Assembly (NCBI RefSeq): GCF_003334305.1
Contig: NZ_QOWS01000017.1
Reading direction: 5' to 3' (one strand)
Source: Escherichia coli
Lineage (GTDB): Bacteria > Pseudomonadota > Gammaproteobacteria > Enterobacterales > Enterobacteriaceae
Length of the DNA stretch: 64,000 bases
Shown: positions 1 to 64,000 of the stretch, one piece after another
Position numbering within the stretch: position 1 is the stretch's first letter
Layout of the letters: every line of letters starts with the position of its first letter
Position numbers and translations under genes: made by a program
The notes under the pieces: generated by a model
Told to the model about the DNA's origin: nothing
Databases searched by the model: none
The model's input: only the letters and a program-made list of their open reading frames with translations

Positions 1-1104
1 GCCCCATACCTGCCACGCCAGTGGTGCACCGACGCCGCGCCCCCGGCTAAACAGCTTATTGACCCGCTGGGGGCGTTTGCTGATCACGCGACCGTTAACG
101 ATCACCTCAACTTCCACATCGTAAATCCCGTACGGTAGACCCCGGGTATCCACTTCATGATTGCCCATAGTGAAGTTCTGAACGCTTAGTAGCCGCCCAT
201 CACGGGTGAGATGTACTTCGCCCGCCGCCGGTAAAAAGGCGATCACTGGCGTGGCTGACTGGCTGCTGTCGAAGATGGTGGAGCTGGCCTGGTTTCCCCA
301 GGAAAGGCCGTAAATCTTCCCTGCTGAAATGGCGGTCATCGGCCCTAAGGACTGCAAGTTCCAGGTGTCGAGCATTCCACCGGCAAATCGGTGACCGGCA
401 AAATCGCGTTCATACATCGCTTTATATAATTCACTGTCCTGTTGACCGCTACCGATCCCGTACAGCGAGCCGTCGAGCACCACATGATGTTCGCGCAGCG
501 CAGTAACGTTATTCAGCGACAGATAGCTGGATGTGTTGCTCCCGCCGTTACGCAACTGGTTGTTATAGACGCCCAAGTTATAGCTCAGATTACTGCTGAG
601 GGTGTTAACACTGGACTGCCCGATGTCTTCGCTACGTGAGCGTAGTACGGTGCCCAGCGCTTCGCGCTTGACCACCAGCTGCAGCAGCAGTTGGCGCAAG
701 CTGAGATCCAGCTGCGCGTTGTCAGTCAGGGGGATGGTAAGGGCCTCATTGAACGGGGCGTTGGCCAGAGCCATCAGCTGCTGTCGAGTTTGTTCGCTGA
801 CACTGGCGTTATCTTCACTCTCTTCCAGCTGTATTTTCCGGATGCGTAGCTGTCCATCATCCAGCCAGATAAAAGCGCTGCCGATTCGCTGATCGTCCTG
901 GCGACCCTGGCTACCGGCGAGATGAATATAGAGCGGGACGCTCATGCCGTCCTGAAGCGCCTGACTGAAGGCCTGCGGAATAATCACCCCACCTATTTGC
1001 TGCGCACTTATGTCAGCAGCGCTGGCATCGGGTTGAACGAACAAAAAGACCATGCCGAAGGCAAACTGGGCTTTCAGTCCTGGGGAGAACCGTCGTAAAG
1101 GCAT
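1..1104 (-). CDS. ecpC: EcpC (MatD) fimbrial outer-membrane usher, N-terminal part; gene continues beyond the window edge
   Basis: Minus-strand frame open from an ATG at 1104..1102 to the window edge; sits immediately downstream of the ecpB chaperone gene in the ecpRABCDE order. Start found by hand translation; not in the ORF track because it runs off the window. Confidence 0.8.
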
Positions 1105-1129
1105 TGTCGTTATCCATCTGCACAGCTAT

Positions 1130-1798
1130 CTATTTCACGGGAATGAACTTATCACCCTGCCAAAGTGCAACCCGTCCTTTGTTATCCGCAGTGTCCACAC
1201 GGGTAAAACGACGCGACTTGCCCGGCATCAGGTAGTAATTCTCTTTACACTCCTTACCGTTGGCGGCTTTCAGGCAAGGGCCGTAGGCGAGGATCCGCAG
1301 CGTCGCATTTCCTGTATTTGTCAGGGAGCCGTTGGCGTACTGAAAGTGGTAGTTCGCCTGGCGAGGGGCGACGACCAGAATGGTGCCGATGCGGGCGGAA
1401 GCAGTGGCCACAGCGCTGCGGTTGGCATTATCGCGCTGCGCATCACTGAGGGCCTGATCAAACCAGACAATGCGGTAGTAGCGCTCTTTTTCATCTGCGG
1501 GTCCCTTATAGAAGAAGCGGATCACTTCGCTGGCTTGGGCGGGTAGCAGCAAGCTGGCGGGAGTGAGTAGCAACTCATCCGGCTTGTCCATTGAGATAAC
1601 CTGCCCGTCGTCAAGCGGTGAAGAGAGCCGTTCGAGACGGATATTGATAAGGCGACCACTGTCGGTACTGTTTTTGATCGTTTTGCTCAGCGTGCTGCTG
1701 TCACTGTTCATAAACGATGATATATCGCCGACATCCAGCGCCTGGGCCGGAGGTATTCCGGAAAACAGCAGAGCGAGAGGCAGAAGGTGCTTTTTCAT
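1130..1798 (-). CDS. ecpB: EcpB (MatC) periplasmic fimbrial chaperone, 222 aa
   Basis: 222-aa ORF with a signal peptide ([20 protein letters not shown]); position between ecpA and ecpC matches the E. coli common pilus operon. Confidence 0.85.
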
Positions 1799-1812
1799 AA
1801 CAATTCCGTCCA

Positions 1813-1841
1813 GGAATAAAGCAGGGGGGCTACCCCTGCTG
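1813..1841 (-). terminator. Hairpin plus T-run between ecpA and ecpB; likely partial (attenuating) intrinsic terminator after the major pilin gene
   Basis: Stem agcagggg (1820-1827) / cccctgct (1833-1840) with a 5-nt loop; on the minus-strand transcript it is followed by UUUAUUCC. Confidence 0.5.
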
Positions 1842-1855
1842 GTACATCAGAGAGA

Positions 1856-2443
1856 TTAACTGGTCCAGGTCGCGTCGAACTGTACGCTAACGTCGCCGCT
1901 CCAGATGCCTTCCGGTAGAGTGCTGTAATCGGTTACTGCGGTGGTACCATTGGTGGTGCCGCTGATGATGGTGAAGGTGAAACCATCCTGTGCGGTGGTA
2001 CGATTGCTGGCATTGTAACCGTTAGCCAGCGGGCTAAGGTTGCCGCCCAGTACGCCGTTGGCGGTATCGATCATCACGGTATCGCCAGTTTTTTCGACTG
2101 CCGCGCCGTTATAATCCACGCCCACATTCAGTGTGGAACCTGAGGTATCCAACTGGGTTAATGTGTTGGTGATAAGACGTGAGGTCAGTTTAAAGGCGGT
2201 AGCCGTTGAGTCACCCTCGATAGCCACGTCAAATAGACCTTTCTGTGAGTTAAAACCTTTAATGCCTTCGGCATACTGGAACGCCAGGCTACCGAGTGGC
2301 GTCACAACCAGCTTACTGGTGGTGTCTTTTTTGGCTGTTGCCGACCAGGTCGCTACAGCCTGAGCTGTTACGTCAGCAGCCTGCGCCACACCCATGCCGG
2401 TAAACACCGTTACCAGAGCTATTGCCAGAACCTTTTTTTTCAT
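1856..2443 (-). CDS. ecpA: EcpA (MatB) major subunit of the E. coli common pilus, 195 aa
   Basis: 195-aa ORF with signal peptide ([22 protein letters not shown]) and Thr/Ser-rich pilin-like body; operon position. Confidence 0.85.
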
Positions 2444-2517
2444 TGCATTTCTTCCCGAGTTGAATTGAGGACGTGATGTCCCAGTGAGTCATTTTTTAAA
2501 ACTAACTTGCCTGGAGT

Positions 2518-3129
<612 letters not shown>

Positions 3130-3878
3130 TTACAGGTGCATTCAGTTTCCTTAGTAAACCGGAAGTAAATAAGATACGTAGTACATATCAATAAAGGTTA
3201 AACGAGATTAAGTTTAATTATTTTCGATTGGGCTTAAATTTATGTTTTTTTCCCGATGAGTGTCAATATGTGAACGGAAAAGGAATTCAATGGTTAAGTC
3301 AATATTTAGAAAAACTGAAAATATTGCTTTTTTGATAAGAAGAAAAAGACATTTGGTTTCATAAGGTTATTGGCAATATAACGTTCAATTCTTACTTGCA
3401 TTTTATATTGGTCAGGAACTTTGCCCTGAAGTGTTAGGAATAGTCTTAATGCGCTGTGTGATGGACTAGTAAAAAAAACAAGTTTTAAGGGTAAGGGATA
3501 GAATATAAAACTATAATGAGCTGTCATTGAAGATGATTTGCCAATCAGTAAGAAATTTTAATGGATTAACATGCCGCACAAAATGGTTATAGGTGTTCAT
3601 TACAATAAGTGATGGAAAATTGAACGGGCGTATGTACGTCATCTGTTCGGTAAGACCCCCAAGAGCCAGATTAAGTGAAGTTAAACGAAGGCTGCCAGCT
3701 GTCACAGGAACGATGGCCTCTTTGTCAGGGCACTGAGTGCAGTTATCTGTGCGCGTTACTCTAACTGGCACTCGAACGTCGGCGATGGGCTTACCGGTGG
3801 ATCAAACTGTTCCTGTGGCGTAAACGTTTTTATGTTAGTACCAACAGATTTACCACATTTATCATCTTAACAGTTTGA

Positions 3879-4112
3879 GTGAAAACGCAGGCTGCGCCGC
3901 AAAGGGAGGAGACTGAGTGGCGTGTTCAGTCTAAAAGAGGGTTGATGCCAGCATACAGGGGCGAAGCTGGTCAACAAGTCAACATTAAGATAATGGAATA
4001 TTCGGAGAGAAACGTCAGGCAGTTGGCCTCAAATGAACAGGAAGAATATATCCCCAGGAAAATTAATGTTGGTGTTATAAACACACCAACATTAATCCGA
4101 TCTGATTATTAA
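3879..4112 (+). CDS. Small hypothetical protein (77 aa), possibly the K-12 ykgL equivalent
   Basis: ORF in the ecpR–ykgO intergenic region; no recognisable domain. Position is the only support. Confidence 0.25.
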   Translation: MKTQAAPQREETEWRVQSKRGLMPAYRGEAGQQVNIKIMEYSERNVRQLASNEQEEYIPRKINVGVINTPTLIRSDY

Positions 4113-4146
4113 TCAGACAAATATCGTTAATTCGTCGAATTTTGAA

Positions 4147-4287
4147 TCAACGTTTTTTCTTACGACCCTGAACGGCCTTAAAACGTGGATTAGATTTACA
4201 AATCACATACAACCGTCCTTTTCGCTTCACAATCTGACAGTCTTGATGGCGTTCTTTTGCGGTACGCAGAGAGTTAAGAACTTTCAT
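4147..4287 (-). CDS. ykgO: Ribosomal protein L36 paralogue (zinc-independent type), 46 aa
   Basis: Hand translation of the minus strand gives [46 protein letters not shown]; its ATG overlaps the ykgM stop (TAATG). Confidence 0.9.
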
Positions 4288-4550
4288 TACGCCCCCTTTT
4301 TCGTGCTAACAAAACGACCAAAACGTTGGGTGAACCGTGCAACATTTCCTTCTGATGCCACTGTTCTCAGCTTCCCTGTATAGAACGGGTGCGATTTCGA
4401 AGAGACATCAATTGTTACGTACGGATACGTTACGCCATCCAGCTCAATCTCACGGTCTGTTTTGATAGTCGAGCCGATTTTAAAGTACTCATCAACACTG
4501 GTGTCGTGGAACACCACAGTACGATACTCAGGATGGATATTGGGCTTCAT
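4287..4550 (-). CDS. ykgM: Ribosomal protein L31 paralogue (type B, zinc-independent), 87 aa
   Basis: [30 protein letters not shown]...; start taken at the second Met of the track ORF to give 87 aa. Confidence 0.9.
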
Positions 4551-4561
4551 CATTTTTACCT

Positions 4562-4579
4562 GTTATGTTATAACATAAC
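4562..4579. promoter_or_regulatory. Zur box (zinc uptake regulator operator) in the ykgM-ykgO promoter
   Basis: Palindrome GTTATGTTATAACATAAC starts 12 bp upstream of the ykgM start codon; matches the Zur consensus core (ATGTTATAACAT). Confidence 0.75.
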
Positions 4580-4912
4580 CATAAAGATACATGCTCATCC
4601 GGATCATTTCAACACCCAATCCCTGTGACTCTTTGTGGATGTGGAATTTTCGCAACGGGGAACTCTGGCATTGTTAGCAGCCATTGGTGACGCTCCCATA
4701 AACGCCTGGATGAGTGATTGATGATGGTTTTGCTGAGAGTATGGATTTTTCGACAATGGAGGTTATCTCCACTTTACTGGCCGATGATTTATCGCAGTAT
4801 GATTGATTACCTGACAGCGTGTATTCCTCTCCCACGGATATAATAATTACTTACAAAAAGGGAGAGGATGCATATTTTAAATATCACTGAAGTGAACAGT
4901 TTATTGCCGTTA

Positions 4913-5014
4913 TTAATAGAAATGGAGAAATAAATAGGCGTATTCTACAATTGCGACAAAAACAACGATATTAATCAGTTTATGACTGATTTGTTGTACT
5001 TTATTCTCTTTCAT
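4913..5014 (-). CDS. ykgR: YkgR small membrane protein, 33 aa
   Basis: Hand translation of the minus strand: MKENKVQQISHKLINIVVFVAIVEYAYLFLHFY followed by a stop; hydrophobic C-terminal half. Confidence 0.7.
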   Translation of the reverse strand: MKENKVQQISHKLINIVVFVAIVEYAYLFLHFY

Positions 5015-6129
5015 TGGTACTTCCTCGCTTTAAAAAAGAGCGCACTTCGTAAGTGCCCTTATATAAATAACGAGTTTGGTCAACCAATTTTTTGACATGT
5101 ATCACAAATTTGAATAGATGTATTACATCGGCTATCTTTTATTGCACCAACGTCATTGATATATGTCGCCTGAAGTCAGTTCCGGGAATGAGTCTGATCT
5201 CAAGACTGGCCCAGTCCGGGCGTTGATTGGCGCTGAGGAGCATATCGCATCTCATCATAATGTCGTATCTCCTGGGGTGTTATACAAGATATCGTTGTTG
5301 GTGACCTGGGAGAGGAATTGAGTTCTATTAAACCGTCAACTATGCCGGATACATACTGGATTACACTGCAGGCACGCCTTACGAGAGAACGTGCCGCAGT
5401 GACGGGTTAATTATCTGAAAGAATTTGTGAGGCTGTATCGGTTACTCATTGATTTGATAGTTTTACTCTCGGGAGAGTAATAGATATTTAATCTATTAAC
5501 GGAAACCAGCCAGTTCCTTTCGATGCCTGAATTTGATTCCATAGTTTATCCGGAATGGTTAATTCATGAATAAGTTGTGTTCTCGTTCATGAGAAGCATA
5601 ACGTAAAGGGAAAAGCTCGATTAGACGGCAGGATTTGTCAGGGGTTATGAACGAAATTCATAAATCTGTTTGAGTGTTGCGATGGGTAGTGCAAGTTCGA
5701 AATCTCCGCAATTTACAGTCCGATGAAGGAAAATGAATATCCATAAAAAATATATCGATTTATTCTGGCGTATATACCTACTTCGACGTATTTCCAATAG
5801 TTGTTAATTAAAGGCAGGCCATTATTATTCACTCTGAATAATGAATTATTCACTGTCCGCAGAGTAAAAAATATAACTTAGGTGTCTATTTAATGACTTG
5901 CACAAAAAGCTAAATTTTCACCCATAAATAAAAATATAATCCCGCGCCCAACCACCTGATGAGTGGCTACAGACACTGGATATATTAGGTGGCGGTGCAC
6001 TTTCTTACATAAAGGTATTTCCTTTTCTGCGGAAAAGGAAATCGGGAAATCCCCGGTTTTTCTGACAAGCAGACGCCATTATTTGTGTCTGCCTATGTTC
6101 GTTAATTCGTTCATCAGGAAATTATCTCA

Positions 6130-9100
6130 ATGTCGCGTTATAAAACAGGTCATAAACAACCACGATTTCGTTATTCAGTTCTGGCCCGCTGCGTGGCGTG
6201 GGCAAATATCTCTGTTCAGGTTCTTTTTCCACTCGCTGTCACCTTTACCCCAGTAATGGCGGCACGTGCGCAGCATGCGGTTCAGCCACGGTTGAGCATG
6301 GGAAATACTACGGTAACTGCTGATAATAACGTGGAGAAAAATGTCGCGTCGTTTGCCGCAAATGCCGGGACATTTTTAAGCAGTCAGCCAGATAGCGATG
6401 CGACACGTAACTTTATTACCGGAATGGCCACAGCTAAAGCTAACCAGGAAATACAGGAGTGGCTCGGGAAATATGGTACTGCGCGCGTCAAACTGAATGT
6501 CGATAAAGATTTCTCGCTGAAGGATTCTTCGCTGGAAATGCTTTATCCGATTTATGATACGCCAACAAATATGTTGTTCACTCAGGGAGCAATACATCGT
6601 ACCGACGATCGTACTCAGTCAAATATTGGTTTTGGCTGGCGTCATTTTTCAGGAAATGACTGGATGGCGGGGGTGAACACCTTTATCGACCATGATTTAT
6701 CCCGTAGTCATACCCGCATTGGTGTTGGTGCGGAATACTGGCGCGATTATCTGAAACTGAGCGCCAATGGTTATATTCGGGCTTCTGGCTGGAAAAAATC
6801 GCCGGATATTGAGGATTATCAGGAACGCCCGGCGAATGGTTGGGATATCCGCGCAGAGGGCTATTTACCTGCCTGGCCGCAGCTTGGCGCAAGCCTGATG
6901 TATGAACAGTATTATGGCGATGAAGTCGGGCTGTTTGGTAAAGATAAGCGCCAGAAAGACCCGCATGCTATTTCTGCCGAGGTGACCTATACGCCAGTGC
7001 CTCTTCTGACACTGAGCGCCGGGCATAAGCAGGGCAAGAGCGGTGAGAATGACACTCGCTTTGGCCTGGAAGTTAATTATCGGATTGGCGAACCTCTGGA
7101 GAAACAACTCGATACAGACAGCATTCGCGAGCGTCGAATGCTGGCAGGCAGCCGCTATGACCTGGTTGAGCGTAATAACAACATCGTTCTTGAGTACCGC
7201 AAATCTGAAGTGATCCGTATTGCTCTGCCTGAGCGTATTGAAGGTAAGGGCGGTCAGACACTTTCCCTGGGGCTTGTGGTCAGCAAAGCAACTCACGGAC
7301 TGAAAAATGTGCAGTGGGAAGCGCCGTCATTACTGGCTGAAGGTGGCAAAATTACCGGTCAGGGTAGTCAGTGGCAAGTAACGCTCCCGGCTTATCGTCC
7401 AGGCAAAGACAATTATTATGCGATTTCTGCGGTTGCCTACGATAACAAAGGCAATGCCTCAAAACGCGTGCAGACAGAGGTGGTCATTACCGGAGCAGGT
7501 ATGAGTGCCGATCGCACGGCGTTAACGCTTGACGGTCAGAGCCGTATTCAAATGCTTGCTAACGGTAATGAGCAAAGACCGCTGGTGCTGTCTCTGCGCG
7601 ACGCCGAGGGCCAGCCAGTCACGGGCATGAAAGATCAGATCAAGACTGAACTAACTTTCAAACCGGCTGGAAATATTGTGACTCGTACCCTGAAGGCCAC
7701 TAAATCACAGGCAAAGCCAACACTGGGTGAGTTCACCGAAACTGAAGCCGGGGTGTATCAGTCTGTCTTTACTACCGGAACGCAGTCAGGTGAGGCAACG
7801 ATTACTGTTAGCGTTGATGGCATGAGCAAAACCGTCACTGCAGAACTGCGGGCCACGATGATGGATGTGGCAAACTCCACCCTGAGCGCTAACGAGCCGT
7901 CAGGTGACGTGGTTGCTGATGGTCAGCAAGCCTATACGTTGACGTTGACTGCGGTGGACTCCGAGGGTAATCCGGTGACGGGAGAAGCCAGCCGCTTGCG
8001 ATTTGTTCCGCAAGACACTAATGGTGTAACCGTTGGTGCCATTTCGGAAATAAAACCAGGCGTTTACAGCGCCACGGTTTCTTCGACCCGTGCCGGAAAC
8101 GTTGTTGTGCGTGCTTTCAGCGAGCAGTATCAGCTGGGCACATTACAACAAACGCTGAAGTTTGTTGCCGGGCCGCTTGATGCAGCACATTCGTCCATCA
8201 CCCTGAATCCTGATAAACCGGTGGTTGGCGGTACAGTTACGGCAATCTGGACGGCAAAAGATGCTAATGACAACCCTGTAACTGGTCTCAATCCGGATGC
8301 ACCGTCATTATCGGGCGCAGCTGCTGTAGGTTCTACGGCATCAGGCTGGACGGATAATGGCGACGGGACCTGGACTGCGCAGATTTCTCTCGGCACTACG
8401 GCGGGTGAATTAGAGGTTATGCCGAAGCTAAATGGACAGGATGCGGCAGCGAATGCGGCTAAAGTAACCGTGGTGGCTGATGCGTTATCTTCAGGCCAGT
8501 CGACAGTGTCTGTAGCCGCAGATCGCGTAAAAGCAGGCGAAAGCACAACCGTGACGCTTATTGCAAAAGATGCACATGGCAACGCTATCAGTGGTCTTTC
8601 CCTGTCGGCAAGCCTGACGGGTGCTGCGTCTGAAGGGGCGACTGTTTCTGGTTGGACCGAAAAAGGTGATGGTTCCTATGTCGCTACGCTGACAACAGGT
8701 GGAAAGACGGGTGAGCTTCTCGTCATGCCGCTATTCAACGGCCAGCCAGCAGCCACCGAAGCCGCGCAGTTGACTGTCATTGCGGGGGAGATGTCATCAG
8801 CGAACTCTACGCTTGTTGCTGACAATAAGGCTCCGACCGTCAAAACGACGACGAAACTCACCTTCACCGTGAAGGATGCGTACGGGAACCTTGTCACCGG
8901 GCTGAAGCCAGATGCACCGCAGTTTAGTGGTGCCGCCAGCACGGGGACAGAGCGACCTTCAACAGGAGACTGGACAGAAACAAGTAATGGGGTCTACGTG
9001 GCGACCTTGACTCTGGGATCTGCCGCGGGCCAGTTGTCTGTGATGCCGCGAGTGAACGGCCAAAATGCCGTTGCTCAGCCACTGGTGCTGAATGTTGCTG

Positions 9101-10383
9101 GTGACGCATCTAAGGCTGAGATTCGTGATATGACGGTGAAGGTTGATAACCAGCTGGCTAATGGACAATCGACTAACCAGGTAACCCTGACCGTTGTGGA
9201 CACCTATGGTAACCCGTTGCAGGGACAAAATGTGACGCTGACTCTGCCGAAAGGTGTGACCAGCAAGACGGGGAATACGGTAACAACCGATGCGGCAGGT
9301 AAAGCCGACATTGAGCTGATGTCAACGGTTGCCGGGGAACACAGCATCACGGCCTCAGTGAATAATGCTCAGAAGACGGTTACGGTGAAATTCAAGGCGG
9401 ATTTCAGTACCGGTCAGGCGAGTCTGGAGGTTGATAGCGCCGCGCCAAAAGTAGCAAACGGCAAAGATGCCTTTACGCTGACGGCGACCGTTGAGGATAA
9501 AAATGGTAACCCTGTTCCAGGGAGCCTGGTGACCTTTAATCTGCCCCGGGGTGTCAAGCCGCTTACAGGCGATAATGTCTGGGTGAAAGCCAACGATGAG
9601 GGGACAGCAGAGTTGCAGGTGGTTTCAGTGACTGCCGGAACGTATGAGATCACGGCATCGGCGGGGAATAGCCAGCCTTCGGATACGCAGACTATAACGT
9701 TTGTAGCCGATAAGGCTACCGCAACCGTCTCCGGTATTGAGGTGATTGGCAACTATGCGCTGGCGGACGGCAAAGCCAAACAAACGTATAAAGTTACGGT
9801 GACTGATGCCAATAACAATTTGGTGAAAGATAGCGACGTGACGCTGACTGCCAGCCCGGCTTCGTTAAACCTGGAACCGAATGGCACTGCGACAACGAAT
9901 GAGCAAGGGCAGGCTATTTTCACCGCTACCACTACTGTTGCGGCGACATACACACTCAAGGCGCAAGTGAGTCAGACCAACGGTCAGGTATCAACGAAAA
10001 CTGCCGAATCTAAATTCGTTGCGGATGATAAAAACGCGGTACTCACCGCATCATCTGATATGCAATCTCTGGTGGCGGATGGGAAATCGACTGCGAAGCT
10101 GGAGGTGACACTGATGTCGGCAAACAACCCCGTTGGCGGGAATATGTGGGTCGACATTCAGACGCCGGAAGGGGTGACGGAGAAGGATTATCAGTTCCTG
10201 CCGTCGAAAAATGACCATTTCGTGAGCGGAAAAATCACGCGTAAATTTAGTACCAGCAAGCCTGGTGTCTATACGTTCACATTTAACGCCCTGACCTATG
10301 GCGGGTACGAAATGAAGCCAGTGACGGTGACCATTACCGCGGTGGATGCCGATACGGCAAAGGACGAGGAGGCGATGAAATAA
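6130..10383 (+). CDS. eaeH: Intimin/invasin-family outer-membrane adhesin EaeH (FdeC), intact 1417-aa form
   Basis: 1417-aa ORF: N-terminal region and beta-barrel segment followed by many Ig-like (Big) repeats with recurring ...TVTAxDAxGNPV... units; lies next to ykgA. Confidence 0.85.
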   Translation: MSRYKTGHKQPRFRYSVLARCVAWANISVQVLFPLAVTFTPVMAARAQHAVQPRLSMGNTTVTADNNVEKNVASFAANAGTFLSSQPDSDATRNFITGMATAKANQEIQEWLGKYGTARVKLNVDKDFSLKDSSLEMLYPIYDTPTNMLFTQGAIHRTDDRTQSNIGFGWRHFSGNDWMAGVNTFIDHDLSRSHTRIGVGAEYWRDYLKLSANGYIRASGWKKSPDIEDYQERPANGWDIRAEGYLPAWPQLGASLMYEQYYGDEVGLFGKDKRQKDPHAISAEVTYTPVPLLTLSAGHKQGKSGENDTRFGLEVNYRIGEPLEKQLDTDSIRERRMLAGSRYDLVERNNNIVLEYRKSEVIRIALPERIEGKGGQTLSLGLVVSKATHGLKNVQWEAPSLLAEGGKITGQGSQWQVTLPAYRPGKDNYYAISAVAYDNKGNASKRVQTEVVITGAGMSADRTALTLDGQSRIQMLANGNEQRPLVLSLRDAEGQPVTGMKDQIKTELTFKPAGNIVTRTLKATKSQAKPTLGEFTETEAGVYQSVFTTGTQSGEATITVSVDGMSKTVTAELRATMMDVANSTLSANEPSGDVVADGQQAYTLTLTAVDSEGNPVTGEASRLRFVPQDTNGVTVGAISEIKPGVYSATVSSTRAGNVVVRAFSEQYQLGTLQQTLKFVAGPLDAAHSSITLNPDKPVVGGTVTAIWTAKDANDNPVTGLNPDAPSLSGAAAVGSTASGWTDNGDGTWTAQISLGTTAGELEVMPKLNGQDAAANAAKVTVVADALSSGQSTVSVAADRVKAGESTTVTLIAKDAHGNAISGLSLSASLTGAASEGATVSGWTEKGDGSYVATLTTGGKTGELLVMPLFNGQPAATEAAQLTVIAGEMSSANSTLVADNKAPTVKTTTKLTFTVKDAYGNLVTGLKPDAPQFSGAASTGTERPSTGDWTETSNGVYVATLTLGSAAGQLSVMPRVNGQNAVAQPLVLNVAGDASKAEIRDMTVKVDNQLANGQSTNQVTLTVVDTYGNPLQGQNVTLTLPKGVTSKTGNTVTTDAAGKADIELMSTVAGEHSITASVNNAQKTVTVKFKADFSTGQASLEVDSAAPKVANGKDAFTLTATVEDKNGNPVPGSLVTFNLPRGVKPLTGDNVWVKANDEGTAELQVVSVTAGTYEITASAGNSQPSDTQTITFVADKATATVSGIEVIGNYALADGKAKQTYKVTVTDANNNLVKDSDVTLTASPASLNLEPNGTATTNEQGQAIFTATTTVAATYTLKAQVSQTNGQVSTKTAESKFVADDKNAVLTASSDMQSLVADGKSTAKLEVTLMSANNPVGGNMWVDIQTPEGVTEKDYQFLPSKNDHFVSGKITRKFSTSKPGVYTFTFNALTYGGYEMKPVTVTITAVDADTAKDEEAMK

Positions 10384-10419
10384 TTTTAAGAATATGAAAG
10401 TAACATTCTAATAAACAAT

Positions 10420-10454
10420 AATGGCGTTGACATCTTCAACGCCATTATTTATTG
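10420..10454. terminator. Bidirectional intrinsic terminator between convergent eaeH and ykgA
   Basis: Stem aatggcgttga (10420-10430) / tcaacgccatt (10436-10446) with loop catct, flanked by A/T-rich runs on both sides. Confidence 0.6.
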
Positions 10455-10503
10455 AATTTCCTGACAGTAGTCTCGTTATAAATTCATTTAGATATAGCGA
10501 AAA

Positions 10504-11394
10504 CTAAACCGGACGAACGGGGATAAAAATTTCGCAAACAACATCATTGCTATCCTTTTCTACGAAATCTTCATTGTAATAAAACCGCTCAATATCACTG
10601 CCGTTCACTCTGGCTAACCCCCTGGCGGGTAATTCCATCAGATAGAGGTTTCGCGCCCATTCAGGGTAGTGCTCCCACTCACCTTCATAGCGGAAAGAGG
10701 CATACAGTCCTCGGTTAATTGTCCACTCTTTCGGCATCTCTGAATCGGTTTGTTTGCATACCGTACCGGCAAAAGTTTCAACCGTGAGCAAATCGACCGA
10801 TTTTGTTGACGGTTCAAACGTGGAGACGAAATAGATATCCGTCTTAAAATTATTCATACATCTGGCTAAATGATGACGTCGCAGTTTGACTTCTTCATCC
10901 GGTGATTTATTCGACACTTCAATGTCATATTTAAATGAGTTGCCAAAAATAGGTGTCTCAGGAAAATTGACTAATCTACACTCCGTCTTTTGCTGTTGAC
11001 GTATTAAAAAAGAAGGGAAGATATTTGCGAGATCCCAATAATCACGGTGGCGGTATTCACGGGGAGAGCAGCCGAATAACTTTTTAAATTCGCGGCTGAA
11101 TGACTGCTGTGAATCAAAATGCAAAGAGAGTGCAATATCAAGCATAGATTTCGCGGTGAGCCGGACAAGAATGGCGGCACGACAAAGCCTTCGTTTGCGA
11201 ATGTATTCTCCCAAAGGCACATGCATGAAATTTCGGAACAGAAGCTGGATGTTGCGTCTGCTGTAGCCAGATTTCTGTGCGATATCTTCGATTGAAATAG
11301 GGTGCTCAAGATTGCACTCAATCCACTTCAGGAGCTGCTGTAGAATCTTCTGCCTGATCATCACATTCTCCATTGATTCTTCGTCATATCGCAC
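10504..11394 (-). CDS. ykgA: AraC-family transcriptional regulator with GyrI-like effector domain (YkgA); intact here
   Basis: N-terminal AraC helix-turn-helix (ISIEDIAQKSGYSRRNIQLLFRNF...FKKLFGCSPREYR) and a C-terminal GyrI-like domain; the start could instead be the Met 7 codons downstream (11373). Confidence 0.75.
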   Translation of the reverse strand: MRYDEESMENVMIRQKILQQLLKWIECNLEHPISIEDIAQKSGYSRRNIQLLFRNFMHVPLGEYIRKRRLCRAAILVRLTAKSMLDIALSLHFDSQQSFSREFKKLFGCSPREYRHRDYWDLANIFPSFLIRQQQKTECRLVNFPETPIFGNSFKYDIEVSNKSPDEEVKLRRHHLARCMNNFKTDIYFVSTFEPSTKSVDLLTVETFAGTVCKQTDSEMPKEWTINRGLYASFRYEGEWEHYPEWARNLYLMELPARGLARVNGSDIERFYYNEDFVEKDSNDVVCEIFIPVRPV

Positions 11395-11594
11395 ATTTTC
11401 GTTATGCCCTGGGCCCTAAGTGTATCAAAAACAGCAAGGGCGAAGGCAAAAGCACTGGTAGCGTCTGCTTCGTTGTCCCCGAAAATAGAGAGGTTTCAGT
11501 CCTGCATTATTAATGAATTTTTTGCATAAGTGATATCAAAATCCACGTACTAATTTGAGGTTACGTTTTAACGTAGACTCATTGTTCATGCCTA

Positions 11595-12479
11595 ATGGAG
11601 GGACTGACAGTGGAATTTTCCGTATTAAGTAACAATCTGAAAATGTCGATGATGGGATTTGGTGTTTTTCAGGTTACCGATAAAAACGTGTGCAAACAGT
11701 CAGTGTTGAACGCTATCCGCACAGGTTATCGACTCATCGACACTGCAGCGGTATACGGTAATGAAGATGCCGTCGGTGAAGCCGTTCGTGAAGCTATATC
11801 TGAAGGTTTATGTACCCGAGATGAGTTATTTATAACGTCTAAATTGTGGGTGCAGGATATGTTGAATCAGGATACGGCAGCAGCAGGTATTGAAGCATCA
11901 TTAAAAAAATCGGGACTAGAGTACTTCGACCTCTATTTATTGCACCAGGCTATGCGCGATTATTTCAGTGCGTGGCGTGCACTCGAAGATGCCTATGAAG
12001 AGGGCAAATTAAAAGCAATTGGGGTTTCCAATTTCTATCCTCATGTTCTGGCGAACTTTTGTGAAACGGTAAGAGTTAAACCGATGGTCAACCAGGTCGA
12101 GTTGCATCCCTATTTTGCCCAACCAGAGGCGCTGGCAACCATGAAGTATTATAACGTGCAGCCTGAAGCATGGGCTCCGTTAGGTGGTGGACGACATAAA
12201 CCCTTTGAAAATAATCTGCTTCAGAGTATTGCAGATGCCCATCAAAAATCGATTTCTCAAGTCATTCTGCGTTGGAATATTCAACGGGGAGTGGTCGTTA
12301 TTCCGAAATCGACACATCAACAGCGTATCGAAGAAAATTTTGCTATCTGGGATTTCTCACTGACAGAGAAAGAAATGGCACAAATTAGTTCGCTTGATTT
12401 GGGTTATGTTGGGGAGTCGGTAAAACATTTTAATCCTGAATTTGTTCGTGGTTGTCTTGCTGTAAAAATACATGATTGA
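11595..12479 (+). CDS. Aldo-keto reductase family oxidoreductase
   Basis: Aldo-keto reductase motifs (GFGVFQV, IDTAAVYGNE, LWVQD, IPKSTHQQRIEENF); the true start may be the internal Met at 11643 (MSMMGFG...). Confidence 0.7.
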   Translation: MEGLTVEFSVLSNNLKMSMMGFGVFQVTDKNVCKQSVLNAIRTGYRLIDTAAVYGNEDAVGEAVREAISEGLCTRDELFITSKLWVQDMLNQDTAAAGIEASLKKSGLEYFDLYLLHQAMRDYFSAWRALEDAYEEGKLKAIGVSNFYPHVLANFCETVRVKPMVNQVELHPYFAQPEALATMKYYNVQPEAWAPLGGGRHKPFENNLLQSIADAHQKSISQVILRWNIQRGVVVIPKSTHQQRIEENFAIWDFSLTEKEMAQISSLDLGYVGESVKHFNPEFVRGCLAVKIHD

Positions 12480-12638
12480 TATTAATCATATATTTTACCT
12501 GAGACGACAAGAATCTTTTAACAGGGGAGTGATATTGATCTTCACTCTGTCATATCTCCGGTAATATGGCGTCAGGCTTCATCATCAGAAAGGGGGCCTG
12601 ACGCCTGAAAAAGTGAACAACAGACAGTGTTCGGATTA

Positions 12639-13232
12639 TCAATATTCAGTTTTTAACGTTGAACTGGATTCATTACTGCGTTGTTTAAGAATTTCCCGCG
12701 CCGAATCTGCCATTATCATGACAGCACCTGCCAGCATCAGAGTATCTTTCAATACCAGGCGACCAGCACCGGATAAATAAGGGAAACCATGATGAGCGTC
12801 ACCCAATGCGGGTACCCATGCCTCCGGGGTGGTGATTAAAAATGAGAGTGTTACCAGCGGCGTGGTAAATGCCATCAGTCCTCCCAATAAACCTAACCAG
12901 CGATTGACAGGATTAGCCAAAACCAGCAGAGCAATAATCACCTCCACGACGCCAAGACCGTTGGAAAAACCATAGGTATTATTGGCCGTTTGCCATGCCC
13001 TTGCTTCTGGTTTGTATTCGCCTTCGTGAGTCAGATACTGTTTATAGTCTTCCGGGTGTTCATAAAAGAACGACATTAGTGGACTGTTTGCGACGAATGG
13101 TGTAATGCTGTCTGCCTCGTAAGGGACAAACTTTAATAACCCAATCCACATAAAAACAATTGCAATACTCAGACGAATCAATGTCAGGCCAATTTTATCT
13201 CCCCGACTTAACAGGTGCAGGTATTTTTCCAT
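12639..13232 (-). CDS. rclC: RclC (YkgB) inner-membrane protein, DUF417 family, reactive-chlorine resistance
   Basis: Hydrophobic 197-aa protein (start taken at MEKYL); in the rclABC operon context. Confidence 0.85.
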   Translation of the reverse strand: MEKYLHLLSRGDKIGLTLIRLSIAIVFMWIGLLKFVPYEADSITPFVANSPLMSFFYEHPEDYKQYLTHEGEYKPEARAWQTANNTYGFSNGLGVVEVIIALLVLANPVNRWLGLLGGLMAFTTPLVTLSFLITTPEAWVPALGDAHHGFPYLSGAGRLVLKDTLMLAGAVMIMADSAREILKQRSNESSSTLKTEY

Positions 13233-13243
13233 TGTGAACATCC

Positions 13244-13480
13244 TTATTTATACAATACTGCTGTTGCGGTTGAATTATTATCAATTCGCATCGATGTGAC
13301 TTTCCAGGATGAAGCATTATATTTTCTGGCTATATCAGCAATGGTATCCTCCAGAACTGTCGGTGATGCTGATACTGACGAGACGCTGATATGTTTCAGA
13401 ATTATTTTATCATCTGCATTGGTGGAAAATGCCATAACGCCAGATAATAGTGTTGCAAATAAAACAGATTTTTTAAACAT
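13244..13480 (-). CDS. rclB: RclB (YkgI) small periplasmic protein, 78 aa
   Basis: Signal peptide MFKKSVLFATLLSGVMAFSTNA; lies between rclA and rclC. Confidence 0.8.
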   Translation of the reverse strand: MFKKSVLFATLLSGVMAFSTNADDKIILKHISVSSVSASPTVLEDTIADIARKYNASSWKVTSMRIDNNSTATAVLYK

Positions 13481-13588
13481 ATAAAATACCATCAATGAAG
13501 TGATTAAGAAGTTATAGAGTAACAGGGAATTAATAAGATTCTTTTCTCTGAGACGCCAGAATATTTGTTCTTGCGTCTGATTTTGAGT

Positions 13589-14914
13589 TTATTTGACTAA
13601 TGAAAATAGATCATTGAGTGATTCGCTCATCGACGGATGAGTAAATATCTGATCGCGTAATATGCTATAAGGCAGCCCGGCATCCATCACCATTTTCACT
13701 ATATTGATCATCTCGTGGGAGTCAACACACAGCAGTGATGCCCCTAATATACGTTGGGTTTTATTATCAACAATCGCTTTTAATACCCCACGAGTATCAT
13801 TCATCACTCTGGCACGCGGAATTGCAGCTACAGGCAATGTCACCACCTGAATATCAGCACCACTCTCTCTGGCCTGTTCTTCTGTCATACCAACCCTGGA
13901 CAGTGGCGGTGTCATGAATACGGAATAAGGCACATTTTTCCGATCATCAGTACTACGTCTGCCTTCTCCCAGCAACTCATCACGCACAATGCGGTAATCA
14001 TCCAGTGAAATATAAGTAAATTGCAGCCCGCCGGTAACATCTCCCATCGCCCAAATATTGTCTGCGGTGGTATGTAATTGCTTGTCAACGACAATTGCCC
14101 CGCGCTCGTTTACTGCGATACCGGCATTTTCTGGATGTAACGAAGCGGTAGCCGGTTGACGACCGGAAGCTATTAACAGTGCATCCACCGCCAGTTGGGC
14201 GTGCTCGCTATGCACTTGCACTTGATTTTCATTGTGACTGATTCGCTCCACATGGGCATTGAGGATAATATCGACGCCCTGATCGCGTAAAATCGTCGCG
14301 ATATTATCAGCAATATCCCGATCTTCCCGAGGCAAAAACAGCGAAGCTGCTTCTAAAATGGTTACCTTGCTGCCAAAATTAGCGAACATAGAGGCGAACT
14401 CAACGCCAATATATCCGCCGCCCAAAATACCTAAATGCCCAGGCAATTCTTTTAGATTAAGTAATCCGGTGCTGTCATATACACCAGGCGTGGTGGTAAT
14501 TCCAGGAATTGGCGGAACCACGGTTTGTGCACCGGTATTAATAAAAATTTTCTCGCCATGAATTTCCAGATTTCCCTCAGGCCGATGAACACGCAGGCTA
14601 TGATTATTGATAAACTCCGCCTGGCCGTCGATCACGTCGATATTGGGCATATCCGCAAGATTATGAAAATTCTTATTACGTAAAAAATTAACCACTTCAT
14701 TTTTACGCTGTATGGCACGGACAAAATCTGTGTGCTGCTGTGCGTCATGAACCAATGTTTTGGTTGGGATGCAGCCGATATTAATACAGGTCCCGCCATA
14801 CATTGCATTTGATTGTTCGATGAGAGCCACTCGCCAACCTGCTTTTGCCAGCGTGACGGCTAATGTTTTTCCAGCCTTGCCAAAACCAATAATCACTGCC
14901 TGATATTTATTCAT
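13589..14914 (-). CDS. rclA: RclA (YkgC) pyridine nucleotide-disulfide oxidoreductase, 441 aa
   Basis: FAD-binding GxGxxG motif (VIIGFGKAGKT) and redox-active CxxxxC (GGTCINIGCIPTK); start at MNKYQ with an AGGAAA ribosome-binding site. Confidence 0.9.
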   Translation of the reverse strand: MNKYQAVIIGFGKAGKTLAVTLAKAGWRVALIEQSNAMYGGTCINIGCIPTKTLVHDAQQHTDFVRAIQRKNEVVNFLRNKNFHNLADMPNIDVIDGQAEFINNHSLRVHRPEGNLEIHGEKIFINTGAQTVVPPIPGITTTPGVYDSTGLLNLKELPGHLGILGGGYIGVEFASMFANFGSKVTILEAASLFLPREDRDIADNIATILRDQGVDIILNAHVERISHNENQVQVHSEHAQLAVDALLIASGRQPATASLHPENAGIAVNERGAIVVDKQLHTTADNIWAMGDVTGGLQFTYISLDDYRIVRDELLGEGRRSTDDRKNVPYSVFMTPPLSRVGMTEEQARESGADIQVVTLPVAAIPRARVMNDTRGVLKAIVDNKTQRILGASLLCVDSHEMINIVKMVMDAGLPYSILRDQIFTHPSMSESLNDLFSLVK

Positions 14915-15139
14915 GATGATTTCCTGTCGAAACGCGTTCATTTGACATCATGACTATAGACGCAAAAGAGCAAATACCATTTCTTCACAACGCTTGATAT
15001 TTTGTCTTATCGTCTGGTATTTTCTTTTTCTTAATCAGAATCACAAAACAAAAATCATGATTAACCATTTGATGGTATTAGATTAGTTATTTACTAAGAT
15101 TGTTGGTGTTTGTAATCAAAAACCACTCAGGAGTCTGAT

Positions 15140-15994
15140 ATGGATGCCCTTAGCCGTTTGTTGATGCTTAACGCTCCACAAGGAACGATCGATAAGAATT
15201 GCGTGTTAGGAAGTGACTGGCAGCTTCCACATGGTGCCGGGGAATTATCGGTTATTCGTTGGCATGCGTTAACGCAAGGAGCGGCGAAGCTGGAAATGCC
15301 GACGGGAGAGATTTTTACATTACGCCCGGGAAATGTGGTCCTGCTACCACAAAATTCAGCTCATCGCCTGAGTCATGTCGATAATGAATCGACCTGTATT
15401 GTCTGCGGCACTCTTCGGTTGCAACATTCGGCGCGTTATTTTTTAACGTCTTTGCCGGAAACGCTGTTTTTAGCACCGGTTAACCACAGCGTGGAATATA
15501 ACTGGCTGAGGGAGGCGATCCCGTTTTTACAACAGGAATCCAGATCGGCGATGCCGGGAGTGGATGCACTGTGTAGCCAGATCTGCGCTACATTCTTTAC
15601 CCTCGCGGTGCGTGAGTGGATTGCACAGGTTAATACTGAGAAAAACATTCTCAGTTTGCTTCTGCATCCACGTCTTGGTGCGGTAATACAGCAAATGCTG
15701 GAAATGCCAGGACACGCCTGGACCGTCGAATCGCTGGCCAGCATCGCTCACATGTCCCGGGCAAGTTTTGCCCAGCTTTTCCGTGATGTTTCCGGAACCA
15801 CGCCGCTGGCTGTATTAACAAAGTTGCGTCTACAAATAGCGGCCCAGATGTTTTCCCGGGAAATGCTCCCTGTTGTGGTGATCGCTGAGTCAGTAGGCTA
15901 TGCCAGTGAATCATCTTTTCACAAGGCGTTTGTCCGCGAGTTTGGTTGTACTCCGGGAGAATATCGGGAAAGGGTCAGACAGCTTGCACCCTGA
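15140..15994 (+). CDS. rclR: RclR (YkgD) AraC-family redox-sensing activator of rclABC
   Basis: 284-aa ORF with a C-terminal AraC helix-turn-helix; divergent from rclA. Confidence 0.9.
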   Translation: MDALSRLLMLNAPQGTIDKNCVLGSDWQLPHGAGELSVIRWHALTQGAAKLEMPTGEIFTLRPGNVVLLPQNSAHRLSHVDNESTCIVCGTLRLQHSARYFLTSLPETLFLAPVNHSVEYNWLREAIPFLQQESRSAMPGVDALCSQICATFFTLAVREWIAQVNTEKNILSLLLHPRLGAVIQQMLEMPGHAWTVESLASIAHMSRASFAQLFRDVSGTTPLAVLTKLRLQIAAQMFSREMLPVVVIAESVGYASESSFHKAFVREFGCTPGEYRERVRQLAP

Positions 15995-16521
15995 ATAAAA
16001 CCGCCAGAAATCAGGGCAAAGATAATCCGCATTCCGGGAGTTGTGAGCCTTTCAACTATTTCTATTTCCAACGGTGGTTTGGGCTTTATATATTTTTTTT
16101 CTGATGGACTCTAGCTCAGTTTTTAAATAAAAATGCAAACTAAATTGCTTCAATTAAATAAAACCCCGACTATTACTTGATACGTGATTATTGTCGGTGA
16201 TTTTTTTGTACACCATCAGTGTATATCTCAATAACCCCTGAATAAGTAGCTCTGAATAGGTATAAGGGATGTAGCCTTTTTAAATGGATTTCTTATGCCA
16301 AAAATGAACGTCGATTTCCCCATAAAATGTGAGCGATGCCGAAAGAAATAAAATTAGTTATTGCATTTGAAGTTTGGATGAAAGATCATCATTTGTCATA
16401 CAAATGAGGGGTGGTATGTTGCTAGCCAATTAAAAAAGAACGCCATATTTATTGATGATTGATCCCCCGGTGGGGGGGAAACATCGGGCATAAATGGGCA
16501 TGAAGTAATGGAGTATTAGTT

Positions 16522-17241
16522 GTGAATGTCAATTTCTTTGTCACCTGTATTGGTGACGCCCTGAAATCAAGAATGGCACGAGACTCCGTGCTGCTACTGG
16601 AAAAACTCGGCTGTCGCGTAAATTTCCCGGAGAAACAGGGATGCTGCGGTCAGCCTGCGATCAATAGCGGTTATATCAAAGAAGCGATTCCAGGGATGAA
16701 AAATCTGATCGCCGCACTGGAGGATAACGACGATCCCATTATTTCACCGGCTGGCTCTTGCACCTATGCCGTAAAAAGTTACCCGACGTATCTGGCGGAT
16801 GAACCTGAATGGGCATCACGTGCCGAAAAGGTTGCCGCGCGTATGCAGGATCTCACCTCTTTTATTGTTAATAAATTAGGGGTAGTCGATGTAGGTGCCA
16901 GTTTGCAAGGGAGAGCTGTGTATCACCCATCTTGTAGCCTGGCCCGTAAGCTGGGAGTGAAGGACGAGCCACTTACGCTGCTGAAAAATGTGCGTGGACT
17001 GGAGCTGTTGACCTTTGCTGAACAGGATACCTGCTGCGGATTTGGCGGCACGTTCTCGGTCAAAATGGCCGAAATATCCGGCGAGATGGTGAAAGAAAAG
17101 GTTGTGCACCTGATGGAAGTCCGCCCTGAGTATTTAATTGGTGCTGACGTGAGTTGCCTGCTGAACATCAGTGGGCGATTACAACGGGAAGGGCAGAAAG
17201 TCAAAGTGATGCATATTGCTGAAGTGTTGATGAGCCGCTGA
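16522..17241 (+). CDS. ykgE: YkgE (LutA-like) cysteine-rich Fe-S oxidoreductase subunit
   Basis: Two CCG motifs (QGCCGQP, DTCCGFGG); GTG start with a GGAG ribosome-binding site 7 nt upstream; first gene of ykgEFG. Confidence 0.85.
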   Translation: MNVNFFVTCIGDALKSRMARDSVLLLEKLGCRVNFPEKQGCCGQPAINSGYIKEAIPGMKNLIAALEDNDDPIISPAGSCTYAVKSYPTYLADEPEWASRAEKVAARMQDLTSFIVNKLGVVDVGASLQGRAVYHPSCSLARKLGVKDEPLTLLKNVRGLELLTFAEQDTCCGFGGTFSVKMAEISGEMVKEKVVHLMEVRPEYLIGADVSCLLNISGRLQREGQKVKVMHIAEVLMSR

Positions 17242-17251
17242 GGATATAAAG

Positions 17252-18679
17252 ATGTCGATCAAAACCAGTAATACAGATTTTAAGACACGCATCCGTCAGC
17301 AAATTGAAGATCCGATCATGCGCAAAGCGGTGGCAAACGCGCAGCAGCGTATTGGGGCAAATCGGCAAAAAATGGTCGATGAATTGGGGCACTGGGAGGA
17401 GTGGCGCGATCGGGCCGCCCAGATACGTGATCATGTTCTGAGTAATCTCGACGCTTATCTGTACCAGCTCTCAGAAAAAGTGACGCAAAACGGCGGTCAC
17501 GTCTGGTTTGCAAAAACCAAAGAAGACGCTACCCGCTACATTTTACAGGTTGCCCAACGCAAAAATGCCCGGAAGGTGGTGAAATCTAAATCGATGGTGA
17601 CCGAAGAGATTGGTGTCAATCATGTGTTGCAGGATGCTGGCATTCAGGTGATTGAAACCGATCTGGGTGAATATATTCTCCAGCTGGATCAAGATCCGCC
17701 ATCTCATGTTGTGGTCCCGGCAATTCATAAAGATCGCCATCAGATCCGTCGAGTGCTACACGAACGTCTGGGCTATGAGGGGCCGGAAACGCCTGAAGCG
17801 ATGACCTTATTCATCCGGCAAAAAATCCGCGAAGATTTCCTCAGTGCTGAAATAGGTATTACCGGCTGTAATTTCGCGGTGGCAGAGACAGGTTCGGTAT
17901 GCCTGGTGACCAATGAAGGTAATGCGCGAATGTGTACCACGCTGCCTAAAACGCATATTGCAGTGATGGGAATGGAGCGTATTGCCCCCACGTTTGCCGA
18001 GGTAGATGTATTGATCACCATGCTGGCGCGCAGTGCCGTTGGTGCACGTTTGACGGGATACAACACCTGGCTGACAGGACCGCGCGAAGCGGGGCACGTT
18101 GATGGTCCTGAAGAGTTTCATCTGGTTATTGTCGATAACGGGCGTTCTGAGGTGCTGGCCTCTGAATTTCGGGATGTGCTGCGCTGTATTCGCTGCGGGG
18201 CTTGTATGAATACTTGTCCGGCATATCGCCATATTGGCGGTCATGGATATGGCTCTATTTATCCAGGGCCAATTGGTGCGGTGATTTCTCCGCTACTTGG
18301 CGGCTATAAAGATTTTAAAGATTTACCCTACGCCTGCTCTTTATGCACTGCTTGTGACAGCGTGTGTCCGGTGCGTATTCCGCTGTCAAAACTGATTTTG
18401 CGTCATCGTCGGGTGATGGCTGAAAAAGGGATCACCGCAAAAGCAGAGCAACGGGCGATAAAAATGTTCGCTTATGCCAATAGTCATCCAGGATTGTGGA
18501 AAGTCGGGATGATGGCCGGTGCTCATGCGGCAAGCTGGTTTATCAATGGCGGCAAAACACCACTCAAATTTGGCGCAATTAGCGACTGGATGGAAGCACG
18601 CGATCTTCCTGAAGCTGACGGAGAGAGTTTCCGTAGTTGGTTTAAGAAACATCAGGCGCAGGAGAAAAAGAATGGATAA
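17252..18679 (+). CDS. ykgF: YkgF (LutB-like) 4Fe-4S ferredoxin-type protein
   Basis: Ferredoxin cysteine clusters CIRCGACMNTCP and CSLCTACDSVCP; 475 aa. Confidence 0.85.
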   Translation: MSIKTSNTDFKTRIRQQIEDPIMRKAVANAQQRIGANRQKMVDELGHWEEWRDRAAQIRDHVLSNLDAYLYQLSEKVTQNGGHVWFAKTKEDATRYILQVAQRKNARKVVKSKSMVTEEIGVNHVLQDAGIQVIETDLGEYILQLDQDPPSHVVVPAIHKDRHQIRRVLHERLGYEGPETPEAMTLFIRQKIREDFLSAEIGITGCNFAVAETGSVCLVTNEGNARMCTTLPKTHIAVMGMERIAPTFAEVDVLITMLARSAVGARLTGYNTWLTGPREAGHVDGPEEFHLVIVDNGRSEVLASEFRDVLRCIRCGACMNTCPAYRHIGGHGYGSIYPGPIGAVISPLLGGYKDFKDLPYACSLCTACDSVCPVRIPLSKLILRHRRVMAEKGITAKAEQRAIKMFAYANSHPGLWKVGMMAGAHAASWFINGGKTPLKFGAISDWMEARDLPEADGESFRSWFKKHQAQEKKNG

Positions 18680-19367
18680 TCGGAGCGAATTTTTGAATAA
18701 CGTTGCTCAGGCACTGGGTCGCCCGCTGCGACTTGAACCGCAAGCAGAAGATGCGCCGCTTAACAACTATGCTAACGAGCGGCTTACCCAACTTAACCAA
18801 CAGCAGCGCTGTGACGCGTTTATTCAGTTTGCCAGCGATGTTATGTTGACGCGCTGTGAGCTGACCAGCGAGGCGAAGGCGGCAGAAGCTGCAATACGTC
18901 TGTGTAAAGAGCTGGGAGATCAGTCGGTCATGATTAGCGGTGACACGAGGCTGGAGGAATTGGGGATTAGCGAACGTTTGCAGCAGGAATGCAATGCCGT
19001 TGTTTGGGATCCGGCGAAAGGTGCCGAGAATATCTCGCAGGCAGAGCAGGCTAAAGTGGGTGTCGTGTATGCTGAATATGGTTTAACCGAATCGGGAGGC
19101 GTGGTTCTTTTTTCCGCCGCCGAGCGCGGGCGTTCATTGAGCCTGCTCCCGGAATCTTCTCTTTTTATCCTGCGTAAAAGCACAATCCTGCCGCGTGTAG
19201 CGCAACTCGCAGAAAAATTGCATCAGAAAGCGCAGGCCGGTGAACGAATGCCGTCCTGCATTAACATCATTAGCGGCCCTAGTTCAACGGCGGATATTGA
19301 GCTTATCAAAGTCGTCGGGGTTCATGGCCCGGTGAAAGCGGTGTATCTGATTATTGAGGATTGCTGA
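18672..19367 (+). CDS. ykgG: YkgG (LutC-like) protein, 231 aa
   Basis: Starts MDNRSEFLNNVAQALGR, overlapping the end of ykgF by 8 nt (translational coupling). Confidence 0.85.
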   Translation: MDNRSEFLNNVAQALGRPLRLEPQAEDAPLNNYANERLTQLNQQQRCDAFIQFASDVMLTRCELTSEAKAAEAAIRLCKELGDQSVMISGDTRLEELGISERLQQECNAVVWDPAKGAENISQAEQAKVGVVYAEYGLTESGGVVLFSAAERGRSLSLLPESSLFILRKSTILPRVAQLAEKLHQKAQAGERMPSCINIISGPSSTADIELIKVVGVHGPVKAVYLIIEDC

Positions 19368-19473
19368 GAGAGATATGAGATCTGAACATAAACCTGAAGA
19401 AGGCATACGAGGTTGAAAATAGCGTTAAGGACAACCTGACTTAACCCCGTTCCGTCATGGTTATGCTGCTCTT

Positions 19474-19514
19474 CTGTAAATATCCTGGCATTAGTAATGC
19501 CAGGATATTTACAG
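19474..19514. repeat. 41-bp perfect palindrome between convergent ykgG and ykgH
   Basis: ctgtaaatatcctggcatta-g-taatgccaggatatttacag: two 20-nt arms that are exact reverse complements around a single central base. Confidence 0.6.
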
Positions 19515-19609
19515 TGAAAAAGACAGGCATCCATTCCTGAAAACGGGTTCCCTTCCCGGTCATTGTCACTTCAGCTTTATACAGGCACTCTCTATCAGAA
19601 TGTTGTTTA

Positions 19610-20278
19610 TTACTGCCCAGAGTTTTGTTGGTATTCATCTACCATTTTTTTGACAAGGCAAAACATTACAGAAATTACAATGCTTAGAAAAAATCCCAGA
19701 GCCAGGCAAATGGCAGCAGGGTATTTATTTTTTATTTCTGGTGAGCTTATAGTTACACAGCCATCACCGTTCGGATACAATGACCAGTTCCTGGTCAGGT
19801 ATATCATTTTTGTATAAAGCTCACTGTTAATTGCTGAAGGCGTTTGTATCTCATCGAGAACTTGCCTGCCATTATGATATTCTGACGCATACCATTTGAT
19901 AATAGAGGCCTGCACGCGAGATATTTCCTCTTCAGCAGTTGGTAAAGCTCTCTTATCTCCTGACCATTCCAGCCTTATTTCTCTGTTCTTGACATCTGGG
20001 CTGGTCTGAAAAAATGTAGTAATTCGCTGAATAACATCTTCAGTCATTGTGGTCTGACAGGCAAAATTATTATTGCTATCACAGCTAACAAGTATACCTG
20101 GCGTTGTCTGGTTTATTTTTAGGCTGTAAATCACTTTTATATTGTCTTTATTGATAAACAGAAACAACAGCACCATAGCCATACATATAGCCATAATAAA
20201 AAGGATAACACGAATCTTTTTCTTCAGATAAAATAAAATCTCAATCAGATCGATATCCTGTTTGATTTGTTCACGCAT
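19610..20278 (-). CDS. ykgH: YkgH inner-membrane protein, 222 aa
   Basis: Transmembrane segments near both the N- and C-termini; conserved position between ykgG and the bet region. Confidence 0.8.
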   Translation of the reverse strand: MREQIKQDIDLIEILFYLKKKIRVILFIMAICMAMVLLFLFINKDNIKVIYSLKINQTTPGILVSCDSNNNFACQTTMTEDVIQRITTFFQTSPDVKNREIRLEWSGDKRALPTAEEEISRVQASIIKWYASEYHNGRQVLDEIQTPSAINSELYTKMIYLTRNWSLYPNGDGCVTISSPEIKNKYPAAICLALGFFLSIVISVMFCLVKKMVDEYQQNSGQ

Positions 20279-20461
20279 AATATATCCAGAAAATAAAATC
20301 TGCCGCAGATAAGGTTGTATTAATAGCCTGTATCAGGAATGTTCGGGGTAAATATCAGCAAAAAACCAGCATCATGAATACTGGATGTTTATAGCCTGCA
20401 GGCAGCAGTATGCTGCCTGCAGGGGGTATAACAGTCGACAGGGGAACCGACTGCTTTATTC

Positions 20462-30361: not shown

Positions 30362-32395
30362 ATGACAGACCTTTCACACAGCAGGGAAAAGGACAAAATC
30401 AATCCGGTGGTGTTTTACACCTCCGCCGGACTGATTTTGTTGTTTTCCCTGACAACGATCCTGTTTCGCGACTTCTCGGCCCTGTGGATTGGCCGCACGC
30501 TGGACTGGGTTTCTAAAACCTTCGGTTGGTACTATCTACTGGCGGCAACGCTCTATATTGTCTTTGTGGTCTGTATCGCTTGTTCGCGTTTTGGTTCGGT
30601 GAAGCTCGGGCCAGAACAATCCAAACCGGAATTCAGCCTGCTGAGTTGGGCGGCGATGCTGTTTGCTGCCGGGATCGGTATCGACCTGATGTTCTTCTCC
30701 GTAGCCGAACCGGTAACGCAGTATATGCAGCCGCCGGAAGGCGCGGGACAGACGATTGAGGCCGCGCGTCAGGCGATGGTCTGGACGCTGTTTCACTACG
30801 GCTTAACCGGCTGGTCGATGTATGCGCTGATGGGCATGGCGCTCGGATACTTTAGCTATCGTTATAATTTGCCGCTCACCATCCGCTCGGCGCTGTACCC
30901 GATCTTCGGTAAACGGATTAACGGGCCGATAGGGCACTCAGTGGATATTGCAGCGGTGATCGGCACCATCTTCGGTATTGCCACTACGCTCGGTATCGGT
31001 GTGGTGCAGCTTAACTATGGCTTGAGCGTACTGTTTGATATTCCCGATTCGATGGCGGCAAAAGCGGCACTGATCGCCTTGTCGGTGATAATCGCCACGA
31101 TCTCTGTCACCTCCGGTGTCGATAAGGGGATTCGTGTGTTATCGGAACTTAACGTTGCGCTGGCGCTGGGATTGATCCTGTTCGTATTGTTTATGGGCGA
31201 CACCTCGTTCCTGCTTAATGCGCTGGTGCTGAATGTTGGCGACTATGTGAATCGCTTTATGGGCATGACGCTCAACAGTTTTGCCTTCGACCGTCCAGTT
31301 GAGTGGATGAATAACTGGACGCTCTTCTTCTGGGCATGGTGGGTGGCATGGTCGCCGTTTGTCGGCTTGTTCCTGGCGCGTATCTCGCGTGGGCGTACCA
31401 TTCGCCAGTTCGTGCTGGGCACGTTGATTATTCCGTTTACCTTCACGCTGTTATGGCTCTCGGTGTTCGGCAATAGCGCGCTGTATGAAATCATCCACGG
31501 CGGCGCGGCATTTGCCGAGGAAGCGATGGTCCATCCGGAGCGCGGCTTCTACAGCCTGCTGGCGCAGTATCCGGCGTTTACCTTTAGCGCCTCCGTCGCC
31601 ACCATTACTGGCCTGCTGTTTTATGTGACCTCGGCGGACTCCGGTGCGCTGGTGCTGGGGAATTTCACCTCGCAGCTTAAAGATATCAACAGCGACGCCC
31701 CCGGCTGGCTGCGCGTCTTCTGGTCGGTGGCGATTGGCCTGCTGACGCTCGGCATGCTGATGACCAACGGGATATCCGCGCTGCAAAACACCACGGTGAT
31801 TATGGGGCTGCCGTTCAGCTTTGTGATCTTCTTCGTGATGGCGGGGTTGTATAAATCTCTGAAGGTAGAAGATTACCGCCGTGAAAGTGCCAACCGCGAT
31901 ACCGCGCCGCGACCGCTGGGGCTTCAGGATCGCCTGAGCTGGAAAAAACGTCTCTCGCGCCTGATGAATTATCCGGGCACGCGTTACACTAAACAGATGA
32001 TGGAGACGGTCTGTTACCCGGCAATGGAAGAAGTGGCGCAGGAGCTGCGGTTGCGCGGCGCGTACGTGGAGCTAAAAAGCCTGCCGCCGGAAGAGGGACA
32101 ACAGTTGGGGCATCTGGATTTGTTGGTGCATATGGGCGAAGAACAAAACTTTGTCTATCAGATTTGGCCGCAGCAATATTCGGTGCCGGGCTTTACCTAC
32201 CGCGCACGTAGCGGTAAATCGACCTACTACCGGCTGGAAACCTTCCTATTAGAAGGCAGCCAGGGCAACGACCTGATGGACTACAGCAAAGAGCAGGTGA
32301 TCACCGATATTCTTGACCAGTACGAGCGGCACCTTAACTTTATTCATCTCCATCGTGAAGCGCCGGGCCATAGCGTGATGTTCCCGGACGCGTGA
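30362..32395 (+). CDS. betT: BetT high-affinity choline transporter (BCCT family), 677 aa
   Basis: Twelve-transmembrane BCCT-type protein with a long cytoplasmic C-terminal tail; divergent from betI. Confidence 0.9.
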   Translation: MTDLSHSREKDKINPVVFYTSAGLILLFSLTTILFRDFSALWIGRTLDWVSKTFGWYYLLAATLYIVFVVCIACSRFGSVKLGPEQSKPEFSLLSWAAMLFAAGIGIDLMFFSVAEPVTQYMQPPEGAGQTIEAARQAMVWTLFHYGLTGWSMYALMGMALGYFSYRYNLPLTIRSALYPIFGKRINGPIGHSVDIAAVIGTIFGIATTLGIGVVQLNYGLSVLFDIPDSMAAKAALIALSVIIATISVTSGVDKGIRVLSELNVALALGLILFVLFMGDTSFLLNALVLNVGDYVNRFMGMTLNSFAFDRPVEWMNNWTLFFWAWWVAWSPFVGLFLARISRGRTIRQFVLGTLIIPFTFTLLWLSVFGNSALYEIIHGGAAFAEEAMVHPERGFYSLLAQYPAFTFSASVATITGLLFYVTSADSGALVLGNFTSQLKDINSDAPGWLRVFWSVAIGLLTLGMLMTNGISALQNTTVIMGLPFSFVIFFVMAGLYKSLKVEDYRRESANRDTAPRPLGLQDRLSWKKRLSRLMNYPGTRYTKQMMETVCYPAMEEVAQELRLRGAYVELKSLPPEEGQQLGHLDLLVHMGEEQNFVYQIWPQQYSVPGFTYRARSGKSTYYRLETFLLEGSQGNDLMDYSKEQVITDILDQYERHLNFIHLHREAPGHSVMFPDA

Positions 32396-32967
32396 TTGTT
32401 TTTGCATAAAACCGCGCCATGTCTGCATATGGCGCGGGAATCATTGACTCGCTGTAAAAAATTATGCATATATTATATATGATTGTCATGTCATATCCTG
32501 AAATTCCTCTTGTATCACTTCATGACTTTATATTTTATTAATTAACGATTTTATTTTGTATTAGCTGAATGGATTCAGCCCTATAGAGTCATATATTTAT
32601 TAATAAGACGATTCTTATATTTGGATACCTAATAAGAGTTACCACTTTTACCGTCTGTATATTAAATGTATTCCTCCTGTTTTTGTTTATATTTTGAGTT
32701 GATTTGAGTTCCTGGATACATATAATGCGCAGGTATTAGAGACTGGGAGGAATGTAATGATAAAGTTAAGAGTGTTAACTTAAAATAAGTTTTCAGTAGT
32801 AACTTGCTATTTTATTACCCTCTGAACTACATACTCAGATATGTGGTTGCCAATGCTATGCAAAATTTTTGAATTTTTATATGCGATGAACAGTAACCAG
32901 AATGGCATTTAATGCGTTGCTGTTTATGCAATCTTGGTTTTATTTGGATGTATTGCTGGAGATTGTG

Positions 32968-35900
32968 ATGAATAAAATATATCGGCTAAAGTGGAACAGG
33001 TCCCGTAACTGTTGGAGCGTCTGCTCGGAGCTGGGGAGCAGAGTAAAAGGAAAAAAGTCCCGGGCTGTTTTAATTAGCGCGATAAGTTTATATTCATCTC
33101 TGGTATTCGCCGATGATGTCATCGTAAACCAGGATAAAGCTATTGATTTTGGCAAAGAGAACCAGAGCATCGATTACCGTATTACGGTGACTGACAATGC
33201 CAATCTGGTAATCAATACGACAGATACTTCCCGTCCGCGTCTGACTCTCGCTTCTGGTGGTGGGTTGGATATTACCGGAGGAAAGGTAACAATCAATGGC
33301 CCGCTTAACTTTTTGCTGAAAGGTACGGGGTTCCTGAATGTCTCCAATGCTGGCAGCGAGTTATATGCTGATGATTTGTATGAGTCAAACTCAGGCATGA
33401 GACATGATCAAGGCTATTTTAATGTCTCCAATGGCGGCAAAATTCATGTTAAGGGCACCAGTCGTCTGACTTATACGCAGGGGAATGTAAGCGGCGAAGG
33501 TAGTCAGGTAAATGCAGGGACCTTCTTTATGGGCGTTTACGGCGGATATGGCGGTAATCAGTTCCTGTCGGTTAATAACGGTGGTGAAGTTAATGCTCGT
33601 GAACATATTAGCCTGGGTTATTACGACCAACGTTCTGATACAACATTAGTCGTATCAGATGGAGGTAAAATATCCGCACCGAAAATTAGTTTAAGCACCA
33701 ACTCTGAGTTAGCGTTAGGTGCACAGGAAGGAAGTGCTGCGAAGGCTGCAGGGATTATTGATGCCGAAAAAATTGAGTTTGTGTGGGCAAAGACATCCGA
33801 TAAGAAAATCACCTTAAACCACACGGATAAAAACGCGACTATTTCCGCGGATATTGTCAGTGGCAGCGAGGGCCTGGGCTATATCAATGCGCTCAATGGC
33901 ACGACTTACTTAACCGGTGATAACTCTGCCTTTAGTGGTAAAGTCAAAATTGAGCAAAATGGCGCTTTAGGGATCACCAAAAATATAGGTACAGCAGAGA
34001 TCAACAACCGCGGGAAATTACACCTGAAGGCTGACGATAGCATGACCTTTGCCAATAAGATTTCCGGCAATGGTACAATAAGTATCGACAGTGGGACAGT
34101 GGCACTGACCGGCAATAACTATGCATTCAGCGGATATATTGATGTCGCTTCTGGTGCTGTCGCGGTTATTTCTGAAGACAAGAACATCGGCCGTGCGGAC
34201 CTGGATGTTGATGGCAAACTGCAAATCAATGCCAATAAAGATTGGGTATTTGATAACGATCTTCAAGGTAGAGGTATTGTTGAAATAAACATGGGGAATC
34301 ACGAATTCTCCTTCGATGAGTTTGCTTATACAGACTGGTTCCAGGGTTCACTGGCGTTCCAGAACACGACATTTAACCTGGAAAAGAATGCTGAGTTTCT
34401 GCAGAGAGGCGGGATCACTGCGGGTCAGGGAAGCCTGGTAACAGTGGGTAAGGGCGCTCACTCCATTAGCACTTTGGGATTCTCCGGCGGAACCGTTGAT
34501 TTTGGTGCCCTGACAGCAGGTGCACAGATGACAGAAGGGACGGTCAACGTTAGTAAAACGCTGGATTTGCGCGGCGAGGGTGTGATTCAGGTTTCTGACA
34601 GTGACGTTGTAAGCTCAGTATCTCGTGATATTGACTCTGCGTTATCGCTCACTGAAGTCGATGATGGTAACAGCACCATTAAGTTGGTTGATGCGCAAGG
34701 TGCGGAAGTTCTGGGCGATGCGGGCAATCTGCAATTGCAGGATAAAAATGGGCAAATCCTCTCCAGCAGTGCCCAACGTGATATTCAGCAGAATGGGCAA
34801 AAAGCGGCCGTCGGCACTTACGACTATCGTCTGACGAGTGGGGTAAACAATGACGGTCTGTATATCGGTTACGGCCTGACCCAGCTTGATTTACACGCTA
34901 CCGACAGCGATGCTCTGGTGCTGAGCTCTAACGGTAAAAGCGAGAATGCCGCCGATCTCAGCGCAAAGATTACCGGCAGTGGTGACCTGGCATTCAGCAG
35001 CCAGAAGGGTCAGACCGTATCGCTTTCTAACAAAGACAACGACTATACCGGTGTTACCGATCTGCGCAGTGGGACGCTTTTGTTGAATAACGATAACGTG
35101 TTGGGTAATACCCATGAACTGCGTCTGGCGGCAGAGACTGAACTGGATATGAATGGTCACAGCCAGACCGTGGGCACGCTCAATGGCAGCGCCGATTCAC
35201 TGCTGAGCTTAAATGGCGGCAGTCTGACGGTTACCAACGGGGGCACTTCAACCGGTTCGTTAACGGGGAGCGGAGAGCTGAATATTCAGGGCGGCACGCT
35301 GGACATCGCGGGCGATAACAGCAACCTGACAGCGAATGTGAACATTGCTAATTCGGCTAATGTCCTGGTAAGTCATGCGCAGGGATTGGGTAGCGCAAAC
35401 GTTGAGAACAACGGTACCCTGGCGTTGAATAATAGCGCTGAAAAAAGAGCGGCTGCGTCTGTGAATTACACCCTGGGCGGCAATCTGACCAACAACGGTA
35501 CGCTGATGACCGGAATGTCAGGACAGCAAGCTGGCAATGTGTTAGTGGTGAAGGGGAACTACCACGGTAATAACGGTCAACTAGTAATGAATACGGTACT
35601 GAATGGCGATGACTCAGTAACCGATAAATTGGTTGTCGAGGGCGATACTAGCGGCACGACTGCCGTTACGGTGAATAACGCTGGCGGTACAGGTGCGAAA
35701 ACCCTTAACGGTATCGAACTTATCCATGTAGACGGTAAGTCTGAGGGCGAATTTGTTCAGGCTGGTCGTATCGTTGCGGGGGCGTATGACTACACTCTCG
35801 CGCGTGGACAAGGGGCAAATAGTGGTAACTGGTATCTGACCAGCGGCAGTGATTCTCCTGAACTGCAGCCGGAGCCAGACCCGATGCCGAATCCGGAGCC

Positions 35901-36951
35901 AAACCCGAATCCAGAGCCGAACCCTAACCCGACACCTACGCCGGGTCCGGATCTGAATGTGGATAATGACCTGCGACCGGAGGCGGGTAGCTACATTGCG
36001 AACCTTGCAGCAGCGAATACAATGTTCACCACGCGTCTGCATGAGCGTCTGGGTAATACGTACTATACCGACATGGTGACGGGTGAGCAGAAACAAACCA
36101 CTATGTGGATGCGCCATGAAGGTGGTCATAATAAATGGCGTGATGGCAGCGGCCAGCTGAAAACCCAAAGCAATCGCTATGTTCTGCAACTGGGAGGCGA
36201 TGTCGCGCAGTGGAGCCAAAACGGCAGCGACAGCTGGCATGTTGGGGTCATGGCGGGATATGGCAACAGCGACAGCAAAACCATTTCCTCGCGAACCGGT
36301 TATCGTGCAAAAGCGAGTGTGAACGGATATAGCACCGGCCTCTATGCCACCTGGTATGCCGATGACGAGTCGCGTAATGGCGCGTATCTCGACAGTTGGG
36401 CGCAGTACAGCTGGTTTGATAACACAGTGAAAGGGGATGACTTACAAAGTGAATCCTATAAATCAAAAGGATTTACCGCTTCACTGGAAGCTGGATACAA
36501 ACACAAATTAGCTGAATTTAATGGCAGCCAGGGAACGCGTAATGAATGGTATGTTCAGCCGCAAGCACAGGTTACCTGGATGGGAGTCAAAGCCGATAAG
36601 CACCGCGAAAGCAACGGAACCCTCGTTCATAGCAACGGTGATGGCAATGTTCAAACCCGACTTGGCGTAAAAACCTGGCTGAAGAGCCACCATAAAATGG
36701 ATGACGGTAAATCCCGCGAGTTCCAGCCGTTTGTAGAAGTGAACTGGCTGCATAACAGTAAGGATTTCAGCACCAGTATGGATGGCGTGTCCGTCACTCA
36801 GGATGGAGCCCGAAATATTGCTGAGATAAAAACCGGGGTGGAAGGACAGCTAAATGCCAACCTGAATGTCTGGGGGAATGTGGGCGTTCAGGTTGCCGAT
36901 AGGGGATATAATGACACCTCTGCAATGGTTGGCATTAAGTGGCAATTCTGA
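32968..36951 (+). CDS. ehaA: AIDA-I-type autotransporter adhesin EhaA, 1327 aa
   Basis: Extended signal peptide region (MNKIYRLKWNRSRNCWSVCSELGSR...), long repetitive passenger, Pro-rich linker (PEPDPMPNPEPNPNPEPNPNPTPTPGP) and C-terminal beta-barrel ending ...MVGIKWQF; locus directly after betT. Start placed at the Met 22 codons into the track ORF. Confidence 0.75.
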   Translation: MNKIYRLKWNRSRNCWSVCSELGSRVKGKKSRAVLISAISLYSSLVFADDVIVNQDKAIDFGKENQSIDYRITVTDNANLVINTTDTSRPRLTLASGGGLDITGGKVTINGPLNFLLKGTGFLNVSNAGSELYADDLYESNSGMRHDQGYFNVSNGGKIHVKGTSRLTYTQGNVSGEGSQVNAGTFFMGVYGGYGGNQFLSVNNGGEVNAREHISLGYYDQRSDTTLVVSDGGKISAPKISLSTNSELALGAQEGSAAKAAGIIDAEKIEFVWAKTSDKKITLNHTDKNATISADIVSGSEGLGYINALNGTTYLTGDNSAFSGKVKIEQNGALGITKNIGTAEINNRGKLHLKADDSMTFANKISGNGTISIDSGTVALTGNNYAFSGYIDVASGAVAVISEDKNIGRADLDVDGKLQINANKDWVFDNDLQGRGIVEINMGNHEFSFDEFAYTDWFQGSLAFQNTTFNLEKNAEFLQRGGITAGQGSLVTVGKGAHSISTLGFSGGTVDFGALTAGAQMTEGTVNVSKTLDLRGEGVIQVSDSDVVSSVSRDIDSALSLTEVDDGNSTIKLVDAQGAEVLGDAGNLQLQDKNGQILSSSAQRDIQQNGQKAAVGTYDYRLTSGVNNDGLYIGYGLTQLDLHATDSDALVLSSNGKSENAADLSAKITGSGDLAFSSQKGQTVSLSNKDNDYTGVTDLRSGTLLLNNDNVLGNTHELRLAAETELDMNGHSQTVGTLNGSADSLLSLNGGSLTVTNGGTSTGSLTGSGELNIQGGTLDIAGDNSNLTANVNIANSANVLVSHAQGLGSANVENNGTLALNNSAEKRAAASVNYTLGGNLTNNGTLMTGMSGQQAGNVLVVKGNYHGNNGQLVMNTVLNGDDSVTDKLVVEGDTSGTTAVTVNNAGGTGAKTLNGIELIHVDGKSEGEFVQAGRIVAGAYDYTLARGQGANSGNWYLTSGSDSPELQPEPDPMPNPEPNPNPEPNPNPTPTPGPDLNVDNDLRPEAGSYIANLAAANTMFTTRLHERLGNTYYTDMVTGEQKQTTMWMRHEGGHNKWRDGSGQLKTQSNRYVLQLGGDVAQWSQNGSDSWHVGVMAGYGNSDSKTISSRTGYRAKASVNGYSTGLYATWYADDESRNGAYLDSWAQYSWFDNTVKGDDLQSESYKSKGFTASLEAGYKHKLAEFNGSQGTRNEWYVQPQAQVTWMGVKADKHRESNGTLVHSNGDGNVQTRLGVKTWLKSHHKMDDGKSREFQPFVEVNWLHNSKDFSTSMDGVSVTQDGARNIAEIKTGVEGQLNANLNVWGNVGVQVADRGYNDTSAMVGIKWQF

Positions 36952-36973
36952 TCTGAATAATGAGTAAAAGGAG

Positions 36974-37018
36974 AGAGAGCCGAACGGGAGATAATTCGGC
37001 TCTCTGTGTCATTTTCTT
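36974..37018 (+). terminator. Intrinsic terminator downstream of ehaA
   Basis: Stem agagagccgaa (36974-36984) / ttcggctctct (36995-37005) followed by a T-rich run (gtgtcattttcttg). Confidence 0.6.
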
Positions 37019-37092
37019 GCAGCCAGCTTTATCAGTCAGAGTGAAGACTCGCAGATTTAGCTGGCGCACAAGATTTAATCAAGGTGTGTTCA

Positions 37093-38181
37093 ATGGCTTC
37101 GCATGATTTGAGTGTTTTTTTGGAAGAGTTCGGGGCAACGGTGAATTTGACGTTGCCTGGTATCGTGTCCGAAAAAGAACGGCTTTTACTCAAGCTGCTA
37201 ATGGAGGGAATGTCGGTTACAGAAATCTCACAGTACAGAAATCGCAGTGCAAAGACAATTTCACATCAAAAGAAGCAGCTGTATGAAAAACTAGGCATCC
37301 AGAGTGATATTACCTTCTGGCGGGATATCTTTTTTCAATATCATCCGCAAGTCATCAGTGGCACGGGAAATAAAAATAATTTTTATATCCCTGATAACCG
37401 TTGTCACCATATCGTCACGCCTGAAGCCATCAGTCTGGCGTTGGAAAACCACGAATTCAAACCGTGGATCCAACCGGTTTTCTGCGCGCAGACTGGGGTA
37501 CTGACGGGCTGTGAGGTACTTGTCCGCTGGGAACATCCACAAACGGGAATTATCCCACCGGATCAGTTTATTCCTCTGGCGGAGTCATCCGGTCTTATTG
37601 TCATAATGACCCGCCAACTGATGAAACAGACTGCGGATATTCTGATGCCGGTAAAACATTTGCTGCCGGACAATTTCCATATTGGCATCAACGTCTCGGC
37701 GGGTTGTTTTTTGGCAGCGGGATTTGAAAAAGAGTGTCTGAACCTGGTTAAGAAATTAGGTAACGATAAAATCAAGCTGGTTCTCGAGCTAACGGAACGT
37801 AATCCTATTCCGGTAACGCCAGAAGCCAGAGCGATATTTGACAGCCTTCATCAGCACAACATTACCTTTGCGCTGGATGACTTTGGTACGGGTTATGCGA
37901 CCTATCGTTACTTGCAGGCGTTCCCGGTCGATTTTATTAAGATCGATAAGTCATTTGTGCAAATGGCGAGTGTCGACGAAATCTCCGGTCATATTGTGGA
38001 CAATATTGTCGAACTAGCGCGTAAGCCTGGTCTGAGTATCGTGGCGGAAGGGGTAGAAACCCAGGAGCAGGCGGATTTAATGATCGGTAAAGGCGTTCAC
38101 TTTTTGCAGGGCTATTTGTACTCTCCGCCAGTACCGGGTAATAAATTTATCTCTGAATGGGTAATGAAAGCAGGTGGTTGA
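37093..38181 (+). CDS. pdeL: PdeL (YahA) c-di-GMP phosphodiesterase with LuxR-type HTH and EAL domain, 362 aa
   Basis: N-terminal LuxR helix-turn-helix (LLMEGMSVTEISQYRNRSAKTISHQKKQLYEKLGI) and C-terminal EAL domain (ELTERNP, DDFGTGYATYRYL); start taken at the ATG at 37093. Confidence 0.9.
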   Translation: MASHDLSVFLEEFGATVNLTLPGIVSEKERLLLKLLMEGMSVTEISQYRNRSAKTISHQKKQLYEKLGIQSDITFWRDIFFQYHPQVISGTGNKNNFYIPDNRCHHIVTPEAISLALENHEFKPWIQPVFCAQTGVLTGCEVLVRWEHPQTGIIPPDQFIPLAESSGLIVIMTRQLMKQTADILMPVKHLLPDNFHIGINVSAGCFLAAGFEKECLNLVKKLGNDKIKLVLELTERNPIPVTPEARAIFDSLHQHNITFALDDFGTGYATYRYLQAFPVDFIKIDKSFVQMASVDEISGHIVDNIVELARKPGLSIVAEGVETQEQADLMIGKGVHFLQGYLYSPPVPGNKFISEWVMKAGG

Positions 38182-38222
38182 TGTAAACCGCTATTCACAG
38201 CGCATCGGGAGGTTGGCAGCGA

Positions 38223-39155
38223 TTAATTCTCCCGATGCAGTAAATCCTGATAGATCCCCGTTAATATGCCATTTGGCGCAAATTGTTTTTTAATCCACTG
38301 CGTCACCTGACCCGTAGCAGAATGCTGAGTCGCCAGTAACATGCGCGAATCCTGGCGCGGATTATGGATTTGTCGGGTAACCAGCAGGGATTGCGTCATC
38401 GCCTCACGGACCATGTAATCCGGCAAAAAACCAATTCCTTCACCTAAAATCTGGCACTGACATTTGGTGTTGAAATCTGGCACCAGAATTGACTCCTGCC
38501 CGTGCAGCAACCAGCCCACTTTTTTATTAATCGTATGCGCGGTGTCCTCCACCATAATATTAGGGTAGAGACGCAGTTGGCTTTCGGCGATGGGTTCCGG
38601 CACAAAGGCTAACGGGTGATCCGGGGCGATAGCAAAAGCCCAGCGAATCGCGCCAATTTCAGTGTAATCAATACCGCCGCCGTCCAGTAGTGTATCGGGT
38701 GCGCCGATGGCGATATTGGCCTGATTATTAATAATCGCATCCCAGACGCCGTTATACACTTCGGTGGTGACGGTAATCTGGCAGGTAGGAAACTGCTTTT
38801 TCAGCACCTGTAACAAGCGTGCGGTGTGTTTGGGCGTATAAAGCAGCTGATTAATACAAATGCGCACACGTGCTTCTATGCCCTGCGAAATAGTATCGAT
38901 ACTGCGTTTGATGGCGTGAAAATCATTCAGCAGGTCGGTAGCTTTGCGGAAAAAATAACGCCCGGACTCCGTTAACTCAATGCTGCGGGTACTGCGAGTG
39001 AACAGCACCACATCCAGCCCCGTCTCCATACGCTTGATGGTGTAGCTAATGGCGGAAGTGGTTAAACCCAACTCTTCTGCGGCTTTACTGAAGCTGCCAA
39101 AACGCGCAGCGGTAGTAAATGCCAACAGATTCTCTTCGGTAAAAATTGAGTTCAT
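38223..39155 (-). CDS. yahB: YahB LysR-family transcriptional regulator, 310 aa
   Basis: LysR N-terminal helix-turn-helix (FTTAARFGSFSKAAEELGLTTSAISYTIKRME); divergent from the yahD operon. Confidence 0.85.
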   Translation of the reverse strand: MNSIFTEENLLAFTTAARFGSFSKAAEELGLTTSAISYTIKRMETGLDVVLFTRSTRSIELTESGRYFFRKATDLLNDFHAIKRSIDTISQGIEARVRICINQLLYTPKHTARLLQVLKKQFPTCQITVTTEVYNGVWDAIINNQANIAIGAPDTLLDGGGIDYTEIGAIRWAFAIAPDHPLAFVPEPIAESQLRLYPNIMVEDTAHTINKKVGWLLHGQESILVPDFNTKCQCQILGEGIGFLPDYMVREAMTQSLLVTRQIHNPRQDSRMLLATQHSATGQVTQWIKKQFAPNGILTGIYQDLLHREN

Positions 39156-39246
39156 TAAACCATTCTCGCCATTATCTACTATGAATTTCTCCAGCTATGA
39201 CTGTAGAGGTATCGGTTAAAGATAGATAATCATTTTTGAATAACTT

Positions 39247-39744
39247 TTAATACCCGTCGCGTTTAGTCGTCGCTTCGCTTAATTTTTGTCCACCATATTC
39301 TGAAATTATCCCCACGCAGTTACCCGCCAGAAAACCCAGTAACGTCACCGTCCAGTTCATCCCGCTGGCAAAAAACAGCGTCATGCCGAGAAAGCCACCG
39401 GGAATAAAGGACAGTAACCAGAAACGCCCTTGCCAGACCACTACCGCCGAGAAGGGTACGGTAGTAATTACGCTCGCCCAGAACGCGGACAGTCCACTTA
39501 CAGAGGCCAGCCAACCGGCAGCCAGCGCGGCGAAAAATGCCCACACCATCCCGGAATAATTAACCGCCAGACTTCTGATAAACCCCGATTTACCGCCGCC
39601 TGCGGCATAAAAACTGCAAAAGGCGACGAAGCCAATGGTTCCTAATAATTCCCATCCCTGAGAGAGCCCGACATGTGAAGACACTAACTGCCAAAGCCCT
39701 GCACAAATACCGACGGTGACACCCGTTGCCGTGAGTCCGTTCAT
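39247..39744 (-). CDS. yahC: YahC membrane protein, 165 aa
   Basis: Polytopic hydrophobic protein; K-12 order yahB-yahC. Confidence 0.8.
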   Translation of the reverse strand: MNGLTATGVTVGICAGLWQLVSSHVGLSQGWELLGTIGFVAFCSFYAAGGGKSGFIRSLAVNYSGMVWAFFAALAAGWLASVSGLSAFWASVITTVPFSAVVVWQGRFWLLSFIPGGFLGMTLFFASGMNWTVTLLGFLAGNCVGIISEYGGQKLSEATTKRDGY

Positions 39745-40001
39745 CTTGTTCCCCTCTGGTTAGACATGGACGAAAGCTACTCTTACATGTGCAGACTATA
39801 GAGAAATAAAACCTGATTGAGTGAAAGGGTATCGGGTCAAAGAAACAAATATTGCACTACCGCACACTGCGAAAAGATTGTTGAACATCATTCAACAAAA
39901 AGGCGAAATACAGCGAATTAAATTTAAGCGGGTTCTTTTATCAGATTATCGTTGCTATTCTCAATTCATCGAAAACAGCCACAAAAACCAGGGGAATGTG
40001 A

Positions 40002-40607
40002 ATGAGTATAAAAAATCTACCTGCCGACTATTTATTGGCTGCACAACAGGGTGATATCGATAAAGTAAAAACCTGCCTTGCGCTGGGTGTCGATATTAAT
40101 ACCTGCGATCGTCAGGGGAAAACGGCAATTACGCTGGCAAGTTTATATCAGCAATATGCTTGCGTTCAGGCATTAATTGATGCCGGAGCGGATATTAATA
40201 AGCAAGATCATACCTGTTTAAATCCTTTTTTAATTAGCTGTCTGAACGATGATTTAACGCTACTACGAATTATTTTACCGGCTAAACCCGATCTTAATTG
40301 CGTAACCCGTTTTGGCGGTGTCGGCCTGACGCCTGCCTGTGAAAAAGGCCATTTAAGTATTGTAAAAGAGCTTTTGGCGCATACGGAGATTAACGTTAAC
40401 CAGACCAACCATGTAGGCTGGACGCCGCTACTGGAAGCGATTGTGCTTAATGATGGTGGTATTAAACAGCAGGCGATTGTGCAGTTATTGCTGGAACACG
40501 GTGCCAGCCCGCATCTGACCGATAAATATGGCAAAACGCCACTGGAACTGGCGCGGGAACGGGGCTTTGAAGAGATTGCGCAGTTACTGATTGCCGCAGG
40601 TGCATAA
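40002..40607 (+). CDS. yahD: YahD ankyrin-repeat protein, 201 aa
   Basis: Ankyrin repeats (GKTAITLASLYQQYACVQALIDAGADIN...; GWTPLLEAIV...LLLEHGASP). Confidence 0.85.
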   Translation: MSIKNLPADYLLAAQQGDIDKVKTCLALGVDINTCDRQGKTAITLASLYQQYACVQALIDAGADINKQDHTCLNPFLISCLNDDLTLLRIILPAKPDLNCVTRFGGVGLTPACEKGHLSIVKELLAHTEINVNQTNHVGWTPLLEAIVLNDGGIKQQAIVQLLLEHGASPHLTDKYGKTPLELARERGFEEIAQLLIAAGA

Positions 40608-40646
40608 ACCGGGAGGCTTGCTATCAACACACCAGAAAGACGGTGT

Positions 40647-41510
40647 GTGTGGGCGCTAACTGCGGATGCGGATTTTCTGGCGCAGCGGGGGCAAGGACAG
40701 GTTGAACAGGTCTTTGCCAGAGCGGTAAATATCGCACTCCCGGCTCGCCAGCAGTTGCTGACGCTGCTTTGTGAAGAGTACGACAATGCGCCAAACAGTT
40801 GTCGGTTGGCACTCACTCACTTTGATGATCTGTTCCGGCATGGTGATAAGGTTCAGTTTGACGATCAAGGTATTACGGTTGGTCAACATCTTCATATAGA
40901 GATGAGTCGTTGTCGGCGTTGGCTGTCCCCAACCTTGCAAATGACCGCTGTGAATTTTCACCTTATCGCCTGGCTACAGTGGCACGACATTATTCATCAG
41001 CACCTGGGGGAAAATGAAACCCTGTTTAATTATCGCGGCGATAATCCGTTTTATCAGGCGTTAAATAAAGAACTACATATTAAACGACGGGCAGTTATTC
41101 AGGCAGTAAACGAAAAACAAAATATCGCCGCAGCGGTCGCCAGTATGATTGGGTTAGGGATTGGCCTTACGCCATCAGCCGACGATTATTTAACAGGTCT
41201 GGCGCTTATTTTATTTATTCCCGGGCATCCGTCGGAAAAATACAAAGAGGAATTTTATCTCGGTATGCAGCGCGGCAGAAATAACACCACATTATTAAGT
41301 GCTATAACGCTGGAAGCCGCATTACAACAACGTTGCCGGGAAAATATTCATCGTTTTATTCACAACATTATTTATGACATCCCTGGGAACGCAACTCAGG
41401 CAATAGAAAAAATTAAACATATTGGCTCCAGTTCCGGCTGCGACATGCTGTATGGCATGGCCGATGGTTGTGCGCTGAGCCAAACCTACGGAGGGAATTA
41501 TGTCAGTTAA
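40647..41510 (+). CDS. yahE: YahE (DUF2877-type) protein, 287 aa
   Basis: 287-aa ORF whose end overlaps the yahF start by 11 nt; family assignment from recalled annotation. Confidence 0.8.
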   Translation: MWALTADADFLAQRGQGQVEQVFARAVNIALPARQQLLTLLCEEYDNAPNSCRLALTHFDDLFRHGDKVQFDDQGITVGQHLHIEMSRCRRWLSPTLQMTAVNFHLIAWLQWHDIIHQHLGENETLFNYRGDNPFYQALNKELHIKRRAVIQAVNEKQNIAAAVASMIGLGIGLTPSADDYLTGLALILFIPGHPSEKYKEEFYLGMQRGRNNTTLLSAITLEAALQQRCRENIHRFIHNIIYDIPGNATQAIEKIKHIGSSSGCDMLYGMADGCALSQTYGGNYVS

Positions 41511-43047
41511 AATAGTCATTAAACCGAATACCTATTTTGATTCTGTCTCGCTGATGTCTATCTCCACGCGTGCAAATAAACTCGACGGCGTCGAGCAGGC
41601 ATTTGTGGCGATGGCGACCGAAATGAACAAAGGTGTACTGAAAAATTTAGGACTGCTGACGCCGGAGCTGGAACAGGCGAAAAACGGCGACCTGATGATT
41701 GTCATCAACGGCAAAGCGGGCGCGGACAACGAACAGTTGCTGGTGGAGATTGAAGAACTGTTCAACACCAAAGCGCAAAGCGGCTCGCATGAGGCGCGTT
41801 ACGCCACTATTGCCAGCGCCAAAAAGCATATCCCGGAAAGTAACCTGGCGGTGATTTCGGTCAACGGTCTGTTTGCCGCTCGCGAAGCGCGTCAGGCGCT
41901 GCAAAACGATCTCAACGTGATGCTGTTTTCCGATAACGTCTCAGTTGAAGATGAATTGGCGCTCAAGCAACTGGCCCACGAAAAAGGGCTGCTGATGATG
42001 GGGCCAGACTGTGGCACGGCGATTATTAACGGCGCGGCGCTCTGTTTTGGTAACGCCGTGCGTCGCGGCAACATCGGTATTGTTGGCGCATCCGGCACCG
42101 GCAGCCAGGAGCTGAGCGTCCGCATTCATGAATTTGGCGGCGGCGTTTCGCAACTGATTGGCACCGGCGGGCGCGACCTGAGCGAGAAAATCGGCGGCCT
42201 GATGATGCTCGACGCCATCGGCATGCTGGAAAACGATCCGCAAACTGAAATCATTGTGCTTATCTCCAAACCGCCCGCGCCTGCGGTGGCCCGCAAAGTG
42301 CTGGAACGCGCGCGCGCCTGCCGCAAGCCGGTGGTGGTCTGTTTCCTCGGTCGTGGCGAAACGCCAGTGGATGAGCAGGGGCTACAGTTTGCCCGCGGCA
42401 GCAAAGAGGCGGCATTGAAAGCGGTGATGCTCTCCGGCGTGAAACAGGAACATCTCGACCTGCATACGCTGAACCAGCCGTTGATTGCTGACGTACGTGC
42501 TCGCCTGCAACCGCAGCAGAAGTACATTCGTGGCCTGTTCTGTGGCGGCACGCTGTGTGACGAAACCATGTTCGCGGTGATGGAAAAACACGGCGATGTC
42601 TACAGCAACATTCAGCCCGATCCGGAATTCCGCCTGCAAGATATCAACCGTAGCATCAAACACACCTTCCTCGACTTTGGCGATGACGACTTCACCAACG
42701 GCAAGCCGCATCCAATGATTGACCCCACCAACCGCATCAGTCGCTTGATCGAAGAGGCGCGCGATCCAGAAGTGGCGGTGATCGTGATGGATTTTGTGCT
42801 CGGATTTGGATCGCATGAAGATCCGGTCGGCTCCACCATTGAGGCGATCAAAGAAGCGAAAGCGATCGCCGCTGCCGAAGGCCGTGAGTTGATCATTCTC
42901 GCCTATGTGCTGGGCACCGATCTTGATACGCCATCATTAGAACAACAAAGCCAGATGCTGCTTGATGCCGGAGTGATTCTGGCGAGCAGCAGCACCAATA
43001 CCGGATTGCTGGCGCGTGAATTTATCTGCAAAGGGGAGGAAGCCTGA
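41500..43047 (+). CDS. yahF: YahF, FdrA-like protein with succinyl-CoA-synthetase-alpha-like CoA-binding fold, 515 aa
   Basis: 515-aa ORF with Gly-rich nucleotide/CoA-binding segments (GIVGASGTGSQE, MMGPDCGT); family assignment from recalled annotation. Confidence 0.85.
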   Translation: MSVKIVIKPNTYFDSVSLMSISTRANKLDGVEQAFVAMATEMNKGVLKNLGLLTPELEQAKNGDLMIVINGKAGADNEQLLVEIEELFNTKAQSGSHEARYATIASAKKHIPESNLAVISVNGLFAAREARQALQNDLNVMLFSDNVSVEDELALKQLAHEKGLLMMGPDCGTAIINGAALCFGNAVRRGNIGIVGASGTGSQELSVRIHEFGGGVSQLIGTGGRDLSEKIGGLMMLDAIGMLENDPQTEIIVLISKPPAPAVARKVLERARACRKPVVVCFLGRGETPVDEQGLQFARGSKEAALKAVMLSGVKQEHLDLHTLNQPLIADVRARLQPQQKYIRGLFCGGTLCDETMFAVMEKHGDVYSNIQPDPEFRLQDINRSIKHTFLDFGDDDFTNGKPHPMIDPTNRISRLIEEARDPEVAVIVMDFVLGFGSHEDPVGSTIEAIKEAKAIAAAEGRELIILAYVLGTDLDTPSLEQQSQMLLDAGVILASSSTNTGLLAREFICKGEEA

Positions 43048-44465
43048 TGAGCCAGTCACTGTTTAGCCAACCATTGAACGTTATTAACGTCGGCATCGCC
43101 ATGTTTAGCGATGATCTGAAAAAGCAGCATGTAGAAGTGACTCAACTCGACTGGACGCCGCCGGGGCAGGGCAATATGCAGGTGGTGCAGGCGCTGGATA
43201 ACATTGCCGATTCGCCGCTGGCAGACAAAATCGCCGCCGCTAACCAGCAGGCGCTGGAGCGCATTATCCAGTCGCATCCGGTGCTGATTGGTTTTGATCA
43301 GGCGATTAACGTGGTGCCGGGCATGACGCCGAAAACCATTCTTCACGCCGGGCCGCCGATCACCTGGGAAAAAATGTGCGGCGCGATGAAAGGCGCGGTC
43401 ACCGGGGCGTTGGTGTTCGAAGGGCTGGCGAAAGATCTCGATGAGGCGACTGAACTGGCGGCCTCCGGGGAGATCACCTTCTCGCCGTGCCACGAACACG
43501 ACTGCGTGGGATCGATGGCGGGCGTTACCTCGGCCTCGATGTTTATGCACATCGTGAAAAACAAAACCTACGGCAACATCGCTTATACCAATATGAGCGA
43601 GCAGATGGCGAAGATTTTGCGTATGGGTGCCAACGATCAGAGCGTGATCGACCGCCTCAACTGGATGCGCGATGTGCAGGGGCCAATGCTGCGCGACGCG
43701 ATGAAAATTATCGGTGAGATCGATCTGCGCTTAATGCTGGCGCAGGCGCTGCATATGGGCGATGAGTGCCATAACCGCAATAACGCCGGGACGACGCTGC
43801 TGATTCAGGCACTGACGCCGGGGATCATTCAGGCAGGCTATTCCGTCGAGCAACAGCGCGAAGTGTTCGAGTTTGTCGCCAGCAGCGACTACTTCTCCGG
43901 CCCGACGTGGATGGCGATGTGTAAAGCGGCGATGGATGCGGCGCACGGCATCGAATACAGCACCGTGGTCACCACCATGGCGCGTAACGGCGTCGAGTTC
44001 GGCCTGCGGGTCAGCGGCCTGCCGGGGCAGTGGTTTACCGGCCCAGCGCAGCAGGTCATCGGCCCGATGTTTGCTGGTTATAAGCCGGAAGATTCGGGGC
44101 TGGATATCGGCGACAGCGCCATCACAGAAACCTACGGTATTGGCGGGTTTGCCATGGCGACCGCGCCTGCAATCGTCGCACTGGTGGGCGGCACGGTGGA
44201 AGAGGCTATCGATTTCTCCCGTCAGATGCGCGAAATCACCCTTGGCGAAAACCCCAACGTCACCATTCCGCTGCTCGGTTTTATGGGCGTGCCGTCGGCA
44301 ATCGACATCACCCGCGTGGGTAGCAGCGGCATTCTGCCGGTGATCAACACCGCCATCGCCCATAAAGATGCGGGCGTCGGCATGATTGGCGCGGGCATTG
44401 TGCATCCACCATTCGCCTGCTTCGAGAAAGCCATTCTCGGCTGGTGCGAACGTTACGGCGTCTGA
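43047..44465 (+). CDS. yahG: YahG (DUF1116-type) protein, 472 aa
   Basis: Start ATG overlaps the yahF stop (ATGA); 472-aa soluble protein; family assignment from recalled annotation. Confidence 0.85.
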   Translation: MSQSLFSQPLNVINVGIAMFSDDLKKQHVEVTQLDWTPPGQGNMQVVQALDNIADSPLADKIAAANQQALERIIQSHPVLIGFDQAINVVPGMTPKTILHAGPPITWEKMCGAMKGAVTGALVFEGLAKDLDEATELAASGEITFSPCHEHDCVGSMAGVTSASMFMHIVKNKTYGNIAYTNMSEQMAKILRMGANDQSVIDRLNWMRDVQGPMLRDAMKIIGEIDLRLMLAQALHMGDECHNRNNAGTTLLIQALTPGIIQAGYSVEQQREVFEFVASSDYFSGPTWMAMCKAAMDAAHGIEYSTVVTTMARNGVEFGLRVSGLPGQWFTGPAQQVIGPMFAGYKPEDSGLDIGDSAITETYGIGGFAMATAPAIVALVGGTVEEAIDFSRQMREITLGENPNVTIPLLGFMGVPSAIDITRVGSSGILPVINTAIAHKDAGVGMIGAGIVHPPFACFEKAILGWCERYGV

Positions 44466-44469
44466 CTTA

Positions 44470-44585
44470 CATGTTTATGCCGGATGCGGTGTGAACGCCT
44501 TATCCGGCCTACGGATGGCCCGAGAATTGTAGGCCTGATAAGCGTAGCGCATCAGGCAGTCTGGCGTTGGTCATAACCTAATCAC
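44470..44585. repeat. REP elements between yahG and yahI
   Basis: Imperfect palindromic units gccggatgcggtg...cttatccggcctac and gtaggcctgataagcgtagcgcatcaggc typical of E. coli REP sequences. Confidence 0.75.
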
Positions 44586-44607
44586 CCTCTGTAGCGGACA
44601 TAACAAC

Positions 44608-45558
44608 ATGAAAGAGCTTGTGGTCGTTGCCATTGGTGGCAACAGCATTATCAAAGATAACGCCAGCCAGTCGATTGAGCATCAGGCGGAGGCGGTGAAA
44701 GCCGTGGCCGATACGGTGCTGGAAATGCTGGCTTCCGATTACGACATTGTGCTGACCCACGGTAACGGGCCGCAGGTCGGGCTGGATTTACGCCGTGCGG
44801 AGATTGCCCACGAGCGCGAAGGGCTGCCCTTAACGCCGCTGGCGAACTGTGTGGCAGATACGCAGGGCGGCATCGGCTATCTGATCCAACAGGCGCTGAA
44901 TAACCGGCTGGCGCGTCACGGCGAGAAAAAAGCCGTCACCGTGGTAACTCAGGTGGAAGTGGATAAAAACGATCCAGGTTTTGCCCATCCCACCAAGCCC
45001 ATTGGTGCATTCTTCAGTGAAAGCCAGCGTGACAAACTACAAAAGGCAAACCCTGACTGGTGTTTTGTTGAAGATGCCGGACGGGGCTATCGCCGCGTGG
45101 TCGCCTCGCCGGAACCGAAACGTATTGTCGAAGCACCCGCCATTAAGGCGCTGATCCAACAAGGTTTTGTCGTAATTGGCGCGGGCGGCGGTGGAATTCC
45201 GGTAGTGCGTACTGAAGCGGGGGATTACCAAAGCGTGGACGCGGTTATTGACAAAGATCTCTCTACCGCGCTGCTGGCCCGTGAAATTCACGCCGACATT
45301 CTGGTGATCACCACCGGCGTCGAAAAAGTCTGTATCCACTTTGGTAAACCGCAGCAGCAGGCGCTGGATCGGGTGGATATTGCCACCATGACTCGCTATA
45401 TGCAGGAAGGGCATTTTCCGCCCGGCAGCATGTTGCCAAAAATCATCGCCAGCCTGACGTTCCTGGAGCAGGGCGGCAAAGAAGTGATTATCACCACGCC
45501 GGAATGCCTGCCTGCGGCGCTGCGCGGTGAAACGGGCACCCATATTATTAAAACGTAA
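44608..45558 (+). CDS. yahI: YahI carbamate kinase-like protein, 316 aa
   Basis: Amino-acid kinase family motifs (VVAIGGNSI, THGNGPQVG, FVVIGAGGGGIPV). Confidence 0.85.
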   Translation: MKELVVVAIGGNSIIKDNASQSIEHQAEAVKAVADTVLEMLASDYDIVLTHGNGPQVGLDLRRAEIAHEREGLPLTPLANCVADTQGGIGYLIQQALNNRLARHGEKKAVTVVTQVEVDKNDPGFAHPTKPIGAFFSESQRDKLQKANPDWCFVEDAGRGYRRVVASPEPKRIVEAPAIKALIQQGFVVIGAGGGGIPVVRTEAGDYQSVDAVIDKDLSTALLAREIHADILVITTGVEKVCIHFGKPQQQALDRVDIATMTRYMQEGHFPPGSMLPKIIASLTFLEQGGKEVIITTPECLPAALRGETGTHIIKT

Positions 45559-45567
45559 GGACGTAGG

Positions 45568-46950
45568 ATGAAAGAAAGCAATAGCCGCCGTGAATTTCTG
45601 AGCCAGAGCGGTAAGATGGTCACCGCCGCCGCGCTGTTTGGTACCTCTGTGCCGCTCGCCCATGCGGCGGTAGCTGGCACCCTAAACTGCGAAGCGAACA
45701 ACACCATGAAAATCACTGACCCGCATTACTATCTCGATAACGTGCTGCTGGAAACCGGTTTTGACTACGAAAACGGTGTGGCGGTGCAGACCCGCACGGC
45801 GCGCCAGACCGTGGAGATTCAGGACGGCAAAATTGTCGCCCTGCGCGAGAACAAGCAGCATCCGGACGCCACGCTGCCGCACTATGACGCTGGCGGTAAG
45901 TTGATGCTACCCACCACTCGCGACATGCATATTCATCTCGACAAAACCTTCTACGGCGGGCCGTGGCGCTCGCTCAATCGTCCGGCAGGCACCACTATCC
46001 AGGACATGATCAAACTCGAGCAGAAAATGCTGCCGGAGTTACAACCGTATACGCAGGAGCGGGCGGAAAAACTGATCGATCTATTGCAGTCGAAAGGCAC
46101 CACCATTGCCCGCAGCCACTGCAATATCGAACCGGTTTCCGGCCTAAAAAATCTGCAAAATTTGCAGGCGGTGCTGGCGCGGCGTCAGGCGGGCTTCGAG
46201 TGTGAAATCGTCGCCTTCCCGCAGCACGGTTTGCTGCTGTCGAAATCGGAACCCTTAATGCGCGAAGCGATGCAGGCGGGTGCGCATTACGTCGGCGGGC
46301 TGGACCCGACCAGTGTTGATGGCGCGATGGAAAAATCCCTCGACACCATGTTTCAGATTGCGCTGGACTACGACAAAGGTGTCGATATTCACCTGCACGA
46401 AACCACTCCGTCGGGCGTGGCAGCCATCAATTATATGGTTGAAACGGTAGAGAAAACGCCGCAACTGAAAGGTAAGTTGACCATCAGCCACGCCTTTGCG
46501 CTGGCTACGCTCAACGAACAACAGGTCGATGCGCTGGCGAATCGGATGGCGGCGCAGCGAATTTCTATCGCCTCGACGGTGCCGATTGGCACGCTGCATA
46601 TGCCGCTCAAACAGTTGCACGACAAAGGCGTAAAAGTGATGACTGGCACTGACAGCGTTATCGACCACTGGTCGCCTTATGGTCTGGGCGACATGCTGGA
46701 AAAAGCCAATCTCTACGCGCAGCTCTATATTCGTCCTAACGAACAGAACCTCTCCCGTTCGCTGTTTCTAGCCACTGGCGATGTATTGCCGCTGAATGAA
46801 AAAGGCGAGCGTGTATGGCCAAAAGCGCAGGATGATGCCAGCTTTGTGCTGGTGGACGCCTCCTGTTCCGCCGAGGCGGTGGCGCGTATCTCGCCGAGAA
46901 CCGCAACGTTCCATAAAGGGCAACTGGTGTGGGGGAGTGTGGCAGGTTGA
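45568..46950 (+). CDS. yahJ: YahJ amidohydrolase-superfamily deaminase with twin-arginine (Tat) signal peptide, 460 aa
   Basis: N-terminal SRREFLSQSGKMVTAAALFGTSVPLAHA Tat-type signal; metal-dependent amidohydrolase motifs (HIHLDKT, DIHLHET). Confidence 0.85.
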   Translation: MKESNSRREFLSQSGKMVTAAALFGTSVPLAHAAVAGTLNCEANNTMKITDPHYYLDNVLLETGFDYENGVAVQTRTARQTVEIQDGKIVALRENKQHPDATLPHYDAGGKLMLPTTRDMHIHLDKTFYGGPWRSLNRPAGTTIQDMIKLEQKMLPELQPYTQERAEKLIDLLQSKGTTIARSHCNIEPVSGLKNLQNLQAVLARRQAGFECEIVAFPQHGLLLSKSEPLMREAMQAGAHYVGGLDPTSVDGAMEKSLDTMFQIALDYDKGVDIHLHETTPSGVAAINYMVETVEKTPQLKGKLTISHAFALATLNEQQVDALANRMAAQRISIASTVPIGTLHMPLKQLHDKGVKVMTGTDSVIDHWSPYGLGDMLEKANLYAQLYIRPNEQNLSRSLFLATGDVLPLNEKGERVWPKAQDDASFVLVDASCSAEAVARISPRTATFHKGQLVWGSVAG

Positions 46951-47248
46951 TGCGCATTTGAAACGCCTGCAACGGTGAATTGTAAGAGATTTAAGCCCCA
47001 GGGAGTGGGGCGGGAATGGTTTGCTAATGAATGATCCTGAACTTTATAATCTCGCGGCATAATTTCCAGGGGATTATTTGAGAGAAATACACAAAAGTGA
47101 GTTTTAACAAAGGTATTTATCAGGCCATAAATGTGACCTGCTTCGGATAAAAAAGATTCAGTATCGAAAAACCAATGATACTCTTGCTGATGGTTACCAA
47201 CAGTAATTAAGATGTGATTTGTTTTTCCGTAATCGCAAAAATATTGCC

Positions 47249-47659
47249 ATGACCATAAAAGAAAAATTCTCACAAAAATATCCCCATGCTTCCTTTTGTA
47301 CTTTTGGCGATTCAGCAGCGTTGGCCGATCACCTCGCAACGTTGATTGCGACTGGTGTTAAAACAGCTTCCTGTGGTTCGCTGGCGGGATGTATTGAAGA
47401 CAACGCATTTCCGATGATTGGTGAGTATAAGATTGTAGAAAATAGCCGTGGTGAGCCTGTATGTGTTATCAGAGTGATTGGCCTGCATTTACTGCGCTTT
47501 TCTGATGTCACCGTGGAGCTTGCCCGTAAGGAAGGTGAAGGTGACCTCAGTCTTGAATATTGGCGTAATGAACACCGTCGTTTTTTCCAGGCAGAAGGAA
47601 GCTATTCACCAGAAATGGACGTTATATTTGAAGAATATGCCCTTATTGACGTTGTGTAG
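47249..47659 (+). CDS. ASCH-domain protein (about 136 aa)
   Basis: Small beta-barrel ASCH-like protein; start chosen at MTIKEKF, though the track ORF begins 10 codons earlier. Confidence 0.55.
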   Translation: MTIKEKFSQKYPHASFCTFGDSAALADHLATLIATGVKTASCGSLAGCIEDNAFPMIGEYKIVENSRGEPVCVIRVIGLHLLRFSDVTVELARKEGEGDLSLEYWRNEHRRFFQAEGSYSPEMDVIFEEYALIDVV

Positions 47660-47909
47660 ATAACTATTTATCTACGCGAAATAAACTCACACACATAAAA
47701 TATCGCTAATTTTGTTTATTTTGCTATTTTTTACGTGATGAATGTCACACTTATTGTTGCTGCCCGTTTTGTCCATATTTATAACCATATTTTTAATAGC
47801 TGCCTGAAATAGGGCTGTTTATTCTGCATAAAAATATTCGAAAATTCTTATTCTCTCCAGCGCGCTAATTTGGGCGAACACTTCCTGACTACCCTGCAAT
47901 GAGGCTGAA

Positions 47910-48896
47910 ATGATGAATAAACGTTTTGTTATCAATATGGTGTCTTCGCTGTTATTAGGCGCTGCGCTAATTTCTGCGCCGCTCCAGGCAGCGGAAAAAG
48001 TCGTGGTGAATATCTCTAAAGTCGATGGTATGCCGTGGTTTAATCGCATGGGCGAAGGTGTGGTTGAGGCGGGTAACGCCTTTGGTGTTAATGCGTCACA
48101 GGTGGGGCCTTCAAGTACTGATGCTCCGCAACAAGTTAAAATTATTGAGGATTTAATCGCCCGTAAGGTTAATGCAATTACTATCGTGCCAAACGATGCC
48201 AACGTGCTGGAACCGGTATTCAAAAAAGCGCGAGATGCCGGAATTGTGGTTCTGACCAACGAATCCCCCGGTCAGCCAAGTGCTAACTGGGATATCGAAA
48301 TCATTGATAACGAAAAATTTGCCGCTGAATATGTTGAGCATATGGCGAAACGCATGGGGGGCAAGGGCGGCTATGTGATTTACGTGGGTAGTTTGACCGT
48401 GCCGCAGCATAACTTATGGGCTGACTTGCTGGTGAAATACCAGAAAGAGCATTACCCGGATATGCATGAAGTTACCCGCCGCATGCCGGTTGCCGAGAGT
48501 GTGGATGACTCACGTCGTACCACACTGGACCTGATGAAAACCTATCCTGACTTGAAAGCGGTTGTCTCCTTTGGTTCAAACGGTCCGATTGGCGCGGGAC
48601 GTGCGGTGAAAGAGAAACGGGCGAAAAATAAAGTCGCAGTCTATGGCATGATGATCCCTTCACAGGCGGCATCACTGATTAAAAGTGGTGATATCACCGA
48701 AGGGATTACTTACGATCCGGCCTCTGCAGGTTACGCACTCGCAGCCGTCGCCAGCACGTTGCTGAAGGGTGAAGAGATCAAACCTGGATTAGAAATGCAG
48801 AATCTGGGTAAGGCCGACGTAGATATGGATAAGCGAATTATCCGTTTCCATAAGGTATTACTGGTCAACAAAGACAATATCGACTCACTTTATTAA
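47910..48896 (+). CDS. ABC transporter periplasmic substrate-binding protein, LsrB/RbsB-like
   Basis: Signal peptide (…LLLGAALISAPLQA) and periplasmic binding protein type I features (NAITIVPND, DAGIVVLTNESP, VVSFGSNGPIGAGRAV). Confidence 0.75.
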   Translation: MMNKRFVINMVSSLLLGAALISAPLQAAEKVVVNISKVDGMPWFNRMGEGVVEAGNAFGVNASQVGPSSTDAPQQVKIIEDLIARKVNAITIVPNDANVLEPVFKKARDAGIVVLTNESPGQPSANWDIEIIDNEKFAAEYVEHMAKRMGGKGGYVIYVGSLTVPQHNLWADLLVKYQKEHYPDMHEVTRRMPVAESVDDSRRTTLDLMKTYPDLKAVVSFGSNGPIGAGRAVKEKRAKNKVAVYGMMIPSQAASLIKSGDITEGITYDPASAGYALAAVASTLLKGEEIKPGLEMQNLGKADVDMDKRIIRFHKVLLVNKDNIDSLY

Positions 48897-48929
48897 TCCA
48901 TTTCTTCGGGGCGAAAGCCCCGATTCTTA

Positions 48930-50429
48930 TTGCCAGGGGATGTTATGGAAACTTTCCTTTCCCTTCGTCATATCAACAAAACGTTTCATGCCACGCGAGC
49001 GCTGCGCGATGTTTCTCTCGACTTTATGTCGGGTGAAGTGCACTGCCTTGCCGGGCAAAACGGCTGTGGTAAATCGACGTTGATTAAAATTATGTCCGGT
49101 GTTTATCGCCCGGATGAGGGAGCGGAAATTACGCTTGGTGGGAAAAACTGGTCAAAGCTGACACCCGCCGCTTCGGTGGCGCAGGGGATTCAGGTGATTT
49201 ATCAGGACCTCTCTTTATTTCCTAACCTGAGTGTCTGGGAGAATATCGCCGTGAATCACTATCACCACGGTCTGTTTGTTAACCGCCGTCGTCTGCGTGA
49301 GGTGGCGCAGGCGGCAATGACCAGTATTAACGTCACATTGCCACTGGATACACTCGTTTCTGAGCTTTCAATTGCCCGCTGTCAGCTGGTAGCAATTTGC
49401 CGTGCACTGGCGCAGGACGCACGGTTGATCGTGATGGATGAACCAACCGCTTCGCTGACCCATCAGGAAGTGCAAGGGTTATTACAGGTGGTGCATCAAT
49501 TGCGGGAACGCGGGATCTGCGTGGTCTTCGTCAGTCATCGTCTGGAAGAAGTGATGGAAGTTTCCGACCGTATTTCAGTGCTGAAAGATGGTGAGCTGGT
49601 CGGGACTTTTCCGGCTGCAGAGATGACCACAAAACAACTCGGTTTCCTGATGACCGGCCAGGAGTTCGAATATCAGGTGCGAGAGTTGTGGCAGGGAAAA
49701 TCCAGCACCCCGGTGCTTGAGGTGCGTAATTTAAGTCGTCATGGGGAATATCTAAATATTAACTTGCGGGTGGAAGCGGGCGAAGTGGTATCGATTGTTG
49801 GCCTGCTTGGTGCGGGGCGCACGGAATTATGTCTGAGTCTGTTTGGTATGACCCGACCGGATGCTGGCGAGATCCTCATCAACGGCCAGCCGGTTACACT
49901 GCATAGTAACCAGGACGCTATCCGCCACGGTATTGGTTATGTTTCGGAAGATCGCATGTCGCGCGGTTTGGTGATGGCGCAATCTATTGAAGACAACATC
50001 ATTAGCACTGTTTTTCACAAGGTAAAAGATCGCTTCGGCTTTCTGAGTGAAACTAAAGTTCGTGACCTGGTGGACAGGCTAATCAAGGCATTGACCATCA
50101 AAGTCTCTGATCCTCATCTTCCGGTGAATACGCTTTCTGGTGGTAACGCGCAGCGAGTATCGATCGCCAAATGGCTGGCGATTGGGCCACGACTGTTGAT
50201 TCTCGATAGCCCGACAGTCGGTGTTGATATCGCCAACAAAGCAGGAATATACGGCATTATCAGCGATCTGGCGGCTCATGGCATTGCGGTATTGATGATC
50301 TGCGATGAAATTGAAGAAGCGTGGTATCAAAGCCACCGGATTTTGGTAATGCAAAAAGGTCAGATCACCCATAGCTTCCTGCCTGACAGCAGTTCTCAGG
50401 CCAGGATTGCGGAGGTGGTAAATGGCTGA
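48930..50429 (+). CDS. ABC transporter ATP-binding protein with two fused ATPase domains (LsrA/RbsA-like)
   Basis: Walker A GQNGCGKST, ABC signature LSGGNAQRV, and a second degenerate nucleotide-binding domain; start may be the Met at 48945. Confidence 0.8.
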   Translation: MPGDVMETFLSLRHINKTFHATRALRDVSLDFMSGEVHCLAGQNGCGKSTLIKIMSGVYRPDEGAEITLGGKNWSKLTPAASVAQGIQVIYQDLSLFPNLSVWENIAVNHYHHGLFVNRRRLREVAQAAMTSINVTLPLDTLVSELSIARCQLVAICRALAQDARLIVMDEPTASLTHQEVQGLLQVVHQLRERGICVVFVSHRLEEVMEVSDRISVLKDGELVGTFPAAEMTTKQLGFLMTGQEFEYQVRELWQGKSSTPVLEVRNLSRHGEYLNINLRVEAGEVVSIVGLLGAGRTELCLSLFGMTRPDAGEILINGQPVTLHSNQDAIRHGIGYVSEDRMSRGLVMAQSIEDNIISTVFHKVKDRFGFLSETKVRDLVDRLIKALTIKVSDPHLPVNTLSGGNAQRVSIAKWLAIGPRLLILDSPTVGVDIANKAGIYGIISDLAAHGIAVLMICDEIEEAWYQSHRILVMQKGQITHSFLPDSSSQARIAEVVNG

Positions 50430-51393
50430 ACTGAAAAAACGCCATGAATTCTGGCTGGCATTACTGATTGTGGTGCTGTTTGTTGGCCTTGCCTGGCGCA
50501 GCGACGAGTTTCTGACATTCGGTAATTTGTACGATCTCGCCAATAACTATGCCATGTTGACTATTCTCGCCTGTGGTTTGTTTGTGGTGTTGATTTCCGG
50601 TGGAATTGATATTTCGTTTCCAGCAATGACCATCATTGCGCAATACGGCATGGTGCTGTTGCTGCAAAAAATTGGTGGCAACTTCGCTGTCGCGTTTGCA
50701 CTGGCGGGCTGCATCGGCATTTTACTTGGCTTAATTAACGCCTTACTGGTTAATCGCCTACGGGTGCCTTCTATCATCATCACTATCTCGACGCTGAATA
50801 TTTTCTATGGCCTGCTGTTATGGTTGAGTAAAGGTGTGTGGCTGTACGACTTTCCGCCGTGGTTTGAGCAGGGGGTTATGTTGTTCAAGTACACCGATGC
50901 TGATGGCTATGACTATGGCCTTGGTCTGCCGCTGATCGCCATGATTACGGTGGTGCTGCTAACAGCGTTTATCATGAATTTCACCAGTGTAGGGCGCAAA
51001 ATTTATGCCCTTGGCGGGAACCGCGAATCAGCCAGTCGCATCGGCTTTAGCGTGCTGAAACTGCAACTTTTCGTCTATGGCTATATGGGATTGATGTCTG
51101 GCGCTGCGGGTGTAGTGCAGTCGTGGACGGTGATGACTGTCGCCCCCGATTCTCTTCTGGGTTATGAGCTGACAGTACTGGCTGCGGTGGTGCTTGGCGG
51201 CACTAGTTTGCTCGGCGGGCGCGGCACGTTAACCGGTACTTTGCTCGGCGTGGTGTTGTTGGCAGTGATGCAAAACGGGCTAAATTTATTGGGAGTCTCG
51301 TCTTACTGGCAAACATTGATCACCGGCATCATCATCGTTGCCAGCATTAGTGCCACGGCGTGGAGTCAGCATCAGAACCGGAGTCTGCTATGA
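50422..51393 (+). CDS. ABC transporter permease 1 (LsrC/RbsC-like)
   Basis: Polytopic membrane protein; overlaps the end of the ATPase gene. Confidence 0.8.
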   Translation: MAELKKRHEFWLALLIVVLFVGLAWRSDEFLTFGNLYDLANNYAMLTILACGLFVVLISGGIDISFPAMTIIAQYGMVLLLQKIGGNFAVAFALAGCIGILLGLINALLVNRLRVPSIIITISTLNIFYGLLLWLSKGVWLYDFPPWFEQGVMLFKYTDADGYDYGLGLPLIAMITVVLLTAFIMNFTSVGRKIYALGGNRESASRIGFSVLKLQLFVYGYMGLMSGAAGVVQSWTVMTVAPDSLLGYELTVLAAVVLGGTSLLGGRGTLTGTLLGVVLLAVMQNGLNLLGVSSYWQTLITGIIIVASISATAWSQHQNRSLL

Positions 51394-52346
51394 AAAAATC
51401 GTGGCGTAATAACGTTGAGTTTTACTTGATCGGCCTGCTGGTGCTAACTGTTGCCGCGTTCAGCATTACTATGCCGGAGATTTTCTGGTCGATAAGTAAT
51501 TTCCAGTCCGTCGCTTCGCAAATGCCCGTGCTGGGCATTCTGGCGTTGGCTATGGCGGTGACCATGCTTTGCGGTGGCATTAACTTGTCAATTATAGCCA
51601 CTGCTAACGCCTGTTCACTGGTGATGGCGTGGGTGGCGACTCAGTATCCACCGGGTATTGCTACGGTTGTCGCTACGTTACTGGCGGGCGCTGGCGCGGC
51701 GGTGATAATCGGTTTATGTAACGGCGTATTGATTGCTGGTATTCGAGTGTCGCCAATTCTTGCAACGCTTGGGATGATGACGTTGCTCAAAGGGATAAAT
51801 ATTCTGGTGACAGGTGGTAGCGCCATTGCCAATTATCCCTCATGGGTGCTGTGGTTGAATCATGCGCAATGGTTCGGTATTCCGCTACCGATGTGGTTGT
51901 TTGCCGCAGTGGCACTGGGGCTATGGATATTGCTGGAGAAAACGCCGCTCGGTAAAGCCATTTACCTGATTGGGTCTAACGAACGAGCAACACTTTACTC
52001 CGGCATTAACACTCGTCGGGTGCTGATTTGGGTTTATGTCATTTCCGCCTTGCTTTGTGCGGTAGCGGCATTTTTGATGATGTCGAAACTCAACTCGGCT
52101 AAGGCCTCTTATGGCGAATCGTACTTGCTGGTGTCAATCCTCGCGGCAGTACTCGGTGGGGTTAATCCGGACGGCGGCAGCGGGCGGATAATTGGTATGG
52201 TGCTGGCGCTGTTTCTTCTGCAAATTATTGAAAGCGGCTTCAATATTCTCGGTATAAGCCCCTACCTGACGATGGCCTTATGGGGAACGTTGCTGCTCTG
52301 TTTCATTCAGGTTCGCGGCATGTTGGGGCTGGATCGGGTGGTTTAA
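51390..52346 (+). CDS. ABC transporter permease 2 (LsrD/RbsC-like)
   Basis: Polytopic membrane protein; ATGA start/stop overlap with permease 1 (start taken at MKKSWRNN). Confidence 0.75.
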   Translation: MKKSWRNNVEFYLIGLLVLTVAAFSITMPEIFWSISNFQSVASQMPVLGILALAMAVTMLCGGINLSIIATANACSLVMAWVATQYPPGIATVVATLLAGAGAAVIIGLCNGVLIAGIRVSPILATLGMMTLLKGINILVTGGSAIANYPSWVLWLNHAQWFGIPLPMWLFAAVALGLWILLEKTPLGKAIYLIGSNERATLYSGINTRRVLIWVYVISALLCAVAAFLMMSKLNSAKASYGESYLLVSILAAVLGGVNPDGGSGRIIGMVLALFLLQIIESGFNILGISPYLTMALWGTLLLCFIQVRGMLGLDRVV

Positions 52347-52432
52347 ATATTGGCTATATTCAATGGACGCGTTTTGCCGCGATGACATATCAGGCGTCGC
52401 CAAATACACATAGCTAATCAGGAGTAAACACA

Positions 52433-53482
52433 ATGAAGATCAAAGCTGTTGGTGCATATTCCGCTAAACAACCACTTGAACCGATGGATATCACACGGCG
52501 TGAACCGGGACCGAATGATGTCAAAATCGAAATCGCTTACTGTGGCGTCTGCCATTCCGATCTCCACCAGGTCCGTTCCGAGTGGGCGGGGACGGTTTAC
52601 CCCTGCGTACCGGGTCATGAAATTGTGGGGCGTGTGGTAGCCGTTGGTGATCAGGTAGAAAAACATGCGCCGGGCGATCTGGTCGGTGTCGGCTGCATTG
52701 TCGACAGTTGTAAACATTGCGAAGAGTGTGAAGACGGGCTGGAAAACTACTGTGATCACATGACCGGCACCTATAACTCGCCGACGCCGGACGAACCGGG
52801 CCATACTCTGGGCGGCTACTCACAACAGATCGTCGTTCATGAGCGATATGTTCTGCGTATTCGTCACCCGCAAGAGCAGCTGGCGGCGGTGGCTCCTTTG
52901 TTGTGTGCAGGGATCACCACGTATTCGCCGCTACGTCACTGGCAGGCCGGGCCGGGTAAAAAAGTGGGCGTGGTCGGCATCGGCGGTCTGGGACATATGG
53001 GGATCAAGCTGGCCCACGCGATGGGGGCGCATGTGGTGGCATTTACCACTTCTGAGGCAAAACGCGAAGCGGCAAAAGCCCTGGGGGCCGATGAAGTTGT
53101 TAACTCACGCAATGCCGATGAGATGGCGGCTCATCTGAAGAGTTTCGATTTCATTTTGAATACAGTAGCTGCGCCACATAATCTCGACGATTTTACCACC
53201 TTGCTGAAGCGTGATGGCACCATGACGCTGGTTGGTGCGCCTGCGACACCGCATAAATCGCCGGAAGTTTTCAACCTGATCATGAAACGCCGTGCGATAG
53301 CCGGTTCTATGATTGGCGGCATTCCAGAAACTCAGGAGATGCTCGATTTTTGCGCCGAACATGGCATCGTGGCTGATATAGAGATGATTCGGGCCGATCA
53401 AATTAATGAAGCCTATGAGCGAATGCTGCGTGGTGATGTGAAATATCGTTTTGTTATCGATAATCGCACACTAACAGACTGA
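52433..53482 (+). CDS. yahK: YahK NADPH-dependent aldehyde reductase (zinc-dependent alcohol dehydrogenase family), 349 aa
   Basis: Zinc alcohol dehydrogenase motifs (GVCHSDLH, GHEIVGRVVAVG, GVVGIGGLGHMG). Confidence 0.9.
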   Translation: MKIKAVGAYSAKQPLEPMDITRREPGPNDVKIEIAYCGVCHSDLHQVRSEWAGTVYPCVPGHEIVGRVVAVGDQVEKHAPGDLVGVGCIVDSCKHCEECEDGLENYCDHMTGTYNSPTPDEPGHTLGGYSQQIVVHERYVLRIRHPQEQLAAVAPLLCAGITTYSPLRHWQAGPGKKVGVVGIGGLGHMGIKLAHAMGAHVVAFTTSEAKREAAKALGADEVVNSRNADEMAAHLKSFDFILNTVAAPHNLDDFTTLLKRDGTMTLVGAPATPHKSPEVFNLIMKRRAIAGSMIGGIPETQEMLDFCAEHGIVADIEMIRADQINEAYERMLRGDVKYRFVIDNRTLTD

Positions 53483-53724
53483 AAAAATTAATAAATACCC
53501 TGTGGTTTAACATATTAACTTCGCTCTCCACTTAACTTTTTAGTTAAGGAGAGCGAAATAATATCAAAGTAGCAGTAAAACCTATAACGTAAATTCAAAT
53601 TGTTAAATTAACTCCCTCCAGTACACAATACTTCTCACGTTAGTTATGAGCGATTTCTGATAGTGCCTGGTTTAATGAGAGCTTTATTATCTGCGACGTT
53701 TATTTTTATTTAAGAGAGATCGCG

Positions 53725-54540
53725 ATGATATCATTAAAAGCTCCGCACAATAATTTGATGCCATATACGCAACAAAGCATACTTAATACGGTTAAAAACA
53801 ATCAGTTACCAGAGGATATCAAAAGCTCCCTGGTTTCCTGTGTCGATATATTCAAGGTTTTGATTAAACAATATTATGATTATCCTTATGATTGTCGTGA
53901 TGATTTAGTCGATGACGACAAACTCATTCATCTCATGGCTGCCGTACGAGACTGTGAGTGGTTAGACGATAACGCACTCACCATAAATGTGCAGTTTAAT
54001 GATTTCCCTGGATTTTATGACTGGATGGATTACCCTGATCACCCGGTTAAGTTTGTTTTTCGCATACTTGAAAATCAAAAAGGGACAGTTTGGGTATATG
54101 ACCAGGATGATGCGTTTCTTGATATTAAAGCAAATGTGCAGGCTGGACGCTTTACCGGGCTTAAGAAATTAGTGCAGTTTATCGATTCAGTGCGAACAGA
54201 TTGCAAATGTATTCTTCTTGAACACCATATGCCTTTGCTGAGAATTTTCCCTAAAGGGAAAGAGTGTATGCGTGTGGAAAAATGGCTTCGCGAAATGTCG
54301 TCTATTCCGGAGACAGACGCGCCCATTAAGCAGGCGCTTGCGCATGGATTATTATTACACTTAAAAAATATCCACCCTGTTTTTCCTGAATCACTGGTGA
54401 TGTTATTGCTCTCTGTTCTGGACGTAAAAACATACAGAGATGACGCACGATTAAATGAATGGATATCGAATAGAGTGCAGGAATTAGGTGACAGATATTA
54501 TCCTGTAAATAAGCACGTTAAAATCCGCTACACTCTTTAG
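53725..54540 (+). CDS. yahL: YahL uncharacterised protein, 271 aa
   Basis: ORF of the expected size and position; no recognisable domain. Confidence 0.75.
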   Translation: MISLKAPHNNLMPYTQQSILNTVKNNQLPEDIKSSLVSCVDIFKVLIKQYYDYPYDCRDDLVDDDKLIHLMAAVRDCEWLDDNALTINVQFNDFPGFYDWMDYPDHPVKFVFRILENQKGTVWVYDQDDAFLDIKANVQAGRFTGLKKLVQFIDSVRTDCKCILLEHHMPLLRIFPKGKECMRVEKWLREMSSIPETDAPIKQALAHGLLLHLKNIHPVFPESLVMLLLSVLDVKTYRDDARLNEWISNRVQELGDRYYPVNKHVKIRYTL

Positions 54541-54952
54541 TTCAGAAAGGGTTCCACCTGCAAGTTGTTATTCCACCAGAGAGTGAATCGCAAAGCAGGT
54601 AATCATTTCATCTGTATATCCGTATGCCAAATGGCATTCCACCGCCTTTTTCGCCGATATTTTGTTGTGATCGGCGACGCTTCGCTTAAAAAAGCACCAG
54701 CAGTGGTTTCGCAGCTATGCGGTGTATAAAAAATGATCTCATGCAGATGTTTTGTGAATGTGTGGGTTGACATTCATATGAAAAAAATCATAATTCCATC
54801 ATGTTTGTGTGGGGTCTTTTCTGTACCTTACGCATCGCACTCAAGCCTGACAGAAAATATGCTGTAAGGCTCATATCAAAAACCGCCATTAGCTCATCAG
54901 GAAGAGCAGACGACAACCAGGATTGTTGTATGGTACGGGGTTCGAGGCCTCG

Positions 54953-55198
54953 ATGGCGGTCCAACTTTTCAAAACTCTTCTGAATCAGATCCCCTTATTA
55001 TCATCCCTGCAAAGTGGAACATTGCCATTGTTTGGCTATTCAGGACGGGGCAGACCAATGAAAAAAGCCCACACAGGGGAGAGTGGGCTGAAATGGGAAG
55101 CTAAAGACTCAAGTAAACTTATCGGAAATAAGGACCACGCATTACGGGGGCTATCATCGCCGATGGCCGGGATTCGGCAAATCAGGTTGATTACGTAG
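54953..55198 (+). CDS. Possible YahM small protein (81 aa)
   Basis: ORF in the expected position between yahL and yahN; start chosen at the internal Met to give 81 aa. Weak support. Confidence 0.3.
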   Translation: MAVQLFKTLLNQIPLLSSLQSGTLPLFGYSGRGRPMKKAHTGESGLKWEAKDSSKLIGNKDHALRGLSSPMAGIRQIRLIT

Positions 55199-55214
55199 AG
55201 AGTAAATTATCTGC

Positions 55215-55886
55215 TCACCGCTGCGTCACCCCTTCGTAAATCAGGCGTAGCGCGAATACACCAATAATTGCACCAATAACCCGACTGGCAACGCGTTGCA
55301 TACGCCCATAAGCACGACGCACAGCGGGCAAAGAAAACGCCTGACTAAGAAAAACTCGCCAGATAATTGATGCGAGCACAATCCCCGCCCAGGCCATTAA
55401 ACGTGCCCATGTTGGTGTTTCGGCATTTAATGTTACTGAGAAAATACTAATAAAAAATAAAACGGTTTGCGGGTTAGAGAGATCGGTAATTAATCCGCGG
55501 CGAAAAAAGACATACCAGGGGGCGCTAATCGGTTGTTGTAGTGTGCTCATTTGCGGTGTTGACTGGCGGCGCATGCTGCACCACGCAAACCATAAGAGAT
55601 AAGCGCCGCCGACGATTCTGATAAGCGAAAAAATCTCCTCACACTGCGTAATTAGTGTTGCAAGACCAAACAAACCCAACCCGGAATAAAATGCATCGCC
55701 CAGCGCCACCCCCAGCCCGGTCAGCACACCTGCGCGTCGACCGGAAGCCAGGCTGGTTTGTACTACCACAAAGAGATTGGCTCCCGGATTAAAAAAAGTA
55801 ATCACGAACAGTCCTACGGTCAGGTAAACGGCGTGCAAAGGATCCATAGTGATTTCATCCATAAATAAGTGAAGTAACTTCATCAT
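55215..55886 (-). CDS. yahN: YahN LysE/RhtB-family amino-acid exporter, 223 aa
   Basis: Six-transmembrane LysE-type protein (MMKLLHLFMDEITMDPLHAVYLTVGLF...). Confidence 0.85.
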   Translation of the reverse strand: MMKLLHLFMDEITMDPLHAVYLTVGLFVITFFNPGANLFVVVQTSLASGRRAGVLTGLGVALGDAFYSGLGLFGLATLITQCEEIFSLIRIVGGAYLLWFAWCSMRRQSTPQMSTLQQPISAPWYVFFRRGLITDLSNPQTVLFFISIFSVTLNAETPTWARLMAWAGIVLASIIWRVFLSQAFSLPAVRRAYGRMQRVASRVIGAIIGVFALRLIYEGVTQR

Positions 55887-56032
55887 ATTTCTACCAAAAA
55901 TAATCGGGTGCGAAAGAGATCACAAAGTGTCTTATTTCCGGTTACTGGCGTTTATGCCCTGACTGAACTAATTATTAATCAACCCAATAATGTGGGTGGG
56001 TGATAGTGTGATAACAACTCTGGAGCCGTAAT

Positions 56033-56308
56033 ATGAAAATAATCTCTAAAATGTTAGTCGGTGCGTTAGCGTTTGCCGTTACCAATGTCTATGCCGCTGA
56101 ATTGATGACCAAAGCGGAATTTGAAAAAGTTGAATCGCAGTATGAAAAAATAGGTGATATTTCAACCAGTAATGAAATGTCGACCGCAGATGCGAAAGAG
56201 GATTTGATCAAAAAAGCGGATGAAAAAGGGGCTGATGTGTTGGTACTGACCTCTGGTCAAACTGACAATAAGATCCACGGCACGGCAAATATTTATAAGA
56301 AGAAGTAA
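56033..56308 (+). CDS. yahO: YahO periplasmic DUF1471-family protein, 91 aa
   Basis: Signal peptide [21 protein letters not shown] plus a small YdgH/BhsA-like domain. Confidence 0.85.
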
Positions 56309-56408
56309 TTCTGAAACCTATGTAAACATCCCCGATGCGTAAATTTATCGGTGATCATCATCTATTGAAATTTATGCCGGATAAAGCGTTCGCGCTGCAT
56401 TCGGCAGT

Positions 56409-57995
56409 TCAGTTTTTCAGCCGCCGCCAGAACGTCGTCCGGCTTATGCCTAAATAATTCGCCGCTGCTGTTTTATCGCCTTTAAATTTCTCCAGTGCCT
56501 GTTGTGGTGTCAGTAAGCGTGGAGCGGGAATTTTCGCCGACTCGCGCGCCAGCTCCGGCAGTAGCAGTTGCATAAACTGCGGCGTTAAATCCGGCGTCGG
56601 TTCCACACTTAAAAACAGCGCCAGTCGTTCCATCATATTGCGCAGTTCACGAATATTGCCTGGCCAGTCGTAGTGCACCAGCACGGTTTCGCTTGCCTGT
56701 AATCCCTGGCGTAATGCGGCAGAAAACGGGGCGGAGAGCGCCGCCAGAGACACTTTCAAAAAGCTTTCCGCCAGCGGAAGAATATCCGCCACCCGCTCGC
56801 GCAGTGGTGGCAATTGCAGACGCAAAATACTCAGCCGATAAAACAGATCACGGCGAAACTGCCCTTGCCGCATATCTTCTTCCAGATTGCAGTGAGTGGC
56901 GCTAATGACCCGCACATCCACCGGAACAGGCTGATGCCCGCCGACGCGAGTAACCTCTTTTTCTTCCAGCACCCGTAACAGGCGAGTCTGCAAAGGTAGC
57001 GGCATTTCGCCAATCTCATCCAGAAACAGCGTACCGCCGTGGGCAATTTCGAACAGCCCGGCGCGACCTCCGCGTCGCGAGCCGGTAAACGCCCCTTCCT
57101 CATAGCCAAACAGCTCCGCTTCCAGCAGCGATTCGGCTATCGCCCCGCAGTTGACGGCAACAAACGGATGCGACTTTTTGCCCTGTCGCGCATCGTGGCG
57201 GGCAAAATATTCCCGATGAATCGCCTGGGCCGCCAGCTCTTTGCCCGTCCCCGTTTCCCCTTCAATCAACACCGCCGCACTGGAGCGGGCATACAGCAAA
57301 ATAGTCTGCCGTACTTGTTCCATCTGTGGTGATTGACCGAGCATATCGCCCAGCACGTAACGAGTTCTCAGGGCGTTGCGGGTGGCATCGTGAGTGTTAT
57401 GGCGTAACGACATGCGCGTCATATCCAGCGCATCGCTGAACGCCTGGCGCACGGTGACGGCGGAATAGATAAAAATTCCGGTCATTCCGGCTTCTTCTGC
57501 CAGATCGGTAATCAGCCCCGCACCGACCACCGCTTCGGTGCCGTTAGCTTTCAGCTCATTAATCTGCCCGCGCGCGTCTTCTTCGGTAATGTAGCTACGT
57601 TGATCGAGGCGCAGATTAAAGGTTTTTTGAAACGCCACCAGTGCCGGAATAGTTTCCTGATAAGTGACAACGCCGATAGAAGAGGTGAGCTTTCCGGCTT
57701 TTGCCAGTGCCTGTAACACATCGTAGCCGCTCGGTTTAATCAAAATAACTGGCACTGACAGGCGGCTTTTCAGGTACGCGCCGTTAGAGCCAGCGGCGAT
57801 GACGGCGTCGCAGCGTTCGTTTGCCAGTTTCTTGCGGATATAGGTCACTGCTTTTTCAAAGCCAAGCTGGATAGGGGTAATGTTCGCCAGGTGATCAAAC
57901 TCGAGGCTGATATCGCGAAACAGCTCGAACAGGCGCGTTACAGATACCGTCCAGATAACCGGTTTGTCGTCATTAAGCCGTGGTGGATGTGCCAT
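56409..57995 (-). CDS. prpR: PrpR sigma-54-dependent activator of the propionate operon, 528 aa
   Basis: AAA+ sigma-54 activator core ([21 protein letters not shown]-like) and C-terminal helix-turn-helix; start at [10 protein letters not shown]. Confidence 0.9.
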
Positions 57996-58171
57996 AGCGC
58001 ACCGCAAAGTTAAGAAACCGAATATTGGGTTTAGTCTTGTTTCATAATTGTTGCAATGAAACGCGGTGAAACATTGCCTGAAACGTTAACTGAAACGCAT
58101 ATTTGCGGATTAGTTCATGACTTTATTTATAACAAATTGAAATTAAACATTTAATTTTATTCAGTTAATTG

Positions 58172-58187
58172 TGGCACACCCCTTGCT
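58172..58187 (+). promoter_or_regulatory. Sigma-54 (-24/-12) promoter of prpBCDE
   Basis: TGGCAC-acccc-TTGCT, matching the TGGCAC-N5-TTGCW consensus, 47 bp upstream of the prpB start. Confidence 0.75.
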
Positions 58188-58233
58188 TTGTCTTTATCAA
58201 CGCAAGTAACAAGTTGATAACAAAGGATGGGCT

Positions 58234-59124
58234 ATGTCTCTACACTCTCCAGGTAAAGCGTTTCGCGCTGCACTGTCTAAAGAAAATCCATTGCAGATTG
58301 TTGGCACCATCAACGCTAATCATGCGCTGTTGGCGCAGCGTGCCGGATATCAGGCAATTTATCTCTCCGGCGGTGGCGTGGCGGCAGGTTCGCTGGGGCT
58401 GCCCGATCTCGGTATTTCTACCCTTGATGATGTGCTGACCGACATTCGCCGTATCACCGACGTTTGTTCGCTGCCGCTGCTGGTGGATGCGGATATCGGT
58501 TTTGGTTCTTCGGCCTTTAACGTGGCGCGTACGGTGAAATCGATGATTAAAGCCGGTGCGGCAGGATTGCATATTGAAGATCAGGTTGGTACGAAACGCT
58601 GCGGTCATCGCCCGAACAAAGCGATCGTCTCGAAAGAGGAGATGGTGGATCGGATCCGCGCGGCGGTGGATGCGAAAACCGATCCTGATTTTGTGATCAT
58701 GGCGCGCACCGATGCGCTGGCGGTAGAGGGGCTGGATGCGGCGATCGAGCGTGCACAGGCCTATGTTGAAGCGGGTGCCGAGATGTTGTTCCCGGAGGCG
58801 ATTACCGAACTCGCCATGTACCGCCAGTTTGCCGATGCGGTTCAGGTGCCAATCCTCGCCAACATTACCGAATTTGGTGCCACGCCGCTGTTTACCACCG
58901 ACGAATTACGCAGCGCCCATGTCGCAATGGCGCTGTACCCGCTTTCAGCGTTCCGCGCCATGAACCGCGCCGCTGAACATGTCTACAACGTCCTGCGCCA
59001 GGAAGGCACGCAGAAAAGCGTCATCGACACCATGCAGACCCGCAACGAACTGTACGAAAGCATCAACTACTACCAGTACGAAGAGAAGCTCGACGACCTG
59101 TTTGCCCGTAGCCAGGTGAAATAA
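58234..59124 (+). CDS. prpB: PrpB 2-methylisocitrate lyase, 296 aa
   Basis: Isocitrate lyase/PEP mutase family (KRCGHRP motif); first gene after the sigma-54 promoter. Confidence 0.9.
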
Positions 59125-59168
59125 AACACAACGAAAAATATCTCGACCCTACAAATGACGAGGACAAT

Positions 59169-60338
59169 ATGAGCGACACAACGATCCTGCAAAACAGTAC
59201 CCATGTCATTAAACCGAAAAAATCGGTGGCACTTTCCGGCTTTCCGGCGGGCAATACGGCGCTCTGCACCGTGGGTAAAAGTGGCAATGACCTGCATTAC
59301 CGTGGCTACGATATTCTTGATCTGGCGGAACATTGCGAATTTGAAGAAGTGGCTCATCTGCTGATCCACGGCAAACTGCCGACCCGTGACGAACTCGCCG
59401 CTTACAAAACGAAACTGAAAGCCCTGCGTGGTTTACCGGCTAACGTGCGTACCGTGCTGGAAGCCTTACCGGCGGCGTCACACCCGATGGATGTTATGCG
59501 CACCGGTGTTTCCGCGCTCGGCTGCACGCTGCCAGAAAAAGAGGGGCATACCGTCTCTGGCGCGCGGGATATTGCCGACAAACTGCTGGCGTCGCTTAGC
59601 TCGATTCTCCTTTATTGGTATCACTACAGCCACAACGGCGAACGCATCCAACCGGAAACCGATGACGACTCCATCGGCGGTCACTTCCTGCATCTGCTGC
59701 ACGGCGAAAAGCCATCGCAAAGCTGGGAAAAGGCGATGCATATCTCGCTGGTGCTGTACGCCGAACACGAGTTTAACGCCTCCACCTTTACCAGTCGGGT
59801 GATTGCGGGCACCGGCTCTGATATGTATTCCGCGATTATTGGCGCGATTGGCGCACTGCGCGGGCCAAAACACGGCGGGGCGAATGAAGTGTCGCTGGAG
59901 ATCCAGCAACGCTACGAAACGCCGGACGAAGCCGAAGCAGATATCCGCAAGCGCGTGGAAAACAAAGAAGTGGTCATTGGTTTTGGTCATCCGGTTTACA
60001 CCATCGCTGACCCGCGCCACCAGGTGATTAAACGTGTGGCGAAGCAGCTCTCGCAGGAAGGCGGCTCGCTGAAGATGTACAACATCGCCGATCGCCTGGA
60101 AACGGTGATGTGGGAGAGCAAAAAGATGTTCCCCAATCTCGACTGGTTCTCTGCTGTTTCCTACAACATGATGGGCGTTCCCACCGAGATGTTCACACCA
60201 CTGTTTGTTATCGCCCGCGTCACCGGCTGGGCGGCGCACATTATCGAACAACGTCAGGACAACAAAATTATCCGTCCTTCCGCCAATTATGTTGGACCGG
60301 AAGACCGCCCGTTTGTCGCGCTGGATAAGCGCCAGTAA
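59169..60338 (+). CDS. prpC: PrpC 2-methylcitrate synthase, 389 aa
   Basis: Citrate synthase family; second gene of the prp operon. Confidence 0.9.
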
Positions 60339-60371
60339 ACCTCTACGAATAACAATAAGGAAACGTACCCA

Positions 60372-61823
60372 ATGTCAGCTCAAATCAACAACATCCGCCC
60401 GGAATTTGATCGTGAAATCGTTGATATCGTCGATTACGTGATGAACTACGAAATCAGCTCTAAAGTGGCCTACGACACCGCACATTACTGCCTGCTCGAC
60501 ACGCTCGGCTGCGGTCTGGAAGCTCTCGAATACCCGGCCTGTAAAAAACTGCTGGGGCCAATTGTTCCCGGCACCGTCGTACCCAACGGCGTGCGCGTCC
60601 CCGGAACTCAGTTCCAGCTCGACCCCGTCCAGGCGGCATTTAACATCGGCGCGATGATCCGCTGGCTCGATTTCAACGATACCTGGCTGGCGGCGGAGTG
60701 GGGCCATCCTTCCGACAACCTCGGCGGCATTCTGGCAACGGCGGACTGGCTTTCGCGCAACGCGGTCGCCAGCGGCAAAGCGCCGTTGACCATGAAACAG
60801 GTGCTGACCGCAATGATCAAAGCCCATGAAATTCAGGGCTGCATCGCGCTGGAAAACTCCTTTAACCGCGTCGGCCTCGACCACGTTCTGTTAGTGAAAG
60901 TGGCTTCCACCGCCGTGGTCGCCGAAATGCTCGGCCTGACCCGCGAGGAAATTCTCAACGCCGTTTCGCTGGCGTGGGTGGACGGTCAGTCGCTGCGCAC
61001 CTATCGCCATGCGCCGAACACCGGCACGCGTAAATCCTGGGCGGCGGGCGATGCCACTTCCCGCGCGGTACGTCTGGCACTGATGGCGAAAACGGGCGAA
61101 ATGGGTTACCCGTCAGCCCTGACTGCGCCGGTGTGGGGCTTCTACGACGTCTCCTTTAAAGGTGAATCGTTCCGCTTCCAGCGCCCGTACGGTTCCTACG
61201 TTATGGAAAATGTGCTGTTCAAAATCTCCTTCCCGGCGGAGTTCCACTCCCAGACGGCAGTTGAAGCAGCGATGACGCTCTATGAACAGATGCAGGCAGC
61301 AGGCAAAACGGCGGCGGATATCGAAAAAGTGACCATTCGCACCCACGAAGCCTGTATTCGCATCATCGACAAAAAAGGACCGCTCAATAACCCGGCAGAC
61401 CGCGATCACTGCATTCAGTACATGGTGGCGATCCCGCTGCTGTTCGGGCGCTTAACGGCGGCAGATTACGAGGACAACGTGGCGCAAGATAAACGTATCG
61501 ACGCCCTGCGCGAGAAGATCAATTGCTTTGAAGATCCGGCGTTTACCGCTGACTACCACGACCCGGAAAAACGCGCCATCGCCAATGCCATTACCCTTGA
61601 GTTCACCGACGGCACACGATTTGAAGAAGTGGTGGTGGAGTACCCCATTGGTCATGCTCGCCGCCGTCAGGATGGTATTCCGAAACTGGTCGATAAATTC
61701 AAAATCAATCTCGCGCGCCAGTTCCCGACTCGCCAACAGCAGCGCATTCTGGAGGTTTCTCTCGACAGAACTCGCCTGGAACAGATGCCGGTCAATGAGT
61801 ATCTCGACCTGTACGTCATTTAA
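60372..61823 (+). CDS. prpD: PrpD 2-methylcitrate dehydratase, 483 aa
   Basis: MmgE/PrpD family protein of expected length in operon position. Confidence 0.9.
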
Positions 61824-61862
61824 GCAAACAGCGGTAAGGCGTAAGTTCAACAGGAGAGCATT

Positions 61863-63749
61863 ATGTCTTTTAGCGAATTTTATCAGCGTTCGATTAACGA
61901 ACCGGAGCAGTTCTGGGCCGAGCAGGCCCGGCGTATTGACTGGCAGACGCCCTTTACGCAAACGCTCGATCACAGCAATCCGCCGTTTGCCCGTTGGTTT
62001 TGTGAAGGCCGAACCAACTTGTGCCACAACGCTATCGACCGCTGGCTGGAGAAACAACCAGAGGCGCTGGCGCTGATTGCCGTCTCTTCGGAAACAGAAG
62101 AAGAGCGCACCTTTACCTTTCGTCAGCTTCATGACGAAGTAAACGCGGTGGCGTCAATGCTGCGCTCGCTGGGCGTGCAGCGTGGCGATCGGGTGCTGGT
62201 GTATATGCCGATGATTGCCGAAGCGCATATTACTCTGCTGGCCTGCGCGCGCATTGGCGCTATTCATTCGGTGGTGTTTGGGGGATTTGCCTCGCACAGC
62301 GTGGCGGCGCGAATTGATGATGCTAAACCGGTGCTGATTGTCTCGGCTGATGCCGGAGCGCGCGGTGGCAAAATCATTCCCTATAAAAAATTGCTCGACG
62401 ATGCGATAAGTCAGGCGCAGCACCAGCCACGCCATGTTTTGCTGGTGGATCGCGGGCTGGCGAAAATGGCACGCGTCAGCGGGCGGGATGTCGATTTCGC
62501 GTCGTTGCGCCATCAACACATCGGCGCGCGGGTACCGGTGGCGTGGCTGGAATCCAACGAAACCTCCTGCATTCTCTACACCTCCGGCACGACCGGCAAA
62601 CCTAAAGGCGTGCAGCGTGACGTCGGCGGATATGCGGTGGCGCTGGCGACCTCGATGGACACCATTTTTGGCGGCAAAGCGGGCGGTGTGTTCTTTTGTG
62701 CTTCGGATATCGGCTGGGTGGTGGGGCATTCGTATATCGTCTACGCGCCGCTGCTGGCGGGGATGGCGACTATCGTTTACGAAGGATTACCGACCTGGCC
62801 GGACTGCGGCGTGTGGTGGAAAATCGTCGAGAAATATCAGGTGAGCCGGATGTTCTCAGCGCCGACCGCCATTCGCGTGCTGAAAAAATTCCCTACCGCT
62901 GAAATTCGCAAACACGATCTCTCGTCGCTGGAAGTGCTCTATCTGGCTGGAGAACCGCTGGACGAGCCGACCGCCAGTTGGGTGAGCAATACGCTGGATG
63001 TGCCGGTCATCGACAACTACTGGCAGACCGAATCCGGCTGGCCGATTATGGCGATTGCTCGCGGTCTGGACGACAGGCCGACGCGTCTGGGAAGCCCCGG
63101 CGTGCCGATGTATGGCTATAACGTGCAGTTGCTTAATGAAGTCACCGGCGAACCGTGTGGCGTCAACGAGAAAGGGATGCTGGTGGTGGAAGGGCCGCTG
63201 CCGCCGGGGTGTATTCAGACCATCTGGGGCGATGACGACCGCTTTGTGAAGACGTACTGGTCGCTGTTTTCCCGTCCGGTGTACGCCACCTTTGACTGGG
63301 GCATCCGCGATGCTGACGGTTATCACTTTATTCTCGGGCGCACTGACGATGTGATTAACGTTGCCGGGCATCGGCTGGGCACGCGCGAGATTGAAGAGAG
63401 TATTTCCAGTCATCCGGGCGTTGCCGAAGTGGCGGTGGTTGGGGTGAAAGATGCGCTGAAAGGGCAGGTGGCGGTAGCGTTTGTCATTCCGAAAGAGAGC
63501 GACAGTCTGGAAGATCGTGATGTGGCGCATTCGCAAGAGAAGGCGATTATGGCGCTGGTGGACAGCCAGATTGGCAACTTTGGCCGCCCGGCGCACGTCT
63601 GGTTTGTCTCGCAATTGCCAAAAACGCGATCCGGAAAAATGCTGCGCCGCACGATCCAGGCGATTTGCGAAGGACGCGATCCTGGAGATCTGACGACCAT
63701 TGATGATCCAGCGTCGTTGGATCAGATCCGCCAGGCGATGGAAGAGTAA
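61863..63749 (+). CDS. prpE: PrpE propionyl-CoA synthetase, 628 aa
   Basis: Acyl-CoA synthetase AMP-binding motif (YTSGTTGKPKG); last gene of prpBCDE. Confidence 0.9.
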   Translation: MSFSEFYQRSINEPEQFWAEQARRIDWQTPFTQTLDHSNPPFARWFCEGRTNLCHNAIDRWLEKQPEALALIAVSSETEEERTFTFRQLHDEVNAVASMLRSLGVQRGDRVLVYMPMIAEAHITLLACARIGAIHSVVFGGFASHSVAARIDDAKPVLIVSADAGARGGKIIPYKKLLDDAISQAQHQPRHVLLVDRGLAKMARVSGRDVDFASLRHQHIGARVPVAWLESNETSCILYTSGTTGKPKGVQRDVGGYAVALATSMDTIFGGKAGGVFFCASDIGWVVGHSYIVYAPLLAGMATIVYEGLPTWPDCGVWWKIVEKYQVSRMFSAPTAIRVLKKFPTAEIRKHDLSSLEVLYLAGEPLDEPTASWVSNTLDVPVIDNYWQTESGWPIMAIARGLDDRPTRLGSPGVPMYGYNVQLLNEVTGEPCGVNEKGMLVVEGPLPPGCIQTIWGDDDRFVKTYWSLFSRPVYATFDWGIRDADGYHFILGRTDDVINVAGHRLGTREIEESISSHPGVAEVAVVGVKDALKGQVAVAFVIPKESDSLEDRDVAHSQEKAIMALVDSQIGNFGRPAHVWFVSQLPKTRSGKMLRRTIQAICEGRDPGDLTTIDDPASLDQIRQAMEE

Positions 63750-63759
63750 GGTATTGTCG

Positions 63760-64000
<241 letters not shown>

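Follow-up and report, generated by a model that had tools for sequence, protein, structure and literature searches.

Organization and conservation of the yah locus

The window analysed here, a stretch of 64,000 nucleotides, is E. coli chromosome, and its yah part matches E. coli chromosomes at 100% identity and is annotated in them as yahB through yahJ. Two genes lie on the minus strand: yahB (38223-39155), which encodes a LysR-type regulator and is divergent from the operon, and yahC (39247-39744), which encodes a small membrane protein annotated by RefSeq as DUF1097. The plus strand carries yahD (40002-40607), the first gene of the operon, followed by yahE (40647-41510, with a GTG start), yahF (41500-43047), yahG (43047-44465), yahI (44608-45558) and yahJ (45568-46950). 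All eight open reading frames are intact, and the positions given for them in an earlier, sequence-only reading of this DNA are exact. The 11-nt overlap between yahE and yahF which that reading described is confirmed in the sequence, while the yahF/yahG junction, which it gave as ATGA, is actually TGATG, with an overlap of 1 nt. The ABC importer that it noted downstream in this strain is present; a survey of the neighbourhoods of yah loci found no such importer conserved beside yah clusters elsewhere, and it is baggage without relation to yah.

The yahF and yahG genes were found in 5040 of 5426 complete E. coli genomes (93%), and dN/dS across the yah genes is 0.02-0.07, with the exception of a value of 0.22 for YahE, so that the genes are under strong purifying selection. 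The content of the module is conserved in 80 genome loci and in 12 further contexts, and across phyla it consists of a regulator, an ankyrin protein, the E, F and G proteins, a membrane carrier, a carbamate kinase and usually a deaminase; no further gene is conserved beside it in the surveyed neighbourhoods. The minimal conserved cluster contains the ankyrin protein, E/F/G, a nucleobase-type carrier and the kinase, without a ring-opening hydrolase.

Relationship to the allantoin module

The sequence-only reading had proposed that yah is a paralogue of the fdrA-ylbE-ylbF-carbamate kinase module, and four protein pairs at 25-45% identity bear this out: YahF and AllF (39%, E 1e-102), YahG and AllG (45%, E 1e-119), YahE and AllH (25%, E 2e-10), and YahI and AllK (38%, E 3e-57). 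The homology is far above chance, and it reaches beyond what had been claimed, to the regulator, since YahB and AllS are 39% identical (E 5e-73). The families concerned are now named in Pfam as AllH (PF11392), HMA_AllF_N with CoA_binding and Ligase_CoA, and AllG (PF06545). The statement that the allantoin module is “thought” to yield carbamoyl phosphate is outdated in its wording, because both activities have been characterised biochemically: purified AllFGH is an oxamic transcarbamylase that interconverts oxalurate plus phosphate and oxamate plus carbamoyl phosphate (2024; PMC11326118), and YbcF/AllK is a catabolic carbamate kinase (PMC9843812). The reaction of AllFGH reverses readily, and its assay runs in the synthetic direction; AllH is reported to be necessary for activity. 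The yah genes do not figure in the discussion in the AllFGH and AllK papers or in the other literature searched, and they are still listed as uncharacterised in a 2024 survey of the y-ome. Those parts of the earlier interpretation that are open to computational check were supported.

YahG orthologues from Enterobacterales to Bacillales, that is, from Proteobacteria and Firmicutes, are 65-88% identical to one another (76-79% for E. coli YahG against its Brevibacillus and Janthinobacterium counterparts), and share only about 41-52% identity with AllG and with each of the other family branches; at 50% identity the clade collapses to one representative. Judged from these identities, Yah is a clade apart from All and much more conserved, and its substrate therefore need not be oxalurate.

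Subunits of the putative transcarbamylase

YahF is an AllF/FdrA-family subunit with a core like the succinyl-CoA synthetase alpha chain (E 1e-17); it scores 492 bits against the model NF004760, for which the cut-off is 433, and matches the FdrA structure 3dmy at E 1e-82. YahG, the AllG-family (DUF1116) subunit, is the most conserved protein of the module (dN/dS 0.025-0.035), and in a BLASTP comparison is 70% identical to the E. faecalis structure 3clq. Its residues 12-53 match the C-terminus of AllF; a segment of 45 residues is thus C-terminal on AllF in the All system and N-terminal on YahG in the Yah system, the split point between the two proteins having shifted. Fused AllF-AllG proteins of about 1000 residues also exist. 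The F-G complex that the sequence-only reading had considered likely is supported by these fusions and by the shifted segment, which are stronger support than the gene overlaps.

YahE, the AllH-family (DUF2877) subunit, carries the invariant motifs GxGxGLTPxxDD and GSSSGxD, and its AF2 model (pLDDT 91) has no structural neighbour in the PDB. It is fast-evolving, with the highest dN/dS of the operon, and is dispensable in some lineages, being missing from the Enterobacter/Leclercia/Lelliottia clade and from Jeotgalibaca. Since AllH is reportedly needed by AllFGH and yet YahE is absent from two lineages, the roles of the subunits may differ between the two systems.

YahD is a cytoplasmic ankyrin-repeat protein with ankyrin matches in profile searches. 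Its gene is present in 81 of 82 loci, and the protein is found also in Brevibacillus, Janthinobacterium, Aeromonas and Pasteurella, with a form of 374-410 residues that combines ankyrin and TPR repeats in Trichococcus, Paenibacillus, Peribacillus, Jeotgalibaca and Bosea. It thus belongs to the conserved module across several phyla and is no mere E. coli addition.

YahI is a carbamate kinase family protein that matches the model NF009007 over its full length at 650 bits (cut-off 266) and falls just under the cut-off of the arcC equivalog model (347.6 against 358); it belongs to a carbamate kinase subfamily of its own.

Carriers, deaminases and regulation

The gap of 142 nt between yahG and yahI (44466-44607, no strand assigned) consists of REP/BIME repeats, in which the REP palindromes are visible in the window sequence; the region has been named “yahH, filled with REP23 sites” (PMC11551758). 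The repeats occupy the slot in which 60 loci have a gene for a 517-residue permease, whose model matches only carriers of the UraA fold (SVCT1, UraA, UapA, AZG1/2 and SLC26). Searches begun from the permease, in Pasteurella, Bosea and Brevibacillus, led in 3 of 3 cases to a position beside a yah cluster. The UraA/SLC26 fold also moves small anions, including oxalate, and the carrier is thus no proof of a heterocyclic substrate. Other yah clusters have an NCS1 permease (like the allantoin permease in Brevibacillus, Paenibacillus and Jeotgalibaca), a 393-residue membrane protein, or YahC, so that the carrier is replaceable yet always present in the module. The yahC gene occurs only in some 20 loci that have no 517-residue permease, in Escherichia, Kluyvera, Raoultella, Klebsiella, Pseudocitrobacter and C. 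amalonaticus, and in the loci surveyed the two were never found together. The two proteins have no detectable homology, and YahC (dN/dS 0.04-0.07) behaves as a putative stand-in for the dedicated permease. Since neither profile searches nor the comparison with the permease gave any similarity of YahC to a known carrier, it is the pattern of mutual exclusion by itself that suggests a transport role.

The N-terminus of YahJ, MKESNSRREFLSQSGKMVTAAALFGTSVPLAHA, is a canonical twin-arginine signal (signal peptide 45568-45666), and it is printed in a tabulation of the Tat substrates predicted for E. coli (PMC7549933). All of the gammaproteobacterial orthologue N-termini that were recovered retain the RR motif (some orthologues came back blank), and so does Pasteurella. 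The model NF005312 (715 bits, cut-off 447) spans residues 49-459, leaving the first 48 residues extra. The best PDB matches of YahJ are 6nbo and AtzC at E 7e-45, followed by cytosine deaminase, and the metal-ligand motifs HxH, IHLHE and TDSxxD are visibly aligned. The earlier description of YahJ as an amidohydrolase with a clear Tat signal thus stands, and its branch can be given as that of AtzC and cytosine deaminase. The Tat signal accompanies YahJ in the gamma-proteobacteria; two or three YahJ paralogues, which are cytoplasmic, occur in Trichococcus, Oceanobacillus and Peribacillus, and Brevibacillus, Paenibacillus and Jeotgalibaca have instead a deaminase of 150 residues with the CDA fold, so that the deaminase is replaceable by a different fold. 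The yah clusters of Janthinobacterium and of one Aeromonas are without a deaminase, which indicates that the enzyme feeds the core and is no part of it. A periplasmic deaminase could also work on a product that the cell exports, instead of on a substrate that is entering.

YahB (dN/dS 0.02) is encoded in 77 of 82 loci. Among the NCBIfam models it matches AllS best, at 268 bits where the equivalog cut-off is 372, and PunR next. The palindrome TTGTTGAA-N5-TTCAACAA (39878-39898, no strand assigned), upstream of yahD, occurs once in the window and is expected 0 times in shuffled sequence. In 59 of 83 loci the same palindrome, with at most 2 mismatches and a variable spacer, precedes yahD by about 118-135 nt, which makes it a candidate operator for YahB as a LysR-type regulator. 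The regulators of yah clusters are AllS/PunR-like LysR proteins in Proteobacteria and of the PucR type in Firmicutes and Bosea, types that point to purine and ureide metabolism.

Discussion

We infer, with a confidence somewhat better than even, that yahB, yahC and yahDEFG-yahIJ form a self-contained, ATP-yielding catabolic module for a nucleobase-derived acyl-ureide, built around an AllFGH-type transcarbamylase. The Tat-exported YahJ would hydrolytically deaminate an amino- or imino-substituted nucleobase-like heterocycle in the periplasm, and the product would be taken up through YahC in Escherichia and through the dedicated UraA-fold permease in most other species. YahF and YahG, by homology to the characterised enzyme, would use phosphate to cleave off a terminal carbamoyl group as carbamoyl phosphate, with YahE and YahD as accessory or scaffold proteins, and YahI, by its family, would transfer the phosphate to ADP, yielding ATP, NH3 and CO2. 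YahB would turn the operon on through the conserved palindrome. The logic is that of the arginine and agmatine deiminase pathways, with the difference that an AllFGH-type transcarbamylase is at its centre.

The alternative that deserves most weight, possible though clearly less probable, is that Yah is a second oxamic transcarbamylase with both the chemistry and the substrate of AllFGH, supplied with oxalurate or parabanic acid from outside (for example as oxidation products of urate or guanine), YahJ turning an imino or amino analogue into one of these. Every subunit belongs to the same families as AllFGH, and parabanic acid, a hydantoin analogue that would suit an allantoin-permease-like NCS1 carrier, hydrolyses to oxalurate at neutral pH (PMC5703782). 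Classical work is cited as having found oxamic transcarbamylase when Streptococcus faecalis grew on oxalurate, and as having found it induced by parabanic acid in a Streptococcus, and E. faecalis V583 has a Yah-clade allG gene, whose product (3clq) shares 45% identity with AllG. This locus of E. faecalis looks damaged, however, with the allG-like gene frameshifted after an N-terminal segment, the allH-like gene truncated and no carbamate kinase nearby, and since it may not be the only set in that genome, it does not tie the Yah clade to the measured activity. That E. coli has kept, alongside AllFGH, a member of a clade at 65-88% identity suggests that the specificity differs, and the two or three different YahJ-like hydrolases in Bacillales clusters are more than a route from oxalurate or parabanate needs. 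It is unlikely that Yah itself opens a ring, through attack by phosphate on the urea carbonyl of a cyclic acyl-urea such as parabanate or a hydantoin-, uracil- or xanthine-like base, to give an N-substituted carbamoyl phosphate from which YahI would make ATP while the resulting carbamate sheds CO2 spontaneously. Such a reaction would fit a minimal cluster that has no ring-opening hydrolase, carriers of nucleobase, hydantoin or allantoin types, deaminases of types that act on ring amidines, and the separate subfamily of YahI just under the arcC cut-off. In oxalurate, too, it is an amide nitrogen that leaves, and the chemistry of the step would be alike. We know of no precedent, however; the only characterised relative works on an open-chain terminal ureide, ring openers could be encoded elsewhere or be found among the YahJ-like paralogues of Firmicutes, and some substrates, parabanate among them, open spontaneously.

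The remaining explanations have little probability. That the operon runs in the synthetic direction, YahI making carbamoyl phosphate and YahEFG passing the carbamoyl group on to an amide, for instance so that some compound is modified or detoxified, would be in keeping with the ready reversibility of AllFGH, but we judge it very unlikely: a carrier, deaminases and PucR/AllS-like regulators are what a catabolic cluster is made of, the All paralogue serves catabolism, and formation of carbamoyl phosphate by carbamate kinase is thermodynamically unfavourable. Slightly less credible again is a silent remnant in Escherichia, left when the dedicated permease gene was lost and REP repeats took its place, although the filled slot invites this reading and a literature search turned up no inducing condition and no yah phenotype besides a weak competitive defect of a yahJ mutant. 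Against it stand the eight intact frames under purifying selection, the presence of yahF-G in 93% of complete E. coli genomes, the consistent presence of yahC where the permease has been lost, in six genera, and that small fitness defect itself, a competitive index of 0.70 for the yahJ deletion mutant in mice (PMC7549933). Least probable of all is that YahF is an acyl-CoA synthetase of the succinyl-CoA synthetase type and that the operon activates an acid with CoA. The RefSeq product name “acyl-CoA synthetase FdrA”, the CoA_binding and Ligase_CoA domains and the similarity to succinyl-CoA synthetase alpha would suggest it, but the homologue AllF is part of a transcarbamylase whose assay mixtures, as described, contain neither CoA nor nucleotide, YahF lacks the GHAGA phosphohistidine loop of SucD and has in its place an insert of about 190 residues with an invariant GKPHPMIDP motif, and no ATP-grasp beta subunit is encoded at the yah locus.

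Under the preferred reading, of a catabolic module for an acyl-ureide, the substrate would be an N-acyl-urea related to oxalurate, and probably one other than allantoin-derived oxalurate, because the Yah clade is tightly conserved and has carriers and deaminases of its own. On the evidence of its sequences, the yah locus would represent a second form, and a very strongly conserved one, of the three-protein enzyme by which carbamoyl compounds are cleaved with phosphate to yield ATP.

The yah locus and its paralogy with the allantoin module

The 8.7-kb yah stretch (window 38223-46950), in which yahB and yahC on the minus strand are divergent from yahD-yahE-yahF-yahG and yahI-yahJ on the plus strand, is 100% identical to several complete E. 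coli genomes, where its genes are annotated as yahB, yahC, yahD, yahE, fdrA (yahF), yahG, yahI and yahJ. Open reading frames were found at the positions at which a previous sequence-only reading had placed these genes, and the 11-nt overlap that it had described between yahE and yahF is present in the sequence; the yahF/yahG junction, which it had given as ATGA, is instead TGATG, an overlap of 1 nt.

The same reading had proposed that the operon is a paralogue of the fdrA-ylbE-ylbF-carbamate kinase module, and this is supported by BLASTP comparison of the yah products with the K-12 allantoin cluster: YahF is 39% identical to AllF (FdrA; E 1e-102), YahG 45% to AllG (YlbE; E 1e-119), YahE 25% to AllH (YlbF; E 2e-10), YahI 38% to AllK (YbcF; E 3e-57) and YahB 39% to the regulator AllS (E 5e-73). 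Each of the AllF, AllG and AllH families is represented by one adjacent yah gene, as established by BLASTP, by Pfam matches of the orthologues and by a match to the NCBIfam model NF004760 above its cut-off. YahI matches the model NF009007 over its full length (650 bits against a cut-off of 266) and falls just under the cut-off of the arcC equivalog TIGR00746 (347.6 against 358.25), so that it is assigned by curated model to the carbamate kinase family. The allantoin and ureidoglycolate genes flank allFGHK, not yah: none of allB, allC, allD and allE adjoins yah in the window, and none is conserved in 80 related loci.

The function of the all module, which had been regarded only as what the genes were thought to do, has since been established biochemically. 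Purified AllF-AllG-AllH is an oxamic transcarbamylase (oxalurate + Pi <-> oxamate + carbamoyl phosphate) for which all three genes were needed and in which AllH is sub-stoichiometric (PMC11326118), and YbcF/AllK is a catabolic carbamate kinase (PMC9843812). Neither of these papers mentions yah, which is also absent from a 2025 paper on allF regulation and a 2025 review of the E. coli carbamate kinase islands; searches of the literature on the yah genes, DUF1116/DUF2877, allFGH and parabanate/oxalurate yielded no functional study of yah, and the genes yahC...yahM are grouped as uncharacterised in the 2024 y-ome survey. Because the current Pfam family names are AllF_N, AllG and AllH, and because yahE is named “oxamate carbamoyltransferase subunit AllH family protein” in some RefSeq records, the paralogy is already embedded in current annotation. 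The finding is correct and its earlier interpretation sound; it surprises less now that the bare paralogy can be read from the databases and the reference enzyme has become known.

Maintenance of the operon in E. coli

The yahF-yahG pair occurs at a coverage of at least 80% in 5040 of 5426 complete E. coli genomes (about 93%), and comparison of the eight genes with those of E. albertii, Kluyvera and Citrobacter amalonaticus gives dN/dS values of 0.02-0.07 (0.22 for yahE), which is strong purifying selection. The yah genes are a maintained, near-core operon. Synonymous divergence from E. albertii (locus L009) is uneven across window 38223-44465, with dS of 0.65-0.74 for yahB and yahC and 0.18-0.25 for yahD, yahE and yahG, a pattern which suggests recombination or a mosaic history within the locus. 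With yahF-yahG as the query, 119 matching sites also came up on E. coli plasmids, and in 108 records the best match reached only 60-80% identity; these may be divergent plasmid-borne copies of an AllF/AllG-type module.

Upstream of yahB (window 32902-38181) lie the autotransporter adhesin gene ehaA and the EAL-domain gene pdeL, with the bet operon further upstream, which are ordinary E. coli surroundings unrelated to yah. Between yahJ and yahK (window 47219-52346) the strain A7 annotation places an ASCH-domain open reading frame and a four-gene sugar/AI-2-type ABC importer, while in K-12 yahK presumably follows yahJ directly. The importer was considered as a component of the yah system and rejected, neither it nor the ASCH-domain frame being conserved beside yah clusters in other genera. 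A promoter and terminator scan returned fewer promoter-like matches than shuffled sequence and no informative terminator.

A distinct clade of the AllG family

YahG shares 76-79% identity with its Brevibacillus and Janthinobacterium counterparts, 88% with the Aeromonas protein and, by BLASTP, 70% with the E. faecalis V583 protein 3clq, which has a solved structure but no annotation. A search of 1.84 billion cluster representatives returned the Yah clade as a single representative, all other full-length matches being at most 50% identical, and a pairwise matrix separates the clade, with 65-88% identity within it and 41-52% to AllG or any other branch. YahG was accordingly not found to be an orthologue of AllG, to which it is no closer (45%) than to the other branches. 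A search of representatives of 50%-identity clusters found 3359 AllG-family proteins (E <= 0.001). Eight non-Yah sequences were compared, and all lie about equally far (41-57%) from each other, AllG and Yah; AllFGH is the sole family member with a known substrate. Judged from these comparisons, yah is an ancient variant in its own right, exceptionally constrained and equipped with additional components.

The conserved core

Gene layouts were determined by tblastn and clustering of all open reading frames at 80 genome loci with a close YahG relative, and 12 further contexts were added, nine from homologues of YahG and three from homologues of a 517-aa permease. The gene counts are based on the 82 loci in which YahF and YahG are both found: the ankyrin protein YahD is present in 81, YahB and YahI in 77 each, YahJ in 73, the 517-aa membrane protein in 60, YahE in 56 and YahC in 17. 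No other gene is conserved across these 82 loci, and the module is therefore self-contained.

The ankyrin protein also occurs in Brevibacillus, Janthinobacterium, Aeromonas and Pasteurella, and a longer form that combines ankyrin and TPR repeats is found in Trichococcus, Paenibacillus, Peribacillus, Jeotgalibaca and Bosea; because of this wide occurrence it is a true component of yah, missing from the all system. YahE is the fastest-evolving of the yah genes and is missing from Jeotgalibaca and from the Enterobacter/Leclercia/Lelliottia clade, in which yahD abuts yahF. E. faecalis and Oceanobacillus have kept AllH and lack the ankyrin protein, and at least one of YahE (AllH) and the ankyrin protein is present at every locus examined. 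A predicted model of YahE, confident at pLDDT 91, had no structural neighbour in the PDB. YahD and YahE would plausibly play a scaffold role.

Other genes adjoin particular clusters. In Paenibacillus (L089 15716-17951) and Peribacillus (L091 14826-17238) the yah-type cluster is followed by an alpha/beta-hydrolase esterase and an M20/M28 peptidase-family protein, 70% and 78% identical between the two species, which may represent additional pathway steps. Genes of the RidA/L-PSP family lie on both sides of the cluster in Trichococcus (L088 1533-1910 and 12971-14239), one of them a 422-aa form, and near that of Brevibacillus (L003 2297-2677); such neighbours would fit an imine or enamine product, though their presence is inconsistent.

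The YahF-YahG complex and the identity of YahF

Natural AllF-AllG fusions of about 1000 aa are common in the family (proteins P0275, P0276, P0278 and P0281), and their F and G domains are joined by a short VINxG...W.P segment. In E. coli this segment is found at the C-terminus of AllF (residues 513-554) in the all module and at the N-terminus of YahG (residues 12-53) in yah. It is difficult to account for one polypeptide being divided at two different points if F and G do not act jointly, and the fusions, the shifted linker and the 1-nt overlap of the two genes all support the likely complex that had been claimed from the gene overlaps.

YahF retains a core that resembles the CoA-binding core of the alpha subunit of succinyl-CoA synthetase. 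When it was aligned with E. coli SucD, the GHAGA phosphohistidine loop was not found; an insert of about 190 aa stands in its place, with a Tyr at the position which MAFFT pairs with the SucD His and an invariant motif G(K/R)PHPMIDP (GKPHPMIDP in YahF). Because this loop has been replaced, the RefSeq name “acyl-CoA synthetase” is not supported for YahF. Phosphate-dependent carbamoyl transfer by this type of enzyme has been demonstrated for AllFGH only (PMC11326118).

The deaminase as a feeder step

YahJ falls in the NCBIfam subfamily PRK06846, the members of which are found clustered with yah genes; it scores 715 bits on the subfamily model NF005312, where the cut-off is 447. Of the proteins with solved structures, 6nbo/AtzC are nearest to it and cytosine deaminase comes next, and its metal-site motifs HIHLDK, IHLHE and TDSVIDHW align with those of 6nbo and AtzC, which assigns it to the cytosine deaminase/AtzC branch of the amidohydrolase superfamily. 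The motifs HxHxDK, IHLHE and TDSxxD are common to YahJ, to AtzC (N-isopropylammelide isopropylaminohydrolase) and to the cytosine deaminase CodA; unlike these two enzymes, YahJ has a Tat signal and a subfamily of its own.

The PRK06846 model begins at YahJ residue 49, and the additional N-terminus is the twin-arginine signal noticed from the sequence at the outset, SRREFLS...AHA, which comprises the S/T-R-R-x-F-L motif, a hydrophobic run and an AxA site for cleavage. All N-termini recovered from enterobacterial and Aeromonas orthologues (some came back blank) have the RR motif, as does the Pasteurella protein, and YahJ is predicted to be exported by the Tat pathway. It has been listed among the predicted Tat substrates of E. 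coli, and an ExPEC yahJ mutant had a competitive index of 0.70 in mice (PMC7549933).

Outside these groups the deaminase varies. Trichococcus, Oceanobacillus and Peribacillus have two or three cytoplasmic YahJ paralogues that are 36-44% identical to YahJ; in Brevibacillus, Paenibacillus and Jeotgalibaca its place is taken by a 150-aa CDA-fold deaminase adjoining an NCS1 carrier; and Janthinobacterium and one Aeromonas have no deaminase at the yah locus. Because the type of deaminase varies and some loci are without one, deamination is a feeder step which lies outside the core.

Displacement of the carrier

In the 60 loci with the 517-aa protein, its gene lies between yahG and yahI. The protein matched no Pfam or NCBIfam model, PF00860 being touched by one of 25 homologues, and it belongs to a small family: a threshold of E <= 1e-5 retrieved 324 proteins out of 5.8 billion. 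The family (L027 11537-13087 and homologues) is highly conserved, its members being 63-89% identical to the Citrobacter-type reference across phyla (alignment A3). Among the loci looked up the protein was seen only beside yah clusters, and three look-ups that started from the carrier, in Pasteurella, Bosea and Brevibacillus, each led to one. A few E. coli records contain a copy, which is 94% identical.

In source records the protein goes under the names “xanthine permease” or “AGZA family”. The only matches of its structural model (pLDDT 79) are carriers of the 7+7 UraA fold (SVCT1, UraA, UapA, AZG1/2 and SLC26/SulP), and hhalign found nothing against YbbY, AllW and a Xan_ur_permease. The permease was thus placed by the fold search alone, and probably has this fold, within which the search does not separate nucleobase carriers from anion carriers.

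YahC (DUF1097) is confined to loci without the 517-aa permease, the two never occurring together, and would take the part of the carrier there. In Firmicutes the carrier is either an NCS1 protein that most resembles allantoin permease (its 435 bits fall short of the cut-off) or a membrane protein of 393 aa that is unrelated, and one Brevibacillus has both the NCS1 protein and the 517-aa permease. Homology among the alternative membrane proteins was rejected, hhalign probabilities among YahC, the 517-aa permease and the 393-aa protein being below 1%. Because the proteins are unrelated, the change of carrier reflects displacement and not divergence, and by these comparisons it is a classic case of non-orthologous displacement around a fixed enzymatic core. 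The spacer between yahG and yahI in the window (44466-44607) consists of 142 nt of REP/BIME repeats and, because it occupies the exact slot of the permease gene in 60 related loci, it looks like a REP-filled deletion scar.

Regulators

Most Proteobacteria have a LysR regulator of the AllS/PunR-like type at the locus, and Firmicutes and Bosea have one of the PucR type. No second copy of the palindrome TTGTTGAA-N5-TTCAACAA (window 39878-39898) occurs in the window. It is situated 124 nt upstream of yahD, keeps its place in most related loci and is a candidate YahB box.

Proposed pathway and alternatives

Arginine and agmatine deiminase pathways consist of a deiminase, a catabolic transcarbamylase, a carbamate kinase and an exchanger. 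The parts of yah most likely add up to the same logic. Hydrolytic deamination by YahJ or its substitute would be followed by uptake through the dedicated carrier, by phosphorolysis to carbamoyl phosphate by an AllFGH-type enzyme that replaces the OTCase-fold enzyme, and by transfer to ATP by the carbamate kinase. The likeness lies in this four-part sequence, in which imino or amino hydrolysis gives a ureido compound, then carbamoyl phosphate and ATP, with a dedicated carrier; the kinase is the only homologous component. The yah transcarbamylase is of the AllFGH type and not of the ATCase/OTCase fold, and its deaminase is an amidohydrolase or a CDA-fold protein, not a pentein, and is predicted to be periplasmic in gamma-proteobacteria. 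No yah product matched the pentein deiminase or ATCase/OTCase-fold families, so that the likeness is one of pathway logic only. Because the types of deaminase, the types of carrier and the regulators all point to it, the substrate would be a nucleobase-derived amino-heterocycle which yields an N-acyl-urea. Family membership, the separateness of the clade, the Tat motif, the conservation of the module, the patterns of displacement and the selection on the genes are read from the sequences themselves, and the direction of flow, the part played by YahC, the scaffold function of YahD and YahE and the class of substrate are inferred.

Two other readings of the enzyme must be weighed. In the main rival, Yah would be a second oxamic transcarbamylase, acting on exogenous oxalurate or parabanate. 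Classical reports describe an oxamic transcarbamylase activity in enterococci that is induced by parabanic acid, and E. faecalis carries a gene of the Yah clade; the locus, however, is frameshifted and truncated, and because of this the link from E. faecalis to Yah is not established. The 3clq gene there (L087 9751-11155) is frameshifted just after a 58-aa N-terminal segment and the adjoining allH-like gene (L087 7362-8054) is truncated to 230 aa, so a locus in decay may be the source of the crystallised protein. The E. faecalis oxalurate pathway and 3clq were dropped as a bridge to the Yah substrate on these grounds and because no kinase is nearby. It is also conceivable, if very improbable, that the Yah enzyme itself cleaves a cyclic acyl-urea (parabanate, or a uracil- or xanthine-type base) with phosphate and that YahI draws ATP from the N-substituted carbamoyl phosphate. 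The minimal conserved cluster consists of a nucleobase-type carrier, the ankyrin, E, F and G proteins and the kinase, and includes no ring-opening hydrolase; direct cleavage, if true, would explain this make-up, and would amount to an oxygen-independent, energy-conserving opening of nucleobase rings.

Relation to other systems

The deamination-phosphorolysis pathway proposed for yah has its nearest relative in AllFGH, AllK and AllS of the E. coli allantoin regulon (Kim and Kim 2022, 2024), with which yah shares the three subunit families, an adjoining carbamate kinase, a paralogous LysR activator and, presumably, the chemistry of N-acyl-urea phosphorolysis to carbamoyl phosphate and ATP. The genes run H-F-G-K in yah and F-G-H-K in all, the short linker segment is carried by YahG in one and AllF in the other, yah has an ankyrin subunit, a carrier of its own and a deaminase beyond the all module, and YahE, unlike its counterpart in the AllFGH reference, can be lost. 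The third carbamate kinase context of E. coli, the ygeW-ygeX-ygeY-hyuA-yqeA island linked to anaerobic urate breakdown, resembles yah in being purine-linked and in combining a transcarbamylase-like protein with a carbamate kinase paralogue; in contrast to yah, it has a classical transcarbamylase fold in YgeW and no FdrA, AllG or AllH, and it is discussed in recent reviews whereas yah is not. In comammox Nitrospira and ammonia-oxidising archaea, homologues of allFGHK adjoin biuret and triuret hydrolase genes; these systems resemble yah in their AllFGH-type module, in ureide scavenging and in their nucleobase or nucleoside carriers, but their partners are the isochorismatase-like BiuH and TrtA, the substrate is assumed to be oxalurate, and the ankyrin protein and YahJ are absent from that account (PMC12625717).

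Significance

About 93% of complete E. coli genomes have the genes yahB-yahJ, which the 2024 survey nevertheless lists as uncharacterised in the best-studied bacterium. The AllFGH family is large, barely explored and recognised as an enzyme only in 2024, and Yah is the best next target within it, being its most conserved clade and belonging to a genetically tractable organism. The comparative pattern predicts a flow from deaminase to carrier to phosphorolysis to ATP, for which the candidate substrates are amino or imino derivatives of parabanate, hydantoin, pyrimidine or triazine-dione rings, and ureides thereof. If the substrate were found, E. coli would gain a third carbamoyl-phosphate-based route to ATP, and the result could account for the mild in-vivo defect of the yahJ mutant and could give functions to the ankyrin protein, to DUF1097 and to a permease family that has no Pfam model.

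Follow-up and report, generated by a model that had tools for sequence, protein, structure and literature searches.

Within the window, a 64,000-nucleotide stretch of Escherichia coli DNA (GCF_003334305.1 NZ_QOWS01000017.1), five genes lie between yahJ and yahK (Table 1). An ASCH-domain gene, a binding protein gene, a gene for a double-domain ATPase and two permease genes had been read there in an earlier note, and the ORF list together with Pfam and NCBIfam searches confirmed all of them; ORF coordinates also confirmed the distance of 86 bp given between the end of the last permease gene and the start of yahK. The same five genes are annotated by RefSeq from yahJ to yahK in E. coli H15, a genome 100% identical to the window. 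For aauB, the ATG at 48945 is preceded by a GGGGA ribosome-binding site, and orthologues are 493–496 aa in length. Judged from its sequence, the hairpin downstream of aauA is likely a partial terminator or stabilizer that would leave a surplus of binding-protein transcript.

Table 1. Features of the yahJ–yahK region (positions counted from the first nucleotide of the window)
Feature	Position	Strand	Description
yahJ	45568-46950	+	from ORF list
Deletion 1 of K-12-type alleles	47012-47609		covers ASCH promoter region and most of ASCH gene
Sigma-70 promoter-like site	47021-47050	+	TTGCTA, 18-nt spacer, TATAAT; upstream of ASCH gene
ASCH-domain ORF	47249-47659	+	136 aa, YhfF/COG4405 type; alternative TTG start at 47219
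CRP-like site	47734-47749		CGTGA-N6-TCACA; two turns upstream of AraC half-sites, placed as in PBAD
Deletion 2 of K-12-type alleles and Escherichia sp. E2593	47754-52274		covers AraC site, aauABC and most of aauD; left end approximate
Candidate AraC I1-I2 tandem half-sites	47761-47798	+	TGCCCGTTTTGTCCATA, TTTA, TAACCATATTTTTAATA
Candidate -10 hexamer	47820-47825	+	TATTCT; 21 nt past I2
aauA (Z0415)	47910-48896	+	periplasmic D-ribulose-binding protein, 328 aa with signal peptide
GC-rich hairpin with T-rich tail	48906-48923	+	directly 3' of aauA
aauB (Z0416-7)	48945-50429	+	fused double-domain ABC ATPase, 494 aa; ORF opens at TTG 48930
aauC (Z0418)	50422-51393	+	permease, 323 aa
aauD (Z0419)	51390-52346	+	permease, 318 aa; ORF opens at GTG 51360
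aauD-yahK spacer	52347-52432	+	86 bp; no terminator-like structure; kept in K-12 scar
yahK	52433-53482	+	from ORF list

With a type I periplasmic binding protein, a fused ATPase of two domains and ~500 aa, and permeases of BPD_transp_2 type, the transporter belongs to the CUT2 (ribose-type) class; for its E. coli copy in L085, the Pfam domains PF13407, PF00005 and PF02653 are on record. In NCBIfam, the permeases are of ribose/arabinose type with matches including RbsC, AraH and LsrC/D, AauB matches AraG, YtfR, XylG and RbsA over its full length while staying below each equivalog cut-off, and AauA is distantly like RhaS and LsrB. An Lsr-type autoinducer-2 (AI-2) importer is what the RefSeq product name 'autoinducer 2 ABC transporter substrate-binding protein' implies, and AauA is indeed distantly similar to the LsrB model (E ~1e-31, NCBIfam) and to LsrB structures. 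However, AauA reaches 110 bits against the LsrB equivalog cut-off of 384. The LsrB residues that contact AI-2, described by Pereira et al. in 2009, are reportedly K35, D116, D166, Q167, P220 and A222. With these positions verified on chain 5GTA, the aligned residues in AauA are K37, E118, Q166, H167, F221 and S223, leaving K35 as the sole match among the six, and neither the ORF list nor the RefSeq annotation placed lsrK, lsrR, lsrF or lsrG among the neighbors. A Rbs-type ribose importer fares no better in NCBIfam, where RbsB scores 45 against a cut-off of 337, RbsA 374 against 745 and RbsC 151–161 against 398, and the published thermal shift of AauA is just 2 °C with D-ribose as compared to 16 °C with D-ribulose (PMC12307932). 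The equivalog scores thus speak against both assignments, as do residues and neighbors for Lsr, and with D-ribulose published as the ligand, the AI-2-like cargo proposed in the earlier note has to be dropped; we give an importer of either type next to no chance.

The transporter genes are instead those of the already known D-ribulose importer Aau of E. coli (AauABCD; Z0415-Z0419, O-island 17), named for 'accessory L-arabinose uptake' and described in Nat Commun in 2024 (PMC11127945) and 2025 (PMC12307932). Nine of the 12 published primers tested matched the window exactly at the expected places, including those of the reporter fragment (47604-47911), the cloning primers (47910 and 52329-52346, ending at the aauD stop codon) and others at 50412-50438, 50826-50847 (aauC) and 47938-48037 (aauA), the three non-matching ones being qPCR primers whose sequences had been transcribed from the PDF supplement. 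AauA is identical at 326 of 328 residues (99%) to PDB 9I1M, the AauA crystal structure to which the D-ribulose paper refers in its bioRxiv version, and the six D-ribulose contact residues listed in PMC12307932 (K37, W43, E118, H167, E196 and S223) are all found in this AauA under the same numbering. The segment is also present in O157:H7 genomes at 99.2% identity. Given these primers, the identity to 9I1M and the published D-ribulose binding, the substrate can no longer be called unknown, as it had been. We put at roughly 90% the probability that the locus as a whole is best explained as the published Aau importer plus a separate ASCH unit, in an old Escherichia locus whose polymorphism arose by loss.

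The published ligand work on AauA went from thermal shift to ITC and then to a crystal structure containing alpha-D-ribulose, with a Kd of 1.98 µM for D-ribulose and of 598 µM for L-arabinose, an approximately 300-fold weaker affinity (PMC12307932). According to the published mechanism, AauA captures alpha-D-ribulose and hands it over to the two permeases AauC and AauD, with the fused double ATPase AauB supplying the power. The promoter lies between the ASCH gene and aauA, and transcription from it requires AraC and L-arabinose (PMC11127945). Imported D-ribulose is then phosphorylated by the ara-encoded ribulokinase AraB and enters the pentose phosphate pathway, as has been published (PMC12307932). 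A fitness gain in the mouse gut has been reported for the aau locus. That L-arabinose (or L-ribulose) could be the main physiological cargo, making Aau a third arabinose-regulon importer, is suggested by induction solely by L-arabinose through AraC and by the partial rescue of an araE mutant upon Aau over-expression (PMC11127945). It would also suit the orthologues embedded in ara operons beside araC, araB, araA and araD, and the Pasteurellaceae loci without a second ABC transporter within the ~10-kb flanks fetched. By contrast, the ITC values and the sugar in the crystal favor D-ribulose, and aau deletion caused no growth defect on L-arabinose (PMC11127945). In addition, identical contact residues occur in the Rbl-type relatives, whose neighbors are a pentulose kinase and a KpsF-like isomerase, and in published work Rbl answers to D-ribulose, not L-arabinose. 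L-arabinose as the main cargo is therefore unlikely, while for the orthologues in ara operons L-arabinose or L-ribulose could be the main substrate in those taxa, between which and D-ribulose the contact residues do not decide.

The candidate AraC site agrees with the consensus at 15 of 20 positions, a score attained in 1 of 500 shuffles, and it lies inside the published AraC-dependent reporter fragment. As a positive control, the same scan on K-12 recovered the true araI1-I2 (17/20) and araO1 (15/20). The CRP-like, AraC and -10 elements are assigned by motif matching, with the araBAD promoter of K-12 as reference; there, the -10 hexamer is TACTGT at 20-nt spacing rather than TATTCT at 21 nt after I2. 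They point to a PBAD-like aau promoter, in which a putative CRP site is followed by tandem AraC half-sites that overlap the -35 region and by a weak -10 element. Comparable tandem AraC sites were found upstream of 46 of 59 Aau-type loci, as compared to 1 of 18 Rbl-type loci.

The ASCH gene encodes a small cytoplasmic protein, is preceded by a promoter-like site of its own, does not belong to the transporter and is independent of aau. Its ASCH domain (PF04266) covers residues 27–133 (E = 1.2e-21, Pfam), and the ORF aligns with PDB 1T62 from Enterococcus faecalis (E = 6e-19) and with 3S9X (E = 2e-15). Throughout Enterobacterales there are homologues of 50–65% identity, in which the motifs G-x-K-T..C-G-S and A-R-K-E-G-E-G-D-L-S-L are invariant, and a K38, S/T41, E95-E97 pattern is conserved in these ASCH proteins. 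No BLASTP alignment was obtained between the ORF and the sequence used for YqfB, an N4-acetylcytidine amidohydrolase with a K-T-E triad. The promoter-like site, which matches the consensus at 10 of 12 positions and is assigned from this match alone, falls within the segment deleted in K-12. The GC content of the ASCH segment is about 41% and stays low across 47000-48000. Beside aau orthologues outside Escherichia, the ASCH gene is absent. It is probably EDL933 Z0414, which rose 3.7-fold with L-arabinose in published RNA-seq though it lies upstream of the aau promoter, and this rise is a poor fit with complete independence of the two units.

The earlier note also suggested a possible link of the transporter to the yah pathway and to YahK, with yahK perhaps co-transcribed. 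An importer serving the YahEFGIJ pathway with one of its substrates or products, or bringing in an aldehyde or sugar reduced by YahK, with yahK transcribed from the aau promoter, would agree with the common orientation of the genes and with the aauD-yahK spacer, in which no terminator was found, its fold being no better than that of shuffles (z = 0.79). However, neither yahK nor yahJ figures among the genes published as changed by L-arabinose, where Z0415, Z0417 and Z0418 are up 7- to 43-fold; Z0419 is likewise missing from that list, which comes from a strain with a premature stop in aauB. Outside Escherichia, the transporter never lies beside yahJ or yahK homologues and is found next to araC/araBAD or other genes, while K-12-type strains and Escherichia sp. 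E2593 lack the transporter but keep yahK and the 158 bp upstream of it. The enzyme known to act downstream is AraB (PMC12307932). Thus, co-transcription retains the missing terminator in its favor and has the induced list against it, and the pathway link itself gives way to AraC/L-arabinose control; taken as a whole, this alternative is highly improbable.

Absence of the genes from K-12 was as the earlier note had it, MG1655 having just a 376-bp yahJ-yahK spacer. This spacer corresponds to window positions 46951-47011, 47610-47681 (the ASCH 3' end, 93%), a degenerate stretch at ~47710-47753, and 52275-52432 (the aauD 3' end and the following spacer), with 22 bp of unrelated sequence replacing deletion 1. 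The 86-bp aauD-yahK spacer is 99% conserved in K-12. Identities of 93–99% over 72 bp and 158 bp make chance similarity of these remnants implausible, and because the K-12 spacer holds the 3' ends of both ASCH gene and aauD, K-12 is a deletion derivative. The full locus is present at 98–100% identity in 2212 of 5426 complete E. coli genomes (counted at ≥80% of the 5.5-kb segment), and the K-12-type contiguous scar in 2803 (96–100% identity in sampled rows). The locus, situated exactly between yahJ and yahK, is therefore variable, in line with its description as accessory. One two-step deletion scar common to K-12 and about half of E. coli indicates polymorphism by loss rather than recent gain. 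In Escherichia sp. E2593, the ASCH gene is intact and the aau deletion has the same junction as in K-12. In L029, a lineage with about 89% identity to the window, aauABCD-yahK-yahL is syntenic at 91–93% nucleotide identity with flanks at 89%, and a microhomology-mediated deletion of its own runs from yahB into the ASCH gene.

That the five genes are instead an island recently inserted between core yahJ and yahK might be read from their absence in K-12 and in roughly half of E. coli genomes, from the low GC across 47000-48000 and from a 92%-identical Klebsiella pneumoniae copy in a different context. In the same direction, E. fergusonii and E. albertii GTDB representatives are not among the aauA matches, and the Aau papers use the terms 'horizontally acquired' and 'EHEC-specific'. 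However, an empty site would have no internal ASCH and aauD fragments, such as K-12 and the 2803 scar genomes contain. Against it stand also the intermediate allele in E2593 and the aau genes of the L029 lineage, diverged by 7–9% and syntenic with yahK. Within E. coli, copies of the full locus diverge by at most 2%, as do core genes when phylogroups are compared, and no tRNA, integrase, or flanking or border repeats marking an insertion were found at the locus. With gene remnants at the seemingly empty site and two divergent Escherichia lineages carrying syntenic variants, recent insertion is largely refuted and very unlikely, and the polarity implied by the word 'inserted' was wrong. The yahJ-ASCH-aauABCD-yahK arrangement is old in Escherichia, and K-12 lost it by deletion. 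Given the lack of E. fergusonii and E. albertii aauA matches, acquisition may have taken place no later than the base of E. coli with its cryptic clades, and the low GC of the ASCH segment may reflect a foreign origin at an earlier time.

The four aau genes travel together in at least 70 genomes of Enterobacterales, Pasteurellaceae, Vibrio and Aeromonas, and the six D-ribulose contact residues are invariant in 77 homologues. An araC gene is located near 26 of these loci, mostly directly adjoining the transporter genes, and several also have araB, araA and araD; NCBIfam equivalog scores of such neighbors exceed their cut-offs (AraC 492 against 208, AraB 801 against 428, AraA 822 against 622). 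Adjacency to araC/araBAD, conserved AraC sites and an invariant ketopentose pocket argue for antiquity within the AraC regulon. We thus lean slightly towards Aau-type transporters being an ancient member of the AraC regulon of Enterobacterales and Pasteurellaceae, ancestral at yahJ-yahK, with the ASCH gene part of the block, the K-12 deletion shared with cryptic Escherichia and the polymorphism possibly niche-maintained. If so, Aau would be a conserved AraC-regulon member and not an EHEC acquisition 'hijacking' AraC, and the ASCH gene, probably the mildly arabinose-responsive Z0414, would be an unstudied further piece of the ancestral block.

Among known systems, YhfF-type ASCH proteins (COG4405; 1T62 and 3S9X) have the G-x-K-T...EGEGD motifs in common with the ASCH ORF, none of them with an assigned function. 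LsrACDB resembles Aau in being of CUT2 type with two permeases and a distantly similar binding protein, whereas Aau falls below the equivalog cut-offs, differs at five of six AI-2 contacts and has no lsrK/R/F/G nearby. The D-ribulose utilization system Rbl of Citrobacter rodentium (RblABCD-RblK-RblI) has the same transporter architecture as Aau at ~60% identity, with the six contact residues in common. However, in Rbl-type loci the transporter is followed directly by a dedicated FGGY pentulose kinase and a KpsF-like isomerase, where the window has yahK instead of both, and these loci lack the upstream AraC-type sites of Aau-type loci, apart from the one exception counted above. Because kinase and isomerase occur only in the ~60%-identity group, the window locus is not assigned to Rbl. 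AraFGH belongs to the same AraC/L-arabinose regulon, the best NCBIfam match of AauB is AraG, and the predicted aau promoter is PBAD-like. By contrast, AraFGH has one permease and Aau two, AauA has no AraF match, AauB reaches 423 bits against the AraG cut-off of 689, and the preferred ligand differs. Compared to the Aau papers, locus, gene order and position are the same, with aauB intact in this strain and interrupted by a premature stop in EDL933/TUV93-0 (PMC11127945). Term searches of the texts of PMC11127945 and PMC12307932 turned up nothing on the neighboring ASCH gene, on yahJ and yahK as flanking genes, on the deletion scar of K-12 or on a binding site for AraC, and what is added to them here is the candidate PBAD-like AraC/CRP promoter, the araC/araBAD synteny in other genera and the ASCH gene as a unit independent of Aau.

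The ORF list, Pfam, NCBIfam and RefSeq bear out the arrangement described in the earlier note, in which an ASCH-domain gene, a binding protein, a double-domain ATPase and two permeases lie between yahJ and yahK, and the ORF list confirms the 86-bp gap that it gave between the last permease and yahK. The same interval is a 376-bp spacer in the K-12 reference MG1655. NCBIfam places the transporter among CUT2-type sugar importers, and a RefSeq genome with 100% identity carries the five identical genes annotated between yahJ and yahK. A GC-rich hairpin lies directly 3' of aauA; hairpins after binding-protein genes are common. No RNA family was found by Rfam across 46800-53600. The PGAP start of the ATPase (49026) lies 27 codons downstream of the start common to homologues.

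Features in the window, including the yahJ-yahK interval (blank cells, nothing reported)
Feature	Position	Strand	Basis or remark
AIDA-I-family autotransporter ORF, 1349 aa	32902-36951	+	
yahA/pdeL-like EAL-domain phosphodiesterase gene	37084-38181		
yahJ	45568-46950	+	ORF list
ASCH-domain gene, 136 aa	47249-47659	+	ORF list; Pfam ASCH E = 1.2e-21
Published promoter-reporter fragment	47604-47911		exact primer mapping
CRP-like CGTGA-N6-TCACA	47734-47749		
Candidate AraC tandem site	47761-47798		
aauA, 328-aa secreted binding protein	47910-48896	+	ORF list
GC-rich hairpin	48906-48923		
aauB, double-domain ABC ATPase	48945-50429; ORF opens 48930	+	ORF list
aauC, permease	50422-51393	+	ORF list
aauD, permease	51390-52346	+	ORF list
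yahK	52433-53482	+	ORF list; begins 86 bp past aauD
tRNA-Ser(GGA) call	54883-54963	+	ARAGORN; none by Rfam

No literature was found on an ABC transporter named via yahJ and yahK, and it was the O157:H7 locus tags that led to Aau, "accessory L-arabinose uptake", encoded by Z0415-Z0419 on O-island 17 (Cottam et al., Nat Commun 2024, PMC11127945). In that work L-arabinose was the only inducer, induction depended fully on AraC, and in streptomycin-treated mice Aau raised competitiveness in the gut 10- to 100-fold. The published primers map exactly onto the window, delimiting the promoter-reporter fragment (see table) and the cloned operon (47910 to the aauD stop, 52346), and AauA of the window is identical at 326 of 328 residues to PDB 9I1M, a structure described in a follow-up study (Nat Commun 2025, PMC12307932). 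There, AauA bound D-ribulose with a Kd of 1.98 µM versus 598 µM for L-arabinose, the crystal held alpha-D-ribulose contacted by K37, W43, E118, H167, E196 and S223, D-ribulose was taken up only after aau induction by L-arabinose, and the ribulokinase AraB phosphorylated the imported D-ribulose (PMC12307932). All six contact residues are kept in the window. Its aauB is intact, in contrast to the premature stop in EDL933/TUV93-0 (PMC11127945). Given the primer mapping, the identity with 9I1M and the published data, the substrate, regulator, structure and in-vivo role of this transporter are already known, and the published papers answer both the substrate and the lineage distribution. The substrate was thus wrongly listed as unknown, and the thermal-shift ligand screen once proposed has already been carried out. 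As a factor that raises the fitness of pathogenic E. coli in colonising the gut, the transporter has been published with its substrate, structure, regulator and animal data.

The Lsr/ribose-type assignment made from the sequence does not stand, with both the LsrB and RbsB equivalogs of NCBIfam below cut-off. An AI-2 binding protein was rejected at 110 bits for the LsrB equivalog versus a cut-off of 384, and RbsB, AraF/AraG and RhaS likewise each fell under their cut-offs. Of the six residues that we take to be the AI-2 contacts of LsrB, only K35 is matched in the alignment to chain 5GTA, the other LsrB-AauA pairs being D116-E118, D166-Q166, Q167-H167, P220-F221 and A222-S223. RefSeq/PGAP names AauA "autoinducer 2 ABC transporter substrate-binding protein"; because AauA fails the LsrB model, this name is misleading.

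The earlier note had read the locus as an insertion relative to K-12. Alignment of the K-12 spacer to the window reverses this direction. Its first piece corresponds to 46951-47011 and is followed by 22 bases without relation to the window; the third piece, at 93% identity, corresponds to 47610-47681, which takes in the final 50 bp of the ASCH gene and sequence beyond it, and continues into a degenerate stretch resembling approximately 47710-47753. The fourth, at 99% identity, corresponds to 52275-52432 and comprises the terminal 72 bp of aauD together with the aauD-yahK spacer. Within the K-12 spacer a C-terminal gene fragment is annotated by RefSeq. Since this spacer holds the 3' ends of both the ASCH gene and aauD, K-12 is a double-deletion derivative. 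The comparison of lineages proposed earlier gave, among 5426 complete E. coli genomes, the full locus in 2212 (98-100% identity) and the contiguous K-12-type scar in 2803 (one aligned piece, 96-100% identity in sampled rows), with no match or rare partial cases in the rest; phylogroup distribution is covered by a published 949-genome analysis.

Two further alleles, both from Escherichia lineages outside E. coli proper, show losses of other extents. Escherichia sp. E2593, whose yah genes are ~93-95% identical to the window, has yahJ followed by an intact ASCH gene and yahK (8001-8647 of its fetched locus), an intermediate allele from which aauABCD is deleted. The end of this deletion coincides with the right-hand junction of K-12 (window 52273-52275), and the aau deletion therefore crosses species boundaries or predates them. 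The genome labelled E. coli SCPM-O-B-8794, a GTDB species representative ~89% identical to the window over 21 kb, keeps aauABCD-yahK-yahL in synteny (aau genes 91-93%, yahK 89% identical) with a deletion of its own corresponding to window 38282-47559, which removed the whole yahC-yahJ cluster, kept aauABCD and fused yahB to the ASCH gene's final 100 bp (9600-9700 of its locus) at a 9-bp microhomology, TTGGCG[C/T]AA. No tRNA, integrase or border repeats were found at the locus by the ORF list, tRNA scan and repeat search. Taken together, the remnants, the syntenic lineages and the lack of mobility marks indicate that the yahJ-ASCH-aauABCD-yahK block predates E. coli diversification and has suffered several losses since. 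The description "EHEC-specific, horizontally acquired" could at most apply to a much older event. As a caveat, no aauA match was found in the representative genomes of E. fergusonii and E. albertii. We read the EHEC association of aau as retention rather than gain, a modest correction in which the operon is ancestral and repeatedly lost.

A 25-nt inverted repeat (arms 46897-46921 and 52275-52299, 76% complementary) has a right arm whose start coincides with the right-hand junction of the K-12 deletion, which may be chance. Two apparent comparators were discarded. GCA_046507365.1, considered as an outgroup on an ASCH product only 77% identical, proved to be E. coli (97.9% identity), with all genes in the region indel-broken and 79 gap openings in 16 kb. 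A "Bacteroidales MAG", considered as evidence of transfer, includes an E. coli aau contig of 100% identity and therefore reflects MAG contamination.

A link to the yah pathway and YahK, as had been suggested, finds no counterpart in orthologue synteny or expression. In the loci fetched from outside Escherichia, yahJ or yahK homologues never adjoin the aau orthologues, and neither gene is among the published L-arabinose-responsive genes (Z0417 43-fold, Z0415 26-fold, Z0418 7-fold) in an RNA-seq strain that has the polar aauB stop. Nothing connects Aau to YahK or the yah cluster. Because the 86-bp aauD-yahK spacer holds no terminator, some read-through into yahK may occur. The earlier interpretation thus survives in part: a variable CUT2 importer with an ASCH gene lies between yahJ and yahK, but the insertion, the substrate and the YahK link fall away.

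The ASCH gene (GC ~41%) is of the YhfF/COG4405 type, with homologues of 50-65% identity spread across Enterobacterales in which G-x-K-T..C-G-S and A-R-K-E-G-E-G-D-L-S-L motifs are invariant. Its closest structures, 1T62 and 3S9X, are both without assigned function; the protein matched no NCBIfam family and gave no BLASTP alignment to YqfB. We treat the gene as an independent neighbour of aau because no fetched locus outside Escherichia has it next to aau, E2593 keeps it without aau, and it has a promoter-like site of its own. By gene numbering it is probably Z0414, a "hypothetical protein" raised 3.7-fold by L-arabinose in the published RNA-seq; if so, an induced gene sits upstream of the aau promoter.

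Elsewhere in the window, the AIDA-I-family ORF just upstream of the yahA/pdeL-like gene is probably another strain-variable adhesin island. The tRNA-Ser(GGA) call between yahL and yahM is probably a false positive, since Rfam finds no tRNA there.

Outside Escherichia, the four transporter genes form a unit in Klebsiella, Franconibacter, Mangrovibacter, Yersinia, Providencia, Budvicia/Limnobaculum, many Pasteurellaceae, Vibrio and Aeromonas, with binding proteins 65-92% identical. An araC gene lies near the transporter in 26 loci, directly adjoining in most, and araB, araA and araD come next in several, all of these calls exceeding NCBIfam equivalog cut-offs. In a second group (~60% identity) the transporter genes are followed by those for an FGGY pentulose kinase and for a KpsF-like isomerase, in agreement with the published Rbl system of Citrobacter rodentium. 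All 77 homologues share the same six residues for D-ribulose contact. In Pasteurellaceae (L041-L060, ~14300-15950 of the fetched loci) the Aau-type operon has araC upstream and a 530-aa FGGY kinase downstream, which is weakly XylB-like, meets no NCBIfam equivalog cut-off and may be a distinct ribulokinase type; araA follows it in one locus (L077).

Inside the published reporter fragment lies a candidate AraC tandem site, TGCCCGTTTTGTCCATA-TTTA-TAACCATATTTTTAATA, matching 15 of 20 consensus positions, a score equalled in 1 of 500 shuffles; a control scan of the K-12 araBAD promoter (PBAD) found the true I1-I2 half-sites at 17/20 and O1 at 15/20. Comparable tandem sites stand upstream in 46/59 Aau-type loci, 1/18 Rbl-type loci and 2/385 shuffles, and the larger K-12 deletion starts right at I1. 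A candidate -10 (TATTCT) follows 21 nt past I2. To the published account of Aau, our additions are limited to the evidence from the deletion scar and on ancestry, the synteny of orthologues with ara operons, the misleading RefSeq name and a promoter model, in which we infer from sequence that aau would be driven by a PBAD-like AraC/CRP promoter, the CRP-like and -10 spacings being nearly equal to those in PBAD.

What the first reader, a model, noticed from the sequence alone, without database searches (positions are those of the whole stretch)
58008..58233. prpR–prpB divergent region carries a textbook sigma-54 promoter
TGGCAC-N5-TTGCT at 58172-58187 matches the -24/-12 consensus, upstream of prpB and adjacent to the sigma-54 activator gene prpR. 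This is an internal check that the annotation frame and orientation of the prp genes are correct.
Basis: partly seen in the sequence, partly recalled or inferred. Interest (0 to 1): 0.2.

Follow-up and report, generated by a model that had tools for sequence, protein, structure and literature searches.

The report
Known sigma-54 promoter of prpBCDE
This is the well-known sigma-54 promoter that switches on the E. coli propionate-breakdown operon prpBCDE under control of the neighbouring activator PrpR; it is real and conserved, and it is ordinary.

Summary
TGGCAC-ACCCC-TTGCT lies at 58172-58187 (+), 46 nt before the prpB ATG (58234). It is the only exact match to TGGCAC-N5-TTGCW in the 64-kb window.

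The window is E. coli chromosome. The 238-bp prpR-prpB spacer differs from K-12 MG1655 at six positions. None of them falls in the -24/-12 elements or in the enhancer half-sites.

The same 17-mer, GTGGCACACCCCTTGCT, is a published sigma-54 ChIP-seq site in K-12. It is also an in vitro RpoN-holoenzyme gSELEX peak, and prpB is listed among known sigma-54-dependent E. coli promoters.

I compared 80 prpB loci from other species. Every locus with a divergent PrpR next to prpB has a -24/-12 motif a short distance upstream of prpB. Two loci without PrpR have none.

A cluster of TGAAAC/GTTTCA half-sites, the PrpR enhancer, lies 102-159 bp upstream of the predicted start. An AT-rich stretch with IHF-like sites sits between the enhancer and the promoter.

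PrpR has the PrpR_N, sigma-54 AAA+ (GAFTGS) and HTH_8 domains.

The feature is already known, so interest is low. One gap remains: I found no experimentally mapped prpB transcription start in the papers I could read.

The parts
56409..57995 (-). prpR, the sigma-54 enhancer-binding activator (528 aa, ATG at 57995)
   Evidence: NCBIfam PrpR equivalogs score 1008 and 882 bits, above their cut-offs. Pfam finds PrpR_N at 36-196, Sigma54_activat at 219-393 and HTH_8 at 498-527. Motifs present are GAFTGS at 301, Walker A GETGTGK at 246 and Walker B LFLDE at 323. The CAT of the start codon at 57993-57995 is invariant in 12 Enterobacteriaceae.
58038..58097 (.). PrpR enhancer (UAS). It consists of a distal inverted pair, TGTTTCAT (58038-58045) and ATGAAACG (58056-58063), plus direct TGAAAC repeats at 58067, 58079 and 58091. 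It spans -159 to -102 from the predicted start.
   Evidence: Repeats found. The half-site matches the published PrpR enhancer consensus CGTTTCATGAAACG (PMC4987338 Table 1). TGTTTCAT and TGAAACGTTAaCTG are invariant blocks in alignment A1. Half-sites occur at 14.2 per kb in 66 prpR-prpB spacers against 0.69 per kb in the rest of those loci, nearly all of them between -102 and -250 from the predicted start.
58116..58170 (.). AT-rich spacer (70-90% A+T) with IHF-like sites at 58130-58142 (-), 58141-58153 (+) and 58144-58156 (-). This is the presumed DNA-bending region between enhancer and promoter.
   Evidence: A+T profile. WATCAANNNNTTR matches with one mismatch. The IHF requirement in Salmonella is known only from a paper title and a review (Palacios and Escalante-Semerena 2000, cited in PMC5566544). 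Assigning the site to this stretch is inference.
58171..58187 (+). Sigma-54 core promoter GTGGCACACCCCTTGCT (-24 GG at 58173-58174, -12 GC at 58185-58186)
   Evidence: Identical to K-12 and to ChIP-seq site OS01. TGGCA and TTGCT are invariant in alignment A1. An equivalent motif is present in every locus where PrpR lies divergently adjacent to prpB.
58198..58198 (+). Predicted transcription start, +/- 2 nt (motif centre 58179 + 19)
   Evidence: Uses the rule applied in PMC4591121. It gives a 36-nt leader, the same distance listed there for prpB, and places GG at -25/-24 and GC at -13/-12. Not mapped experimentally in any paper I could read.
58198..58233 (+). Predicted 36-nt leader with Shine-Dalgarno AAGGA at 58223-58227. 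It contains a perfect IHF-consensus match at 58207-58219 (-).
   Evidence: The RNA has no significant fold (z = 0.87).
58234..63749 (+). prpBCDE operon: prpB 58234-59124, prpC 59169-60338, prpD 60372-61823, prpE 61863-63749
   Evidence: ORFs. NCBIfam equivalogs are all above cut-off. RefSeq annotation of an identical region agrees.

Best explanation
The element at 58171-58187 is the sigma-54 (RpoN) -24/-12 core promoter of the E. coli propionate catabolic operon prpBCDE.

RNA polymerase carrying sigma-54 sits on it as a closed, inactive complex. PrpR is encoded divergently next door. It binds the cluster of TGAAAC/GTTTCA half-sites 102-159 bp upstream. When its N-terminal domain senses 2-methylcitrate, which is made from propionate by PrpE and PrpC, its AAA+ domain contacts sigma-54 through the GAFTGS loop. 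ATP hydrolysis then opens the promoter. The AT-rich, IHF-like stretch in between is presumed to bend the DNA so that the enhancer-bound activator reaches the polymerase. Transcription should start near 58198, giving a 36-nt leader before the prpB ATG.

Shown here: the motif, its rank in the window, its conservation, the enhancer half-site cluster, and the activator's domains.

Taken from the literature: sigma-54 binding in vivo and in vitro, rpoN dependence, 2-methylcitrate as the signal, and the IHF and CRP requirements.

Inferred: the exact start position and which AT-rich site IHF uses.
For: The motif is present and unique in the window.

The leave-one-out position weight matrix scores it at 15.6 bits, second of about 128,000 positions.

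No sigma-70-like promoter was found in 57900-58300.

Gene identities are confirmed. PrpR has the PrpR_N, Sigma54_activat and HTH_8 domains with GAFTGS, Walker A and Walker B motifs.

The spacer differs from K-12 at six positions, all outside the -24/-12 elements and the half-sites.

Published evidence on the identical K-12 sequence:
- ChIP-seq peak OS01, fold-above-threshold score 17, motif GTGGCACACCCCTTGCT, 36 bp from predicted start to prpB (PMC4591121).
- gSELEX RpoN-holoenzyme peak between prpR and prpB (PMC8743547).
- prpB up 2.2-fold on sigma-54 overexpression and down 2.8-fold in an rpoN deletion, with the promoter at -62..-45, which equals window 58172-58189 (PMC2831329).

For the Salmonella homologue, prpBCDE is 45-fold higher in wild type than in an rpoN deletion, and a ChIP-chip site TGGCATAGCCTTTGCTTT was found (PMC3844500).

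Across 80 prpB loci from other species, every locus with a divergent PrpR adjacent to prpB has a motif of 12.4-21.2 bits on the prpB strand. Its end lies 37-89 nt before the ATG, except in two Providencia loci at about 188 nt. Pseudomonas rhizoryzae and Ignatzschineria lack PrpR and score only 5.4 and 2.3 bits.

TGGCA and TTGCT are invariant in 12 Enterobacteriaceae while part of the spacer and the flanks vary.

Enhancer half-sites are about 20-fold enriched in the spacers and lie at -102 to -250.
Against: No experimentally mapped prpB transcription start was found in the papers I could read. EcoCyc listed the E. coli promoter as 'predicted' rather than 'confirmed' in 2015 (PMC4591121 Table 1).

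The primary papers were not held. These are Palacios and Escalante-Semerena 2000 and 2004, Lee et al. 2005, and Horswill and Escalante-Semerena 1997. The IHF, CRP and 2-methylcitrate steps therefore rest on secondary citations.

The rpoN effects on E. coli prpB in uninduced cells are modest, at 2-3-fold.

The exact-consensus match alone is not rare at window scale (8 of 100 shuffles).

The loci compared are phylogenetically related, so the count of conserved sites overstates the number of independent events.
Confidence: 0.95

Rival explanations
1. Sigma-54 holoenzyme binds the site, but the site is not the main prpB promoter. Under this reading prpBCDE is mainly transcribed from an unrecognised sigma-70 promoter, and the sigma-54 site is a poised or inert binding site of the kind that is widespread in E. 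coli.
For: Bonocora et al. stress that many sigma-54 sites found by ChIP-seq may never give productive transcription (PMC4591121). The E. coli promoter was only 'predicted' in EcoCyc at that time. I found no mapped start.
Against: No sigma-70-like promoter was found in 57900-58300. prpB mRNA falls in an rpoN deletion in E. coli, and the Salmonella operon is 45-fold rpoN-dependent. The motif co-occurs with PrpR across genera and is absent where PrpR is absent. A dedicated sigma-54 activator is encoded next door.
Confidence: 0.03
2. The motif is a chance match to the consensus with no function.
For: 8 of 100 shuffled windows contain at least one exact match. Another site in the window, 23184-23200, scores slightly higher on the matrix yet lies antisense inside a gene.
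Against: The -24/-12 bases are invariant across 12 Enterobacteriaceae within a variable spacer. An equivalent motif is present from Morganellaceae to Oxalobacteraceae. Published ChIP-seq and gSELEX data show binding to the identical sequence.
Confidence: 0.01

Closest known systems
E. coli K-12 prpBp (sigma-54 promoter of prpBCDE, b0331-b0335), as listed in RegulonDB/EcoCyc and mapped by sigma-54 ChIP-seq (site OS01, PMC4591121)
   Same: The 17-mer GTGGCACACCCCTTGCT is identical. The 238-bp spacer length is the same, as are the distance to the prpB ATG and the enhancer half-sites.
   Different: There are six single-base differences in the spacer: 58127, 58129, 58162, 58165, 58166 and 58206. 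Five lie in the AT-rich stretch and one in the leader. The window matches strains HS and W rather than K-12.
Salmonella enterica prpR-prpBCDE control region (PrpR, sigma-54 and IHF dependent; Palacios and Escalante-Semerena 2000, 2004)
   Same: The divergent layout is the same. The -24/-12 motif is at the homologous position (TGGCATAGCCTTTGCT). The distal inverted half-site pair is conserved, and the predicted leader is 36-38 nt.
   Different: Salmonella and Citrobacter carry the proximal palindrome GTTTCATGAAAC. In E. coli and E. albertii it is replaced by direct TGAAAC repeats. The Salmonella spacer is about 36 bp longer.
Other ligand-sensing bEBP/sigma-54 catabolic promoters of E. coli, such as atoDAEB (AtoC). 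Its core promoter CTGGCACTCCCCTTGCT is nearly the same.
   Same: It has a -24/-12 core with a C-rich spacer, an upstream enhancer and short-chain fatty acid catabolism (OS21).
   Different: The activator is a two-component response regulator, AtoC, and the enhancer sequence is different.

Membership tests
Sigma-54 (RpoN) dependent -24/-12 promoter | GG and GC doublets exactly one helical turn apart (GG-N10-GC) within TGGCAC-N5-TTGCW | tested here: met
   TGGCACACCCCTTGCT at 58172-58187 with no mismatches.
Sigma-54 (RpoN) dependent -24/-12 promoter | Scores like experimentally bound sites on a matrix built from them | tested here: met
   15.6 bits with prpB left out. This is mid-range among the 42 ChIP-seq intergenic sites (range 8.7-21.6) and second best in the window.
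Sigma-54 (RpoN) dependent -24/-12 promoter | Bound by sigma-54 holoenzyme | not testable with these tools
   Literature on the identical K-12 sequence: ChIP-seq fold-above-threshold score 17 (PMC4591121) and a gSELEX peak (PMC8743547). Identity to K-12 shown.
Sigma-54 (RpoN) dependent -24/-12 promoter | Transcription depends on rpoN | not testable with these tools
   Literature: E. coli prpB is 2.8-fold lower in an rpoN deletion (PMC2831329). Salmonella prpBCDE is 45-fold higher in wild type than in an rpoN deletion (PMC3844500).
Sigma-54 (RpoN) dependent -24/-12 promoter | Transcription start about 11-13 nt downstream of the GC | not tested
   Predicted at 58198. No mapped start was found in the papers I could read.
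Sigma-54 (RpoN) dependent -24/-12 promoter | Cognate bEBP with an AAA+ sigma-54 interaction domain and a GAFTGA loop | tested here: met
   PrpR has Sigma54_activat (E = 2e-65), GAFTGS at 301-306, and Walker A and B motifs. NCBIfam PrpR equivalog matched.
Sigma-54 (RpoN) dependent -24/-12 promoter | Enhancer (UAS) about 100 bp or more upstream, carrying the activator's binding motif | tested here: met
   Five TGAAAC/GTTTCA half-sites at -159 to -102, matching the published PrpR consensus. They are enriched about 20-fold across 66 spacers. Actual PrpR binding was not tested.
Sigma-54 (RpoN) dependent -24/-12 promoter | No competing sigma-70 -35/-10 promoter | tested here: met
   0 sigma-70-like sites in 57900-58300. 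This was a simple consensus scan only.
Enterobacterial prp locus (prpR divergent from prpBCDE, 2-methylcitrate cycle) | Gene content and order: prpR (-), then prpB, prpC, prpD, prpE (+) | tested here: met
   All five match NCBIfam equivalogs above cut-off. RefSeq annotation of an identical region agrees.

The most novel reading that the evidence does not exclude
Two flanking features of the region are not explained, although the core promoter itself is known.

(a) E. coli and E. albertii have replaced the proximal PrpR palindrome GTTTCATGAAAC, which is the published enhancer consensus, with three direct TGAAAC repeats spaced 12 bp apart. The distal inverted pair, 17-18 bp start to start, is the element conserved from Enterobacteriaceae to Morganellaceae.

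(b) A perfect IHF consensus lies inside the predicted leader at +10..+22. A 78% identical copy of the same 18-mer lies at -68..-51, so IHF-like sites bracket the closed complex.

Either feature could mean that enhancer geometry or DNA bending at this promoter differs from the Salmonella model. Either could also account for the reported roughly 3-fold weaker E. coli pPro system.
Probability: 0.2. Interest if true: 0.25.

Novelty: already known. Interest (0 to 1): 0.06.

Why it matters
For the scan, the finding serves mainly as a positive control. It confirms that the window is E. coli chromosome and that the prp genes are correctly framed and oriented. It also shows that a reader without tools can recognise a genuine sigma-54 promoter. 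Biologically, this promoter is the basis of the propionate-inducible pPro expression vectors and of propionate biosensors. Nothing about the core promoter is new.

Tried and rejected
- The primary papers could not be read because they are not in the library. These were PMC94363, PMC1070369, PMC1287719 and PMC178778.
- Two literature searches for a mapped prpB start (primer extension, RACE, TSS) gave nothing relevant.
- A CRP consensus scan (TGTGA-N6-TCACA) gave no convincing site in the spacer. The best match has three mismatches and overlaps the -24 element. Window-wide matches are at chance level. The published CRP site, said to overlap the PrpR operator (PMC9452892), could not be placed.
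- Folding the predicted leader RNA gave no significant structure (z = 0.87). The 8-bp inverted repeat TTATCAAC/GTTGATAA (58194-58201 and 58213-58220) is therefore not supported as an RNA hairpin, and half of it lies upstream of the predicted start.
- Consensus matches with two mismatches are uninformative: 38 found against 41 expected.
- I looked for PrpR in the 3 kb upstream of the Janthinobacterium prpB genes and found none. I did not pursue this further.

Full report
**The observation**

The sequence at 58172-58187 (+) reads TGGCAC ACCCC TTGCT. GG is at 58173-58174 and GC at 58185-58186. It is the only exact match to TGGCAC-N5-TTGCW on either strand of the window. The expected number is 0.08, and 8 of 100 dinucleotide-preserving shuffles gave at least one match. 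Matches with up to two mismatches are at chance level, with 38 found against 41.5 expected. The bare consensus match is therefore only mildly improbable.

I built a position weight matrix from the 41 other intergenic sigma-54 ChIP-seq sites of Bonocora et al. 2015 (PMC4591121 Table 1), leaving prpB out. It scores the 17-mer at 58171-58187 at 15.6 bits. That is second of about 128,000 positions in the window and in the middle of the range for validated sites.

**What surrounds it**

The window is E. coli chromosome. Positions 57800-58400 are 100% identical to strains HS, W and others, and the region is present in 5,220 of 5,426 complete genomes, where it is annotated prpR | prpB.

RefSeq annotation of strain HS gives yahO, prpR (-), then prpB, prpC, prpD, prpE (+), then codB. 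The five window ORFs all exceed the NCBIfam equivalog cut-offs for PrpR, PrpB, PrpC, PrpD and PrpE.

PrpR has PrpR_N (36-196), Sigma54_activat (219-393) and HTH_8 (498-527) domains. It also has GAFTGS at 301-306, Walker A GETGTGK and Walker B LFLDE.

The annotated start, conserved in the alignment, is the ATG at 57995. The spacer is therefore 57996-58233, 238 bp. No sigma-70-like promoter and no terminator-like site was found in 57900-58300.

**Anatomy of the spacer**

I take the start as motif centre + 19, the rule used in PMC4591121. This puts the predicted start at 58198, with GG at -25/-24, GC at -13/-12 and a 36-nt leader. That is the same 36 bp listed for prpB in that paper.

Upstream lie one GTTTCA (58039) and four TGAAAC hexamers (58057, 58067, 58079, 58091), spanning -159 to -102. 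The whole window has only 39 such hexamers, or 0.61 per kb. They match the published PrpR enhancer consensus CGTTTCATGAAACG (Palacios and Escalante-Semerena 2004, as tabulated in PMC4987338).

Between the enhancer and the promoter, 58116-58170 is 70-90% A+T. It contains three one-mismatch matches to the IHF consensus WATCAANNNNTTR.

**Published evidence on this exact sequence**

The spacer differs from K-12 MG1655 at six positions: 58127, 58129, 58162, 58165, 58166 and 58206. None lies in the -24/-12 elements or the half-sites.

- In K-12, GTGGCACACCCCTTGCT is sigma-54 ChIP-seq site OS01, with a fold-above-threshold score of 17. EcoCyc status at the time was 'predicted'.
- Genomic SELEX with reconstituted RpoN holoenzyme gives a peak between prpR and prpB (PMC8743547).
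[quoted passage not shown] Its promoter TGGCACACCCCTTGCTTT is at -62..-45, which equals window 58172-58189. prpB mRNA is 2.2-fold up on sigma-54 overexpression and 2.8-fold down in an rpoN deletion (PMC2831329).
- In Salmonella, prpBCDE is 45-fold higher in wild type than in an rpoN deletion when a promiscuous activator is expressed. ChIP-chip finds TGGCATAGCCTTTGCTTT upstream of prpB (PMC3844500).
- Reviews cite the requirement for PrpR, sigma-54 and IHF, 2-methylcitrate as co-activator, and CRP dependence (PMC5566544; PMC9452892).

**Comparative evidence produced here**

A scan of one genome per species with PrpB returned 80 loci. They include Escherichia, Citrobacter, Kluyvera, Pluralibacter, Salmonella, Pseudocitrobacter and Shimwellia. 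They also include Xenorhabdus, Photorhabdus, Morganella and Providencia, several Oxalobacteraceae, a Burkholderiaceae, a Pseudomonas and an Ignatzschineria.

In every locus with a divergent PrpR N-terminal domain adjacent to prpB, the best matrix hit on the prpB strand is 12.4-21.2 bits. Its end lies 37-89 nt before the ATG, apart from two Providencia loci at about 188 nt. The Pseudomonas rhizoryzae and Ignatzschineria loci have no PrpR and reach only 5.4 and 2.3 bits. For scale, only nine positions in the 64-kb window reach 12.4 bits. That is about 0.02 expected per 250-nt single strand.

In an alignment of 12 Enterobacteriaceae spacers, four blocks are invariant against a mean column identity of 64%:
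- the prpR start codon;
- TGTTTCAT;
- TGAAACGTTAaCTG (a single variable position, lower case, within the block);
- TGGCA and TTGCT.

Across 66 spacers the TGAAAC/GTTTCA half-sites occur at 14.2 per kb, against 0.69 per kb in the rest of the same loci. Nearly all lie at -102 to -250 from the predicted start. The loci are related, so these counts overstate the number of independent events. Even so, the pattern spans two proteobacterial classes.

**Mechanism**

Sigma-54 holoenzyme forms a closed complex on 58171-58187. PrpR is bound at 58038-58097 and activated by 2-methylcitrate. It reaches the polymerase by DNA looping across the AT-rich, IHF-like stretch. It then uses ATP hydrolysis to open the promoter, and transcription of prpBCDE starts near 58198.

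The motif, the enhancer cluster, the activator domains and the conservation are shown here. Binding, rpoN dependence, the inducer, IHF and CRP come from the literature. The start position and the choice of IHF site are inferred.

**Verdict**

Both the observation and the interpretation hold. This is the known prpBp promoter, so novelty is nil and interest is low. I could not read the primary papers and found no mapped start.

**Side observations**

- The E. coli and E. albertii enhancer has direct repeats where Salmonella and Citrobacter have the consensus palindrome.
- A perfect IHF consensus lies inside the leader at 58207-58219.
- The leader RNA is unstructured.
- The top-scoring sigma-54-like motif in the window, 23184-23200, lies antisense inside hyxA.

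Noticed in passing
window 23184-23200 (+): CTGGCAAATTTTCTGCA is the best sigma-54 matrix hit in the whole window at 15.9 bits, slightly above the prpB promoter. It lies antisense inside hyxA (22801-23562, -), in the hyx island found in only about 1,900 of 5,426 E. coli genomes. I saw no match to any intragenic site in the parts of the K-12 ChIP-seq tables I read.
   Followed up: partly
window 58038-58097; L003, L018 and others at the homologous position: E. coli and E. albertii lack the proximal PrpR palindrome GTTTCATGAAAC present in Citrobacter, Salmonella and Pluralibacter. In its place they have direct TGAAAC repeats at 58067, 58079 and 58091. The distal inverted pair, 17-18 nt start to start, is the element conserved as far as the Morganellaceae.
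   Followed up: partly
window 58207-58219 (-) and 58130-58147: A perfect IHF consensus, TATCAACTTGTTA, lies inside the predicted prpB leader at +10..+22. It is one of only four exact matches in 64 kb. A 78% identical direct copy of the same 18-mer (TAACAAnTTGA...) lies at -68..-51. The block TAACAAGTTGATAACAA is conserved in Escherichia, Citrobacter and Kluyvera.
   Followed up: partly
L038, L039, L043, L046-L048, L050-L052, L054, L055 (Janthinobacterium), about 64 nt before prpB: A strong sigma-54 motif, CTGGCACGGCATTTGCA at 20.1 bits, precedes prpB. No PrpR homologue is encoded in the upstream flank held for these loci (up to 3 kb). In Massilia (L077) PrpR lies about 2.4 kb upstream, so other genes may intervene.
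   Followed up: partly
L064, L078 (Providencia), about 188 nt before prpB: The best sigma-54 motif lies much further from the prpB ATG than in all other loci. This implies either a long leader or a different start codon.
   Followed up: no
window 57996-58233 compared with NC_000913.3 348444-348681: There are six substitutions relative to K-12 MG1655. Five lie in the AT-rich stretch between enhancer and promoter (58127, 58129, 58162, 58165, 58166) and one in the leader (58206).
   Followed up: yes
window 57800-58400 searched against E. coli genomes: Nine of the 5,224 matching places for the prpR-prpB region are on records labelled as plasmids, and 206 of 5,426 complete genomes have no match.
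   Followed up: no
window 57900-58300 (-): No sigma-70 consensus-like promoter was found for prpR itself. Reviews describe PprpR as a CRP-dependent promoter that overlaps PprpB. I could not place a CRP site by consensus.
   Followed up: partly
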